This document shows, piece by piece, positions 1 to 39,880 of a stretch of 39,880 bases of DNA. Origin of the DNA: a virus (Duplodnaviria > Caudoviricetes); IMG/VR virus record IMGVR_UViG_3300032237_000346, positions 1 through 39,880 of that record. The stretch is one strand, 5' to 3'. A program made the position numbers and the translations under genes. Numbering within the stretch: the stretch's first letter is position 1; each line of letters begins with the position of its first letter. The notes below the pieces were generated by a model. That model was not told the origin of the DNA. It made no database searches and worked only from the letters and a program-made list of their open reading frames with translations.

Positions 1-123
1 TGCTGCCGTTACTAACGGTACAACTACTAGCATTTCAGTTAATGATTCAAGTGTAGTCAGCCGTGGCTTTATTCAAGTAGGCGATGAGTTAATGTATGTC
101 AATAGCACTAACAACATTGACAA
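1..123. repeat. Terminal direct repeat (assembly circularisation overlap), copy 1
   Basis: 1-123 is identical to 39758-39880 (tgctgccgttactaacgg...cattgacaa). Confidence 0.97.
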
Positions 124-832
124 TGTGCTTACCCTTGCCCCATGGGGGCGTGGTCAGCGTGGCTCAGTGGCTGTAGCACATGACAATCTTTCTAAAGTTA
201 TTACCGCTCCAGTATTCCCACGCTATGAAATCAAGAAGGCTATTAACGACACACTTAATTCTGTGTATCCACAAATCTTTGGCATTGGTCAGTACCAGTT
301 CAATTACATTGCTGCTCGCACAACCTATGACATCCCCGATGAAGTGCAGAACATCCTTACTGTTACTCACTCAGTCATTGGTCCATCTAAAGAATGGCTA
401 CCAGTTCGTGCATGGCAAATTGACCGTACTGCTAATCCAACAGCCTTTGGCGATGGTACTAACTTTGGTCACAGCCTTAGCGTGTACTCACCTATTGTTC
501 CAGGTCGTGCCGTGAATGTGGCTTATGCTAAGCGCCCAACACTTTTTGATATTAACTCAACAGCAACACAAGAAATGTCAACTATTACTGGCTTGCCATC
601 ATACTCAGAAGATGTGCTCATCTATGGCGCAGCCTTCCGTATGGTTTCATTCCTTGACCCAGCACGCTTGGGTCCACTATCTGCAGAAGCAGATGTTCTT
701 GACAATCAGCGTGGACAAAACAGCGGTGCAAATGCAGCACGCTTCTTGTTTAATGTTTACAACACTCGTCTAAACGAAGTGGCGGAGAACATGCGCCGTC
801 AATTTCCCGTTCGTTCACACTATCAGAGATAA
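1..832 (+). CDS. Virion tail adaptor / tail tubular protein A-like, 3' part (gene starts at GTG 39672 and crosses the origin; about 305 aa)
   Basis: The reading frame from 39672 continues in frame through the overlap into ORF 92..832. It lies between the capsid cluster and the tail fibre. The function is inferred from position. Confidence 0.6.
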   Translation, partial: AAVTNGTTTSISVNDSSVVSRGFIQVGDELMYVNSTNNIDNVLTLAPWGRGQRGSVAVAHDNLSKVITAPVFPRYEIKKAINDTLNSVYPQIFGIGQYQFNYIAARTTYDIPDEVQNILTVTHSVIGPSKEWLPVRAWQIDRTANPTAFGDGTNFGHSLSVYSPIVPGRAVNVAYAKRPTLFDINSTATQEMSTITGLPSYSEDVLIYGAAFRMVSFLDPARLGPLSAEADVLDNQRGQNSGANAARFLFNVYNTRLNEVAENMRRQFPVRSHYQR

Positions 833-841
833 GGCAGACAC

Positions 842-2896
842 ATGGCAGCAGGCGACCCAGGAGTACTCAAGCGGAACTTTTCCGCCACCGCAATTGAAAC
901 CACTCTGGTTAACTCTATTTCATCAGCATCAACAGGTGATACAACAACAAGCGTTGCTGTCATTTCTGTTAGCGGTTTTCCAGCAGTACCATACACACTC
1001 ATCCTTGGACCTGATACATCCAAAGAAGAAGTAGTTACTGTAACCGCTGCTACTTCAACTACTCTTACCATTACTCGTGGACAAGATGGTACTGCTGCAG
1101 TTGCACACTCTGCTGGTACATCAGTTCGCCATGGTGTATCTGGTCGTGACTTCAAAGAAGAACAAACCCACATTGCTGCCCGTGGTTATGACAACGATAC
1201 TGCCATCCTTGCATCTGCTGGACAGACACATGTGCACGGACTTGTATCTGGCGATGGAAACATCGTAGGTTCTGACCAGTCAGTAACTCTTACTCGTAAG
1301 ACTTTGACTACACCTGTTATCAATGGTGCAACTCTTACAGGTACTGTTACTTCAACAGCATCTATTGTTGTCAGTGGTGCAGGAACAATCACTGGTCTTT
1401 CATCTGCAGGCATGGTTGCCTCATCTGCTACACCTAAGTCTTATGTAGATGCAATCCTTGGCTCAGCCACTGCAGCATCTACATCTGCAACAAGCGCTGC
1501 TACTAGCGCTACAAGCGCAGCAACCTCAGCAACCAGTGCAGCCAACAACGCAACAGCATCTGCATCAAGTGCCAGTGCTGCAGCAACAAGTGCTTCATCA
1601 GCATTAACATCACAGACTGCTGCTGCTACCAGCGCTACAAGCGCTGCTGCATCTGCTACGGCTGCAGCCACTAGCGCAACCAGTGCTGCTACATCAGCAT
1701 CTTCTGCACTTACTAGCCAGACCGCTGCTGCAACATCAGCAACAAGTGCTGCTACTTCTGCAACAAGTGCTGCTGCCTCAGTATCTACTATTGCAACTTA
1801 TGCAAGCAATGCTTTGACATCGGCTAACAGCGCAGCAACCTCTGCTGCTTCTGCTGCTGCTTCAACTTCTGCTGCTGCAGCAAGCGCAAGCGCTGCTGCA
1901 ACAAGTGCAACATCTGCATCTGTCAGTCAAACTGCAGCAGCCACATCTGCTACTAGCGCAGCAACAAGTGCATCATCGGCTTTGACTTCTCAAACCGCTG
2001 CAGCAACTAGCGCGACTAGCGCTGCCACTTCTGCTTCATCTGCTTTGACAAGCCAGACAGCAGCAGCGACAAGTGCTACATCTGCAGCAACATCTGCTAC
2101 ATCTGCAGCAACAACTTACACAGCCTATGACCAACGCTACTTAGGTTCTAAGTCATCTGCTCCATCTGTTGACAACCAAGGCAATGCTCTTATTACTGGT
2201 GCTACATATTGGAACTCAACATCTAGCATTATGTATGCATGGAGTGGTTCTACATGGCAGGCTATCTCTACAACATCTTCTTACTCAGCACCTACCCTTG
2301 GTTCTACAACAATCAACTCAGGTGCTACGGTTTCAAATGTTAATGGGTTAACAATTAACTCTACTACTATACCAACATCTGCAACTCTTGCAAAGACAGC
2401 GGATAAACTATCAGTATTTGCTGCAACTACATCTGCTGAGTTAGCAGGAGTAATATCTGATGAAACAGGTTCGGGTTTATTAGTATTTGCTACAAGTCCA
2501 ACTTTAACAACTCCCAACATTGGGACAGCAACTGGAACATCATTTAATAGCATTACTGGTTTAAGTTCAACAACACCAAGTGCTAACGGAACGGCTGCTG
2601 TTGGAACAGCAACTACAACTGCTAGAGCAGACCATGTTCACCCTACTACAGGTTTAGGTTTAACTGCTAGTGGATTAAATCAATTTGCTGCAACTACTTC
2701 GGCTCAATTGGCTGGTGTTATTTCAGATGAAACTGGTAGCGGTTCGTTAGTATTTGCAACATCACCAACACTGGTTACGCCAGTTTTGGGTACAGCAACA
2801 GCAACAAAAATTACATCAACAACATACGCATCACTAGATGTAAGTGGATATGAACAAGACATTGTACTCATGACACTCATGGGCGCTTGGATATAA
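842..2896 (+). CDS. Tail fibre protein
   Basis: N-terminal beta module (EVVTVTA...TITRGQDGT), a long Ala/Ser/Thr SATSAATSA-type stalk, YLGSKSSAPSVDNQGNAL...YWN segment and DETGSG.LVFATSPTL repeats typical of phage fibres. Confidence 0.8.
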   Translation: MAAGDPGVLKRNFSATAIETTLVNSISSASTGDTTTSVAVISVSGFPAVPYTLILGPDTSKEEVVTVTAATSTTLTITRGQDGTAAVAHSAGTSVRHGVSGRDFKEEQTHIAARGYDNDTAILASAGQTHVHGLVSGDGNIVGSDQSVTLTRKTLTTPVINGATLTGTVTSTASIVVSGAGTITGLSSAGMVASSATPKSYVDAILGSATAASTSATSAATSATSAATSATSAANNATASASSASAAATSASSALTSQTAAATSATSAAASATAAATSATSAATSASSALTSQTAAATSATSAATSATSAAASVSTIATYASNALTSANSAATSAASAAASTSAAAASASAAATSATSASVSQTAAATSATSAATSASSALTSQTAAATSATSAATSASSALTSQTAAATSATSAATSATSAATTYTAYDQRYLGSKSSAPSVDNQGNALITGATYWNSTSSIMYAWSGSTWQAISTTSSYSAPTLGSTTINSGATVSNVNGLTINSTTIPTSATLAKTADKLSVFAATTSAELAGVISDETGSGLLVFATSPTLTTPNIGTATGTSFNSITGLSSTTPSANGTAAVGTATTTARADHVHPTTGLGLTASGLNQFAATTSAQLAGVISDETGSGSLVFATSPTLVTPVLGTATATKITSTTYASLDVSGYEQDIVLMTLMGAWI
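1470..2112 (+). repeat. Low-complexity Ala/Ser/Thr repeat stalk (SATSAAT heptad-like units, SALTSQTAAAT unit repeated)
   Basis: Visible in the translation; synonymous codons differ between copies. Confidence 0.9.
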
Positions 2897-2911
2897 GGAA
2901 GGTAGTAACTA

Positions 2912-3217
2912 ATGGCTACAACAACTAAAGCGCTGTTCCGTGGAGCAGCAACAACATCAACAGGTACAACGCTATATACAGTACCATCTGCTACAACTAC
3001 AGTAGCAACTAACATTGTAGTATCTAATACAGCAGGTAGCACATCTACTGTAACTATTGCAATGGATGGAATTAACTTGCTTCCTACAGTAAGCATTGCT
3101 GCTAACACAGTTGCTATGTTTGACCTTAAGCAAGTACTTGCTACAACTAAAACAATTACTGGTGGTGCTTCTACTACTGCAGTAACAATCCATATTAGCG
3201 GAGTGGAGATAGCGTAA
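2912..3217 (+). CDS. Small virion/tail-fibre-associated beta protein
   Basis: RBS aaggaagg; TLYTVP...NIVVSN...ISGVEI pattern common beside fibre genes. Confidence 0.65.
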   Translation: MATTTKALFRGAATTSTGTTLYTVPSATTTVATNIVVSNTAGSTSTVTIAMDGINLLPTVSIAANTVAMFDLKQVLATTKTITGGASTTAVTIHISGVEIA

Positions 3218-4089
3218 TGGGTGTAAATACATTTCCTGTTGCTACTGGTGGTAGCGCAGTAACACAGAAAGTACAAGAATTTACAAGCACAGGTACATTT
3301 ACTGTTCCTTCTAACTGCACAACTGTAGAAGTATTTTTAGTTGGTGGTGGAGGCGGCGGTGGTGGTGGTACAACTTTCGCAAATAACTGGAGTGCAGGGG
3401 GCGGTGGCGGAGGCGGTGGTGTTTTACAAAAAACTATTACCGTTACAGCAGGTTCTTCTTACACAGTAACAATTGGTGCGGGGGGTGCTGCTGGTACAAG
3501 TGGTAGTGTTGCAGGTTCAGTTGGTTCAGATACAACATTTGGTTCTTTAGCAACTGGTTATGGCGGCGGTGGCGGTTCTTCATTCCACGATAATAATGCA
3601 ACTATGGCTTGGGGAACAGTACGCGCAACGGCTGGTTCTGCTGGTTGGGGTGCCGCACAATTTGGTACGACTTCATTCTGTTCTGCGGCAGGTGGCGCAG
3701 GAGGAAACGCTTATTCACAAAGCGCATCAACTAACAACATGTTAGCAAACAATAGCACCAGCACTACTTCTACCTTACAAGGTGGAGGTTCAAGCGGAAT
3801 TCAAGCCGCGTGTCTTTCAATAGGCGGTGTAGCAATTTTTGGTTATGGTGGTGGTGCAACATCAGGTTCAACCAATAACGGTTTCAATGGCAAGTTTACT
3901 TTGTCCGCATCAAATGCTGGTAAAGGTGCTTGGAATGATACATCACCTTCTAATAATACAGGAGGTGCGGCAACTGCTAACTTTGGTGGTGGTGGTGGTG
4001 GTGGTTTAGTTTGGGCTACTACTGCAAATCAAAATGCAAGTGGTGGTGCTGGCGGTTCAGGTTATGCAAGAATTACTTATTGGTCATAA
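3217..4089 (+). CDS. Glycine-rich tail/receptor-binding protein
   Basis: FTSTGTFTVP...VEVFLVGGGGGGG...YTVTIGAGG...GGAGGSGYARITY glycine-rich domain signature. Confidence 0.75.
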   Translation: MGVNTFPVATGGSAVTQKVQEFTSTGTFTVPSNCTTVEVFLVGGGGGGGGGTTFANNWSAGGGGGGGGVLQKTITVTAGSSYTVTIGAGGAAGTSGSVAGSVGSDTTFGSLATGYGGGGGSSFHDNNATMAWGTVRATAGSAGWGAAQFGTTSFCSAAGGAGGNAYSQSASTNNMLANNSTSTTSTLQGGGSSGIQAACLSIGGVAIFGYGGGATSGSTNNGFNGKFTLSASNAGKGAWNDTSPSNNTGGAATANFGGGGGGGLVWATTANQNASGGAGGSGYARITYWS

Positions 4090-4101
4090 GGAGAAAATAC
4101 A

Positions 4102-4416
4102 ATGGCACATTTTGCTGAATTAGATAAAGACAACAAAGTATTGCGCGTTATTGTTATTTCTAATGACGAAACGCACGATGCAAATGGCGTAGAAAATGAA
4201 GCGTTAGGCATTGCTTTTTGCAAGAAACTATTTGGTGATGATACTGAATGGGTTCAAACTTCTTACAATAATTCTATGCGGGGGAATTTTGCTGGCGTAG
4301 GTGACACTTATGATGCAAAGACAAATGAGTTCGTTCCTGCCGTAAGAGGCGAAATTGGCGTAATAACACCTGAACAACTTGCTAAAATTAAGGAACAAGT
4401 ACTAGCGATAGAGTAA
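4102..4416 (+). CDS. Fibre-associated small protein (MAHFAEL...WVQTSYN family)
   Basis: RBS aaggag; this sequence type commonly follows Gly-rich fibre genes. Confidence 0.65.
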   Translation: MAHFAELDKDNKVLRVIVISNDETHDANGVENEALGIAFCKKLFGDDTEWVQTSYNNSMRGNFAGVGDTYDAKTNEFVPAVRGEIGVITPEQLAKIKEQVLAIE

Positions 4417-4446
4417 TGGTATGGCTACAACCTACCGATAACAATT

Positions 4447-4473
4447 ACCCCTGAGCACGGGTCTAAACTGCTC
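4447..4473 (+). other. Predicted H-type RNA pseudoknot, copy 1
   Basis: accc-ct-gagca-c-gggt-ctaaac-tgctc; covaries with 25152-25179. Confidence 0.6.
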
Positions 4474-4505
4474 TATTATTATTTCTTAAGAAACAAGGAG
4501 AAGCC

Positions 4506-6719
4506 ATGGTATCAAGAGCACCTGACATTACAGAGCGCACGATAATTGATTTATCTGGTCGCCTCTCTACATACTATGACTTAAACGCTAACGCTTTCGA
4601 TATTGCTATTGGTGGCTTGCCATTTATTATGGCTGTAACAGACAACACACCATACAAGCGACAGACTGCAGAGTTTCGTGCTCAGCGTGTAGACCAAATG
4701 CGTGACCCAGGTGAACACACCCTTGGTGGCTCTGGTTATTGGACACGCTCACAATCTTCTTGGCACTATGGCGAAGGCGTGCAATACACAGAGCCTATGG
4801 AAGGCAATGACAACGAAGTTCGCTTCCGCTTCCGTGATTCATACGGCATCAACCCATGGACTCCAGGTGAGATTAGTTTGTTGCATAAGACAGATAAAGT
4901 ATTAACAATGCGTGGCAAAACAACAATTGCTACTGGTTCAGGCTCAACACCAACATTATATGCTATTGATACAGAGCCAATTGTTACTACTACAACAACA
5001 ACTTCTGCGGTATCTGGTTCTACCACTCTTTCAGTTGCAAGTACTGCTGGCATTGTTGTTGGCTGGCGCGTAGCAGATGGCTCTAACATTACAAGTACAA
5101 CAACTGTAACAGCCATCGGTACTAACACAATTACAATTAGTCCAGCAACTACTGCTGGAACAATGGCAACTAGCACAGCATTACGCATCTCACCACAAAC
5201 TGCAATCTACAGTATTACAACTGCTGGTACATCTGCTGCCTACATTACATACAATCAACTTGGCAATCAAACAATCCTTGCACAAACATCAGATGGTGCC
5301 AATCTATATGTGGCAACAACTACTGCTTTGTATGATATTGACTTAACTACTGGAACCGTTCATCAACACTATACCATTAACAATGGAACACCAATTAGTG
5401 CCGTACTTAAATTTGTTAAAAGTCGTGCAATCTTTGCACTTACTTACAATGATTACAGCACTAAGGCTTATGAACTTACCTTTACTGGAGCAGGTCATCA
5501 AGGTGGTCCTATTAACCTTAGTACTCTTACTGAAATTAACGGCTCAACTGTTATGCCATATCGTTGGGAATGGTCTGGAATTACAGAAGGAAGCAATGCT
5601 ATTTATCTTTCTGGTTATGCTGGTGAACACTCAACAATCTTTAAATTACAGGTAGATAATACTGGTGCATTGGGAACTATTGTAACCGCAGCAGTTATGC
5701 CTCGCGGTGAAGTTATTACTTCGCTATACAGTTACTTGGGAACATATCTTTTGGTTGGTACAAATAAAGGTGCCCGCATTGCAACTCTTGACCAGAACGG
5801 TGACATGACATACGGTCCATTAATATTCCACAATGAGAACGGTGTTTATGACTTTGAAGGTCGTGACTCATACATTTGGTGTGGCAATACTGCAGGTGTT
5901 AACTCTAACTCAGGCACCATGCGTATTAACTTGGCTCAGCCATTGACTCTTATTGGTTATGCTCAACCTATTTCTACTGGTGTTTATGCCCGTGCTACAG
6001 ATGTATATGCAGATGGCGTGACTGGAACAGTTCGTGGTGTTCGTGTTTTTGGTCAAAATAATCAAGTTGCATTTGCAATTGATGGTTCTGGTGTATGGCT
6101 TGAACATCCAACAGATTTGGTTGAAGTAGGACAGATTCGCACAGGTAAGATTCGTTATGATACCATGGAAAACAAAGCATGGAAGCGTATCCGTGTGCGT
6201 ACACCATCCAACCTAGCAGGTGGTGATATCCAAATATTTAAGATTGGCGCTGACTCTGATACATCAATCAACACAATCTTAGAAGGTAACTCTAGTGTTG
6301 CTGACTTAGATTTGATTAACGCGTACCCAGACTTAGAGCCAGATGCATCGTTTAAAATTGACATGTATCGCAACTCAACTGATGCTACTACTGGTGCAGT
6401 AATCAACGGTATTGCTGTTAAAGCATTACCTTCACCTACTCGTGCCCGTGTGTTACAGATTCCTGTCTTTATGTTTGACCGTGAGACAGACAAAACTGGC
6501 AACATTATTGGCTATGAAGGCTACGCTCGTGAGCGTTTGTTTGCACTTGAATCAGTTGAAAGCATAGGTGCAACCCTTGTAGTTCAGGACTTCACCGCTG
6601 GTGGAGAACCTATTGAGTGTGTAATTGAACAGATTACATTTACTCGTGCAACACCATCTGCCCGCAACTACTCAGGCTTCGGTGGCATCTGCCAAATCGT
6701 AGCCCGTACTGTCGTATAA
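4506..6719 (+). CDS. Large tail protein (tail tubular B / nozzle-like, beta-rich)
   Basis: 737 aa, RBS aaggag, last structural gene before the lysis cassette. The function is inferred from position and composition. Confidence 0.55.
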   Translation: MVSRAPDITERTIIDLSGRLSTYYDLNANAFDIAIGGLPFIMAVTDNTPYKRQTAEFRAQRVDQMRDPGEHTLGGSGYWTRSQSSWHYGEGVQYTEPMEGNDNEVRFRFRDSYGINPWTPGEISLLHKTDKVLTMRGKTTIATGSGSTPTLYAIDTEPIVTTTTTTSAVSGSTTLSVASTAGIVVGWRVADGSNITSTTTVTAIGTNTITISPATTAGTMATSTALRISPQTAIYSITTAGTSAAYITYNQLGNQTILAQTSDGANLYVATTTALYDIDLTTGTVHQHYTINNGTPISAVLKFVKSRAIFALTYNDYSTKAYELTFTGAGHQGGPINLSTLTEINGSTVMPYRWEWSGITEGSNAIYLSGYAGEHSTIFKLQVDNTGALGTIVTAAVMPRGEVITSLYSYLGTYLLVGTNKGARIATLDQNGDMTYGPLIFHNENGVYDFEGRDSYIWCGNTAGVNSNSGTMRINLAQPLTLIGYAQPISTGVYARATDVYADGVTGTVRGVRVFGQNNQVAFAIDGSGVWLEHPTDLVEVGQIRTGKIRYDTMENKAWKRIRVRTPSNLAGGDIQIFKIGADSDTSINTILEGNSSVADLDLINAYPDLEPDASFKIDMYRNSTDATTGAVINGIAVKALPSPTRARVLQIPVFMFDRETDKTGNIIGYEGYARERLFALESVESIGATLVVQDFTAGGEPIECVIEQITFTRATPSARNYSGFGGICQIVARTVV

Positions 6720-6731
6720 GGAATACTGCAA

Positions 6732-6986
6732 ATGTCATCTGATGTCGCAACCATCGTCTACTCATACTTCTTTGTTATTGCTGCTTTGTTGGCTGGCATT
6801 AGTTTAATTGCTAAGCACACAATTAAAAAGCATACCGAAGTACTTGAAGATAAGTTAGCAAGAATTGAATACGCTCTCTATAACGATGGACATACTGGCT
6901 TAATAAATAAAGTTGACCAGTTAATTGAGAATCAAAACATTATCAAGATAGATGTTGAAGTTATGAAAGCAAGGGTAGAAGCATGA
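6732..6986 (+). CDS. Membrane protein in lysis cassette
   Basis: N-terminal TM helix plus coiled-coil-like tail; ATGA overlap with the endolysin. Confidence 0.6.
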   Translation: MSSDVATIVYSYFFVIAALLAGISLIAKHTIKKHTEVLEDKLARIEYALYNDGHTGLINKVDQLIENQNIIKIDVEVMKARVEA

Positions 6987-7483
6987 GTCAAGTAGATGAT
7001 TTCCTAGCCGTAGCCAAGGCTGAGGTTGGGACTGTTGAAGGTCCAAAGGATAACGAAACAAAGTACGGTGCTTTTACTAAGCATAACTTCCAACCATGGT
7101 GTGGTTCGTTTGTTATGTGGTGTTCAGCCCAAGTTAAATACAAGATGCCCAATGTGGTGTGGACTCCTGGCGGAGTTGAAGCGTTCAAAGGAACTGGTGC
7201 TTGGAGCAATGCAGAAACTGCATCGCCTAAGCCTGGTGACATTGTGTTCTTTGACTTTGTTGAAGGTGGTGCACCTGTAGAGCATGTAGGTATTGTCGTT
7301 AAAGACAACCTTGATGGAACTGTTACAACCATTGAAGGCAACACTAGCCCTGAGAAAAAAGCAAAGGGTAGCCAAGCCAACGGTGGTGAAGTAGCAGAAC
7401 GCATCCGTGCCTACAAGAAAAACAACAAGCGCAAACTCACACCTTACATTGTGGGATTTGGCAGACCGAAATGGAGCAAGTAA
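6983..7483 (+). CDS. Endolysin, CHAP-domain amidase/peptidase
   Basis: QPWCGSFV (catalytic Cys), PGDIVFF, HVGIV (His), TIEGNT, GFGRP. Confidence 0.9.
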   Translation: MSQVDDFLAVAKAEVGTVEGPKDNETKYGAFTKHNFQPWCGSFVMWCSAQVKYKMPNVVWTPGGVEAFKGTGAWSNAETASPKPGDIVFFDFVEGGAPVEHVGIVVKDNLDGTVTTIEGNTSPEKKAKGSQANGGEVAERIRAYKKNNKRKLTPYIVGFGRPKWSK

Positions 7484-7677
7484 TGAACGCAAAACTTCAA
7501 GAACAATTAACAAGCATTGGTGGTACATACCTTCGTGCTTTCATCACAGGTGCAGTCACAGCCTTTACACTAGGCAAGACAGAACCTAAAGACTTTCTTA
7601 CTGCTGGTGTAGCAGCAATCATTCCTCTCGTAATGCGCTGGGCAAATCCAAAGGATTCGTTCCCGCTTAAGAAATAA
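7483..7677 (+). CDS. Putative holin
   Basis: 64 aa from ATG 7483 (TAATG overlap), two hydrophobic segments, RWANPKD tail; directly after the endolysin. Confidence 0.65.
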   Translation: MNAKLQEQLTSIGGTYLRAFITGAVTAFTLGKTEPKDFLTAGVAAIIPLVMRWANPKDSFPLKK

Positions 7678-7689
7678 GTTTCAACAGAT

Positions 7690-7721
7690 TAGCCCCTCGC
7701 TTAATTGCGGGGGGCTTTTTT
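7690..7721 (+). terminator. Intrinsic terminator ending the late operon
   Basis: agcccctcgc-ttaatt-gcgggggct followed by a T run, at a convergent gene junction. Confidence 0.85.
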
Positions 7722-7729
7722 GCTTTGTA

Positions 7730-7801
7730 TCAGTGGTTCTGTGACCAGTAAAGCAAGAAGAACACCAGTGCAAAGAATGTCACTATCAATGTGCCTGTCA
7801 T
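7730..7801 (-). CDS. 23-aa hydrophobic micropeptide (MTGTLIVTFFALVFFLLYWSQNH)
   Basis: Translated by hand; gaggg upstream of the ATG; not in the ORF track. Confidence 0.4.
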   Translation of the reverse strand: MTGTLIVTFFALVFFLLYWSQNH

Positions 7802-7906
7802 ACATCCCTCCATTTACACACTAAACATGCCGTACCGTTGGGTATGCCCAGGTAAATGTGTCTGCCTCTCAAGCAATTCAACCTTGCTTTAAAGAAGCGT
7901 AACCAC

Positions 7907-8074
7907 TTACCCGCCAGTACTATAAAATCCCGAAGCATTAAACTTCACAGGTATTGCTGAGTACACTTGACTCATGCTATCGCCACAGCACACAGGTATC
8001 CAGTCGCTACCCATTGGCTTTTCTATCTCTTGTATTCCACCACACACGCTACATTTGTAGTCATACTTTGCCAT
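7907..8074 (-). CDS. FmdB-family zinc-ribbon protein
   Basis: MAKYDYKCSVCG...PVCCGDSMSQVYS..PVKFNASGFYSTGG matches the Y.Y.C..C / F.G.GFY.T pattern; translated by hand. Confidence 0.8.
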   Translation of the reverse strand: MAKYDYKCSVCGGIQEIEKPMGSDWIPVCCGDSMSQVYSAIPVKFNASGFYSTGG

Positions 8075-8210
8075 TTAATAATTTCCGCAATGTATTTAGC
8101 CTGCGTATGCGAGCACGCTGTTCTGTCTTAATACCAAAGTTGTAGGCTATGCTCCACAAAATTACATTCTCTATGGCTACGGCTATTGAAATAATAACTA
8201 CCTGTGTCAT
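8061..8210 (-). CDS. Hypothetical 49-aa membrane protein
   Basis: ATGA overlap with the upstream ORF; hydrophobic N-terminus and basic C-terminus. Confidence 0.55.
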   Translation of the reverse strand: MTQVVIISIAVAIENVILWSIAYNFGIKTEQRARIRRLNTLRKLLNGKV

Positions 8211-8443
8211 AGTGCATCCACTGGTGTTGGAACTTTAACAAGTGCATCACAATCTGCACACTCTGCATCAACAAACCACATGGCTATGTCGTTATCTTCA
8301 AACATGCAGCCCACCTTAAACAGACGAGAGCCACACACGCACACATGCATAGGACCAAAGCCACGCAAATCTAATGTGGTATTATCCATTACACCTGCTC
8401 GGTTCAAGAACCTCGCCAGTACTCTACTTAACCTGTTCAACAC
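8207..8443 (-). CDS. Zinc-finger-like hypothetical protein
   Basis: CVCGS...CADC Cys pairs; first gene of the minus-strand operon. Confidence 0.65.
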   Translation of the reverse strand: MLNRLSRVLARFLNRAGVMDNTTLDLRGFGPMHVCVCGSRLFKVGCMFEDNDIAMWFVDAECADCDALVKVPTPVDAL

Positions 8444-8549
8444 GAACAGCAGTGTACACGAATTTTAATTACATGCTTGTAATTCTTCTCGGCGTGTCTA
8501 ATTATAGAGCAGACTTCGTGTAGTAGTCTCCCCTATTGAAGGAGCAACA
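8444..8549. promoter_or_regulatory. Divergent promoter region with GACACGCCG motif and aattaca/tgtaatt inverted repeat
   Basis: cggcgtgtc at 8490-8498; -10-like TACACT (minus, about 8451-8456) and TAGTCT (plus, 8524-8529). Confidence 0.55.
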
Positions 8550-9386
8550 ATGACACTTGAACAAATAACAGGGAAGAACTACATCTCCCACTCCGCCATG
8601 TCAACATGGCTTGGGTGTGGATGGCAGTACTACCTCACTCGTGTGCAGCATGTGGCAGAGTCACCTTCCTACTGGCTTGCTGGTGGTAAGGCTGTACATG
8701 AGTGCACAGAAATCTATGACATCACACCTGAGGGTTTTGACCCAACGGCTATGTTTATAGAACGATGGAATCATAACTACAAACTGGTTGACAACGGTAT
8801 GCCTTGGCGTGCTGGTGGTCGTGCTACCAAGGCATATCCCAACAAGGAAGATGCTGACTGGTGGCTTGCCAATGGTCCGAAGATGGTTGACTTTTGGATT
8901 CAGTTCAGAGAAGAAAGTGGTTGGAAGATTTGGGAAACCCCCGTTGGCATCCCCGCTATTGAAACTGAAATGAATCAGACAGTCAACGGTGTAAACATTA
9001 AGGCGTTTCTTGACCGCATTATGGTTGCACCTACTGGCGAGTTAGTAATTGTAGATATTAAGACAGGTGCTGAGCCTAAGTCTCAGACACAACTTGGTAT
9101 CTATGCAGTACTGGTGGAGAAAACCTTTGGTGTTCGCCCACAACTTGGCAGTTATTTCATGGCACGCACAGGGGAACTAACAACTCCTGTTAGCCTTGAC
9201 CGCTTTACTGAATCACGCCTTGGCTCATGGGCTAAAGGCTTTGAGATAGCGGTAAGTAATAAAATCTTTATACCATCAACAGGGTTTATGTGTGGCACAT
9301 GCTCAGTAAACTCATCATGCTATGCAGTGGGTGGCAAAGACTCACATCTTTATCCAGAGATACCTATAGGAGAACCAAATGACTGA
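8550..9386 (+). CDS. Cas4/RecB-like PD-(D/E)XK exonuclease
   Basis: ISHS....WLGC, GKAVH, FLDRI, IVDIKTG, QLGIY, and C-terminal C..C.....C (Fe-S-type cysteines). Confidence 0.85.
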   Translation: MTLEQITGKNYISHSAMSTWLGCGWQYYLTRVQHVAESPSYWLAGGKAVHECTEIYDITPEGFDPTAMFIERWNHNYKLVDNGMPWRAGGRATKAYPNKEDADWWLANGPKMVDFWIQFREESGWKIWETPVGIPAIETEMNQTVNGVNIKAFLDRIMVAPTGELVIVDIKTGAEPKSQTQLGIYAVLVEKTFGVRPQLGSYFMARTGELTTPVSLDRFTESRLGSWAKGFEIAVSNKIFIPSTGFMCGTCSVNSSCYAVGGKDSHLYPEIPIGEPND

Positions 9387-9783
9387 ACCGCTATACCAAG
9401 TAAATGTAAAGACACCTAAGGGTACTTTACTTAACATTCGTGCAACCTCTGATGCTGAACTAGATGCAGCACTAGATGGTTTGACACTACGCATTGCAGC
9501 AATTGCTGACCTTGAGTCAAGCATTGATGCTATCTGTGCGGTAAGCAACGCTGGTCTTACACCACAAGTTGTAAACCACACACCAGTTGCAGCAGTAGCA
9601 CCTTCATACCCAGCACCAGCAGGCTACAAGCCAATGGTTGGAACACCTGATTGCACTTGCGGTGGTGGACCTATGCGCCATGTACCAGCAGGTATTGCTA
9701 AAGCAACTGGTCGCCCATACAAGGGTTTCTATGCGTGCCCAAAGCCACAGGGACAGGCTTGCCAGAACAAGGTACCTGCATAG
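9379..9783 (+). CDS. Hypothetical replication/recombination protein with C-terminal Cys motif
   Basis: CTCGGGPM...YKGFYACP...C; lies between the exonuclease and the helicase. Confidence 0.6.
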   Translation: MTEPLYQVNVKTPKGTLLNIRATSDAELDAALDGLTLRIAAIADLESSIDAICAVSNAGLTPQVVNHTPVAAVAPSYPAPAGYKPMVGTPDCTCGGGPMRHVPAGIAKATGRPYKGFYACPKPQGQACQNKVPA

Positions 9784-9786
9784 AAG

Positions 9787-10566
9787 ATGCGCCTACTCAG
9801 CCGTGCTATTAAGACAGAATCACGAGGGGGTGCGACCCTTCCTGTGGTCTGGCACTCACTCGCTGCTCAACAAATAGCAATCCGTTACGGCGAAGTAAGC
9901 ATGATTGCTGGACCGCCAGGGGCAGGCAAGTCAACGCTTGCTCTGTCCTTGGCAGTCCGTGCAAAAGTTCCAACTCTTTACATCTCTGCAGATACACACT
10001 CACATACGATGAGCCTTCGTTTGCTTGCATTGCTGACGGGAAAGCAACAAGCAGAAGTAGAACCTCTTATGGAAATGGATAGAGATTGGGCAGCGCAAAT
10101 GCTCAAGCCTGCTGACCACATCTATTGGGAGTTTGATTCATCACCAACACTTAAAGACATTGAGGATGCAGTACTTGCTACTCGTGAAAGACTTGGTGAG
10201 GATGTTCGTTTGATTGTGCTTGACAATGCAGTAGATGTAACCATGGATTCGCAAGATGAGTGGGGTGGTTTGCGTACGCTGATGAAGGAACTCAAGTGGT
10301 GGGCACGGGAGACTGGTGCTGCGGTTGTGGTTTGTCACCACACCTCCGAAGGGGTATTGGGTAATCCTTGCCCACCACAAAAAGCACTGCATGGGAAAGT
10401 GGCGCAGACTCCGAGTCTGATACTTACAGTTATTAACCAGATTTCTACGATGGGTGTGTGTGCTGTTAAGAATCGTTACGGACCTGCCGATGCTAACGGA
10501 GGCACACCAGTGTGGCTTTCGTATGACCCTGCAAGTATGCAGGTACTAGATGTTGGACAACCTTAG
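9787..10566 (+). CDS. DnaB-like replicative helicase (RecA-fold ATPase)
   Basis: Walker A GPPGAGKS, LIVLDN Walker B, VKNRYGP arginine finger. Confidence 0.85.
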   Translation: MRLLSRAIKTESRGGATLPVVWHSLAAQQIAIRYGEVSMIAGPPGAGKSTLALSLAVRAKVPTLYISADTHSHTMSLRLLALLTGKQQAEVEPLMEMDRDWAAQMLKPADHIYWEFDSSPTLKDIEDAVLATRERLGEDVRLIVLDNAVDVTMDSQDEWGGLRTLMKELKWWARETGAAVVVCHHTSEGVLGNPCPPQKALHGKVAQTPSLILTVINQISTMGVCAVKNRYGPADANGGTPVWLSYDPASMQVLDVGQP

Positions 10567-10575
10567 GAGAATTAA

Positions 10576-10878
10576 ATGGATTGGGATTTATCAGTAATAG
10601 AAAATGGTGGTGAAGTACCAGCCAGCGAAGTCGGAGACGAGTTCGTTATTAAAACAGAGCGTTTTAAGACAGACATTGAAGCACAACTTAAATTTACACC
10701 TCGTGTATTGACATACACCGCTGGTTGGAGGGCACTTGTTTGGAAAAATAAAAAGACTGGTGAGTTCATGGACCTCACAGAAGAACAGTTCAACGCTTAC
10801 ACTGACGGAAGAACTGTTACTTTCACCGCAAAGGATGGAAGCAGTACTGAGCAAGTTGAAGGTACCGCAGGAAGTTAA
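10576..10878 (+). CDS. Hypothetical protein
   Basis: RBS taggag; fits the operon spacing. Confidence 0.65.
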   Translation: MDWDLSVIENGGEVPASEVGDEFVIKTERFKTDIEAQLKFTPRVLTYTAGWRALVWKNKKTGEFMDLTEEQFNAYTDGRTVTFTAKDGSSTEQVEGTAGS

Positions 10879-11152
10879 AGACATAATCATTGCTGAGTTA
10901 CCTAATGTAATGGAGCAGGTTAACGAAGCATCACGGCAAATCTATGACCCAAATACTATTTGGTTAGAGGCTATTCAGTTTGCAGATTATGTTGGTCAGT
11001 TTGGTGAACACCTACAAGAACATCATGGTCCTGATTGTGTTGCTGAAATTGCAGCAGGTTTAATTAACTTGGCTGATTCTTTTAAAGAGATGGGCGAGAG
11101 CGCCCTTACGGTTATTGATGAGAGCGAGGCTATGGATGGCACACAGCAGTAA
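10835..11152 (+). CDS. Hypothetical acidic helical protein
   Basis: Likely start ATG 10835 within ORF 10736..11152. Confidence 0.6.
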   Translation: MEAVLSKLKVPQEVKDIIIAELPNVMEQVNEASRQIYDPNTIWLEAIQFADYVGQFGEHLQEHHGPDCVAEIAAGLINLADSFKEMGESALTVIDESEAMDGTQQ

Positions 11153-11870
11153 AGAAACATTATCCGTTGGTTGGTGTGACAATGGTTTGACTGACGGTAA
11201 GTTCACCGAAGGTCTGATGTACACCACAATCACAGCACCAACACGCAACATTGGTATTCATAACGCGGTGCGTGTGCAAGGTAATCAGATTGGTCGCCAA
11301 CGCCAAGCGCTGTTTGACATGTGGGCAGATAACATTAAGACAGATTGGTTGCTATGGGTTGACTCTGACATCGTGCTAACCCTTGACATCCTTGAGTTGT
11401 TATGGAATACAGCAGACAAAGTGGCTCGCCCTGTTGTATCGGGTGTGTACTTCATCTCTAAGCAGATGGAGTCATCATTGATGCAACCTATGCCTGCATT
11501 GTTTGATGAAGGTAGCAATGAGTTTGAGATTAAGTACAAGCACCCGCTACCTAAAGACCAAATCATTAAGGTAGATAACGCAGGGCTTGGGCTTACCCTG
11601 ATGCATAAGTCTGTGGTTCCTGCATTAAGACAGAAGTTTCCAGACCAGTCTATGTTTGCAGAGATTGAGAATGTGGGTGAGAAGTTTGTGGGTGAGGACA
11701 TTGTGTTCTTCCGTAAACTTAAAGCAGCAGGTGTACCTGTACATGCACACACTGGTGCTATCGCAAAGCACATGAAGCGCTTTGCTTACGATGAGAATTA
11801 CTATGCACTGTACTGGCAAGCAGCACAAGCAGCAGCGAATCAGGAGAACAACAATGGACCACAAGGTTAA
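11136..11870 (+). CDS. Glycosyltransferase (GT-A fold, GT2-like)
   Basis: WLLWVDSD (DxD), VVSGVY, AGLGLTLMHKSV, GEDIVFF, HTG...H.K motifs. Confidence 0.8.
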   Translation: MAHSSKETLSVGWCDNGLTDGKFTEGLMYTTITAPTRNIGIHNAVRVQGNQIGRQRQALFDMWADNIKTDWLLWVDSDIVLTLDILELLWNTADKVARPVVSGVYFISKQMESSLMQPMPALFDEGSNEFEIKYKHPLPKDQIIKVDNAGLGLTLMHKSVVPALRQKFPDQSMFAEIENVGEKFVGEDIVFFRKLKAAGVPVHAHTGAIAKHMKRFAYDENYYALYWQAAQAAANQENNNGPQG

Positions 11871-12177
11871 TAGAAACACAGTAATAATTGCACAAGCAGC
11901 AAGGCATACATCAAGAACTGCTGCACTAAAAGCATTACCGCGTACTGGTTCTTGGCGTGCAAAAGTTTACGAGTTTATTAAACTGCAAGGTTTTAATGGG
12001 GCAACAGACCAAGAGATAGAATCTTTCTTAAGTCTCAATGGCAATACTGTACGCCCAACTCGCATGACATTATTAAAAGATGGGTTCATTGTTGATTCAG
12101 GTCGCACAAGAAAAAACATTAACGATAATGATTGCATCGTATGGATTTCTTCAACAGAGGAAGGCAAATTATTTTAA
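11854..12177 (+). CDS. Winged-HTH DNA-binding protein
   Basis: GATDQEI......NTVRPTRMTL..DGFIVDSG.TR...IVW; RBS caggag. Confidence 0.7.
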   Translation: MDHKVNRNTVIIAQAARHTSRTAALKALPRTGSWRAKVYEFIKLQGFNGATDQEIESFLSLNGNTVRPTRMTLLKDGFIVDSGRTRKNINDNDCIVWISSTEEGKLF

Positions 12178-12542
12178 TGGTAACACAGCAAGCAAGTAAC
12201 AAGCGTAGGGGCGCAGCATTTGAGATTGACCTAGCCGATTGGTTGATGGAGAACGGGTACAACGCACAGCGTTTACCTCGTGCTGGTCGCAATGACATTG
12301 GTGATGTTGCACTACCTACTGGCAACGACATCTATGTGATTGAAGCCAAGGCACCACGGCGTGACGGCAAGATAGATTTATCTGGGTGGATTCGTGAGGC
12401 ACAGATAGAGGCGGAGAACTACCGTATTGCTAAGCGATTGAAGATTGCACCTACGCCATTGGTTATTATCAAGGCATCTAACAAGGGGATTGAGGATGCT
12501 TATGTAGTACAAAGGCTCAGTGATGCTCTTGCAAAACTCTAA
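12177..12542 (+). CDS. Holliday junction resolvase (Hjc-type PD-(D/E)XK)
   Basis: KRRGAAFE..LA..L, DIGD, VIEAK. Confidence 0.8.
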   Translation: MVTQQASNKRRGAAFEIDLADWLMENGYNAQRLPRAGRNDIGDVALPTGNDIYVIEAKAPRRDGKIDLSGWIREAQIEAENYRIAKRLKIAPTPLVIIKASNKGIEDAYVVQRLSDALAKL

Positions 12543-12900
12543 GCATGACTTGGCAAAAGTACTAGAACATTACGGCTTTGACATACCGCAAGGTAAACGC
12601 GGGTGGGTGACTGTGCGCTGTGCCTTCCACGGTGATAGAGTAAAGTCTGCTCGTCTTAATACAGAAAACGGTGGGTTCAGATGCTTCGGCTGCGACATGG
12701 CTGGAGATGTGTACTCAATCATTATGAAGAAAGAAGGAGTGACTTTCAATGAGGCTAAGCAAATCGCAGAGAGAATTACTGGAGAGAGCAACGGAGACTT
12801 ACGCTCAAAACCTCGTGGAGATTCTTCCGTATCTGGAGAGTCGCGGTATAACGGAGGCAACGGCTCGTATGTTTCGCCTCGGCTTCGTAAAAAATCCTGA
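12520..12900 (+). CDS. DNA primase zinc-binding (CHC2) subunit
   Basis: CAFHGDRVKSA...FRCFGCDMAGDVY..I...EG..F.EA. Confidence 0.85.
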   Translation: MMLLQNSKHDLAKVLEHYGFDIPQGKRGWVTVRCAFHGDRVKSARLNTENGGFRCFGCDMAGDVYSIIMKKEGVTFNEAKQIAERITGESNGDLRSKPRGDSSVSGESRYNGGNGSYVSPRLRKKS

Positions 12901-13381
12901 GGTAGGACATGAGCCTTACATTGGTAAGTTATCTATTCCATACCTAACACCATCTGGAACTATTGACATACGCTTTCGTGCCTTAAGTCCTGATGCTGCT
13001 GGTCCGAAGTACATGTCAAGACCAGGGGCTACCACTCACATCTTTAACATCAACGCATTGAACAAAGATGATGACACACTAATCGTGTGCGAAGGTGAAC
13101 TTGATACTGTTGTTGCTACACAAGCAGGCTTTGCTGCAGTTGGTTTACCAGGTGCCAACAATTGGAAACCTTTTTACTCACGAGTACTTGCTGACTGGAC
13201 AAAAGTAATTCTGCTCTGCGATGGAGACAACGCTGGCAGGGAGATGGCTAAGAATCTAAGTAGAGAACTAGACAATGTATTCCCTGTGTTCATGCCTGAG
13301 GGTCAGGATGTTAACGATGTCTACCTAGCAGAAGGGGCAGACGGTTTGCGAAAGCGAGTCGGCGTGCTAATACATGGCTAA
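12749..13381 (+). CDS. DNA primase TOPRIM subunit
   Basis: YLESRGI, FRLG, PKY, VCEGELD, DGDNAG, GQDVND; has its own RBS aaggag. Confidence 0.88.
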   Translation: MRLSKSQRELLERATETYAQNLVEILPYLESRGITEATARMFRLGFVKNPEVGHEPYIGKLSIPYLTPSGTIDIRFRALSPDAAGPKYMSRPGATTHIFNINALNKDDDTLIVCEGELDTVVATQAGFAAVGLPGANNWKPFYSRVLADWTKVILLCDGDNAGREMAKNLSRELDNVFPVFMPEGQDVNDVYLAEGADGLRKRVGVLIHG

Positions 13382-13760
13382 AAATTCATCCTTTGATTTA
13401 GACTTTGGATACGGGCGGAAAGGTGAGAAGTTAGTTGAAGAACTACTCACTGATGGCAAGACAATAGAAGTAAAGCGTGACAGAAAATGGAACAAGACAA
13501 ACAATCTCTACATAGAAGTTGAGTGTTGGTTTCTTAAGACACAATCTTGGGAAGCATCTGGGTTGATGGTAACTGAGGCTGCTTACTGGGCGTTCGTACT
13601 TGAGAAGGGCGTGCTCATGGTACCTACTGACCATGTACACTACGCAATTAAGAACTTTGGTAGAGAGATTACCTGTGAGATTCCCCCGAATAAAAGCAAG
13701 GGCTATCTCATAACAGTTGATAACTTACTAGAGGCAATGAGGCAATTAAAGAATGAGTGA
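13374..13760 (+). CDS. Putative PD-(D/E)XK nuclease-like protein
   Basis: FDLD..YG..GE, IEVKRD, NLYIE. Confidence 0.55.
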   Translation: MAKNSSFDLDFGYGRKGEKLVEELLTDGKTIEVKRDRKWNKTNNLYIEVECWFLKTQSWEASGLMVTEAAYWAFVLEKGVLMVPTDHVHYAIKNFGREITCEIPPNKSKGYLITVDNLLEAMRQLKNE

Positions 13761-14406
13761 CGAGAAAGATTTACTATGGGAACAGGTCTATAAAGTAGCA
13801 CGCTTATCTGCTGCTAGATGTACCCGTATTCATAGGCACTTAGTCACGGCTGATGATGTGTACCAACACCTTAACCTGTGGGCATTAGAACATTGGCACA
13901 AGATTGAGGAGTGGCAATCGCAAGACTCATTGGTATTTAAACTTAAGCGTACATTCAACAACGAGTCGCAGAAGTTTGCTGCTAAAGAGCGTGCCTATAA
14001 AACTAAGTCATCACCATCGGATGCTTTTTATTACACGCATGAGATTTTGCAGGAGTTACTCAAAGATGTGTGGAACTATGAGCAGTGGACAGTATCTTCA
14101 ACACCTAAAGATGATTTCATTTCTACCTCAAGCAAGCCAAGCGAAGGCATGAATCGTGAGGCTATGTTAAGTGATGTGTCTTTCTGTCTTAAGAAATTAA
14201 ATGAACAGGACAACCTGCTTCTACATCGTAGGTTTGCAAATGGTGGCACTGACATAGATGCATTGGCTATTGAGTACAACATTAGTGATGAGGCAGTACG
14301 CAAGCGTGTGTCTCGTGCACTTACCAAGTTACAAGATAGATTAGGTGGCGAACAACCACAATGGAATAACCGTAGATACCGCAAGCCAGACAGGAGTGAA
14401 GAATGA
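13753..14406 (+). CDS. RNA polymerase sigma-factor-like protein (region 4 HTH)
   Basis: ADDVYQ region-2-like segment; LNEQD..LL..RF...DIDALA.EYNISDEAVRKRVSRAL.KL region 4. Confidence 0.7.
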   Translation: MSDEKDLLWEQVYKVARLSAARCTRIHRHLVTADDVYQHLNLWALEHWHKIEEWQSQDSLVFKLKRTFNNESQKFAAKERAYKTKSSPSDAFYYTHEILQELLKDVWNYEQWTVSSTPKDDFISTSSKPSEGMNREAMLSDVSFCLKKLNEQDNLLLHRRFANGGTDIDALAIEYNISDEAVRKRVSRALTKLQDRLGGEQPQWNNRRYRKPDRSEE

Positions 14407-14564
14407 TTGATGTCTTAATAAATAAAATTAAAGATGCCTGTTATCACATACCTTCTGAGTTCTGTAAGTCCAATGAGATGATGAGTATTTACATTAAAGG
14501 TATTACCAATGGCAGAGAGCAAGCAATTAAAATACTGGAGGCAAGCAATGATACTAACTCATGA
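14403..14564 (+). CDS. Hypothetical 53-aa protein
   Basis: ATGA overlap, RBS caggag; translated by hand. Confidence 0.55.
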   Translation: MIDVLINKIKDACYHIPSEFCKSNEMMSIYIKGITNGREQAIKILEASNDTNS

Positions 14565-14673
14565 GTTTAACTGGAGAATGTTTTGTATTGGTATAGTGCA
14601 CTACAAGAATCTTAAATGCATTGAGGTTTACATCGGTCCACTTGCAGTAGGTATTTGGTGGGGTGTTAAATGA
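14548..14673 (+). CDS. Hypothetical 41-aa protein
   Basis: RBS ggagg; ATGA overlap with the kinase gene; translated by hand. Confidence 0.5.
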   Translation: MILTHEFNWRMFCIGIVHYKNLKCIEVYIGPLAVGIWWGVK

Positions 14674-15209
14674 TTATTGGATTGAGTGGATACGCACGCA
14701 GTGGTAAGGACAGCACCGCTGAATTGTTATGTCTTAATTACGGATACCGTAGAGTATCTTTTGCTGACCCAATACGCCATGCGTTGATGCAACTTAACCC
14801 AAAGTTAGATTCCATTGCACGCCTTGCTGAGTTTGTAGATGACTATGGTTGGGATGTAGTCAAGCAAAACCCTGAGGTACGCAGACTGATGCAGGTAATG
14901 GGCACTGAGGTAGGTCGCTCAATGTTTGGTGATGATGTGTGGATTAAGATGGCGCTTCGTGACTTAAGCCCTAACGATAGAGTTGTTATCTCTGATGTTC
15001 GTTATCCCAATGAGGCTAATGCAATCAAAGAATTAAGTGGTTCGCTTTGGCGTATCAACCGACACAATCACAGTGCAGTCAATGGTCACAAGTCTGAGCA
15101 CGCTATGGATAACTACATGTTTAATCATGTTATCTATAATGATGGAACTCTTGATGATTTAAGTGATGAAGTGTTCATGCTTGCTAAGGAACTTGACTTA
15201 GATAAATAA
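14670..15209 (+). CDS. Deoxynucleoside monophosphate kinase
   Basis: IIGLSGYARSGKD, SFADPIR, RRLMQVMGTEVGR, ISDVRYPNE, HKSE. Confidence 0.9.
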   Translation: MIIGLSGYARSGKDSTAELLCLNYGYRRVSFADPIRHALMQLNPKLDSIARLAEFVDDYGWDVVKQNPEVRRLMQVMGTEVGRSMFGDDVWIKMALRDLSPNDRVVISDVRYPNEANAIKELSGSLWRINRHNHSAVNGHKSEHAMDNYMFNHVIYNDGTLDDLSDEVFMLAKELDLDK

Positions 15210-15221
15210 TCTGCCTTAATA

Positions 15222-15310
15222 CATAGAGAAACCCAGCGAGACAGGAGAGAATCGCTGGGTCTTTCTATGCACACCAACCGCTACGCTTCCCCTTCGCAGT
15301 GGCTGGTGTA
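15222..15310. terminator. Two hairpins at the convergence of the replication and early transcripts
   Basis: catagagaaacccagcga/tcgctgggtctttctatg (15222-15269) and acaccaaccgct/agtggctggtgt (15271-15309). Confidence 0.7.
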
Positions 15311-15323
15311 CATGGCAAACCTA

Positions 15324-15665
15324 TCACCCAAGTTTTGGTTCTGTCAAAGCCCAGCCAATCCTTGCTCTAATCTTGTGGCGCATGGGTGGTGTCATCCCGC
15401 CCCACACCCCGTACCTTTCATGGGCTAAGCCCCATTCAAGGCAAGCCATCATGACTGGGCACTCAACACACATCTTTTCAAACATGCGCTCCTCGTCACG
15501 AGTGAACAACTCCTGTGCTGGGTAAAAAATCTCTGTGTCTATACCCTTGCACACAGCCTTGTCCCATAGCCGTTGGTTGTATCTTAAGACATAACCAATC
15601 AACCCCTTGTTGTATCTATTCTTGCTATGAGTAACGCTGGTTACTGTGTGGAACTGTGGCTTCAT
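15324..15665 (-). CDS. whiB: WhiB-family Fe-S transcription factor
   Basis: W..AVCKG.D.EIFYP, C..CPV...CLEW, YGVWGG.T...R. Confidence 0.93.
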   Translation of the reverse strand: MKPQFHTVTSVTHSKNRYNKGLIGYVLRYNQRLWDKAVCKGIDTEIFYPAQELFTRDEERMFEKMCVECPVMMACLEWGLAHERYGVWGGMTPPMRHKIRARIGWALTEPKLG

Positions 15666-15668
15666 GTC

Positions 15669-16112
15669 TTAATACCAACCCTTTGCTAAGTGATGTGCGT
15701 ATGCCTTGCAGATTGCGCCCTTGCCATAGTGCCTGTCAATGTATGCAAGCCCTGCATCTACCTGTCGGTAGCCGTTGCTCGTGGGTTTAATCTTAAGTAT
15801 CTTCCATGTGCGAGGCATGAGTTGGGCTATGCCCAGCGCATGACTTGACTTGTTCTTTGCTTGCGGTCGCCAGTTAGATTCCTCAGTCCACAATTCATAG
15901 AGACATGTGTACTGTTCTAAATCCCCTTGCTTCATCAACCTGTCAATGGCGTAGCGTTGGTAATCGTTCTGATAGTAGGCAATTATCTTGCCCTTTGGTG
16001 GTGATACAAACTGTTGTCCAGTTGGTGTCTTAAGAACTAAGATAAGTCCCAAGATAATTGTTGTAACAATCCATAACCTAGCGTGTGGGTGAATCAGTTT
16101 TAAGTTGAGCAT
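15669..16112 (-). CDS. Membrane-anchored lytic transglycosylase (SLT/lysozyme-like)
   Basis: N-terminal TM; EESNWRP.A, GIAQLMP, YI..HYG, GWY. Confidence 0.85.
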   Translation of the reverse strand: MLNLKLIHPHARLWIVTTIILGLILVLKTPTGQQFVSPPKGKIIAYYQNDYQRYAIDRLMKQGDLEQYTCLYELWTEESNWRPQAKNKSSHALGIAQLMPRTWKILKIKPTSNGYRQVDAGLAYIDRHYGKGAICKAYAHHLAKGWY

Positions 16113-16275
16113 CTAGTTCTGCCTCTGCCTTCTCATGTAGGTAAGTATCTATGGCTTTATTAGATAGTTCATTGTGATTTAATACACAAGCATCGCACAT
16201 CTCAAGCATGTAGTTAATAACCTTTGGGTTAATTACCATGATGTCGCACTTCAAACAAGGCATTAAGATTGTCAT
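16078..16275 (-). CDS. Hypothetical protein with two CxxC motifs
   Basis: CLKC...CDAC; overlapping operon arrangement. Confidence 0.6.
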   Translation of the reverse strand: MTILMPCLKCDIMVINPKVINYMLEMCDACVLNHNELSNKAIDTYLHEKAEAELDAQLKTDSPTR

Positions 16276-16517
16276 AACAACACCTTGCTGTGTGGCTCAG
16301 TGTTATCTAACTTAAGACAAAAATCATGTACTTCATCAAGCCAATCGGGTGATGTAATGAACCTGCCTTCCATGTCTAGCCATGTCAGTTCGTATCCGTC
16401 AAGGTCGTCCCAGTGCAGGATAACCCGTACTTCTTCGCCGTCAATGGTGAGGTCAAAGTCCTTGTCGTACGCTGTGGTTGCCTTGCTCATAGCCCCAGCC
16501 ATAATTGTGTGTGTCAT
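16272..16517 (-). CDS. Hypothetical acidic protein
   Basis: ORF track; abuts neighbouring genes. Confidence 0.65.
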   Translation of the reverse strand: MTHTIMAGAMSKATTAYDKDFDLTIDGEEVRVILHWDDLDGYELTWLDMEGRFITSPDWLDEVHDFCLKLDNTEPHSKVLL

Positions 16518-16655
16518 TTACTGTTCTCCCATCTCATCATGTAGTCGGTCGGGGTCATCTTCTCCGCAACTGCAATCAACCTTGTCACAATCTTCGCATG
16601 GTTGGTTGATACCCAGTGCTACATCATCTCCGTCTAGCCACATTGGTTCACTCAT
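16518..16655 (-). CDS. Hypothetical 45-aa acidic Cys-rich protein
   Basis: MSEPMWLDGDD...CEDCDKVDCSC..DPDRLHD; GACAGGAGA RBS; translated by hand. Confidence 0.65.
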   Translation of the reverse strand: MSEPMWLDGDDVALGINQPCEDCDKVDCSCGEDDPDRLHDEMGEQ

Positions 16656-16810
16656 TTGTTATCTCCTGTCTCAAGACATGCTGTCTCGGCTGTCCATTTG
16701 TTGTTTGTTTTATTTACTTTTTCTTCTGCTTTATCTATTGCATCTTGTTCATCTATTGCAGTAATTACTACTGTTTTAGTAGTGCTTAAAACTACATGAT
16801 ACTTTGGCAT
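16652..16810 (-). CDS. Hypothetical 52-aa protein
   Basis: MPKYHVVL...; GACAGGAGA RBS; translated by hand. Confidence 0.65.
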   Translation of the reverse strand: MPKYHVVLSTTKTVVITAIDEQDAIDKAEEKVNKTNNKWTAETACLETGDNK

Positions 16811-16968
16811 TACTTTTCTCCTGTCTTAAGTAATACACCTAGAGTTTCTAGGTGATGTTCCATTATGCCTTGCCAGTAGTCAAAGTCCTCGTTATTTGTA
16901 GTAGCGTTTCGCTGTGACCTTGCTCTCTTTATTGCGCTGTGTATTCTTTTAATCTGCTTGTCGCTCAT
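16810..16968 (-). CDS. Hypothetical 52-aa protein
   Basis: MSDKQIKR...LKTGEK; TAATG overlap; translated by hand. Confidence 0.6.
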   Translation of the reverse strand: MSDKQIKRIHSAIKRARSQRNATTNNEDFDYWQGIMEHHLETLGVLLKTGEK

Positions 16969-16971
16969 GTC

Positions 16972-17106
16972 TTAAGAACTAATCTCATACGACTGGCACA
17001 CCATCATTACAACATCGTCAAGTTTTGCTATCAAGTCTGATAGTTCTTGCTCGGTCAAGTGCTTGGTCATGCCTTTTGTAAGTGATGACTTCCATACATT
17101 AGCCAT
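16972..17106 (-). CDS. Hypothetical 44-aa protein
   Basis: Start MANVWK with gaggag RBS. Confidence 0.6.
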   Translation of the reverse strand: MANVWKSSLTKGMTKHLTEQELSDLIAKLDDVVMMVCQSYEISS

Positions 17107-17398
17107 TGCTTTTCTCCTCTGTCTTAAGTACTGACATGAGTGACTTAAGGTGGTCAAGTGCCTGTTGCTTGCGCTTGTAGTTAGTGCCCAGCATTTCGTT
17201 AGCCTTGCGTAGCGTGCTACCTTTGGCAGTCATCTTCATTCCTGTCTTAAGTTCTAACTCAATCCAACTGATGAGAGATAGCAGGATGTATAAGTCCACG
17301 CCTGACCCGCTTGCGCTGGTCATCTCTCCGTTCTCGTTGAATGTCATGTGGTTAGCGCCGTTGGTTAATGCTTCTAGTGTTTCTTCGGGTAGTGCCAT
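17099..17398 (-). CDS. Hypothetical protein
   Basis: Start MALPEE with GACAGGAGA RBS. Confidence 0.65.
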   Translation of the reverse strand: MALPEETLEALTNGANHMTFNENGEMTSASGSGVDLYILLSLISWIELELKTGMKMTAKGSTLRKANEMLGTNYKRKQQALDHLKSLMSVLKTEEKSNG

Positions 17399-17399
17399 G

Positions 17400-17681
17400 T
17401 TAGTTATCTCCTGTCTTGGTGTATTTGGTACGCAATTCATTGTCTTGATAGCAAGCATGGCATAGTGGAATGTCATCATCTATTTTTCCTTCTAGACACA
17501 TAGCCATGTCACAACCCTTACATTTTTTTATTGAGTTATCTTCTGTCTTAAGTAACAATTCGTTATTGAGTTTTGATTTGATGCTGTTGGTAAGTGTGTT
17601 ATCCCACATACCGCCGTTGTCGTTGATTGTTTTGTTGATTGAGTAGAGTACCCAGTCAATCTCTTGTGCTGTTAGTTTCAT
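17400..17681 (-). CDS. Hypothetical protein with C-terminal CxxC pairs
   Basis: GACAGGAGA RBS; directly downstream of a promoter. Confidence 0.65.
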   Translation of the reverse strand: MKLTAQEIDWVLYSINKTINDNGGMWDNTLTNSIKSKLNNELLLKTEDNSIKKCKGCDMAMCLEGKIDDDIPLCHACYQDNELRTKYTKTGDN

Positions 17682-17712
17682 TGTGTTTCTCCTGTCGTTA
17701 GTTGGTAGTTGT

Positions 17713-17767
17713 AGTTAATCGGTTGTGCTATCTGATGTCAAGCATTTGTTGTGTGATGTTGGTCACA
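17713..17767 (-). promoter_or_regulatory. Sigma-A-type promoter (TTGACA-17-TTAACT) with upstream CRP-type box
   Basis: tgtcaa 17736-17741, agttaa 17713-17718, TGTGAtgttggTCACA 17752-17767. Confidence 0.75.
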
Positions 17768-17774
17768 TTGTGTC

Positions 17775-17936
17775 TTAAGGCAGAGGGTATCCAGCAGGAC
17801 ATCCGATTTGCTCTACTAGACATGACTCGGATACATCCCACACACCTAGTGCGCTTGATACTCCGATGATTGCGGTAAGTATTAAGACATAAATAAAGAT
17901 TGCTCTGACCAGTCTGCCTCGGCGTGTTAGTTTCAT
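17775..17936 (-). CDS. Hypothetical 53-aa membrane protein (MKLTRRGRLVR...)
   Basis: LTRRGR plus TM helix; translated by hand. Confidence 0.65.
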   Translation of the reverse strand: MKLTRRGRLVRAIFIYVLILTAIIGVSSALGVWDVSESCLVEQIGCPAGYPLP

Positions 17937-18067
17937 TTGTTTACCTGCTTAGTCATAAGACTTGAAGCAATCAAACGCAAAATCTTTTTGTCGTGATTAC
18001 TTAAGACATAATCTTTTGCATGTTGGCATTGGTTGAGTGGGATTAGGCAGTCTCCGCAAATTGTCAT
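17933..18067 (-). CDS. Hypothetical 44-aa protein (MTICGDCLIP...C.H)
   Basis: ATGA overlap; translated by hand. Confidence 0.55.
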   Translation of the reverse strand: MTICGDCLIPLNQCQHAKDYVLSNHDKKILRLIASSLMTKQVNK

Positions 18068-18078
18068 GTCTTAAGTCA

Positions 18079-18333
18079 CTACCCTTCCAGCGTGTAGCAT
18101 TTAGGGCAGAGGGTGAGTCCGTTATCCTCGCGCTTTTGGTAGTTCTCTGTCCATTCTGAACAACTTTCGCACTCCTCAGCATCAACTTCTTCGCTGGCTG
18201 GGATGATTGAAAGTTGGGCGGTGAACTCTTGGAAGATTTCATCCGCTGTCATTTCATCGGCAGAATAAAACTCGTAGTTGATACTCTCGAAACTTGGCTC
18301 GTGAAGAATCTCTATGCTGTACTTGTGCGCCAT
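18079..18333 (-). CDS. Hypothetical acidic protein with C-terminal zinc ribbon
   Basis: Start MAHKY with gaagg RBS; CESC...CPKC. Confidence 0.65.
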   Translation of the reverse strand: MAHKYSIEILHEPSFESINYEFYSADEMTADEIFQEFTAQLSIIPASEEVDAEECESCSEWTENYQKREDNGLTLCPKCYTLEG

Positions 18334-18334
18334 G

Positions 18335-18523
18335 TTAGTTACCTTCTGTCTTAAGTTCGAAACCCATGTAGTAACCGTCTTTGATGTCGTTCCACATCCA
18401 TTTTTCTGCGTTGCTTGTCCAGCGCTCCACATCTACGGTTCGGCTGACTCCGTTCTGTGTGACTGTGTAGGTGGTGCCTTCTGTCGTGATTGTGTCCCCG
18501 TTAGGGTGTGTCCATGTTGCCAT
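18335..18523 (-). CDS. Hypothetical protein
   Basis: Start MATWTH with GACAGGAGA RBS. Confidence 0.65.
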   Translation of the reverse strand: MATWTHPNGDTITTEGTTYTVTQNGVSRTVDVERWTSNAEKWMWNDIKDGYYMGFELKTEGN

Positions 18524-18545
18524 TGTGCTGTCTCCTGTCGTGCTC

Positions 18546-18636
18546 GGTGGTGAGTATCTCTCGCCTACCTTGTGCCCTAATGGTGCCTTGCTCACCTCGT
18601 GCTCGTCAAGCATTTAGGGCTGTGATTTACATCACA
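18546..18636 (-). promoter_or_regulatory. CRP-type box + TTGACG + three-way junction + leader hairpin (element A)
   Basis: TGTGAtttacaTCACA 18621-18636; gccctaa/ttagggc stem 18574-18620; hairpin 18546-18569. Confidence 0.7.
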
Positions 18637-18650
18637 TTTTTTATTCTGTA

Positions 18651-18785
18651 TTAAGACACGCTCACAATTCTTACCGATTGCTTAAGGCTCTCGGCTATCT
18701 TGCGAAACTCTGCGAAGTTCTCCGCGCTGAGTGTGTTTTGAGATTCCAAACCGCTCCCGCTGTATAAGTTGAAAGTAATCTTCAT
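18651..18785 (-). CDS. Hypothetical 44-aa protein
   Basis: MKITFNLYSGSG...; ggaggtg RBS; ATGA overlap; translated by hand. Confidence 0.6.
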   Translation of the reverse strand: MKITFNLYSGSGLESQNTLSAENFAEFRKIAESLKQSVRIVSVS

Positions 18786-19159
18786 GCTGTCACCTCCGCT
18801 TCTGTCTTAATACCTAAGAACATTTGTTCTCCGTTGCTGTAAGTCCATTGGTTGGTGTCAGGATTCCAAAGGTAGAAATACTCCTCGCCTGCGTTAAAGT
18901 TTCGCACCCAATCGGTAGTGTCAAGAAAGGTGCGGGCGCTGTCGCTTGGTGTGCTGTATGCCCCCGCCTTGGTTTCTTCTATCGTGTCCATGAGTGCAGA
19001 AAATCCACCAAGGGCGATGAGTTGTTCTGCCTGTTCCTTGCTGTTGTAGTTCTGTATTAAGCCAGCACCTACCCCCTCAGGGTATCCGTCCCAGTGGCAA
19101 TAAATTGCCTTAACTGTGCCGTTTTGTGACTTAATACCGATAGTGCTTCTTGTTGCCAT
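18782..19159 (-). CDS. Conserved phage early protein (IYCHWDGYP family)
   Basis: MATRSTI...AIYCHWDGYPEGVG..L...EEYFYLW; GACGGGAGA RBS. Confidence 0.75.
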   Translation of the reverse strand: MATRSTIGIKSQNGTVKAIYCHWDGYPEGVGAGLIQNYNSKEQAEQLIALGGFSALMDTIEETKAGAYSTPSDSARTFLDTTDWVRNFNAGEEYFYLWNPDTNQWTYSNGEQMFLGIKTEAEVTA

Positions 19160-19182
19160 GTTTTTGTTCTCCCGTCTTAATA

Positions 19183-19275
19183 CATGAGCGAGGATTTCCC
19201 GCTTCATGTCGTGCCCTAATTGAGTCATGAACTCGCGCCCTCTGTCAAGGGTTTAGGGCTGTGAGTTGCCTCACA
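19183..19275 (-). promoter_or_regulatory. CRP-type box + TTGACA + three-way junction + leader hairpin (element B)
   Basis: TGTGAgttgccTCACA 19260-19275; stem 19213-19259; hairpin 19183-19208. Confidence 0.7.
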
Positions 19276-19289
19276 TTTTGGTTTTTGTC

Positions 19290-19598
19290 TTAAGCACTAA
19301 TCTTGAGCAACTTCTTCCAAGCCTCGTGCGCTATGTTCTGAGTCTCGTTGAAATCTAACTCGCTGAGTTCTGACTTAAGTAGTCGGCGGTTATACGCCTC
19401 ATCTGCTGAGGCTTGAGTTCCTCTGACCCATAGGGCGATAACTTTATTTCTTAATTCTGCGGGGATAATCTGCATTAAGTCATGAAATGACTCATGCTCG
19501 TCCTTCTGTGCTCGTATCTGCTGACTCATGCGCCATGTTGTAGGGGTTCCAAACCCTCCTTCTTGAGCCTCGTTCCATTGCTTACGGATTGCGTTCAT
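19290..19598 (-). CDS. Hypothetical protein
   Basis: GACAGGAGA RBS; 102 aa. Confidence 0.7.
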   Translation of the reverse strand: MNAIRKQWNEAQEGGFGTPTTWRMSQQIRAQKDEHESFHDLMQIIPAELRNKVIALWVRGTQASADEAYNRRLLKSELSELDFNETQNIAHEAWKKLLKISA

Positions 19599-19622
19599 AG
19601 TTCTGTTCTCCTGTCTTAAGTC

Positions 19623-19695
19623 ACAAGGTGAGACTCTCTCGCCTTGCTAGTGCCCCCGTTGGTCGTGAACCTTTGCCGACTTATCGGGCGGGGGC
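19623..19695 (-). ncRNA. Predicted three-way junction + leader hairpin (element C, no CRP box)
   Basis: gcccccg/cgggggc stem 19652-19695 with two inner hairpins; hairpin 19623-19647; same architecture as elements A and B. Confidence 0.55.
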
Positions 19696-19703
19696 TTTCT
19701 GTC

Positions 19704-19844
19704 TTAAGCCTTAACTTTTGAGATTTGGCGCTTGAGTTTCTTCTCTAACTTTTCGAGGCGCTGGCTTCTCTCGTCCCCGTGAGTGCCTACACTGTCGAAC
19801 TGAATCGCTGAGAGTATGTCGCGCAATTCTTTTTCTGTGAACAT
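19704..19844 (-). CDS. Hypothetical 46-aa protein
   Basis: Start MFTEKEL with GACAGGAGA RBS. Confidence 0.65.
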   Translation of the reverse strand: MFTEKELRDILSAIQFDSVGTHGDERSQRLEKLEKKLKRQISKVKA

Positions 19845-19912
19845 TTCTTCTCCTGTCTTAAGTAAGGGAGGGGGCGGGCTTTCCGCCCCTCTCCTTTCTT
19901 CTGTCTTAAGTC

Positions 19913-20554
19913 TTAAGCCTCCTTGAAGATTTCTTCGCATGTGTTGCAGGTCACACCGCTTTCAAGGACACCGCGAGAGAGGCGGATTACATTTTCACAT
20001 TCGCACATTGCCTTGATTAGGTTGGTGTTTCGTCCCTTAGGCTTGGCGGTTCCCTCGCCTGTCGCGGTAAGTTCTAGCGCCTTGGTGAGAATTGCAAGCG
20101 CCTTGCTCCAGCGCTTGGCTCCGAACTCGGTGAGCGTGGTGCTCGCGTGTCCCTTGCCCTTGATTTCCTCGGTCTTAAGACCTAACGCCTCGGCTTGTGT
20201 CTTAAATTTGGCGTTATGGTATTGGTTCGCGCTGCAATCTTGGATGCCGTTAGCGTGGTTGAGAGAGTGAGCAACCTCATGCAACAGGGTGCTCAATAGT
20301 TCTGCCCCTGTTGTGAAATGCTCAAGGTTGAAGGCAATCTCATGGAAAGATTCTGTCCCTGTTGTCCATGGGGTGTAAGGGGTGAAGTGTCCCTTGGCAC
20401 CCTTGAGGTTACGGGTCACGAGAATTGTGGCGCGGGGTGCGCCTGTTTCTGTCTTAATCAACTCGTGAGCCTGTTCTAACGCCTTGGTGAGGGTGCTTAG
20501 CGCCTCTGCCTTGCTTGCCTTGTTTCCTGTCTTAAGTGCTGTTGTTGCTGTCAT
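19913..20554 (-). CDS. SprT-like zinc metalloprotease domain protein
   Basis: TLLHEVAH (HExxH), YHN..FK..AE..GL, C-terminal CEC...CNTC. Confidence 0.8.
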   Translation of the reverse strand: MTATTALKTGNKASKAEALSTLTKALEQAHELIKTETGAPRATILVTRNLKGAKGHFTPYTPWTTGTESFHEIAFNLEHFTTGAELLSTLLHEVAHSLNHANGIQDCSANQYHNAKFKTQAEALGLKTEEIKGKGHASTTLTEFGAKRWSKALAILTKALELTATGEGTAKPKGRNTNLIKAMCECENVIRLSRGVLESGVTCNTCEEIFKEA

Positions 20555-20599
20555 TTCTTGATTCTCCCGTCATCGGCTTAAATCCTTGTGACTTAAGCA

Positions 20600-20673
20600 C
20601 TAGGAGATTTCTACACTACCTCCCGCCATGCCCTCAACATTTGGCGCCATTTGGCGGTGTGATTCTCATCACA
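20600..20673 (-). promoter_or_regulatory. First early promoter region with CRP-type box
   Basis: TGTGAttctcaTCACA 20658-20673, a tandem cgccaaatg duplication, then TTGAGG on the minus strand. Confidence 0.6.
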
Positions 20674-21029
20674 TTTTGGAAGTGAGCGTGAGCCTGAGCG
20701 TGTAAGCCTGTGCCGTCTCGCATAGTGAGACAGGCAAGCGAGCAGGCTCATGCTTCCCCGATGCCCCCCGCGATTAAGGGCTCGGCTGTTCTAGTAATAG
20801 CCCTCAAGCGAACTAGCCCAATCAAGCACACCAAGCAAGCAAGCAAGCAGACAGGGCGAGCATTTGCAGGGCTTGTTTATTAGGGGAGAGAATGACAATG
20901 AACGAACCCAGGGTTTTTAAATATGCGTGCAAGTATGTATATATGTATGTAGTCACATAAGTTTGATAGGGGAGGGTGGTTCTGACCAGCACTTTTAGTA
21001 CAGTGGCGTAGGTAACAAAAAATACTTTA

Positions 21030-21080
21030 AAATAAAGTGTCCAATTAGTGTCCTTTGGACACCTAATACTATAGTGTAGG
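21030..21080 (+). promoter_or_regulatory. Putative late promoter
   Basis: A/T tract, GTGTC at 21037 and 21048, GACAC at 21058, -10-like TATAGT 21070-21075. Confidence 0.5.
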
Positions 21081-21228
21081 GCTTTACATATTACGCCCTA
21101 CCGCTAAGCATTGGCAGCCCGAAGGCTGCCCCTACATTACGCCCTAACCTACGGCTTCCGCCTTGGGGCTACAGCCTACGGTTAGGAAAGGATAAACTGC
21201 GATTCTAACATAAAGCGGAATCGCTACT

Positions 21229-23097
21229 ATGCCTATGGAAACTAAAAGAGTTAACTCGCAAACTAAAAACGCCGATGCTATTAAAAAGCAAATTATAGAA
21301 TTTCTGATGGAGGGGTACTCCGTCCAAAAGGCGATGGATGCTGTCGGTCGGTCCGTTAAGACCTACGAATACTACCGCAAGACCGATGAGACATTCCGTA
21401 CCCAGATAGACAAAGTGCGGTCTATGACCGCCCGTGGCGAACTACAGACAGGTACCGTAGAGGTGCCACCGTTCCCAGAGTTTTCATCCAGATACCTTGG
21501 GGTAGAAGTCTTTACCCATCAAAAGCACTGGATTGATTTACTGGAGGGTACACCCCCCTCCGATATACACCCTAGCATCATCTATGAGCCTGGGGATAAA
21601 GATTTAATTATTGTTAATACACCGCCTGAGCACGCCAAGTCTACGACCATTACGGTCAACTACGCGCTCTACCAGATTTGCCGTAACCCTAACATCCGTA
21701 TCTTGGTGGTGTCCAAGACTCAGGCTATGGCGCAAAAGTTCCTGCTCTCCATTAAGAACAGACTCACCCATCCTCGTTATCAGGACTTACATCTTGCCTT
21801 TGGACCTCCAGGCGGCTTTGAAAAGAACTCTGATTCATGGAAGCAGGACTTAATTTACTTATCCTCAGAGGCTCGTAACTCTGGTGAAAAAGACCCAACA
21901 GTTCAAGCCATTGGTGTCCGTGGACATATCTACGGTGCTCGTGCTGACTTGATTATCATGGACGACTGTGTTGACCATACCAACGCCCATGAGTACGAAA
22001 AGCAGATTGACTGGATTCAATCCGAAGTTATGTCGCGTATTGACAATGACGGGGGTAAGTTACTTGTCGTAGGTACACGCTTGCGCCCAAGAGACTTGTA
22101 CTCAGAATTGCGCGACCCTATGCGCTACCCTGACGAGACATCCCCATGGACCTACTTTGCACAACCTGCGGTATTAGAATTTAAAGATGAATACAAAGAC
22201 TGGGTAACGCTCTGGCCGAAAACCAATATGCCACCCGTCTCGGGTAAAGGTACACCCGATGAGGATGGACTCTATACCAAGTGGGATGGTGAGGCGCTTT
22301 CTAAAAAGCGTAGTCGTATGTCTCCCAACTTGTGGGCAATGGTTTACCAACAACAACAGGTGCATGAAGATTCTGCTTTCCCTGCTGCAGCAATCAAGGG
22401 TGTCATTAACGGTGCCCGTAACATTGGTTTGATTCCAAAAGGTAAGGCAGGCAACCGACATGAAGGCATGGATGGTTTGGTCGTTGTGGCTGGACTGGAC
22501 CCTGCTATGTCTGGTTATACCGCTGCTGTCTGTATTGCTTTAGACATTGCAAGCCAGAAGCGTTATCTATTAGATGTGTCAAATGTACCTGGTATGAAAC
22601 CAGATGACATCAGAACTCTCATCAAAGACTGGACTGACAAGTACAAAATTTCTGAGTGGCGTGTTGAGAAAAATGCATTTCAAGCGATGTTGACTCAGGA
22701 CCGTGAGGTGCGGGAATACCTATCGGCTAGAGGTGCAACATTGCGTGAACACCATACAGGACAAAATAAATGGGACACGGACTTTGGTGTTGCATCTCTA
22801 ACCACTTTATTCCATGGGTACGAAGAAGGAAATAACTTAATTGAGTTTCCTTCAACTCATTCATCAGAAGGACTCAAGGCTCTTATTGAGCAGTTAGTTA
22901 CCTGGTACCCAGATGCACCCAAGTCACAAAAGACTGACTGCGTTATGGCTTTCTGGTTTACAGAACTTGCAATCCGTGACCGCATCAATAGTGCAAATGT
23001 TTATGCACGCAATCATAATCGTCAATCCATGTTCCATACACGGTATGACAAATCACAACAAGCAACAATTTCTTTATCCGATTTAATGACAATCTAA
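21229..23097 (+). CDS. terL: Terminase large subunit with N-terminal HTH extension
   Basis: PPEHAKST Walker A, GARADLIIMDD Walker B, VVGTR, YQQ, GLDPA nuclease, DCVMAFWF. Confidence 0.92.
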   Translation: MPMETKRVNSQTKNADAIKKQIIEFLMEGYSVQKAMDAVGRSVKTYEYYRKTDETFRTQIDKVRSMTARGELQTGTVEVPPFPEFSSRYLGVEVFTHQKHWIDLLEGTPPSDIHPSIIYEPGDKDLIIVNTPPEHAKSTTITVNYALYQICRNPNIRILVVSKTQAMAQKFLLSIKNRLTHPRYQDLHLAFGPPGGFEKNSDSWKQDLIYLSSEARNSGEKDPTVQAIGVRGHIYGARADLIIMDDCVDHTNAHEYEKQIDWIQSEVMSRIDNDGGKLLVVGTRLRPRDLYSELRDPMRYPDETSPWTYFAQPAVLEFKDEYKDWVTLWPKTNMPPVSGKGTPDEDGLYTKWDGEALSKKRSRMSPNLWAMVYQQQQVHEDSAFPAAAIKGVINGARNIGLIPKGKAGNRHEGMDGLVVVAGLDPAMSGYTAAVCIALDIASQKRYLLDVSNVPGMKPDDIRTLIKDWTDKYKISEWRVEKNAFQAMLTQDREVREYLSARGATLREHHTGQNKWDTDFGVASLTTLFHGYEEGNNLIEFPSTHSSEGLKALIEQLVTWYPDAPKSQKTDCVMAFWFTELAIRDRINSANVYARNHNRQSMFHTRYDKSQQATISLSDLMTI

Positions 23098-23115
23098 CAA
23101 AGGTAGGAGGTGAAC

Positions 23116-24942
23116 ATGGCGCTATCTATTGACGAAATCAAAGATACCTACGACCGTTATCGCCGTATGTACGATGAGCGTGACCAGAGAATGAATCAAG
23201 TTCTTTTGGTTCGTCAAGGCAAGATGCGTGATGTCTACCCAGATTTATTCCCCGATGGTCCTTTTGAGAATCCTATCGTTGCGAATATGGTGGATGTTGC
23301 AGCCCGCGACTTAGCAGAAACTATTGCACCGCTACCTGCGTTCAACTGTAACTCTACATCTATGGTGTCTGAGACAGTTCGCCGTAAGGCTGACAAGCGT
23401 GAAGAAATTGTTAACGGCATTGTTGACTTTTCTGATTTGCAATCACAGATGTTTAACGCTGCAGACCGTTATGTAACCTACGGATTTGTACCTGCACAAG
23501 TTGAAATTGACTACGAAGCACAGATGCCACGCATCCGTTTTATGGATTCAATTGGTTCATACCCTGTCATTGACCGCTTTGGTCGTTGCACAATGTTCTT
23601 CCAGCGCATTAACAAGCCAACTCAGGAACTGATGTCTCAGTATCCAGAGATTGCACACTTGATTTATGACAAGAATACACAGTCAACCATGTCTGAGGTT
23701 GTGCGTTTCCATGATGCAGACCAAGATGTTTTGTTCTTGCCTCAGCGCAGCAACCTTGTTCTTGACCGTGCTCCAAACCCAATGGGTGAATGTATGGTTC
23801 GCGTTGTACGCCGACCATCTATTGATGACCAATCACGAGGTCAGTTTGATGATGTATTAGCAATTCAAGTTGCTAAGGCTCGTTATGCGCTACTTTCTTT
23901 GGAAGCAGCAACCAAATCAGTACAGGCACCTATCGCAATGCCTCAGGATGTACAGGAGTTAGCCCTTGGACCAGATGCAATTATGCGTTCCAGCAAGCCT
24001 AATGAAATTCGTAGAGTACCGCTTGAACTACCTGCAAATACTTTCCAACAGCAGCATGTTCTTGAAAGCGAACTACGCTTAGGTTCACGCTATCCAGAGA
24101 CACGCACTGGTAATTCAGATGCTTCTATCATCACAGGTCGTGGTGTTCAGGCTCTTATGGGTGGTTTTGACACACAAATCAAAACAGCACATGCAATGTT
24201 TGCCCGTACATTTACAGAGTTGATGGCTTTAGCACTTAAGACAGATGAAAAAGTTTTTGGTAAGCAAGAAAAAACACTAGAAGGTATCTTCAATGGTACC
24301 CCGTACAACATTAAGTACAAGCCATCACGAGATATTGACGGCGATTACACAGTTGATGTGCAGTATGGATTGATGGCAGGACTTGACCCCAACCGTGCGT
24401 TGGTATTTGGTCTACAGGCTCGCGGAGATAAGTTGATTTCCCGTGATTTCCTACGCCGTCAGATGCCATTTAACTTCAATGCTACACAAGAAGAAGAAAA
24501 AGTTGAAACAGAAGAACTGCGTGATGCAATGAAGCAGGCTATTGCTTCGTATGCACAAGCAATTCCAGCACTTGCTTCACAAGGTCAAGACCCATCAGAC
24601 ATTTTAGTAAAACTTTCCACCGTAATTAGCGAACGCCAAAAGGGAACAGCAATTGAAGTTGCTATTCAAAAGGCGTGGGCACCACAGAATCCCCCTCCTG
24701 CTGCTACCCCTGCAGAAGTAAGTCCTCAAATGGGGCAACCAGGTGCGGTTCCAGCAGGTGCGGGGCAAGAACAACCAGGACAACTACCTCCAGGCTTAGC
24801 GCCTACAGGTCGTATGCAAGGTGTAGCAGCGGGACAATTAGCACCAGGCGGTCGTCCTGACATTCAATCGCTACTAGCAGGTTTAACCCAACGGGGAGAG
24901 CCTAATCTTCAGGCATCTCTTATCAAACGCTTACCCGCTTAG
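23116..24942 (+). CDS. Portal protein
   Basis: About 608 aa directly after the terminase; AGGAGGTG RBS; Pro/Gln/Gly-rich C-terminal tail typical of podoviral portals. Confidence 0.8.
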   Translation: MALSIDEIKDTYDRYRRMYDERDQRMNQVLLVRQGKMRDVYPDLFPDGPFENPIVANMVDVAARDLAETIAPLPAFNCNSTSMVSETVRRKADKREEIVNGIVDFSDLQSQMFNAADRYVTYGFVPAQVEIDYEAQMPRIRFMDSIGSYPVIDRFGRCTMFFQRINKPTQELMSQYPEIAHLIYDKNTQSTMSEVVRFHDADQDVLFLPQRSNLVLDRAPNPMGECMVRVVRRPSIDDQSRGQFDDVLAIQVAKARYALLSLEAATKSVQAPIAMPQDVQELALGPDAIMRSSKPNEIRRVPLELPANTFQQQHVLESELRLGSRYPETRTGNSDASIITGRGVQALMGGFDTQIKTAHAMFARTFTELMALALKTDEKVFGKQEKTLEGIFNGTPYNIKYKPSRDIDGDYTVDVQYGLMAGLDPNRALVFGLQARGDKLISRDFLRRQMPFNFNATQEEEKVETEELRDAMKQAIASYAQAIPALASQGQDPSDILVKLSTVISERQKGTAIEVAIQKAWAPQNPPPAATPAEVSPQMGQPGAVPAGAGQEQPGQLPPGLAPTGRMQGVAAGQLAPGGRPDIQSLLAGLTQRGEPNLQASLIKRLPA

Positions 24943-24958
24943 GAGGAGGTGAAAAAAT

Positions 24959-25147
24959 ATGGCATTTGGAAATCCAATGAAGCCAAAGAACCAGCCAGGC
25001 AAGGCATCAAAGCCTGCTAATCAGGGTGGAAACGCTAAGGCAAATATCGCGCAACCAATTAAGACAGGTACTCCTAAGGGAGGTAAGCCTAAGGCATCAG
25101 TAACGATGCTTACAAAGCAACCATCAGGTACTCGCGGAAGCAAGTAA
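24959..25147 (+). CDS. Small Lys/Pro/Gly-rich basic protein
   Basis: Perfect AGGAGGTG RBS; no acidic residues. Confidence 0.75.
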   Translation: MAFGNPMKPKNQPGKASKPANQGGNAKANIAQPIKTGTPKGGKPKASVTMLTKQPSGTRGSK

Positions 25148-25151
25148 TTTA

Positions 25152-25179
25152 AAATCCTGGACATGATTTAAAACTGTCC
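25152..25179 (+). other. Predicted H-type RNA pseudoknot, copy 2
   Basis: aaatc-ct-ggaca-t-gattt-aaaac-tgtcc; covaries with 4447-4473. Confidence 0.6.
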
Positions 25180-25214
25180 ACCACAATACCGCTCTTATAG
25201 CGAAGGATAAAACA

Positions 25215-25667
25215 ATGGCAACAGAAGCAGCAAAGAACTTTCAAGTCTCCGCTACAGGCGGTGCAGGTAGTGCAGGACAGGCATCTCAGTATGTCGCTGG
25301 CATTGACCGTGCACAAGACTTTATGGAATTACAGTCATCTGCAAAGATGAATAAATCAGGTGTATTGCTCCCTCAGGGTCGCAGCGGTGGAGCACCTGTA
25401 ATGAACATGTTAGAAACAAAGCGTGTTCCTCTTAGCGAACTTAAAGGTACTGACCCAAATGCAGTTACCACTGGTGCAGCAATGGATGGAACCACAGCAG
25501 GACCAGAAGTTTTAGCATCAACTGCAGGACTTGCAGCACAGTCAGATGAAGATATTGCAAAACTTGCAGCACTTCTTCCCATCTATGCTCGTATTGCAGA
25601 GATGCCAAATGCTAGTAACGCAACGCGTAACTATTACCGTTGGCTTAGAACTCAAGTGACAACTTAA
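25215..25667 (+). CDS. Putative virion protein
   Basis: Late operon position; TAATG overlap with the next gene. Confidence 0.65.
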   Translation: MATEAAKNFQVSATGGAGSAGQASQYVAGIDRAQDFMELQSSAKMNKSGVLLPQGRSGGAPVMNMLETKRVPLSELKGTDPNAVTTGAAMDGTTAGPEVLASTAGLAAQSDEDIAKLAALLPIYARIAEMPNASNATRNYYRWLRTQVTT

Positions 25668-28600
25668 TGAGTTGGTTTAATTCGCTTGGCAAGATGGCTA
25701 AAGGCGTTGCAGATTTAACTGGCATTGCAGGTCTTTACCATGACTTGTCTACATCAATGTCCAATGATGACCCTTGGTATGTTGATTCATTAAATGTTGC
25801 TAAAGACATCGGCAAGATTGGTACTACACCAGTTCGCCTTGCCGTTAAGGGTGTACTTGCTGCAGGCGAAAAGTCTTATGAGTTAGGTGGCGTTGCACGC
25901 CAGGCTATTGAAAAGGGAATCCTTGATACTCCCTTGATGTACAACAAGTTTAAAAATCAAGGCGAATCTTATGATGATTACAAGATGCGCGTTGAAGCAA
26001 ACAAAGAACAGATTTCTTTAGGTCAAGCATCGCTTTCATTGCTCTCACCTGGTAAAAACTCAGCAGACCGTAGCGGTTATTTCCAAGATTGGACAGATAA
26101 CCACCTTCGCTTTTTATCTGCAGGTTTTGATTTGTTCAATCCTGAGGACCGCAAGGCTGCTTTCCAGGACCAGTACACAGGCAAGTTCCTGTCTGGTATG
26201 GAAGATGTTGTGGCATCTACCGTTATTGACCCACTGACATTTACTGGTTTCCTTGGTAAGGGTGCAGTCATTGCATCAAAGGCAACAATGCTTGACAATG
26301 TTAATGGTCGTGTTGCTCGTGCTGTGTTTGGCAAGTTAGCAATGACACCTCAAAAGGTTGATGAGATTGTTGCTCAAGGCGTTAAGGGCGAAGGTCCTGC
26401 TGCTAGAGATTTACAATACTTGGCAGAGACAGATGCTGCAGACCAGGCTGGTTATTGGGCAAAGAAGAAAGTTACAAACCCTGATGCCATGGCATTTCTT
26501 TTTGGTCGCGCTAAAACTGTTGAAGAAGTTGGCGAAGTATTTAGCGCTATTACTGGCAAGAATACAAAGGCTATGGCTGCTCTTGCAGAGCGTGACCCGC
26601 AATCTGGTTTAGTTGTTGAAAAGTTTATTGATGGTCCTTCACATGCAGAGCGACAATTACTTAATGGTCAACTAGAAGGCGACATCCTTGTATCACAAGA
26701 GCACAATGCTGCTATTGCTGACTATGTAACAGATTTGATTAACACAGATACTCGCTACGCATCAGCCATGGAAAAAGTTGCAACTGGCGGTACTCAACTT
26801 AAGTATGGTTTTGAGCGTGGACCAATGGCTGGTAGGTCTATTAAGGCTGGGCAAAAGCAAGCAGCCCGCACATTTGGTGAGCCAATTATTGAGACTTTCC
26901 AAAAGACTAGCCTTCACCCAGTCATCAAGGTTGTTAACTACTTCCGTGAAGATTTGCCAAGCGGTGTATTCAATGTCAACGATGGTAACTCATTCCAAGA
27001 GTTCAACACATTCTTGCGTGAAGTCAATGACTTGTCTGGTCGCACCTTTGGGCCTAAGGCTCGTGAGTTAGCAGATAAATATTTAATTTCTGCAAGCGAA
27101 GCAGAGCGTAAAGAAATAATTAATCTTGCAGAACAAACAGCACTTGGTCACTTGTTCCCACAATATTCAAAAGATGAAATTGATAAACTATATGCATTGT
27201 TTGACTCTCGCCGTGCTACTGCAATTGCAAAGCACAAAGACCAGGGATTTATTTCTTACTTTGTAGGCGATACTATTCAGCACGCTGTTGCTCCAATTCT
27301 TAATCGTGAAGCAGCCAACACAGTTATTATTGCTGACATGCGTAAACTTAAATACGCAATTGATGCACATGAGGGTTCTCTTAAGACATTACTTTCAGGT
27401 ATTGACACACAGGATTTAGCGTTGCGTGGTCAAAAGGGACTTGCTGCAATTGACACAATTAACGATGTGTTTAAGACATCTGTATTGATGCGCCTTGGCT
27501 ACACAGTTCGTAACTTGACTGAGGCTCAACTATCTATGGCTGCCAAAGGATTTGCTCTACCAGGTATGGCATTAGCCAATGGTAAAGAGGGATTAACACG
27601 ATTCTTTAATAACCGTAAGACAGGTTTCTCACGCTTAGGTGACCATGTAAATGTGTTACTTGGTCGCGCCGATGATGCCAAAGTTTTAAATGATGAAGTT
27701 GGTCGTTATGTGGATGCACTCCGTAACGATGACATGACACTCAATCAAATGGTTAAGCACATTAATCAACGCCTTGGTGAGTTGCTTGATAGCCGTACTG
27801 GATTTAAAGAACGCCCAGGTGCTCAACTAACACCAGAAGGCATGAAGCCACTTGTTGTTGAAGATGAAGTTAAACTTCTACTTGGCGCTCTTTCAGATTT
27901 AGAATCAAAAGTTACATACCATGGTTCTCCAGGTAAATTTAATTTAGATAAAACTCGTCCCGTTGCAACATCTGGCGTTAAGTCAATTGCTGACCGTTAT
28001 GCAGAAGGTGGCATGATTGCATCAATTGAGCAATACATTCCAACCAAAACTGGCAAGCCAGGAAAGTTAGGAAATGTAGATGCTGAGGCTGCTTACGCTA
28101 AAGTAAATGCAATTCAAAAGAACATTAGTCAGGCTGAGCGTGATTTAGCAAAGACTGGCGAAACTCAATGGGACATCCCATTACTTAAGCAAACTCTTAC
28201 AGAAGCAAATGCTGCATACAAAAAGGCTTTATCATCTGCTACATCTGCTGAAAAGCGTACAGATGTTCTTAATGAAGCAATGCTTAAACTGCAGTCAGAT
28301 ATGATTGATGCAGTTAATGCGGGCAAAAAAGTTGAAATTAAAAAAGGTTCTACATGGCAGCGTGTTAAGGCTATTGATTACAAGACACTTGTACTTGCTC
28401 TTGAAGGCGATGAGTTTGAGACAGTTCTGTTCAAAGACTGGACACACCGCCCTGTATTCCGCGTAGGATACAAAGAAGGCAAATCAACACAGATTCGTTC
28501 TTATGGTAAGGCTTTGCATTTAACTCAAAAAGCACAACGCGATTTAGTTCAAGCAAATCCTCCAGTATCTATTAATGGTCGTATGCAAGAAACTGCTTAC

Positions 28601-31600
28601 ACTCCTGCGGGTACAGTAGGTTCATGGCGCAACTTGCCAGAAGAACTTAAGACAGAAGTGTTTGAAAATAAAGTTTCTAACTTTAGTTCATGGCTTAAGA
28701 CAAAAGGCTGGCAAGAAAAAGATGATGCTGTTACCCGTTGGGCTAAAGACAATGGTTATGGCAGCCTAGTTGTATCAGATGATGCTCGCGCTGGTGGACG
28801 AAGCGATATTATTTTTCCTGAGTCTATTGATGATGCAGGTCGTGCTCGTCAAGTAAAGCAATACCTTAAGTCAATTGAACAAGGTAACTTGCCTTTGATG
28901 CAAGCAGATGTTGCTGCAGAATTTGAAGCAGCAAACATGACTCCTAAAGAGCGCCGTCTTGCAAGCCGTGCTTCACGCAAGCGTGCACGCTCAGGCATTA
29001 GAGACAATGCTGTATCGCCTTATTATCTACAAGATGGTTTACAAGCAATGATTAACAATGGCATTGAAGATGCTGCTGCAAACATTGCTCGTAGCAAGGC
29101 TGAATCACTTGCTGCCCTTGATGATGCAGTTACTCGACTTGGTGCTCGTATTGATGTAGCAGAGACAAACGCTGTTAAGCAACGCATCGGATATGGTTAT
29201 CAAACAATTGATGCAGGTGGTCATACATACCAACTGCCTAAGGCTTATCAGGATGCAACATGGTTTATGAGCCGTGCATCTGCAGAAGGTACTTGGAACA
29301 ATCAAGTTGCTAATCAAGAGATGGCTTTCCTTACAGGTATTGGCTCACGCAGCGTACGCTTAATTCAACCTAACGACCCACGCTACTTTGAAGGCTGGGC
29401 AAACATTCTTAATATGCATTTCCGTGACCCTGAGACAGGTGTTATGGATGCCGTTGTTCGTCAGGTTCTTGATAATAAATCTGATGATGAAATTCTTAAG
29501 TGGTTCCACACTCGTGAGGGACAGCGTTATGCTAACGAAACATACACTCAACCTGGTAAGTACTTTGGTTTTCACAAGGTATCAAGTGGTGAGATGGATG
29601 AAAAGTTAATTGAAAGATTAAACATTACTCGTGGCGCTGTTAAGGCATACATTCCAGATGCTGAGACAGAACTTATGCTTAGCAGCGCAAAGCCAGATGG
29701 TCGCCCATTATCAGGTGGAGAAGTACAAAAGTTCTTAACAGAACGCTTTGCATCTACCCCTGAAAAGTTGACACCACTCAATGGTTTACTTGTTGTTACC
29801 TCTAAGGAATACAAAGACCAAGAGCGCATCATTGACACTATTAACCGCCGTGTTATGCGCTTCCTTGGCTCACTTCCAGAAGATGTATTTGCTCGTCACC
29901 CACTGGCAGCAGCAATGTATGACAAGCAACTTGAAGCAAACATCAAGGCTATTGCTCGTGTTAAAGGTAAGGAAGAACTTACTGTTAATGAACTTAACCG
30001 CGCTGTAACTCATGCTCGTGAGACATCACGCCAAGAAGTTGAAAAGACTTTGTTCACTATTGTTCGCCGTAGCGGTGCATCATCTAGCCGTGTAGTTAAG
30101 TTGCTGTTCCCATTCTATGCAGCATACGAAAACACACTACGCCGTTGGGGTGGCATGATTGCTGAGGACCCAACACTTCTTGCTACCGCTGGTCGTACAA
30201 TTGCACAGGTTGTACATGGTCAGACAATCATTGACCAAAATGGTAATCGCATTACCGATGCAACCAAACTAGAGGGTGGAGCATCAGCCAACCTTGTAGT
30301 GCGTGTGCCACAACAGTTTATTGATAATCTGCCTAAGTCATGGCGTGGAGTTGTTCAAGATTCATTTAAGAATCTCAATATTCCACTTAACAGCCTTGAT
30401 GTTATTACACAGGGTCAGCCAGGCAACCCAGGCTTAGGTCCATTTGCAGTACTTCCAGCATACTTGGTACTCAAGGAGCGCCCAGAGTTAGAAGATGCTC
30501 TTAAGGTTTTCTTCCCAGTGGGTATGCCACAGAAAGCATCTGACCTATTCTTGCCAAGCGCACTGCGCCGTTTAAGCACAGTATGGAACAAAGATGATTT
30601 GTATGTTCGTTCATACAACCAAATGCTTAGTTATGAAATGTATAACTATCGCCAAGGCAAACGCTCAGATGTACCAACAGTTGCTGAAATTACAGCAAGA
30701 ACTAACAAGTTCTATTTCCTTCGCGCTTTAACTTCTATCTCAGCGCCATTTGCTGTGGCTCCTGAGGTTGATTTTTATGCTCAAACATACCGTCAGTTCC
30801 AACAGCAATACGCTGACTACCGCGACCCACAAACTGGAAAGCGTGTACTTGGAATGGCAGATGCTAAGTTCCTTGAGATGTATCCAGATTTTTTTGAAGC
30901 AACTATCAGCAAGTCAAAGAATGAAGGAAAACTAGAGGCAAGCCTTGGTACAGTGCGTAACCTTCGCAAGTTCTCAAACCTTATGGCTAAGGCTCAAAGT
31001 TCAGGTGACTCAGAACTTCTTGGCTTCCTTGCCAATGATGGTGATAATCAGTACACATTCTCACAGGCTGCATACCAATGGCAGTACAAGCATGGTGCAA
31101 CACCAGGCAGCGGTAGCACATACCGTCAGAACCGCACAGCCAATGAACTTCTTATTGAAGCAGAAGTCAAGCGTGGTTGGACAGAGTTCCAGAATGTTAT
31201 GGGTCAACTAAGTGCATACCAAAAGCAAAACGGTATTCAAGAAGGCGACCCAGAGATGGCTATTGTTAAAGCAATTAAGGCAGAGTTTGTCAATCAAATG
31301 AAAACAACTAACCTTAATTGGTACTCAGCATATATCTCACCTGATAAGGCTAAGTATGAGCGCCGTGCACAGATTCTTGAGGCAGCCTTTAAAGATAAAA
31401 AGTGGATGGCTCAAAATGGTGACCGTGCTGTAGTTAAGCAGGCACTTGTTTACCTAGATGGTCGTAAGCAATTTGCTGCAATTCTAAAAGAGCGTGATGC
31501 AGCAGGTGGTTCAGGTACACTTAATGCTAAAAGCAATGCAGATGTTGCTCAGGTATACCAAATGTTCGTAGATGAACTTACAAATGGTAGCCCAGAGTTT

Positions 31601-31648
31601 GAACAATTTATTAACCGTTACTTCGCAAATGATTCGGTGGTGCTTTAA
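25667..31648 (+). CDS. Very large internal virion (ejection/polyvalent-like) protein with possible ADP-ribosyltransferase-like motifs
   Basis: 1993 aa, mostly helical; DPLT motif; YHGS...A.RYA and GYG.LVV...DIIFP segments. Confidence 0.65.
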   Translation: MSWFNSLGKMAKGVADLTGIAGLYHDLSTSMSNDDPWYVDSLNVAKDIGKIGTTPVRLAVKGVLAAGEKSYELGGVARQAIEKGILDTPLMYNKFKNQGESYDDYKMRVEANKEQISLGQASLSLLSPGKNSADRSGYFQDWTDNHLRFLSAGFDLFNPEDRKAAFQDQYTGKFLSGMEDVVASTVIDPLTFTGFLGKGAVIASKATMLDNVNGRVARAVFGKLAMTPQKVDEIVAQGVKGEGPAARDLQYLAETDAADQAGYWAKKKVTNPDAMAFLFGRAKTVEEVGEVFSAITGKNTKAMAALAERDPQSGLVVEKFIDGPSHAERQLLNGQLEGDILVSQEHNAAIADYVTDLINTDTRYASAMEKVATGGTQLKYGFERGPMAGRSIKAGQKQAARTFGEPIIETFQKTSLHPVIKVVNYFREDLPSGVFNVNDGNSFQEFNTFLREVNDLSGRTFGPKARELADKYLISASEAERKEIINLAEQTALGHLFPQYSKDEIDKLYALFDSRRATAIAKHKDQGFISYFVGDTIQHAVAPILNREAANTVIIADMRKLKYAIDAHEGSLKTLLSGIDTQDLALRGQKGLAAIDTINDVFKTSVLMRLGYTVRNLTEAQLSMAAKGFALPGMALANGKEGLTRFFNNRKTGFSRLGDHVNVLLGRADDAKVLNDEVGRYVDALRNDDMTLNQMVKHINQRLGELLDSRTGFKERPGAQLTPEGMKPLVVEDEVKLLLGALSDLESKVTYHGSPGKFNLDKTRPVATSGVKSIADRYAEGGMIASIEQYIPTKTGKPGKLGNVDAEAAYAKVNAIQKNISQAERDLAKTGETQWDIPLLKQTLTEANAAYKKALSSATSAEKRTDVLNEAMLKLQSDMIDAVNAGKKVEIKKGSTWQRVKAIDYKTLVLALEGDEFETVLFKDWTHRPVFRVGYKEGKSTQIRSYGKALHLTQKAQRDLVQANPPVSINGRMQETAYTPAGTVGSWRNLPEELKTEVFENKVSNFSSWLKTKGWQEKDDAVTRWAKDNGYGSLVVSDDARAGGRSDIIFPESIDDAGRARQVKQYLKSIEQGNLPLMQADVAAEFEAANMTPKERRLASRASRKRARSGIRDNAVSPYYLQDGLQAMINNGIEDAAANIARSKAESLAALDDAVTRLGARIDVAETNAVKQRIGYGYQTIDAGGHTYQLPKAYQDATWFMSRASAEGTWNNQVANQEMAFLTGIGSRSVRLIQPNDPRYFEGWANILNMHFRDPETGVMDAVVRQVLDNKSDDEILKWFHTREGQRYANETYTQPGKYFGFHKVSSGEMDEKLIERLNITRGAVKAYIPDAETELMLSSAKPDGRPLSGGEVQKFLTERFASTPEKLTPLNGLLVVTSKEYKDQERIIDTINRRVMRFLGSLPEDVFARHPLAAAMYDKQLEANIKAIARVKGKEELTVNELNRAVTHARETSRQEVEKTLFTIVRRSGASSSRVVKLLFPFYAAYENTLRRWGGMIAEDPTLLATAGRTIAQVVHGQTIIDQNGNRITDATKLEGGASANLVVRVPQQFIDNLPKSWRGVVQDSFKNLNIPLNSLDVITQGQPGNPGLGPFAVLPAYLVLKERPELEDALKVFFPVGMPQKASDLFLPSALRRLSTVWNKDDLYVRSYNQMLSYEMYNYRQGKRSDVPTVAEITARTNKFYFLRALTSISAPFAVAPEVDFYAQTYRQFQQQYADYRDPQTGKRVLGMADAKFLEMYPDFFEATISKSKNEGKLEASLGTVRNLRKFSNLMAKAQSSGDSELLGFLANDGDNQYTFSQAAYQWQYKHGATPGSGSTYRQNRTANELLIEAEVKRGWTEFQNVMGQLSAYQKQNGIQEGDPEMAIVKAIKAEFVNQMKTTNLNWYSAYISPDKAKYERRAQILEAAFKDKKWMAQNGDRAVVKQALVYLDGRKQFAAILKERDAAGGSGTLNAKSNADVAQVYQMFVDELTNGSPEFEQFINRYFANDSVVL

Positions 31649-32052
31649 TGACAACTCCTGTGGAAAAGGGTGCAGCAGCAATGGGTGATTCCACTGTTAA
31701 AAATCCTAACAAGGCATCAACTGGCTTTGATTTTGTTGCAGCATTTAAAAAGGCTCAGTCAACCCTTGGCAATACATCAGCAAGTGGTCCTGTCTTTACA
31801 AAGCAAGAAGCAGACTATGCGGTTCAATCTGTCTATCAGCAATTGCTTGGTCGCAATGCTACAGGTAACGATTACTCAAAAGCAATCAATCTTGTTATGA
31901 ATCAATCACAAGGTAACTCAGTTACTGCTCGCCAGCAGGCTCTCACCAATGCACTTATGCAATCACCTGAGTACAAGATAAAGCAAGATAATAAGTATCT
32001 TGATGTTATCTATCAGTCAGTTGCCAATGATGTCAGAAACGCGCAGGCATAA
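31648..32052 (+). CDS. Putative internal virion protein
   Basis: VYQQLLGRNAT...LMQSPEY helical motif; TAATG overlap. Confidence 0.6.
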   Translation: MTTPVEKGAAAMGDSTVKNPNKASTGFDFVAAFKKAQSTLGNTSASGPVFTKQEADYAVQSVYQQLLGRNATGNDYSKAINLVMNQSQGNSVTARQQALTNALMQSPEYKIKQDNKYLDVIYQSVANDVRNAQA

Positions 32053-32054
32053 CT

Positions 32055-33458
32055 ATGGCACAATATGATGACCTCATTAGTCAAGCAAGCGTTCTTGTAA
32101 ACAAGGCTGCTAAGACAGAAGATGCTGCAACAAAAAAGAAACTTATTGCCCAGGCTAAAGCATTAAAGGCTCAGGCTGATGCAATTAAAGCAGCAGAAGC
32201 CAAGGTAACTGGCAATCAAAAGTATGCCGATGCACAAAAAGAACTTAAGCGTTTACAGGCTTTGCCACCTACAACACCAGGTTTGGCTGCAACTATTCGT
32301 CAACAGCAAGGTGTAGTTGACAGATTAAAGCCAGTTACAGAAACGCCAACGCCAACACCAACACCAACACCAACGCCTACGCCAACTCCTACTGCTAAAA
32401 CAACTTCATTTAATGATGTTAACAAAAACGGTATTCCAGATAACTTAGAGTCAGCAGCATCCACAAAAGCAGCAGCAGATGCTGCAGCAAAAAAAGCAAC
32501 AGATGCTGCAGCAGCAAAGAAAGCAGCAGCAGATAAGGTAGTTGCTGAAAAAGACCTTGCTCTTAAGACAATGTATGTTGATTTCCTTCGCTCAACCTTT
32601 GCTGGACTTGAAGATAAAACACAAAAGGCTGAGATTGATAGTTTGTTTGACAGAGCATCTAAAGAAGGTTGGACTTCTGACCTATTCCAGCAGCAACTTG
32701 AAGGCACATCTTGGTGGCAAACAACACTACCTAGCCTACGCTCATGGTATTTAAACACGCATGACCCACGCAAGCAGTCAACAACTGTTGAGTTAATCCG
32801 CAACAAGGTTGCTTCTGTATCTAGTTACCTAGAACAATTAGGTATTACTGTACAAGGTATTGACCCTGTAACAGGTAAGGCTTTTGATAAGTCTGGTTAT
32901 GTCAGCGGTATTGCCCAGGAAGCCGTCAAGAACGGCTGGGATGATAACCAACTAAGAGACTATCTTGCAGGTCAAGCACCTATTGTCTTTACTGGTGGCG
33001 GAGAAATTGGTAGTTCACTATCTAAGATTCGTGATACTGCCTATGCATACGGTGTCAAACTTGACCCTACCTATGAAAAGATGATTAACAATTCACTGCT
33101 TGACTCAAGCGATGGTCGTGATGCACAGTATTACATCGCAGAAATGCGTCGTCAGGCAATTGAGAATCCTAACAACAAAGCATTTACAGAAGCACTGAAC
33201 TCAGGTCGCACACTGTATGAGGCTACTCGCTCATACCGTAACCAAATGGCAGGTTTGCTTGAAGTAGATGAAAGCAATGTTACTTGGGATGACTTGATGA
33301 AAAAGACTATTGACTCAAATACAGGTGCTGCTCGTACATTTGCAGACTTTACAAAGCAAGTTAAGTCTGACCCACTATGGCAGACAACACGCAACGCTAA
33401 GGAAACATACAGTACAACTGCACTTGACTTAGCCAAGATGTTCGGATTGGTGGGATAA
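32055..33458 (+). CDS. Putative internal virion protein with Pro-Thr linker
   Basis: (PT)n at about 32343-32393, Ala/Lys-rich segment, helical C-terminal domain. Confidence 0.65.
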   Translation: MAQYDDLISQASVLVNKAAKTEDAATKKKLIAQAKALKAQADAIKAAEAKVTGNQKYADAQKELKRLQALPPTTPGLAATIRQQQGVVDRLKPVTETPTPTPTPTPTPTPTPTAKTTSFNDVNKNGIPDNLESAASTKAAADAAAKKATDAAAAKKAAADKVVAEKDLALKTMYVDFLRSTFAGLEDKTQKAEIDSLFDRASKEGWTSDLFQQQLEGTSWWQTTLPSLRSWYLNTHDPRKQSTTVELIRNKVASVSSYLEQLGITVQGIDPVTGKAFDKSGYVSGIAQEAVKNGWDDNQLRDYLAGQAPIVFTGGGEIGSSLSKIRDTAYAYGVKLDPTYEKMINNSLLDSSDGRDAQYYIAEMRRQAIENPNNKAFTEALNSGRTLYEATRSYRNQMAGLLEVDESNVTWDDLMKKTIDSNTGAARTFADFTKQVKSDPLWQTTRNAKETYSTTALDLAKMFGLVG

Positions 33459-35497
33459 TGGCACGCTTTACAGATGTAATGATGCTTGATGGCGAAGGCT
33501 TTATGCCATCACTTGCTGCATTAGATGTTCTTTCTGGCGTTAAGGCTGCAGAAACCGTTACGCCTACAGTCCCAACTCCTGCATCTTCTGATACAAAACT
33601 TTCTGCTCAGGCTGCAACAGTCCCTCAGGCTGCTGTTCCTGCTGGTTCTGTCAACACAAATACTATTGAAGGTATCAACGCAGCAAGTAACAATAAAACA
33701 ACTGCACAACCTTTTACAACACCTATGACTATCTCTGGTCAGACAGATGGCGTTGTTACAACAGGTAATACACCTGAGGCTATTGATGCAGCAAATGCTA
33801 AAGTTATTGACATTGGTGGTTTAAGCACAGACCCAGCCAATCGCTTGCCAGGTGAAAGTGCATCTGAGGCTAATGCTCGCATTACCGCTGCATACAAGGC
33901 TCAACCTAAACCTGAGTTAACTAAAGAAGGTGCTGCTGCTGGTGCAACTATTAAATTTGTACGCACAGGCGCAGGTGGCGTTGGTAAATGGATGGAAGTT
34001 TTCCCAATTGGTAAACCAATTCCAGCAGAACGCACAACAGAGTATGGCAATGTTTATGATGCCAAAGGTAACCTTGTATCAGGTACTGGTCTTAAGACAG
34101 GAACTGGTAGTGCAACTGCAACATCTACTTCAACAAGTGGAACTAAAGGCGTTCAACAAATGCCTCCAGGATTTACTGCTGGTGCCTTTCCTAAAGAACT
34201 TGAAAAATATTTTGGTGCATCACCATCAGATATTATGGGTTACAAAATAAATGAATACACCAACGCTGCTGGAGAAAAGTATTACAAATTATCAATCAGT
34301 CAAAAAGGTGCTTATGGCGATGCTAAATATGGTTCAAGTGAATTTGGTGCGCCTATTAAGAAAGATGCATCTGGTGCTTTCACTTTGTTTCAAGGCAACT
34401 ATTCAACTGGCAGTAATTTAAATGATGGGTCAACTACAACTAAACCAACAACCAGTACAACTACAGTAACTACTACTAAGCCTATAACTAGCACTACTAC
34501 TCTAACAACAACTCCAGTAGCAGGTGCAAACTATGGTGGTAGTGGTTCAACCGCTGACCCATTTACTGTAGATGGAAAACCATACACAGGTTCTTTGTTT
34601 GGCTCTACATATAACAATGGTGTTGTAGTTGATATGGCTGCTAAGACTGCAGATGATATTGCTAAGCAAGGCAGACTTGATGCACGCACAGAGTTTAGTA
34701 ATACTCTTAAGGCTCTTGGCTTACCTCAGAATCTTGTTGATGAACTAGACAACATGATTAAGCAGGACTACACAAAGTCTCAGATGTATTTAGAATTGCA
34801 AAAGACTCCAGCCTGGAAAGAAAGATTCCCTGGTATGGCAGGTCTTGCTGCTGCTGGCAAGGCAGTAGATGCAGGTACATACATCAGCATGGAAAAGGGT
34901 TTCTTACAGACCCTTGATTACTATGGCATTGACAAAAAGATATTTGGAACCACTGCAGAATTAGGCAAGCAGATTGGTAACTTAGTATCGCCTAAGGCAT
35001 TTGAAGATAGAGTTTCCTTGGCTGCTCAAGATGTTGAACAGAACCCAGATGTTCTTTCACAACTTAACTTATACTATGGTGTAGATAAATCTGCAGCCAT
35101 CTCATACTTACTTAATCCAGAAATTGGTCTTGATATTATCAAGCGCCAAGCCCGTGCTGCAGAAATTGGTGCCAAGGCAGCAGCATCTAAGTTTGATTTT
35201 GGAACAGCACCAGCAGGTTCAGGTGTTGCAGAATCATTCATTAACGCTGCAGGAACTATGGACTTGCAATCACTTGGCACTGCCTTCCAACAGGCTCGTC
35301 AACTTGCAGGTAATCAAACCAGATTGGCACAACTTGAAGGCGCTAGTTACAACGACCTTGAAGCAGTATCTGCAATTCTTGGTAAGGACCAAGCAGCAAT
35401 CCTTGACAGCCAACGCCGTGCAGCCCGTGAAGCAGCACGCTTTGGTGGTGGCTCAGGCTTAGGCTCTGGCTCACTCAAGCGAGAAACAGCAATATAA
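33458..35497 (+). CDS. Putative internal virion protein
   Basis: Thr-rich variable N-terminal half; helical C-terminal half ending ARFGGGSG. Confidence 0.65.
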   Translation: MARFTDVMMLDGEGFMPSLAALDVLSGVKAAETVTPTVPTPASSDTKLSAQAATVPQAAVPAGSVNTNTIEGINAASNNKTTAQPFTTPMTISGQTDGVVTTGNTPEAIDAANAKVIDIGGLSTDPANRLPGESASEANARITAAYKAQPKPELTKEGAAAGATIKFVRTGAGGVGKWMEVFPIGKPIPAERTTEYGNVYDAKGNLVSGTGLKTGTGSATATSTSTSGTKGVQQMPPGFTAGAFPKELEKYFGASPSDIMGYKINEYTNAAGEKYYKLSISQKGAYGDAKYGSSEFGAPIKKDASGAFTLFQGNYSTGSNLNDGSTTTKPTTSTTTVTTTKPITSTTTLTTTPVAGANYGGSGSTADPFTVDGKPYTGSLFGSTYNNGVVVDMAAKTADDIAKQGRLDARTEFSNTLKALGLPQNLVDELDNMIKQDYTKSQMYLELQKTPAWKERFPGMAGLAAAGKAVDAGTYISMEKGFLQTLDYYGIDKKIFGTTAELGKQIGNLVSPKAFEDRVSLAAQDVEQNPDVLSQLNLYYGVDKSAAISYLLNPEIGLDIIKRQARAAEIGAKAAASKFDFGTAPAGSGVAESFINAAGTMDLQSLGTAFQQARQLAGNQTRLAQLEGASYNDLEAVSAILGKDQAAILDSQRRAAREAARFGGGSGLGSGSLKRETAI

Positions 35498-35503
35498 AAG
35501 AAT

Positions 35504-35590
35504 CCCCACCGTGACCGACCAGCCCACGGGGGCGTATAAGACTGGGAGCAATAGCCAACTGGGTTTCCCCGAACCCTTTTTGTGGATTGC
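35504..35590 (+). ncRNA. Structured leader upstream of the scaffold/capsid genes
   Basis: ccgtg/cacgg stem, possible ccag/ctgg pseudoknot, then a gcaat..gggtt/aaccc..attgc hairpin. Confidence 0.45.
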
Positions 35591-35619
35591 GAATACAACT
35601 AACAAAGGGAGATAGGTAG

Positions 35620-36087
35620 ATGGCTACCAATTACGAATACGATGACGAAGATGATGACTTTGGCAATGAGCCACAAGATGTTGTCAAGCAACTACGCAAG
35701 GTAAATCGCACGCTAGAAAAGCGTTTGAAAGAACTTGAACAAGAAGCAACCACACTTAAGACACAAACTCGTCAGCGTACTGTCAAGGATGTTTTATCAG
35801 CAAAGGGAATTAACCCAAAAGTCGCAGCATTTATCCCACAGGATATTGATACTACAGAAGAAGCCGTGTCCGCATGGCTTGCTGAGTATGGCGATGTGTT
35901 TGGAGTACAGCAGTCACCTGAGGAAACTCAGGCTAAAGAGACTGCCTCTGATGCACAGCGCAGAATCCAGAATGTAATGCAAACAGGTACACCACCAGGT
36001 GTAGATGAAGATGCACTTGCAAAGATTTTAAATGCTACATCGGCTGCTGATTTAAGTTCCATCCTTGGTGTTCAAACATATAACTAA
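35620..36087 (+). CDS. Capsid scaffolding protein
   Basis: Acidic N-terminus, coiled coil, immediately upstream of the capsid gene. Confidence 0.75.
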   Translation: MATNYEYDDEDDDFGNEPQDVVKQLRKVNRTLEKRLKELEQEATTLKTQTRQRTVKDVLSAKGINPKVAAFIPQDIDTTEEAVSAWLAEYGDVFGVQQSPEETQAKETASDAQRRIQNVMQTGTPPGVDEDALAKILNATSAADLSSILGVQTYN

Positions 36088-36115
36088 AAAACTACCAATC
36101 ACCAGGAGGTGAACT

Positions 36116-37288
36116 ATGGCATACACAGATTCGTCAGCACTCGCTGGCTTAATCAAAACCGCGTATGACCGCTATGTAGAGTTCGCGCTTCGTGCTCAGC
36201 CACTGATTCGTTCAGTTGCAGACAAGCGCCCTGCTCAGCAAGCGATGCCAGGTTCAAGCGTTGTATTCTCAATCTACAATGACTTGGCTGCGGCAACATC
36301 CGCACTCTCATCAGAAACAACTGACCCAGATGCAGTAGCACTGTCAGATGTTTCAACAGTTTCAGTATCACTTGCTGAATACGGAAACGCATCACTTGTA
36401 ACTCGTAAGTTGCAGTTGTTCTCACTTTCAGATGTTGACCCTGCAGTTGCAGACATCATCGCGTTCAACATGGCTGACTCACTAGACAAGATTGCAATGG
36501 AAACATTGCGTACTGGCACAAATGTTATTTACGGTGGAAGCCGTACATCAACAGCAACAATCACAGCAACAGATACAATCACTGCTGCTAACATCCGTAA
36601 GGGTGTTGCTAAGTTGCGTTCAAACAAGGCTGTTCCACGCGAAGGTTCACTCTACTGGTGTGGTATCCACCCAGAAGTTTCACATGACCTTCGTGCAGAA
36701 ACAGGCGTTGGTGGATGGAACGACATGCACAAGTACGCAGAGACTGGCACAGGACAGTTCTGGCCAGGAACTATCGGAACATTTGAAGGTGCCTACTTTG
36801 TAGAAACACCTCGTATGTACCGTGGCGTAGATGGCGCAGACCAGACAGCACTTGCTACAACAGCAGTAACTGTTGCTGGTACATCAGCAGGCTACACATT
36901 TGGTGTGGCTTCATCATCTGTAATCGCTACTTCTGCAGAAGCAGGAGATAAGATTTCAGGTACAGGTATTGCATCAGGTGCAAAGATTACATCTTTGGTT
37001 ACATCTGGTTCAACAACTACAATCACTGTTGACACTGCTAACACAGCAGCAGTAACAGCGACAACTGTTGTAACAGTAACTCCAATAACAGCCAACTACC
37101 GCACAATCCTTGCTGGAAAGCAGGCACTTGCGGAGGCAGTTGCACAGGAGCCAAATGTTATCATCGGACCTGTTGTTGACCGCTTGATGCGTTTCCGCCC
37201 TATCGGTTGGTACGGAGTCCTTGGATTCTCACTATACCGTCAGGCTGCGTTGTACCGCATCGAGACTGGTTCATCAATCCAGTCATAA
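36116..37288 (+). CDS. Major capsid protein (N4-gp56-like family)
   Basis: AGGAGGTG RBS; EYGN, IHPEV..DLR, IGTFEG..FVET, VD.LMRFRPIGWYG motifs. Confidence 0.88.
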   Translation: MAYTDSSALAGLIKTAYDRYVEFALRAQPLIRSVADKRPAQQAMPGSSVVFSIYNDLAAATSALSSETTDPDAVALSDVSTVSVSLAEYGNASLVTRKLQLFSLSDVDPAVADIIAFNMADSLDKIAMETLRTGTNVIYGGSRTSTATITATDTITAANIRKGVAKLRSNKAVPREGSLYWCGIHPEVSHDLRAETGVGGWNDMHKYAETGTGQFWPGTIGTFEGAYFVETPRMYRGVDGADQTALATTAVTVAGTSAGYTFGVASSSVIATSAEAGDKISGTGIASGAKITSLVTSGSTTTITVDTANTAAVTATTVVTVTPITANYRTILAGKQALAEAVAQEPNVIIGPVVDRLMRFRPIGWYGVLGFSLYRQAALYRIETGSSIQS

Positions 37289-37296
37289 TTTGATGG

Positions 37297-37335
37297 TAGG
37301 GGGCGGGGGTTAGTTTCCTTTCACCCGCCCTCTAC
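37297..37335 (+). terminator. Strong hairpin after the capsid gene (terminator/attenuator or stabiliser)
   Basis: gtagggggcggg/cccgccctctac stem; no clear U tract. Confidence 0.5.
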
Positions 37336-37353
37336 ACTTAACAAGGAGAATAA

Positions 37354-37626
37354 ATGGCAGAGTACAAGTTTGTACCACCCACAGTATTTGAAACCCCGAT
37401 TGCTTGGGACAGACTGTTTATTCGTTACGGTATCCACCGTGGAGTTTCTGTCTTAATGATTGATGGACAGTACTCAAGTTATCGTTTCCCCGCTCAAACA
37501 GATATTGCAGCATCCACTGAACATTACTTAGGTGGACACGAATACATCATTGACGAAAAGACTAAGAATCGTTTAACCGACCCAACCATCGGTGGCGTGT
37601 ACGGGGAGTACATAACAGCAATATGA
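37354..37626 (+). CDS. Hypothetical virion-associated protein
   Basis: RBS aaggag; YLGGHEY motif. Confidence 0.7.
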   Translation: MAEYKFVPPTVFETPIAWDRLFIRYGIHRGVSVLMIDGQYSSYRFPAQTDIAASTEHYLGGHEYIIDEKTKNRLTDPTIGGVYGEYITAI

Positions 37627-37895
37627 ATCTACATCAAAGAACTAAACACCCTGAGTTTGTTGAAGGATGCTTTGGTTGCAAGGTTGGTACACTAGAAATG
37701 GGTACTGGCGATGCGGGCAGAGCAGACTCTATGCCTCAGAAGAAGTGGAACAAAGAGTTAGATGCTTACTCTGCAGCACGCAAGCAGGGTATCCAACCAG
37801 CAGGTACAACCATGAAGGCTGTACAGGCAGCGGTAGATGCATCCAATAAAGCAGGTAAAGCATTTGATGCCAACACGGGAGGATTTAAAGAATGA
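37623..37895 (+). CDS. Hypothetical protein (HPE.VEGCFGCK motif)
   Basis: ATGA overlaps on both sides. Confidence 0.7.
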   Translation: MNLHQRTKHPEFVEGCFGCKVGTLEMGTGDAGRADSMPQKKWNKELDAYSAARKQGIQPAGTTMKAVQAAVDASNKAGKAFDANTGGFKE

Positions 37896-38617
37896 CTGCC
37901 ATCGTAGGTATTCAGGGAAAAGGCTGGGCGGTAATCGCTGCAGATTCCATGACTACCTATGATGACAAGCCATACTTCTCCAAAAGTTTTGAAAAGGTTA
38001 CACGCAAGGGTGACTATGTATTTGCTTTTGCAGGTGATGCCATTGCTGGCAACATAGCCAACTTTATCTGGACACCACCTAAGTTTATTAAGACAGTAAC
38101 TACCGATGTATTTGTACAGACCAAGGTACTGCCTTCGCTTCGTGATGTACTCAAAGATAATGGTTATGAGCCAGACACAACTAAGAATCCAGATGCTGGC
38201 TTTGATGCCCTTATCTGTATCAACGGAATCATCTATGAAATTGACCAAGATTTTCTATGGTCACGAGATGACCGTGGGTTATATGCGGTAGGTAGCGGTG
38301 GCTCAATAGCGCTAGGTGCATTAGCCACTGGCTTTAGCAAGAACTCAATGAAGGCTGCAGAGTTTGCAGCACGCAGGGCAATCAAGATTTCCGCTGACTA
38401 CACAATCAGTGTTGGTGGAGATGTCAAAGTGATAACACAAAAGGGGAATGAAATGGCAGCAATGAAGAAGATTACAAAGAAGGCAGCATACGCAGCCTAC
38501 GAAAAGACAGAACCAAAAGCAACAAAGAAGATGGAACTTAAGAAGGGCGAATCAAAGGCTCAGGTTAAGAAGGAAGTTGCTAAGGGTATGTCAATGATGA
38601 AGAAGAAGGCGAAGTAA
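37892..38617 (+). CDS. Ntn-hydrolase / HslV-proteasome beta-like protease with in-frame Lys-rich C-terminal extension
   Basis: MT(1)AIVG...IAADS, K near residue 33-35, AGD, AVGSG, D..SVGG. Confidence 0.8.
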   Translation: MTAIVGIQGKGWAVIAADSMTTYDDKPYFSKSFEKVTRKGDYVFAFAGDAIAGNIANFIWTPPKFIKTVTTDVFVQTKVLPSLRDVLKDNGYEPDTTKNPDAGFDALICINGIIYEIDQDFLWSRDDRGLYAVGSGGSIALGALATGFSKNSMKAAEFAARRAIKISADYTISVGGDVKVITQKGNEMAAMKKITKKAAYAAYEKTEPKATKKMELKKGESKAQVKKEVAKGMSMMKKKAK

Positions 38618-38619
38618 TC

Positions 38620-38679
38620 ATGGCAACAGCAAAGAAATGCAAGAAGTGCGGAAAGTCATCCGCTAACTGCAAGTGCTAA
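38620..38679 (+). CDS. 19-aa Lys/Cys micropeptide (MATAKKCKKCGKSSANCKC)
   Basis: Translated by hand; fills the gap between ORFs; gaagg upstream. Confidence 0.5.
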   Translation: MATAKKCKKCGKSSANCKC

Positions 38680-38703
38680 TAATTATTCAAAGGAGAAAAT
38701 GAT

Positions 38704-38826
38704 ATGTGTACAACATGTGGATGTGGGACTAAAACAGTCAACGCAGATAACAATTATGGAACAGTTAACCCTTATGGCATCCCAGCCCCAGAGGTTAATA
38801 AGCCAACTACTTTGGGACAAAAGTAA
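38704..38826 (+). CDS. 40-aa peptide with N-terminal MCTTCGCG metal-binding motif
   Basis: Translated by hand; aaggag RBS upstream; TAATG overlap with the next ORF. Confidence 0.6.
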   Translation: MCTTCGCGTKTVNADNNYGTVNPYGIPAPEVNKPTTLGQK

Positions 38827-38987
38827 TGCCAAAGGGTATGGGATTCAAAGCAGCACAGAAGTCAATCGCAAAGAAACAAGGCATCCCAATGAAGAACGCG
38901 GGAGCAATCCTTGCAGCAGGTGCTCGCGGTGCGAGTGCAGCAGCAAAGAAATCTAATCCAAATCTTAAGAAGGTTAAAGGAAAGTAA
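38826..38987 (+). CDS. 53-aa basic Lys/Ala-rich protein
   Basis: MPKGMGFKAAQKSIAKKQG...NPNLKKVKGK; translated by hand. Confidence 0.7.
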   Translation: MPKGMGFKAAQKSIAKKQGIPMKNAGAILAAGARGASAAAKKSNPNLKKVKGK

Positions 38988-39245
38988 ATGACAGACCCAA
39001 GACTAAAGCGAGCAGGAGTGTCAGGTTTCAACAAGCCTAAGCGCACACCAAGTCATCCAACAAAATCACATGTAGTTGTGGCTAAATCTGGTGACCAGGT
39101 TAAGACTATTCGCTTTGGTCAACAGGGTGTCACTGGAGATAAGACTCCAACGGCTCGTCAAAAATCATTCAAGGCTCGTCACGCAAGCAACATTGCTAAA
39201 GGCAAGATGAGCGCAGCATACTGGGCGGATAAGGTGAAATGGTAA
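38988..39245 (+). CDS. Small basic conserved phage protein
   Basis: KTIRFGQQG...SFKARH...SAAYWADKVKW. Confidence 0.75.
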   Translation: MTDPRLKRAGVSGFNKPKRTPSHPTKSHVVVAKSGDQVKTIRFGQQGVTGDKTPTARQKSFKARHASNIAKGKMSAAYWADKVKW

Positions 39246-39400
39246 AGAAGAAAGCATTTTGGGATACAAAGAATCCTAACAAGAAATCAACTCCATTAAC
39301 GCCAGCACAAAAGGCTAAGGCTAAAGCATCGGCTGCAAAGGCTGGTCGTCCTTATCCAAACCTTGTTGACAATGCAGCAGCAAAACGAAAGGGCAAATAA
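39239..39400 (+). CDS. 53-aa basic protein
   Basis: MVKKKAFWD...AGRPYPNLVDNAAA; translated by hand; TAATG overlap. Confidence 0.7.
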   Translation: MVKKKAFWDTKNPNKKSTPLTPAQKAKAKASAAKAGRPYPNLVDNAAAKRKGK

Positions 39401-39675
39401 TGGCTACAGGTTATGATGGTTCTACACTCGTTGCTGAATTAAACAGACTTGCTAATGCTGGTACATACCCAGACCGTACTGCCTTTAAAGAGGCACCAGG
39501 GGCTGCTAATGCCTGGGCTGGTACCACTGGCAAGGACTTGCTAGGAGCACTTAACTACAAGGCTAGTGCTTCTCGTCAGCCAAATGATTACAAAGGTTTA
39601 AACGCAGTATGCAACGAACTTGCTGGAACCACTGGTAAGTCAGCAGTGTCAGCCTTAAGGAGCATTAACCTGTGA
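39400..39675 (+). CDS. Hypothetical virion-associated protein with internal repeat (AGTTGK twice)
   Basis: ORF track; GTGA overlap with the next gene. Confidence 0.7.
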   Translation: MATGYDGSTLVAELNRLANAGTYPDRTAFKEAPGAANAWAGTTGKDLLGALNYKASASRQPNDYKGLNAVCNELAGTTGKSAVSALRSINL

Positions 39676-39880
39676 GTACTCTTGAACAGATGACTGACCG
39701 TATTGAGACACTTCTCCACGGTTACAGCATGAACACAGAATCAACCACATGGTTGACTGCTGCCGTTACTAACGGTACAACTACTAGCATTTCAGTTAAT
39801 GATTCAAGTGTAGTCAGCCGTGGCTTTATTCAAGTAGGCGATGAGTTAATGTATGTCAATAGCACTAACAACATTGACAA
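39672..39880 (+). CDS. 5' part of the origin-spanning tail adaptor gene
   Basis: aaggag RBS, GTG at 39672, open to the end of the window and in frame with 92..832. Confidence 0.7.
   Translation, partial: MSTLEQMTDRIETLLHGYSMNTESTTWLTAAVTNGTTTSISVNDSSVVSRGFIQVGDELMYVNSTNNID
39758..39880. repeat. Terminal direct repeat (assembly overlap), copy 2
   Basis: Identical to 1-123. Confidence 0.97.

Follow-up and report, generated by a model that had tools for sequence, protein, structure and literature searches.

The hairpin that follows whiB in the window, the whole 39,880-nucleotide stretch of viral DNA analyzed here, is probably the terminator end of a separately promoted RNA of about 90 nt, whose loop would pair with nine ribosome-binding-site (RBS) tags before early genes and likely block their translation. 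An array of tags before early start codons, a single reverse copy of the tag in a conserved stem-loop, and loops and tags that change in step between lineages were observed. Because the two co-vary among related phages, a small RNA that turns down a whole set of genes is the likely explanation, and the predicted pairing of loop and tag is well supported by this co-variation. From the sequence, it is predicted with high probability that the RNA has a promoter, that the early strand is the one at work and that loop and tag pair as RNA, and repression by occlusion of the 30S subunit is, by analogy with known anti-RBS RNAs, quite likely. The purpose is the least certain part; most likely, a stable RNA would accumulate relative to short-lived early messages, and early synthesis would be pulsed or capped.

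In the proposed mechanism, a stable RNA would be transcribed from its own promoter at the whiB stop codon, and its loop would pair via 9 nt over the Shine-Dalgarno (SD) sequence or spacer of tagged messages. This pairing would exclude the 30S subunit, as the chaperone-free, C-rich 6C loops are described to do in Actinobacteria in the consulted excerpt of PMC6486639. Accumulation of the RNA would render early synthesis pulsed, or capped as genome copies rise. The untagged early genes, whiB and the transglycosylase gene that precedes it, would be spared.

The virus record is complete, at 39,880 bp with terminal repeats, and encodes a WhiB protein, a sigma-70 region 4 protein, a glycosyltransferase, a dNMP kinase, a terminase and a capsid protein. 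The capsid protein is 67% identical to those of the cultured Planktophila phages E7 and F5 (PMC10202952, cited from an excerpt); together with the gene content, this identity points to a freshwater actinophage and, indirectly, to its host. Megablast of positions 14000-24000 against cultured phages returned no match. No integrase, repressor or antirepressor family was detected among the 62 proteins scanned, and many early ORFs matched no family. The early block comprises about 20 small genes on the minus strand, from 20554 down to whiB (15324), and converges on the replication arm, whose last gene, the kinase, ends at 15209.

A shared tag precedes nine early start codons

The sequence GACRGGAGA matched the genome exactly at 10 positions, compared with 0.36 expected, and at least 10 matches were reached in 0 of 100 shuffles. 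Nine copies lay on the minus strand (seven GACAGGAGA and two GACGGGAGA), and all nine were 4-8 nt upstream of an ATG that opens an ORF of 45 to 213 codons. The single plus-strand copy was the hairpin loop. Two further early starts carried near-tags (Table 1). Among 40 plus-strand starts tested, the only strong match preceded ATG 14403; it pairs as well as the early tags and is not conserved.

Four TGTGA-N6-TCACA boxes, which we take to be CRP-like, were found on the minus strand (20658-20673, 19260-19275, 18621-18636 and 17752-17767), each followed by TTGAC or TTGAG, and are likely activator-dependent early promoters. The first gene downstream of every box with its hexamer is tagged, which accounts for four of the nine tagged genes. 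Strong minus-strand hairpins at 19870-19890 and at about 19625-19700, directly before the tagged starts 19844 and 19598, are possible internal terminators or processing sites.

Part of the GACA of the tag stems from a separate genome-wide word, TTAAGAC. This word occurs in 53 copies across the window, is densest at 15600-20600 and is mostly oriented with transcription; in relatives with loop types B, C, D and F (see below), GTTTAAAC replaces it at 14-18 copies per 5 kb. The possibility that GACA is a mere by-product of TTAAGAC was rejected, as 123 of the 280 distinct tag sites found in relatives do not have the TTAA prefix. Lineages without the word still have GAC-containing tags. The preliminary description of this hairpin had held that the match extends beyond the SD core into GACA; this stands, with the qualification that TTAAGAC supplies part of the GACA.

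Table 1. Positions of the tags, the predicted RNA and neighboring features in the window
Feature	Position	Strand	Remark
Tag GACGGGAGA, SprT-like gene (ATG 20554)	20563..20571	-	First gene after putative early promoter
Tag GACAGGAGA, ATG 19844 (46 aa)	19849..19857	-	
Tag GACAGGAGA, ATG 19598 (102 aa)	19607..19615	-	
Tag GACGGGAGA, ATG 19159 (125 aa)	19168..19176	-	First gene after putative early promoter
Tag GACAGGAGA, ATG 18523 (62 aa)	18531..18539	-	First gene after putative early promoter
Tag GACAGGAGA, ATG 17681 (93 aa)	17688..17696	-	First gene after putative early promoter
Tag GACAGGAGA, ATG 17398 (99 aa)	17407..17415	-	
Near-tag carrying an insertion, ATG 17106	17113..17123	-	Duplex -13.9 kcal/mol
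Tag GACAGGAGA, ATG 16810 (52 aa)	16817..16825	-	
Tag GACAGGAGA, ATG 16655 (45 aa)	16662..16670	-	
Near-tag GATGGGAGA, ATG 16517	16525..16533	-	Duplex -12.4 kcal/mol
whiB, last early gene, untagged, contains putative promoter	15324..15665	-	Stop codon 15324-15326
-35-like hexamer TTGACA	15342..15347	-	Within last whiB codons
Extended -10-like element TG-A-TAGGTT	15318..15326	-	Overlaps whiB stop codon, 18 nt after -35
Predicted 91-nt small RNA, two abutting hairpins	15221..15311	-	5' end deduced from -10 element, 3' end from U-rich tract
Hairpin 1, purine-rich loop AAGGGGAAG (15286-15294)	15269..15311	-	Absent or altered in many lineages
Hairpin 2, terminator-like, inner 11-bp stem (15229-15262)	15222..15269	-	A-rich 5' tract; U-rich 3' tract (15221-15231)
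Anti-tag loop UUCUCUCCUGUC	15240..15251	-	CUCUCCUGUC invariant in 24 distinct stems
dNMP kinase, final gene of convergent replication arm	14670..15209	+	
8-nt tag match, 53-aa ORF (ATG 14403), replication arm	14389..14396	+	

The reverse copy of the tag lies in a conserved terminator-like hairpin

The hairpin and its loop lie where they had first been placed, about 55 nt past the whiB stop codon, and the reported 9-nt antisense match to the early RBS was confirmed: the loop is the only reverse GACRGGAGA of the genome, facing nine tags at starts. The sequence CTCTCCTGTC occurs once in the complete genome, and hairpin loops closed by at least 11 contiguous pairs hold just 80 of the 39,880 minus-strand 9-mer positions. 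The 9-nt duplex of loop and tag was computed at -14.5 kcal/mol.

Relatives were collected under 208 locus ids, with many contigs present twice (236 loci including repeats), and of 237 sequences, window included, 231 contained whiB. Downstream of whiB, 231 of 231 loci (228 by script and three by eye) have a terminator-like hairpin whose long loop is rich in pyrimidines; these loci collapse to 124 distinct elements. At least five U residues followed within 8 nt past the stem in 114 of the 124. Among 24 distinct stems of the loop type found in the window (type A), 264 of 264 cells were paired, both sides had changed at 8 of 11 pairs, and the loop columns and CUCUCCUGUC were invariant; because the alignment was centered on the loop, register shifts account for some of the double changes, and the sequences are related to one another.

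A promoter-like site accompanies the hairpin

A promoter-like site, defined as a TAnnnT hexamer together with TGn, or with TTG 16-19 nt upstream, and anchored at the whiB stop codon, was present in 122 of the 124 distinct elements, compared with 34 of 2,234 other stop codons (1.5%). In the window it reads TTGACA-18-TAGGTT. Given this frequency, the element is probably a separate RNA of about 90 nt and not merely the 3' end of an operon. The predicted 91-nt RNA folds at -51 kcal/mol (z -7.2), compared with -42.1 for the opposite strand; the 48-nt hairpin of the window folds equally on both strands. At the level of sequence, signals for an own promoter and an intrinsic terminator, as in trans-acting base-pairing small RNAs, are present. 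The RNA is probably transcribed from a promoter of its own at the whiB stop codon and need not be processed from the end of the early operon, and read-through from that operon may add to it. To our knowledge, no Hfq is to be expected in the host.

The element had at first been read as a multi-target antisense RNA formed by the 3' end of the early operon. Under this explanation, a read-through or processed end, comparable to OppZ and CarZ, would exert negative feedback, the promoter-like site would be incidental, and the convergent transcript would act as a sponge; at the targets, the RNA would act just as in the explanation preferred here. At 231 of 231 loci, the element does lie behind the final early gene and in its orientation. 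Further, in 84 of 120 relatives the distance to the kinase stop codon is at most 60 nt, U-rich tracts flank the hairpin on both sides, and in the cluster BF phages described below the hairpin closes the tagged block. However, the rarity of the promoter-like site at other stop codons argues against an incidental occurrence. In 4 of 120 relatives the hairpin is intact and is shielded from the replication genes by an additional plain terminator, and in phages E7 and F5 the loop precedes the replication operon. We therefore consider an operon end unlikely. The multi-target anti-tag loop of the preliminary description stands, since it co-varies with its targets, but its source is probably a separate RNA, and the timer proposed there would be one possible role; titration by the convergent transcript, also proposed there, is possible in the window but is not required, given the shielded hairpins and the different location of the loop in E7 and F5.

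Loop and tag change together between lineages

The 124 elements were grouped by loop into type A (UCUCCUGUC; 59 elements), type B (CCAGUC; 43), type C (two seeds, CCUUUCGUC and CCAGUC; 16) and the minor types D and G (two each) and E and F (one each). The lineage comparison used the 106 of 124 elements with an early arm of at least 2 kb, and 18 were dropped. Between lineages, a change of loop was accompanied by a change of early tag (GACAGGAG, GACTGG, ACGAAAGG and others). In these counts, which come from related sequences and so are not independent events, GACRGGAG was found before starts in 51 of 51 type A genomes (303 of 308 copies) versus 5 of 40 type B genomes, and the density of GACTGG before starts was 3.28 per 5 kb for type B versus 0.26 for type A. 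The tag ACGAAAGG was found before starts in 13 of 13 type C and 3 of 51 type A genomes, and in 16 of 40 type B genomes despite their non-matching loop. The single D and the single F genome each carry their own tags, with types D, F and G resting on one or two genomes each.

In a tree of three proteins covering 114 of the 124 elements, type A formed one clade within B, C arose within B, D and G fell within C, and F lay beside B. These placements indicate several separate changes of loop. The same dependence was seen at orthologous genes. A gene whose product starts with MCGI carried GACTGG in 39 of 41 distinct contexts; the two exceptions were the D and G lineages, the loops of which lack CCAGTC, and each exception matched its own loop over 11-13 nt. 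In the PTAREQF family, the tag was GACAGGAGA in type A and GGACTGGA in type B. In a blind test, the type G loop of locus L120 predicted the tags of L262, a sequence fetched later with a 98% identical whiB: three tags of 10-11 nt, GACAGAAAGG(A) and CGATGAAAGGA, preceded three starts in L262, and the tags of types A, B and C were absent. Thus, the check first proposed for the relatives, whether the loop varies with the early RBS of each genome, was borne out by the comparison of lineages, by orthologous genes and by one blind test. Like trans-acting small RNAs, the predicted RNA combines a conserved structure with a single-stranded seed whose sequence follows that of the targets.

The match was not uniform. 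Type B loops with GGTACC matched just 7-8 nt at 1-3 starts, and the short loci L195 and L212 gave no loop match before any ATG. Only 25 of 59 single-base tag variants were G-U compatible. Two contigs without early arms, L023 (type E, at about 610-650) and L271 (at about 290-330), have loops complementary to GAAAGGACTAAC and GAAAGGACTAG. One other pattern match, L249, was rejected as an unrelated start site.

A common protein would equally yield co-variation. Tag and loop could be sites of one protein, be it bound at a DNA operator, an RNA-binding repressor or a RegB-like nuclease with a decoy hairpin; changes in the specificity of the protein would then drive the co-variation, and the hairpin would be an ordinary two-way terminator. 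The loop of the plus-strand hairpin displays the sense tag, folding in this genome is equally good on that strand, and repeated DNA words exist in these phages. Outer stem positions 12-17 of type A also favor the plus strand (26 A-C versus 9 G-U on the early strand), a bias that would follow from a second role of the hairpin as terminator of the convergent transcript, and just 20 of 40 non-A elements folded better on the early strand. In contrast, the inner stems carry G-U pairs on the early strand only, with 36 G-U and 0 A-C in type A and 28 G-U and 0 A-C in the other types (64 and 0 together). Two-seed loops match two unrelated tags that change with them, which would require two proteins to change in step. 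Further, tags occur only in sense orientation before starts, and 248 kb of early-arm sequence from type A contained 0 antisense copies. A single protein that recognizes both the tag and the loop is thus improbable, and pairing between loop and tag on the early strand remains the preferred reading.

Hairpin 1 may protect the predicted RNA

The hairpin-1 loop, AAGGGGAAG, is retained in loop types A, B and F, with several losses, and does not co-vary with loop 2. No conserved phage mRNA target was found for it; the exonuclease leader motif described below occurs with or without loop 1. A kissing interaction of loops 1 and 2 (-8.4 kcal/mol in the window) was rejected, as loop 1 is constant while loop 2 changes. 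Hairpin 1 may protect the 5' end of the RNA.

Since this loop is SD-like, the RNA could instead be an adaptor that aids translation of tagged messages or stabilizes them, with hairpin 1 binding the 30S subunit and hairpin 2 holding the message. Retention of the loop in three types and its pairing with what we take to be the 16S 3' tail (-8.4 kcal/mol) are compatible with such a role. However, the pairing of hairpin 2 with the tag would cover the SD sequence or spacer itself, and hairpin 1 is missing or differently looped in many lineages; an adaptor is very unlikely. Chance, or a generic anti-SD loop directed against host messages, is hardly credible: UCUCCU also complements the common SD core, but the seed tracks the tag of each lineage, including letters outside the SD core (GACTGG), and it passed the blind test.

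Cultured phages share the layout

In the Planktophila phages E7 and F5, GACAGGAG precedes 6-7 early starts, and an 18-bp stem immediately upstream of the exonuclease, the first gene of the replication arm, displays UACUCUCCUGUC in E7 and UACCCUCCUGUC in F5. These type A anti-tag stem-loops lie at 31633-31688 (plus strand) of L252 and 32681-32736 (minus strand) of L253. Three sites in the replication arm are tagged as well, and the loop there may therefore also act in cis. The exonuclease frame of E7 ends after 61 codons.

In the four Streptomyces cluster BF phages examined, GGGAGAG was present at 7-8 of the 11-14 starts that lie upstream of a hairpin; the stem of this hairpin varies and its loop reads UG(C/A)CUCUCUCC. 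The region matches 29 records. A tag array GGG(G)AGAGA and one anti-tag hairpin with a co-varying stem were noted for L254 (38037-38138, minus strand), L255, L256 and L258.

Start-associated sequences (SAS) of Cluster K mycobacteriophages provide a third case. The lone reverse SAS of Adephagia, noted by Pope et al. in the part of PMC3203893 drawn on here, was found at 58682-58694 in the loop of a hairpin that is preceded by a -10-like TAGACT and by one other hairpin. According to an excerpt of a 2024 RNA-seq paper (PMC11373665), late transcription of Adephagia starts between genes 92 and 93, which is the interval that holds the anti-SAS loop. Validus, Niklas and Curiosium fold like Adephagia, and LilPharaoh retains the motif unpaired. 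Throughout Cluster K, the TAGACT element is followed by a conserved multi-hairpin non-coding region (L237 33590-33730; Adephagia 58589-58729; 147 matching records), the second hairpin of which carries the anti-SAS in K1 and another sequence in K3.

No anti-SAS loop was found in Pixie (25-61 kb), TM4 (22-53 kb) or AnnaSerena (10-57 kb), despite their SAS arrays, or in the local stretch of ShedlockHolmes and Nergal. Amohnition and Shandong1 have C-rich loops without an exact match. The anti-SAS loop was rejected as a universal explanation of SAS, being missing from these stretches of Pixie, TM4, ShedlockHolmes, Nergal and AnnaSerena. The predicted RNAs of the cultured phages have the same layout as the window element; this likeness may or may not reflect homology.

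Comparison with known systems

The published systems below are compared on the basis of excerpts of the cited papers. SAS of Cluster K mycobacteriophages and Microbacterium cluster EF (PMC3203893, PMC7302621, PMC11373665) are likewise an over-conserved RBS tag of non-structural genes; those of K1 phages have a single reverse copy, as here, and an RNA or protein partner has been proposed. The window tag shares the features by which SAS were defined (PMC3203893), being an asymmetric repeat before non-structural starts, in one orientation, conserved past the SD core and with a lone reverse copy. However, its letters, GACRGGAGA, differ from the 13-nt Cluster K or EF consensus, and K2/K3 phages and AnnaSerena are without such a loop in the stretches read.

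The c4 RNA of P1 and P7 (RF01695; PMC12197685, PMC2864571, PMC8201110) is also a phage RNA with a loop antisense to sequence near an RBS that blocks translation, and changes in its sequence underlie P1/P7 heteroimmunity. Predicted fold and tag positions give the window element a comparable antisense loop against ribosome-binding regions. In contrast, c4 controls one antirepressor operon of temperate phages, whereas the window loop faces about nine scattered early starts in a genome where no integrase or repressor was found, and no antirepressor (icd-ant) target was present among the 62 proteins scanned. The RF01695 model gave no match in 14900-21300 (E up to 5) or in 11 related loci (gathering score).

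The 6C (B11) small RNA of Actinobacteria (PMC6486639) has two stem-loops with open, pyrimidine-rich loops and acts on many mRNA targets without a chaperone, which indicates that such a mechanism can work in this phylum. It differs in being host encoded with generic C-rich seeds, whereas the window seed is private to the phage and changes with its targets; loop 1 is G-rich, loop 2 is UUCUCUCCUGUC rather than C runs, and there was no match to the Rfam family. OppZ and CarZ of Vibrio cholerae (PMC7398697) are likewise operon-end RNAs that pair with the message of their own operon and inhibit translation. They are cut by RNase E and address one operon, whereas the predicted window RNA has its own promoter-like site and several target operons. 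The position of the latter RNA would fit such processing, but primary transcription is favored by the conserved promoter-like site. T4 RegB (PMC1702504) also shuts off early messages through a motif in the SD region, but is a protein that cuts GGAG, whereas an RNA partner is predicted here and no nuclease was identified.

A search of Rfam returned just a weak microRNA-precursor match far below the cut-off and a tRNA, and no family fits the element. No description of a phage RNA addressing a tagged early regulon was found in the literature searched, which covers few subscription journals. The window element is real and conserved; it would resemble c4, 6C and OppZ/CarZ in its working, but matches no Rfam family.

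A possible address system of actinophages

Early shut-off in model lytic phages is known to be the work of proteins such as T4 RegB. One phage RNA that addresses the early gene set through a tag written by the phage itself would be an RNA version of this protein switch, here in phages of very abundant freshwater bacteria. More tentatively, many actinophages may possess a private address system, in which an RBS tag marks early genes and one RNA key silences all that carry it. Effects on timing and superinfection would be expected if this is true: the key would time early expression and would also silence the early genes of a superinfecting phage with the same tag. Tags and keys would diverge as lock-and-key pairs, with two-seed loops covering two tags. 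The address system would also be the long-sought function of SAS, a question since 2011 (PMC3203893) and, in the 2024 excerpt, still ill-defined (PMC11373665), which would become directly testable; the same layout in phages that grow on laboratory hosts makes the idea testable. Natural loop-tag pairs are candidate orthogonal regulators for Actinobacteria.

Other features of the replication arm

The primase of the window is split over two overlapping plus-strand frames, with the zinc-finger part at 12520-12900 and the catalytic part at 12749-13381. The exonuclease that opens the replication arm has a conserved structured leader at 8490-8552 (plus strand), of the form GGCGTGTC ... CTCCTCTATTG ... 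AAGGAG ... ATG, which is possibly a middle promoter joined to an SD-sequestering switch. The leader motif is kept in nearly all relatives listed.

Follow-up and report, generated by a model that had tools for sequence, protein, structure and literature searches.

How a small lytic phage without a repressor ends its early phase is mostly unexplained. The window, i.e., the whole analyzed stretch of 39,880 nucleotides, belongs to a lake virus of actinobacteria in which about ten early genes share one ribosome-binding tag and, judged from the sequence, a predicted small RNA likely switches them off together. An earlier note on this DNA had combined five independent signals from a 5.5-kb block of small early genes into one integrated circuit: CRP boxes, three-way RNA junctions with leader hairpins, an extended ribosome-binding site, a terminal hairpin with an antisense loop and a dense CTTAAG-core motif. 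All five signals are present at the stated place, conserved and above chance expectation, and they form three separable modules instead. The first is a repeated expression cassette consisting of a CRP-type box, a sigmaA promoter whose sequence folds into a three-way junction, a 5' hairpin and the GACAGGAGA tag; the second is a predicted RNA of ~95 nt after whiB with a loop antisense to this tag; and the third is a pseudo-palindromic TTAAGACA array tracking an SprT-like gene. A description of this system was not found in the open-access literature.

Ribosome-binding tag and predicted anti-tag RNA

The uniform extended ribosome-binding site is present as seven exact early-strand copies and one complement. 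The motif is one-way, with the seven sense copies 5' of starts and the single reverse copy in a hairpin loop downstream of whiB.

16662, 16817, 17407, 17688, 18531, 19607 and 19849 (span 16662..19857), minus strand: seven exact GACAGGAGA tags, a start codon after each
14389..14397, plus strand: tag-like site outside the block, 5' of a 53-aa ORF at 14403; loop duplex -18.1 kcal/mol
15218..15311, minus strand: anti-tag RNA, a predicted small RNA of ~95 nt with two hairpins, its ends placed from promoter and U-rich tail
15222..15269, minus strand: 3' terminator-like hairpin of the anti-tag RNA; 18-nt arms 15222-15239 and 15252-15269, loop 15240-15251
15269..15311, minus strand: 5' hairpin of the anti-tag RNA; purine-rich loop 15287-15295
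15318..15347, minus strand: predicted sigmaA promoter of the anti-tag RNA; -35 at 15342-15347, extended -10 at 15318-15323, CRP box absent
15324..15665, minus strand: whiB-like gene, last of the early arm (PF02467, E 4.8e-15)
15669..16112, minus strand: transglycosylase SLT gene (PF01464)

The terminal hairpin carries the exact tag complement (15240-15248) inside its loop, and folding of the 99-nt unit gives z = -6.7, with the minus strand scoring better. Double changes were observed at 17 of 23 consensus pairs among 40 sequences. In relatives the loop of the 3' hairpin is constant while the stem sequences differ and G-U pairs favour the minus strand; all 172 loci examined have a stable hairpin 3' of whiB that includes the loop core. 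The promoter, whose 18-bp spacer falls within the last whiB codons, is predicted in 88 of 94 distinct upstream regions versus 8.7% in shuffles, a CRP box was found in none of these 94 regions, and the predicted start coincides with the first paired base of the fold. With a predicted promoter of its own, the RNA gives no support to the 3'-derived species proposed earlier, and we infer that it is made independently of CRP. Rfam gave no gathering-score match in the window and none in the block at E <=5 except two chance eukaryotic matches. An opening of the replication-operon leader by the 5' loop was considered and rejected, its support being just 6 bp and local pairing accounting for the same bases. 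The hairpin of the window is located where the two arms converge; loci L047, L112 and L129 carry a plain terminator at this convergence and the loop hairpin elsewhere.

Duplexes with the loop reach <= -14 kcal/mol at 10 of 19 early starts (counted after removal of one non-start row) versus one of 34 plus-strand starts, namely the site at 14389. In all registers observed, the Shine-Dalgarno core lies within the pairing, and late starts with AGGAG in this phage pair weakly with the loop. Loop and tag change together across relatives in all 85 distinct loci whose sequence reaches 3 kb or more upstream of whiB, giving strong comparative support to the antisense-loop idea of the earlier note. The loop CCTGTC accompanies the tag GACAGGA in 56 loci (367 vs 8 sites), and the loop CCAGTC the tag GACTGGA in 29 loci (82 vs 1 site); a third variant within the family was not found among 12 loci screened. 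The purine-rich 5' loop is present in 25 of the 56 and 25 of the 29 loci, respectively. The A-to-T switch between both types may represent one single event, because the terL tree, for which the careful search is unfinished, has a mosaic topology on which origins could not be counted. Searches of GTDB for a host link retrieved nothing with sprT and, with terL, two contigs in unrelated MAGs, neither containing the tag system nor providing a link.

The relocation of the loop in phages E7 and F5, cultured on Planktophila LanE-43, extends this comparison. Boxes, junctions, tag and loop are kept in both, and the octamer array is absent. Of 65 loci of this family, 62 have the loop at the start of the replication operon and on the opposite strand, in 24 distinct hairpins; the remaining 3 are without it. 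It sits on unrelated stems, and its antisense polarity survives the relocation. The loop-bearing operon itself uses the tag, which is poorly explained by plain repression.

Expression cassettes, host Crp and the octamer array

Tags of the block are embedded in larger repeated units.

20563..20673, minus strand: first cassette; CRP-type box 20658-20673, probable -35 20632-20637, tag variant 20563-20571, junction absent
19607..19695, minus strand: promoterless junction unit; three-way junction 19652-19695, leader hairpin, octamer fused to tag 19607-19619
19168..19275, minus strand: full cassette; CRP-type box 19260-19275, junction 19213-19259, leader hairpin, tag variant
19213-19259, minus strand: promoter inside this junction; -35 at 19243-19248, -10 at 19219-19224
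18531..18636, minus strand: full cassette; CRP-type box 18621-18636, junction 18574-18620, leader hairpin, tag 18531-18539
18574-18620, minus strand: promoter inside this junction; -35 at 18604-18609, -10 at 18580-18585
17688..17767, minus strand: linear cassette; CRP-type box 17752-17767, -35 17736-17741, weak -10, tag 17688-17696

All four CRP-type boxes of the window (pattern TGTGA-N6-TCACA) are found in the block, versus 0.08 expected, and a -35-like T[TA]G[AG] follows 9-11 nt downstream of 144 of 203 strict boxes. Strict boxes occur in 51 of 56 loci of the window's clade; the sister clades that retain the RNA have none in 29 loci. The same cassette was found 5' of many unrelated genes, amounting to 73 distinct cassette-gene pairs. 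Two of the three junctions in the window fold as drawn, whereas the minimum free energy fold of the copy at 18574 differs inside the outer stem. This outer stem closes in 65 of 66 unselected box-plus-GCC contexts, with purine-C next in 65 of 65, and double changes occur at 11 of 15 pairs in an alignment that was picked for pairing. G-U asymmetry is present in the P2 stem and absent in P1/P3 (6 G-U vs 11 A-C). A covariance model built from the mixed junction alignment retained just 3 pairs and was discarded; the box-linked model missed the promoterless copy of the window itself, and its blank in 16 sister-clade loci refers to the box-linked type only. A -10 hexamer is contained in 46 of 51 box-linked junctions versus 0 of 43 promoterless ones. 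The distance from the junction to the start of the hairpin is 1-4 nt in 62 cases out of 69 (18 of 19 in the promoterless subset), and the leader hairpins lead into the tag without a U run.

In tRNA-like substrates of RNase P, ~12 nt separate a 7-nt loop from the end of a stem of 7-8 bp that begins with G, and purine-C follows this stem. In the junction the corresponding distance is 11-12 nt in every one of the 95 copies parsed, the parse permitting 11-14 nt; the loop is no strict T-loop, and ARAGORN found no tRNA. The protein table of the known host lists RNase P as well as a Crp (cds1336) with an SRETV recognition helix; adenylate cyclase, RNase Z and Hfq are not annotated in this one host. 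Cleavage by RNase Z behind the junction was set aside, the host table being without this enzyme, and Rex was rejected as reader of the box, its consensus misfitting the spacer positions.

The dense CTTAAG-core motif corresponds to an octamer with 45 copies in the window versus 1.8 expected.

15584..20535, no strand assigned: 24 TTAAGACA octamers in coding and non-coding DNA, each being half of a 12-bp pseudo-palindrome
19913..20554, minus strand: SprT-like zinc metalloprotease gene (PF10263), four-cysteine motif at the C terminus; candidate octamer partner

The block hosts 24 of the 45 copies (19 of them on the early strand) and the remainder of the window 21. In 41 distinct blocks, 379 of 661 early-strand octamers lie in coding DNA and 163 overlap the tag; since one cassette likewise combines box, junction, leader hairpin and tag, the signals are not independent. 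The mirror position is G in 248 of 282 non-coding copies. A function of the octamer as RNA was rejected, reverse copies being common and the flanks palindromic. The array co-occurs with the SprT-like gene across relatives, with the exceptions of L250, L251 and L253, in which 9-10 CTTAAGAC copies were found and an SprT match was absent. HEXXH and the four cysteines are invariant in the SprT-like proteins. Foldseek returned no match at E 0.001 for the SprT-like protein; its best structural match was chain 6mdx_A (Z 9.0, rmsd 3.1, 102 residues), by which the C-terminal part is barely tested.

Proposed mechanism and its alternatives

Based on these data, we consider it probable that an RNA silences the tagged genes, which are carried by mobile cassettes with junction processing, next to a separate octamer array read by the SprT-like protein. 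The phage places the same extended tag 5' of about half of its early genes, and the loop of the two-hairpin RNA would likely pair in trans with the tagged messages, blocking ribosome loading throughout the group. The exact complementarity of the loop to the tag and their joint change in relatives make a common silencing of the tagged genes likely; this silencing would time the end of the early phase. Riding in mobile expression cassettes, the genes may be transcribed from a weak sigmaA promoter with a host Crp dimer likely bound to the box centred near -55.5, the 5' leader hairpin likely shielding the message. The junction spans exactly the promoter and therefore can exist only in read-through RNA, where it is likely a tRNA-like processing site freeing each unit, RNase P being the simplest candidate. 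The octamers would form a separate array of DNA sites, likely read by the product of the first early gene. More tentatively, and with somewhat less than even confidence, we propose a general timer of actinophages, in which a private early tag is the address and an RNA of the next stage the reader silencing the whole set; this would explain the SAS motif of cluster K mycobacteriophages (below), and the tagged units here would be freed by an RNase P site on the bases of a Crp-dependent promoter. If so, the same bases would act as a promoter at the DNA level and, once transcribed, as a signal for processing.

Among the alternatives, the least improbable one, though still unlikely, is that pairing promotes or licenses translation, either by a ribosome or factor tethered to the purine-rich 5' loop or by sensing of early messages that opens the next operon. 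This loop is Shine-Dalgarno-like and conserved in both tag types, and the loop of the E7 family heads an operon whose own genes are tagged. Against it, pairing hides the Shine-Dalgarno core, the 5' loop is absent from 31 of the 56 loci with one tag type and from 4 of the 29 with the other, and the element of the mycobacteriophage Adephagia is, according to the available part of the source, located at the late transcription start, after the early genes. A host shut-off, with the CU-rich loop mimicking an anti-Shine-Dalgarno chiefly against host messages, would agree with a loop core pairing with any AGGAG and with the generic CU-rich loops of some cluster K phages. We regard it as very unlikely, given that the loop follows the tag letter of the phage itself, which lies outside the Shine-Dalgarno core, and that the phage's own AGGAG late starts pair weakly.

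The single five-layer circuit, in which cAMP and carbon status of the host gate early transcription and the octamer marks the first-entering DNA, appears improbable as well. All signals cluster in the block within the window's clade, the host Crp possesses a fitting SRETV helix, and the elements co-occur and covary in relatives rather than resulting from local duplication without covariation. However, the layers come apart there, as seen from the sister loci without CRP boxes and from E7 and F5 without the octamer array; the box is off the textbook places; a marking of the first-entering DNA is not supported, 21 of the 45 octamers lying outside the block and the array going with an SprT-like gene; and gating by cAMP is unsupported by the only known host, in which Crp is annotated and adenylate cyclase is not. 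The glucose/acetate order of cAMP in M. smegmatis is the reverse of the E. coli logic. The available part of one study reports higher cAMP on glucose than on acetate in this species (PMC13720381). Very unlikely, too, is a spread of recombination cassettes of the PeSL type by local duplication, with the loop as a captured fragment in an ordinary two-way terminator. The 73 cassette-gene pairs and the hairpin at the convergence of the arms would fit; the loop is nevertheless invariant on unrelated stems, switches with the tag and stays antisense after the strand move, and three loci have a convergence terminator plus a separate loop hairpin. For the loop this explanation is largely refuted by the switching, while the spread of the cassettes may still be explained by it.

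Relation to known systems

In phage L5, stoperators are short asymmetric DNA sites bound in many copies by the immunity repressor of the phage. The octamer resembles them in its copy number, its bias to the direction of transcription and its frequent position near gene junctions, but is pseudo-palindromic, lies by more than half in coding DNA, lacks a detected repressor gene and co-occurs with the SprT-like gene. The box corresponds to the TGTGA-N6-TCACA site of actinobacterial CRP regulons as far as described in the available part of PMC13720381, and the host Crp helix matches; differences are the centre near -55.5 instead of -58.5, -65.5 and -81.5 in the mycobacterial examples there and a host without annotated adenylate cyclase.

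The C4 antisense RNA of P1/P7 is likewise a structured phage RNA with loops occluding ribosome-binding sites, and it has three stems, with host RNase P cleaving at the base of the outer one (PMC5320573, available part). The anti-tag loop is also complementary to ribosome-binding sites of the phage's own messages. Compared with the C4 details available, the RNA here has two hairpins and its own predicted promoter instead of three stems matured by RNase P, one seed loop instead of a' + b', no Rfam match, and about ten tagged early genes instead of an antirepressor operon as targets; the three-stem fold is found in the target cassettes and not in the regulator. Neither an integrase nor a repressor was matched among 56 proteins scanned. 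PeSL cassettes of T4-type phages, according to the accessible part of PMC2839356, similarly repeat a sigma70 promoter and a stem-loop among small non-essential genes and are able to drive shuffling. A sigma70-type promoter with a stem-loop is repeated among small genes here too; the stem-loops of PeSL are described as terminators, with mini-circles arising by recombination between copies, unlike the CRP-type box, the junction over the promoter, the 5' hairpin and the matching antisense RNA of the window.

A further relation is to the SAS/ESAS found in cluster K mycobacteriophages, which extend the ribosome site, occur in one direction 5' of some non-structural genes and are conserved beyond 16S pairing (PMC3203893, PMC11373665, PMC12699233). 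In the available parts of these papers, SAS is often tied to a promoter with an inverted repeat, has a single reverse copy, and its function is called unknown in 2011, 2024 and 2025. The tag shares with SAS the one-way position 3-9 nt before starts of a gene subset and the single reverse copy. It is a different 9-mer, having only the AGGAG core in common with the 13-nt consensus given in the available part of Pope et al., and the ESAS repeat is not a CRP box and was judged not to pair in RNA. A reverse copy forming a hairpin loop is not reported in the available parts of the SAS papers. For Adephagia, Pope et al. (PMC3203893) noted a single reverse SAS; it falls in the loop of a long hairpin that is preceded by a second one, and this position between genes 92 and 93 is the reported start of late transcription (PMC11373665, available part). 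Within cluster K the link is partial. Folding of 11 records gave an exact antisense stretch in four, a CU-rich variant loop in three and neither in four; no antisense loop was found in the right halves of Pixie (18 SAS) and TM4 (10 SAS).

The role of SAS in these therapeutically used phages has been open since 2011, as stated in the available parts of PMC3203893, PMC11373665 and PMC12699233. Our finding supplies a candidate reader RNA and a natural single-base swap, making the question directly testable in two systems, i.e., E7 and F5 on Planktophila LanE-43, a representative of abundant freshwater bacteria, and Adephagia in M. smegmatis with deposited RNA-seq (GSE271014). An orthogonal pair of tag and RNA might further become a tool for the translational control of gene groups in a host without annotated Hfq.

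Three separable modules in the early region

The window, with its 39,880 bases, is a complete virus record carrying terminase, portal, capsid and replication genes, a sigma factor and whiB. Its block at 15.2-20.7 kb hosts approximately 19 small minus-strand genes, from the SprT-like gene through whiB. Since synteny links the genome to E7 and F5, two cultured phages of Planktophila (terL identity 45%; accessible part of PMC10202952), a host among the Nanopelagicales appears likely on sequence grounds.

An earlier note had described five signals concentrated in this block and read them as one integrated control circuit. The concentration was confirmed: the window contains four CRP-type boxes vs 0.08 expected, 45 octamers (a short repeated DNA word) vs 1.8 expected, 24 of them inside the block, three three-way junctions, and seven exact copies of the tag, the extended ribosome-binding 9-mer of early genes, plus one complement, the latter in the loop of the terminal hairpin. 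In 72 of 79 sprT loci, some near-identical phages being counted more than once, no 8-mer of the block is commoner than the octamer or its shifted form; each of the other seven has less than 1.6 kb of block present. Strict CRP boxes lie inside the block in 75 of the 79 and outside it in none. The integrated circuit was supported only in part, as the block consists of three separable modules, namely an expression cassette, an anti-tag RNA and the octamer; the anti-tag RNA is its best-supported new element.

Expression cassette and three-way junction

Alignment of 266 box contexts revealed a cassette in the order box, 10-11 bases, -35 hexamer, 18-base spacer and weak -10. The box centre at approximately -55.5 from the predicted start is near, not equal to, the positions of the mycobacterial CRP examples in the accessible part of PMC13720381. 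The available annotation of the known host, that of the cultured phages, contains one Crp with a recognition helix matching the box, and this protein likely binds the predicted box; among the ten “cyclase” and five “adenylate” matches listed in the available table of one host, none is an adenylate cyclase. Strict boxes were found in 51 of 56 loci of the window's tag type vs 0 of 29 of the other type, although two short loci of that type each carry one.

Over the stretch from box to -1, about one in four contexts folds into a three-way junction; one loop contains the -35, and the -10 lies on the 3' side of the other stem. The outer stem closes in 65 of 66 unselected box-plus-GCC contexts. For 51 copies selected by their pairing, the proportion of paired cells is 92.5%, and 11 of 15 pairs changed on both sides. 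As the junction ends at the predicted transcription start, it would be absent from its own transcript and possible only in read-through RNA. Furthermore, 43 distinct copies lack a -10 and mostly a -35; the same leader hairpin follows 18 of the 19 promoterless junctions having a downstream tag, thus the fold is kept without a promoter.

The junction geometry (G-first 7-8-bp stem, 11-12 nt to a 7-nt loop, purine-C tail; the junction A present in 94 of 95 copies) resembles a tRNA acceptor-T arm, judged by the RNase P substrate ruler. RNases P, J, E/G and III appear in the available annotation table of the known host, and RNase Z does not appear in this one-host table. We infer with moderate confidence that the junction is an RNase P processing site, at which the enzyme would cut read-through RNA. 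A model of box-linked junctions recovered nine more copies in loci of the E7 family (relatives of E7 and F5) and, for this type, none in 16 sister-clade and 3 cluster K loci.

Octamer, SprT-like protein and further elements

The non-coding octamers come with a mirror half, 248 of 282 having G at the mirror position. The tripeptide Leu-Lys-Thr was counted 274 times vs 26 expected, with 238 of the 274 using the single spelling that forms the octamer; therefore, the octamer is selected as a DNA word. Sister clades carry GTTTAAAC or GTTTAGAC instead, and their first gene is a diverged SprT-like gene. Of 42 long E7-family loci, the four with a SprT match contain 15-18 octamers; seven reach terL, all without SprT match and with at most six octamers, two of these having 10 copies of the shifted word. 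The best structural match of the SprT-like protein model is a DNA-protein-crosslink protease chain (Z 9.0). In sister clades (L155, L159 and relatives), the SprT-like first early gene keeps the C-terminal cysteine cluster without an evident HEXXH, which points to the cluster as the putative conserved part.

Further elements of the window are:

8492-8545 (+): GGCGTGTC word (GACACGCC on the opposite strand; either orientation), then a conserved leader hairpin, ahead of the replication operon; also upstream of the exonuclease gene, 51 distinct other loci
21100-21228 (+): conserved multi-hairpin leader with TACG/TTCG loops ahead of the terminase gene
7760-8400 (-): several small cysteine-rich ORFs, apparently leftward from the replication promoter region
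about 7690-7720: two-way terminator, the end toward which these ORFs appear to read
15287-15295 (-): purine-rich loop in the 5' hairpin of the anti-tag RNA, almost invariant in both tag types

GCCCTAA opens both the terminase-gene leader and the three-way junctions. The GGCGTGTC word is similar to the WhiA site, GACAC; WhiA is found in the available known-host annotation and WhiB is encoded by the window phage. One compared locus (L078) has a tRNA-like stretch immediately upstream of terL. Two phage contigs with 45-52% terL identity, L306 (41.9 kb) and L307, sit in MAGs labelled Methylococcus and Novosphingobium, where they are probably mis-binned.

Anti-tag RNA and comparison with known systems

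A unit of two hairpins has the terminal hairpin as its 3' half; the predicted promoter of this unit overlaps the whiB stop, and its predicted start is the first paired base. Of 94 distinct upstream regions, 88 have promoter-like elements, vs 8.7% of shuffles, and none has a CRP box. The stems covary (17 of 23 pairs), the loop is fixed, and the G-U pairs fall on the early strand. The loop hairpin is present in 49 of 61 rows at the dNMP-kinase junction and, measured from whiB with the loop core inside a stable 53-nt fold as criterion, in 172 of 172 loci.

Two sister clades combine the tag GACTGGA with the loop CCAGTC. For all distinct long loci (85 of 85), the majority tag is the one expected from the loop letter. 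This switch may be one historical event; it ties a single loop to several distinct sites in each genome. Strong pairing of the loop was found with 10 of 19 early starts vs 1 of 34 other starts, and the predicted RNA would resemble a multi-target antisense regulator in its action. For the E7 family, 62 of 65 loci have the loop on the opposite strand, heading the replication operon, with 24 distinct stems (15 of 80 loci were excluded for too little upstream DNA). Because its stem is long and just 5-9 nt separate it from the next tag, pairing with that tag in cis would seem strained.

No published description of the anti-tag RNA was found in the open-access literature, and it does not fall within the C4 family of phage antisense RNAs. 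For cluster K mycobacteriophages, the accessible text of Pope et al. (PMC3203893) describes start-associated sequences (SAS), leaving open whether RNA or protein reads them, and a single reverse copy in four phages. On folding, the reverse SAS of phage Adephagia forms the loop of a long hairpin with a second hairpin ahead of it, in the same interval as the start of late transcription reported in the accessible part of PMC11373665:

L293:28600-28720 (record about 58,600-58,720): Adephagia late-start element

This region matches 193 records. Of 11 folded, picked across the ranking, four contain the exact antisense stretch (three in the loop of the minimum-energy fold), three a CU-rich variant loop and four neither; the right halves of Pixie and TM4 showed no antisense loop. 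At the cluster K late start (L293:28600-28720, L296-L305), a small hairpin and one or two long ones accompany a conserved TAGACT -10, and the tip of the last hairpin differs by genus. The cluster K analogue of the anti-tag loop is real, not universal. The cassette, in turn, precedes many unrelated genes, as do the PeSL cassettes in the accessible part of PMC2839356.

What the first reader, a model, noticed from the sequence alone, without database searches (positions are those of the whole stretch)
15583..20597. Extreme enrichment of GTCTTAA(G/T) across the early region, even inside genes
Seen on +: GTCTTAAG at 16027, 16823, 16969, 17121, 17244, 17545, 17772, 18068, 18348, 19287, 19613, 19701, 19855, 19903, 19910, 20172, 20529; GTCTTAAT at 15666, 18804, 19174, 20451; GTCTTAAA at 20199. 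Reverse copies lie at about 15583, 16311, 17881, 18000, 18650, and GACTTAA variants at 17142, 19128, 19372, 20590. That is about 27 exact 7-mers where ~0.6 is expected at uniform composition. The motif forces LKT/IKT into unrelated proteins and also occurs as stop codons, in spacers and in reverse, so the constraint is on the nucleic acid. A full palindrome GGTCTTAAGACC is at 20171-20182. Sparser TTAAGAC copies occur on + in + strand genes. Inference: stoperator-like repressor sites, loading sites for an ejected or host protein that coats or pulls the first-injected DNA, Chi/KOPS-like polar signals, or decoys for a defence system.
Basis: partly seen in the sequence, partly recalled or inferred. 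Interest (0 to 1): 0.85.

Follow-up and report, generated by a model that had tools for sequence, protein, structure and literature searches.

The report
Phage operator array, SprT zinc reader
This bacterial virus carries one exact 7-letter DNA word 53 times, densest over its likely early genes, and across unrelated phages the word changes in step with one small predicted zinc-binding domain on a SprT-like protein, which likely binds these sites and likely switches the early genes off; it is also a likely candidate for a repressor still unidentified in some cultured phages.

Summary
Real. TTAAGAC occurs 53 times (28 in the 5-kb early block); TGTCTTAA 45 against 2.1 in shuffles, and it survives protein-preserving shuffles (15 against 2.9). 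The window is a complete 39.8-kb podovirus-like actinophage. Relatives carry either this word or GTTTAAAC, never both as arrays. The word tracks the C-terminal zinc ribbon of the first early gene, a SprT-like protein (19913-20554): RN[TK]N arm with TTAAGAC, QxTR arm with GT(T/G)TA(A/C)AC, no crossover in 197 redundant loci. The QxTR pairing holds in cultured phages of distant hosts, usually with a site just upstream of the sprT gene itself. Same-host phages with an altered arm have no sites. Many carriers lack the protease motif or the whole protease domain but keep the array. Best reading: an operator/stoperator-like array for a phage-encoded zinc-ribbon repressor of early promoters, four of which carry CRP-type boxes. 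Binding and repression are inferred, not shown. I found no paper on the pairing. This scan reached the same reading earlier on other DNA (e1-5353731, e1-3286664, e1-6423933).

The parts
15584..20535 (.). Dense array: 28 strand-matches of TTAAGAC (consensus TTAAGACA, quasi-palindrome of GTCTTAAGAC) across the minus-strand early block
19913..20554 (-). SprT-like protein, 213 aa, first gene of the early block; likely reader of the array; holds 5 matches and ends on a sixth
   Evidence: Pfam PF10263 at 25.6 bits = cut-off; phrog_6361; co-variation
20267..20281 (-). HEVAH zinc-metalloprotease motif (residues 92-96)
   Evidence: sequence; invariant in alignment A2
19916..20044 (-). C-terminal basic arm KPKGRNTN plus four-Cys zinc ribbon (residues 171-213); predicted DNA-binding domain
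   Evidence: only invariant columns of A1 (T177, C184, R191); separate domain, pLDDT >90 for 181-213, behind a disordered linker
20590..20596 (-). TTAAGTC variant just downstream of the predicted start of the sprT promoter; likely auto-operator, with the site at 20529-20535 (codons 7-9)
   Evidence: TTAAG[AT]C within 90 nt upstream in 25 of 39 type-A relatives
20658..20673 (-). TGTGA-N6-TCACA box (CRP-type, name recalled) of predicted early promoter P1
   Evidence: the genome's only four perfect boxes are all in the early block
19260..19293 (-). CRP-type box of P2 (19260-19275) with an array site 11 nt upstream (19287-19293, on a stop codon)
18621..18657 (-). CRP-type box of P3 (18621-18636) with a reverse array site 14 nt upstream (18651-18657)
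17752..17778 (-). CRP-type box of P4 (17752-17767) with an array site 4 nt upstream (17772-17778, on a stop codon)
19855..19916 (-). G+C hairpin (19870-19890) behind sprT, flanked by three sites (19855, 19903, 19910)
20172..20181 (.). Perfect palindrome GTCTTAAGAC inside sprT
8125..14737 (.). 11 further matches in the replication block
21356..39106 (.). 14 further matches in terminase, portal and virion genes, including a perfect palindrome at 34089-34098

Best explanation
The repeated word is likely the binding site of the predicted zinc-ribbon domain of the phage's own SprT-like protein (19913-20554), which would be made first and would then likely shut off its own and the other early promoters, like an operator/stoperator array. 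Steps: (1) shown: an exact word is kept by selection on the DNA, at gene junctions, beside the four CRP-type boxes and inside genes; (2) shown: the word co-varies with the arm in front of the zinc ribbon across unrelated phages and hosts; (3) inferred: the domain binds the word in double-stranded DNA, probably as a pair on a dyad (GT-TTAA-AC in one class, GTC-TTAA-GAC in this one); (4) inferred: host RNA polymerase with CRP starts early transcription, the protein accumulates, occludes promoters and road-blocks elongation about every 200 bp, giving an early-to-later switch or a repressed carrier state; (5) open: the role of the protease domain, which is intact here but dispensable in a sister group.
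For: Of 80 terminase relatives, 35 had enough upstream DNA: 18 carry TTAAGAC, 17 carry GTTTAAAC. The label changes 4 times on the terminase tree, at least 3 forced by well-supported branches. The SprT-zinc-ribbon gene is the one early gene shared by TTAAGAC phages (17 of 17 loci), GTTTAAAC relatives (54 of 65) and unrelated GTTTAAAC-rich phages (13 of 26; many loci partial). In a tblastn of three type-B loci against 19 outside loci it hit 14; the next best protein hit 3. Of 201 loci with the domain, 116 RN[TK]N: 105 TTAAGAC-rich, 0 GTTTAAAC-rich; 81 QxTR: 73 GT(T/G)TA(A/C)AC-rich, 0 TTAAGAC-rich. Blind test: records picked only by the protein. GTTTAMAC forward+reverse matches: GardenState 6+10, Maureen 12+5, Crosby 20+21, Dinoroseobacter R26L 20+21, Pan1 16+16, Mica 7+7, Alexa 8+9, ep3 4+4, pPDL2 5+5, reversed-word control 0-2; Floof 17, Persinger 4, phage 4A 14 places. 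Same-host controls: on M. foliorum, Floof (KQGTR) 17 against Dismas, Armstrong and Eden (arm KSRSGKS, protease motif intact, nested in the same SprT clade) 0, 0, 0; on S. griseus ATCC 10137, Crosby 41 matches against Immanuel3 (no such gene) 0. A site lies within 300 nt upstream of the sprT gene in 11 of 13 named QxTR records (expected 0.004-0.02 each) and within 150 nt in 50 of 52 type-B loci, often in the -35/-10 region by my reading. All 62 type-A loci with at least 3 kb have 2 or more sites per kb, as does a clade with 45% terminase identity. Type-B proteins have lost HExxH, and in 7 loci the protein is the 53-57-aa domain alone, with 15-40 sites in those loci. Cluster AZ lysogens are immune with no repressor known (bioRxiv 2020.11.21.392811, passages); Liebe, with an sprT 5' insertion, makes clear plaques and Maureen turbid ones (bioRxiv 2025.05.26.655371, section 14).
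Against: No binding or transcription data. The RN[TK]N proteins are one clade, all in this phage family, so the TTAAGAC pairing is a single origin and rests partly on analogy with the QxTR class; the whole early module is swapped together. The loci are redundant, and type-B and outside loci were found by the motif. Cultured Planktophila phages E7 and F5 have no such gene yet hold 14 and 16 TTAAGAC matches against 6-7.6 expected, with 3 and 4 perfect palindromes, nearly all outside their early block. pPDL2 and phage 4A have no site within 600 nt upstream of sprT, L258 none within 800 nt, and the Ralstonia plasmid has 0 GTTTAMAC (its two sites in the locus are GTGTACAC). Only 25 of 39 type-A genes have an upstream site, mostly the TTAAGTC variant. 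In the window the P2-P4 sites lie upstream of the CRP-type boxes, not in the core promoter. No integrase was found among 53 ORFs scanned, so the need for so strong a silencer is unexplained. Liebe differs from Maureen by three more changes.
Confidence: 0.6

Rival explanations
1. Same reader, different job: the zinc ribbon docks an active SPRTN-like protease, or simply a protein coat, every ~200 bp on early phage DNA to cut or keep off host DNA-binding proteins (restriction enzymes, silencers, RNA polymerase).
For: HExxH is invariant in 133 aligned proteins; SPRTN (6mdw) is among the weak top fold matches (E 0.07); spacing is more even than random; the genome avoids GGCC, TCGA, GACGC and GCSGC. 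ArdC, a DNA-binding metalloprotease fusion, protects plasmid DNA without needing its protease (PMC7213743, passages).
Against: Type-B arrays are as dense with a dead or absent protease. The minimal form is one to four sites with one in the gene's own promoter (ep3, Persinger), which is autoregulator geometry. No PADLOC match.
Confidence: 0.2
2. A host protein (nucleoid protein, translocase, methylase or defence sensor) reads the word, and the SprT type only tracks the host.
For: E7 and F5 keep palindromic sites without the gene. Hosts of the uncultured phages are unknown, and no candidate host genome could be searched.
Against: One word family spans phages of Actinobacteria and of Alpha-, Beta- and Gammaproteobacteria; phages of one host differ 17:0 and 41:0 by arm. 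One E7 site is homologous to a site in the terminase gene of a sister clade that has the gene, which fits a relict.
Confidence: 0.07
3. Another gene of the swapped early module reads TTAAGAC: WhiB (15324-15665) or the 81-aa protein at 16272-16517.
For: The 81-aa family is in 65 of 66 type-A blocks and 3 of 37 type-B blocks; WhiB proteins are transcription regulators (recalled).
Against: L381 lacks the 81-aa gene and has 28 sites; the three type-B carriers have 1-2. WhiB is in both types, ranges 42-86% within type A, and no window-WhiB-like match joined type B to the outside carriers.
Confidence: 0.06
4. The word acts in RNA, as a translational operator next to ribosome-binding sites, or is a by-product of the family's GACAGGAG ribosome-binding context.
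For: 6 of 17 early genes end on the word and several sites run into AGGAG; F5 has GACAGGAG six times without an array.
Against: 12 of 53 matches are antisense; many lie deep in genes; related words sit in untranscribed promoter DNA; dyad symmetry.
Confidence: 0.04
5. Polar signals for DNA entry, packaging or replication (Chi/KOPS/iteron-like) read by virion or replication proteins.
For: Density falls with distance from the inferred genome end; clusters of four sites about 50 bp apart occur in type-B and outside phages.
Against: The word does not follow terminase, portal, virion or replication genes; the other class is palindromic; one such cluster flanks TTGACA promoter-like sequence.
Confidence: 0.03

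Closest known systems
Operators and stoperators of Cluster A mycobacteriophages (L5, Bxb1; PMC6550527, passages read)
   Same: Tens of short sites across the genome, some at early promoters and most elsewhere; site sequence co-varies with a phage-encoded protein; relatives fall into specificity classes.
   Different: 7-8-bp quasi-palindrome instead of a 13-bp oriented site; a quarter of matches are antisense; the likely reader is a zinc ribbon on a SprT-like protease rather than the Cluster A repressor (HTH, recalled); no integrase found here.
SprT-like protease of Arthrobacter cluster AZ and Microbacterium cluster EH phages (bioRxiv 2025.05.26.655371, section 14; 2020.11.21.392811, passages)
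   Same: Homologous two-domain protein with HExxH and a small predicted C-terminal DNA-binding domain; listed there among repressor candidates.
   Different: Those papers name no binding site (0 hits for TTTACAC, operator, promoter in the first) and predict SPRTN-like function. Here a cognate word is found (GTTTACAC in AZ/EH, TTAAGAC in the window) with a distinct arm class.
SPRTN/Wss1 DNA-dependent metalloproteases (6mdw; search listings only)
   Same: SprT-like protease domain followed by a zinc-binding module; weak fold match (E 0.07).
   Different: SPRTN recognises DNA structure, not a sequence word (from titles and recall); here the zinc module is separated by a linker, survives alone and tracks an exact word.
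ArdC of plasmid R388 (PMC7213743, passages)
   Same: Mobile-element DNA-binding plus metalloprotease fusion whose protease is dispensable.
   Different: ArdC binds ssDNA through another domain and counters restriction; no site array is described in the passages read.
Planktophila phages E7/F5 (PMC10202952, part 1 of 2) and Streptomyces Beephvirinae
   Same: Same genome plan; terminase 45-50%, capsid 67% to E7/F5; supports a freshwater actinobacterial host.
   Different: They lack the SprT-zinc-ribbon gene and an early array.

Membership tests
Cluster A operator/stoperator system | 20-30 or more sites dispersed through the genome, at promoters and elsewhere | tested here: met
   53 matches; sites within 4-14 nt of three of four CRP-type boxes
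Cluster A operator/stoperator system | 13-bp asymmetric site | tested here: not met
   7-8 fixed bases; dyad form in a sister clade
Cluster A operator/stoperator system | Sites oriented with transcription | tested here: inconclusive
   41 sense, 12 antisense; bias inside genes close to coding expectation
Cluster A operator/stoperator system | Site sequence co-varies with a phage-encoded reader | tested here: met
Cluster A operator/stoperator system | Reader is the Cluster A helix-turn-helix immunity repressor | tested here: not met
   No such family hit among 53 ORFs; wHTH in 3 of 66 carriers; the co-varying domain is a predicted zinc ribbon
Cluster A operator/stoperator system | Bound protein blocks initiation and elongation and confers immunity | not testable with these tools
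   needs EMSA, reporters and immunity assays
SprT-like family (PF10263) | Profile match at the curated cut-off and HExxH motif | tested here: met
   25.6 bits = cut-off; HEVAH at 92-96; 13 of 20 members of A1 match
SprT-like family (PF10263) | C-terminal SprT zinc ribbon (PF17283) | tested here: inconclusive
   no Pfam hit; atlas lead 0.75; best fold matches are generic zinc ribbons, Z 3.4, rmsd 2.4, 39 aligned
SPRTN/Wss1 crosslink-repair proteases | DNA-activated proteolysis of DNA-bound proteins | not testable with these tools
   catalytic motif present here, absent in type-B relatives
Chi/KOPS polar motifs | Strictly polar word read by a host enzyme, shared by elements of one host | tested here: not met
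   antisense copies and palindromes; same-host phages differ in the homologous class
Methylase-linked iterated palindromes (HIP1-like, recalled) | Cognate methyltransferase encoded with the word | tested here: inconclusive
   no methyltransferase among 53 ORFs; host genes and methylation not testable

The most novel reading that the evidence does not exclude
A sequence-addressed protease system: a portable 45-residue zinc ribbon with a swappable specificity arm parks an active SPRTN-like metalloprotease every ~200 bp along phage DNA, so that silencing or protection works by cutting proteins at marked sites. It defines a cross-phylum family of phage immunity classes and is the missing repressor of cluster AZ/EH temperate phages.
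Probability: 0.2. Interest if true: 0.9.

Novelty: new variant of a known kind. Interest (0 to 1): 0.75.

Why it matters
It gives a likely ligand and function to a protein annotated only as 'SprT-like protease' or 'transcription elongation protein' in 164 phage records and 74 plasmid records. The domain has 2355 clusters at 50% identity and matched no curated family here. It names a specific gene and site for the unidentified immunity repressor of cluster AZ/EH phages, testable in cultured phages on harmless hosts. It shows how phages of abundant freshwater bacteria may control early genes, and that two specificity classes are swapped within one family. A 53-57-residue stand-alone domain reading an 8-bp word would be an unusually small sequence-specific DNA binder.

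Tried and rejected
Triple-TTAAGAC scan of viral contigs: of 120 loci, the 80 listed with flanks were counted; none belonged to this family, and the 7 motif-rich ones whose contexts I printed were mostly tandem or collagen-type repeats, so no unrelated family with a dispersed TTAAGAC array was found. The genome-contig scan gave 2 phage-like contigs in bins of other taxa and no handle on a candidate host, so host genomes were not searched. The sigma-70 consensus scan found 6 promoter-like sites against 7.4 by chance and missed P1-P4; promoter calls are my reading of TTGAC plus CRP-type boxes. Fold searches gave nothing at E<=0.001 for the full protein or the lone domain, best Z 3.4; no solved relative by sequence; no PADLOC or NCBIfam match. 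A dimer prediction for the lone domain was not available, so the dimer is untested. A search with the mixed alignment A1 could not run; single proteins were used. wHTH (11854), terminase HTH and ejection proteins rejected as readers. No new word could be assigned to the other arm variants: Dismas, Samy, CN1 and Attoomi show none; Armstrong has a 12-bp repeat five times; phiAsp2 has TGACACTTCA 14 times over -35-like boxes, one just upstream of its SprT gene, reader unproven. [quoted passage not shown]

Full report
What the window is. It is a complete virus record with a 123-nt terminal repeat. It encodes terminase, portal, capsid, large virion proteins, primase, helicase, a sigma-like protein, WhiB and a lytic transglycosylase; no integrase or methyltransferase was found among 53 ORFs. 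The closest cultured phages by terminase are Streptomyces Beephvirinae (48-50%) and Planktophila phages E7 and F5 (45%) (names matched through the record titles and PMC10202952, part 1 of 2). A freshwater actinobacterial host is inferred. In Beephvirinae terminase is gene 1 and a block of small minus-strand genes lies at the other end, so 15300-20600 is inferred to be the early block next to a genome end.

The observation. It is confirmed in detail. There are 53 strand-matches, 28 in the early block, with a gradient of 5.3, 1.5, 0.8 and 0 per kb. Keeping the proteins and permuting synonymous codons gives 2.9 against 15 observed in early genes and 9.9 against 24 elsewhere (0 of 1000 each). Six of 17 early genes end on the word (its TAA is the stop), four more sites lie 20-29 nt before a gene end, and several run into the ribosome-binding site. 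A paired control across relatives: [LIFV]KT is written as TTAAGAC in 44 of 61 cases in replication genes of carriers against 9 of 52 in the same genes of the other class, and 61 of 122 against 10 of 71 in terminase and portal.

Two classes in one family. Of 80 terminase relatives, 35 had at least 2.7 kb upstream. Eighteen have TTAAGAC and 17 have GTTTAAAC as the top word, exclusively. On a terminase tree of 19 type-A and 16 type-B rows (L038 left out as a near-copy) the label changes four times. L005 and L007 have window-like terminase, portal and virion proteins but the other word, so the word travels with the early module.

A scan for three GTTTAAAC in a row returned type-B relatives and also unrelated phages: a 50-63-kb group with terminase 23% identical and a 30% G+C group. 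Clustering all ORFs showed one early gene common to all groups, the SprT-like gene, first in the window's early block. Only its C-terminal domain has invariant columns across groups. The arm before the first cysteine reads K[GS]RN[TK]N in TTAAGAC phages and KQxTR in GTTTAAAC phages. Among 201 loci with the domain there is no crossover: 105 of 116 RN[TK]N loci are TTAAGAC-rich and none is rich in the other word; 73 of 81 QxTR loci are rich in GT(T/G)TA(A/C)AC and none in TTAAGAC. The remainder are cut short or low-density high-G+C records. These loci are redundant and some were found by the motif, so the stronger evidence is the blind test.

Blind test. Named records were picked by the protein alone (13 QxTR carriers and 7 with other arms were fetched out of 164 phage and 74 plasmid matches plus the A-like matches). 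Twelve of the 13 QxTR carriers, from Microbacterium, Arthrobacter, Streptomyces, Dinoroseobacter, Burkholderia, Acinetobacter, Pseudomonas, Escherichia, a record labelled Pseudanabaena, phage 4A and a Sphingobium plasmid, hold from 4 places (ep3, Persinger) up to 41 matches (Crosby) of GTTTAAAC or GTTTACAC against 0-2 for the reversed word; the Ralstonia plasmid has none of that form but two GTGTACAC, one 56 nt upstream of the gene. The seven with other arms hold 0-2. Dismas, Armstrong and Eden nest in the same SprT clade as Floof, infect the same host species, keep HExxH, have a changed arm, and have no site where Floof has 17. A site lies within 300 nt upstream of the gene in 11 of 13 carriers and within 150 nt in 50 of 52 type-B loci. 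In GardenState, Crosby, R26L, Mica and Pan1 it overlaps what I read as -35, spacer or start.

The window's class. All 62 type-A loci with at least 3 kb (of 79 fetched) have at least 2 sites per kb. A clade with 45% terminase and SprT identity has the same word, often as the full palindrome GTCTTAAGAC (18 of 20 loci examined), which points to a dyad with one relaxed half; the window has 2 perfect and 3 GTCTTAAGTC forms. RN[TK]N proteins form one clade, so this pairing is one origin. The other near-universal type-A gene (16272-16517) is neither necessary nor sufficient, and the wHTH gene is in 3 of 66.

Anatomy. The model has a SprT-like domain (15-163), a disordered linker and a compact beta-beta-alpha zinc ribbon with pLDDT above 90; the lone type-B domain folds the same way. 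Fold searches give only generic zinc ribbons and a weak SPRTN match. Type-B proteins lack HExxH, and seven loci encode the 53-57-aa domain alone while keeping 15-40 sites, so proteolysis is not needed for the array. The genome's only four perfect TGTGA-N6-TCACA boxes are in the early block. Three have a site 4-14 nt upstream, an arrangement seen in eight of eight type-A relatives printed (at one or more boxes), and P1 has the TTAAGTC variant behind its predicted start. Type-B early blocks lack such boxes, apart from one near the terminase in three of ten.

Mechanism. Most likely the first early protein binds the word and represses its own and the other early promoters, with intragenic and junction sites as road-blocks, as stoperators do in Cluster A mycobacteriophages (PMC6550527, passages). 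Selection and co-variation are shown; binding (about 0.85) and repression (about 0.7 given binding) are inferred. Independent hints: cluster AZ lysogens are immune with no repressor identified (bioRxiv 2020.11.21.392811, passages), and the AZ comparison lists the SprT-like protein as a candidate and notes clear plaques for Liebe, which has a 5' insertion in the gene, against turbid for Maureen (bioRxiv 2025.05.26.655371, section 14). Maureen has a site 39 nt upstream of that gene.

Against. E7 and F5 lack the gene by tblastn and HMM but keep 14 and 16 matches against 6-7.6 expected, with 3 and 4 palindromes, in structural and tail genes and at most one in the early block; one site is homologous to a site of the gene-bearing sister clade. 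I read these as relicts, but a host component is not excluded. Two of 13 named carriers and L258 lack an upstream site. The window has no integrase, so the life-cycle reason for the array is open. No host genome could be searched.

Novelty. It works like an operator/stoperator array but fails membership on site length and reader. Seven literature searches found no description of the word-protein pairing. The link was noted here before I saw that this scan had reached the same reading on other genomes; those notes are not independent support. Verdict: new variant of a known kind, interest 0.75.

Noticed in passing
window 17752-17767, 18621-18636, 19260-19275, 20658-20673: Four CRP-type boxes, the only perfect ones in the genome, ahead of predicted early promoters; conserved in type-A relatives and absent from type-B early blocks, suggesting cAMP-linked control of early genes in one class.
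   Followed up: partly
window 18574-18620 and 19213-19259: GCCCTAA...TTAGGGC inverted repeats enclose the TTGAC element of P2 and P3; similar pairs in relatives.
   Followed up: no
whole window: GGCC (6 against 163 expected, both strands), TCGA, GACGC and GCSGC are strongly avoided, as expected from host restriction.
   Followed up: no
type-B loci, e.g. L007 7826-8593 and L224 2276-3082: Type-B early blocks carry two genes absent from type A (56 and 59 of 65 loci), resembling an amidoligase and a glutamine amidotransferase (labels recalled, not scanned).
   Followed up: no
L333 (phiAsp2) 16978-19897 and elsewhere: TTGACACTTCACAGTCAA-type inverted repeat, core 14 times in 40.7 kb, over -35-like boxes and inside genes, one just upstream of its SprT-like gene pas43, which has a third arm type.
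   Followed up: partly
L449 and L082 (Planktophila phages E7, F5): 3 and 4 perfect GTCTTAAGAC palindromes in structural and tail genes without the SprT-zinc-ribbon gene.
   Followed up: partly
L055, L063 upstream of the SprT gene: GGCAGGG repeated 7-8 times on one strand near the inferred genome end.
   Followed up: no
window 842-2896: Tail-fibre gene with a long Ala/Ser/Thr 21-nt-period repeat; the 7.9-kb tail/lysis block has no array site.
   Followed up: no
L084, L085: Relatives of this phage lie in genome bins labelled Methylococcus and Novosphingobium, probably mis-binned.
   Followed up: no
L330 (GardenState), L331 (Maureen), L445 (Armstrong): Second repeated promoter-linked words: CGTAAGACG (8), TGGCCATCTT (7), ATACTTCTATTG (5), possibly sites for the phage sigma-like proteins.
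   Followed up: no
proteins P0140, P0144, P0161, P0176, P0188, P0189, P0211, P0230, P0257: A subgroup carries a further domain and an acidic tail behind the zinc ribbon.
   Followed up: no
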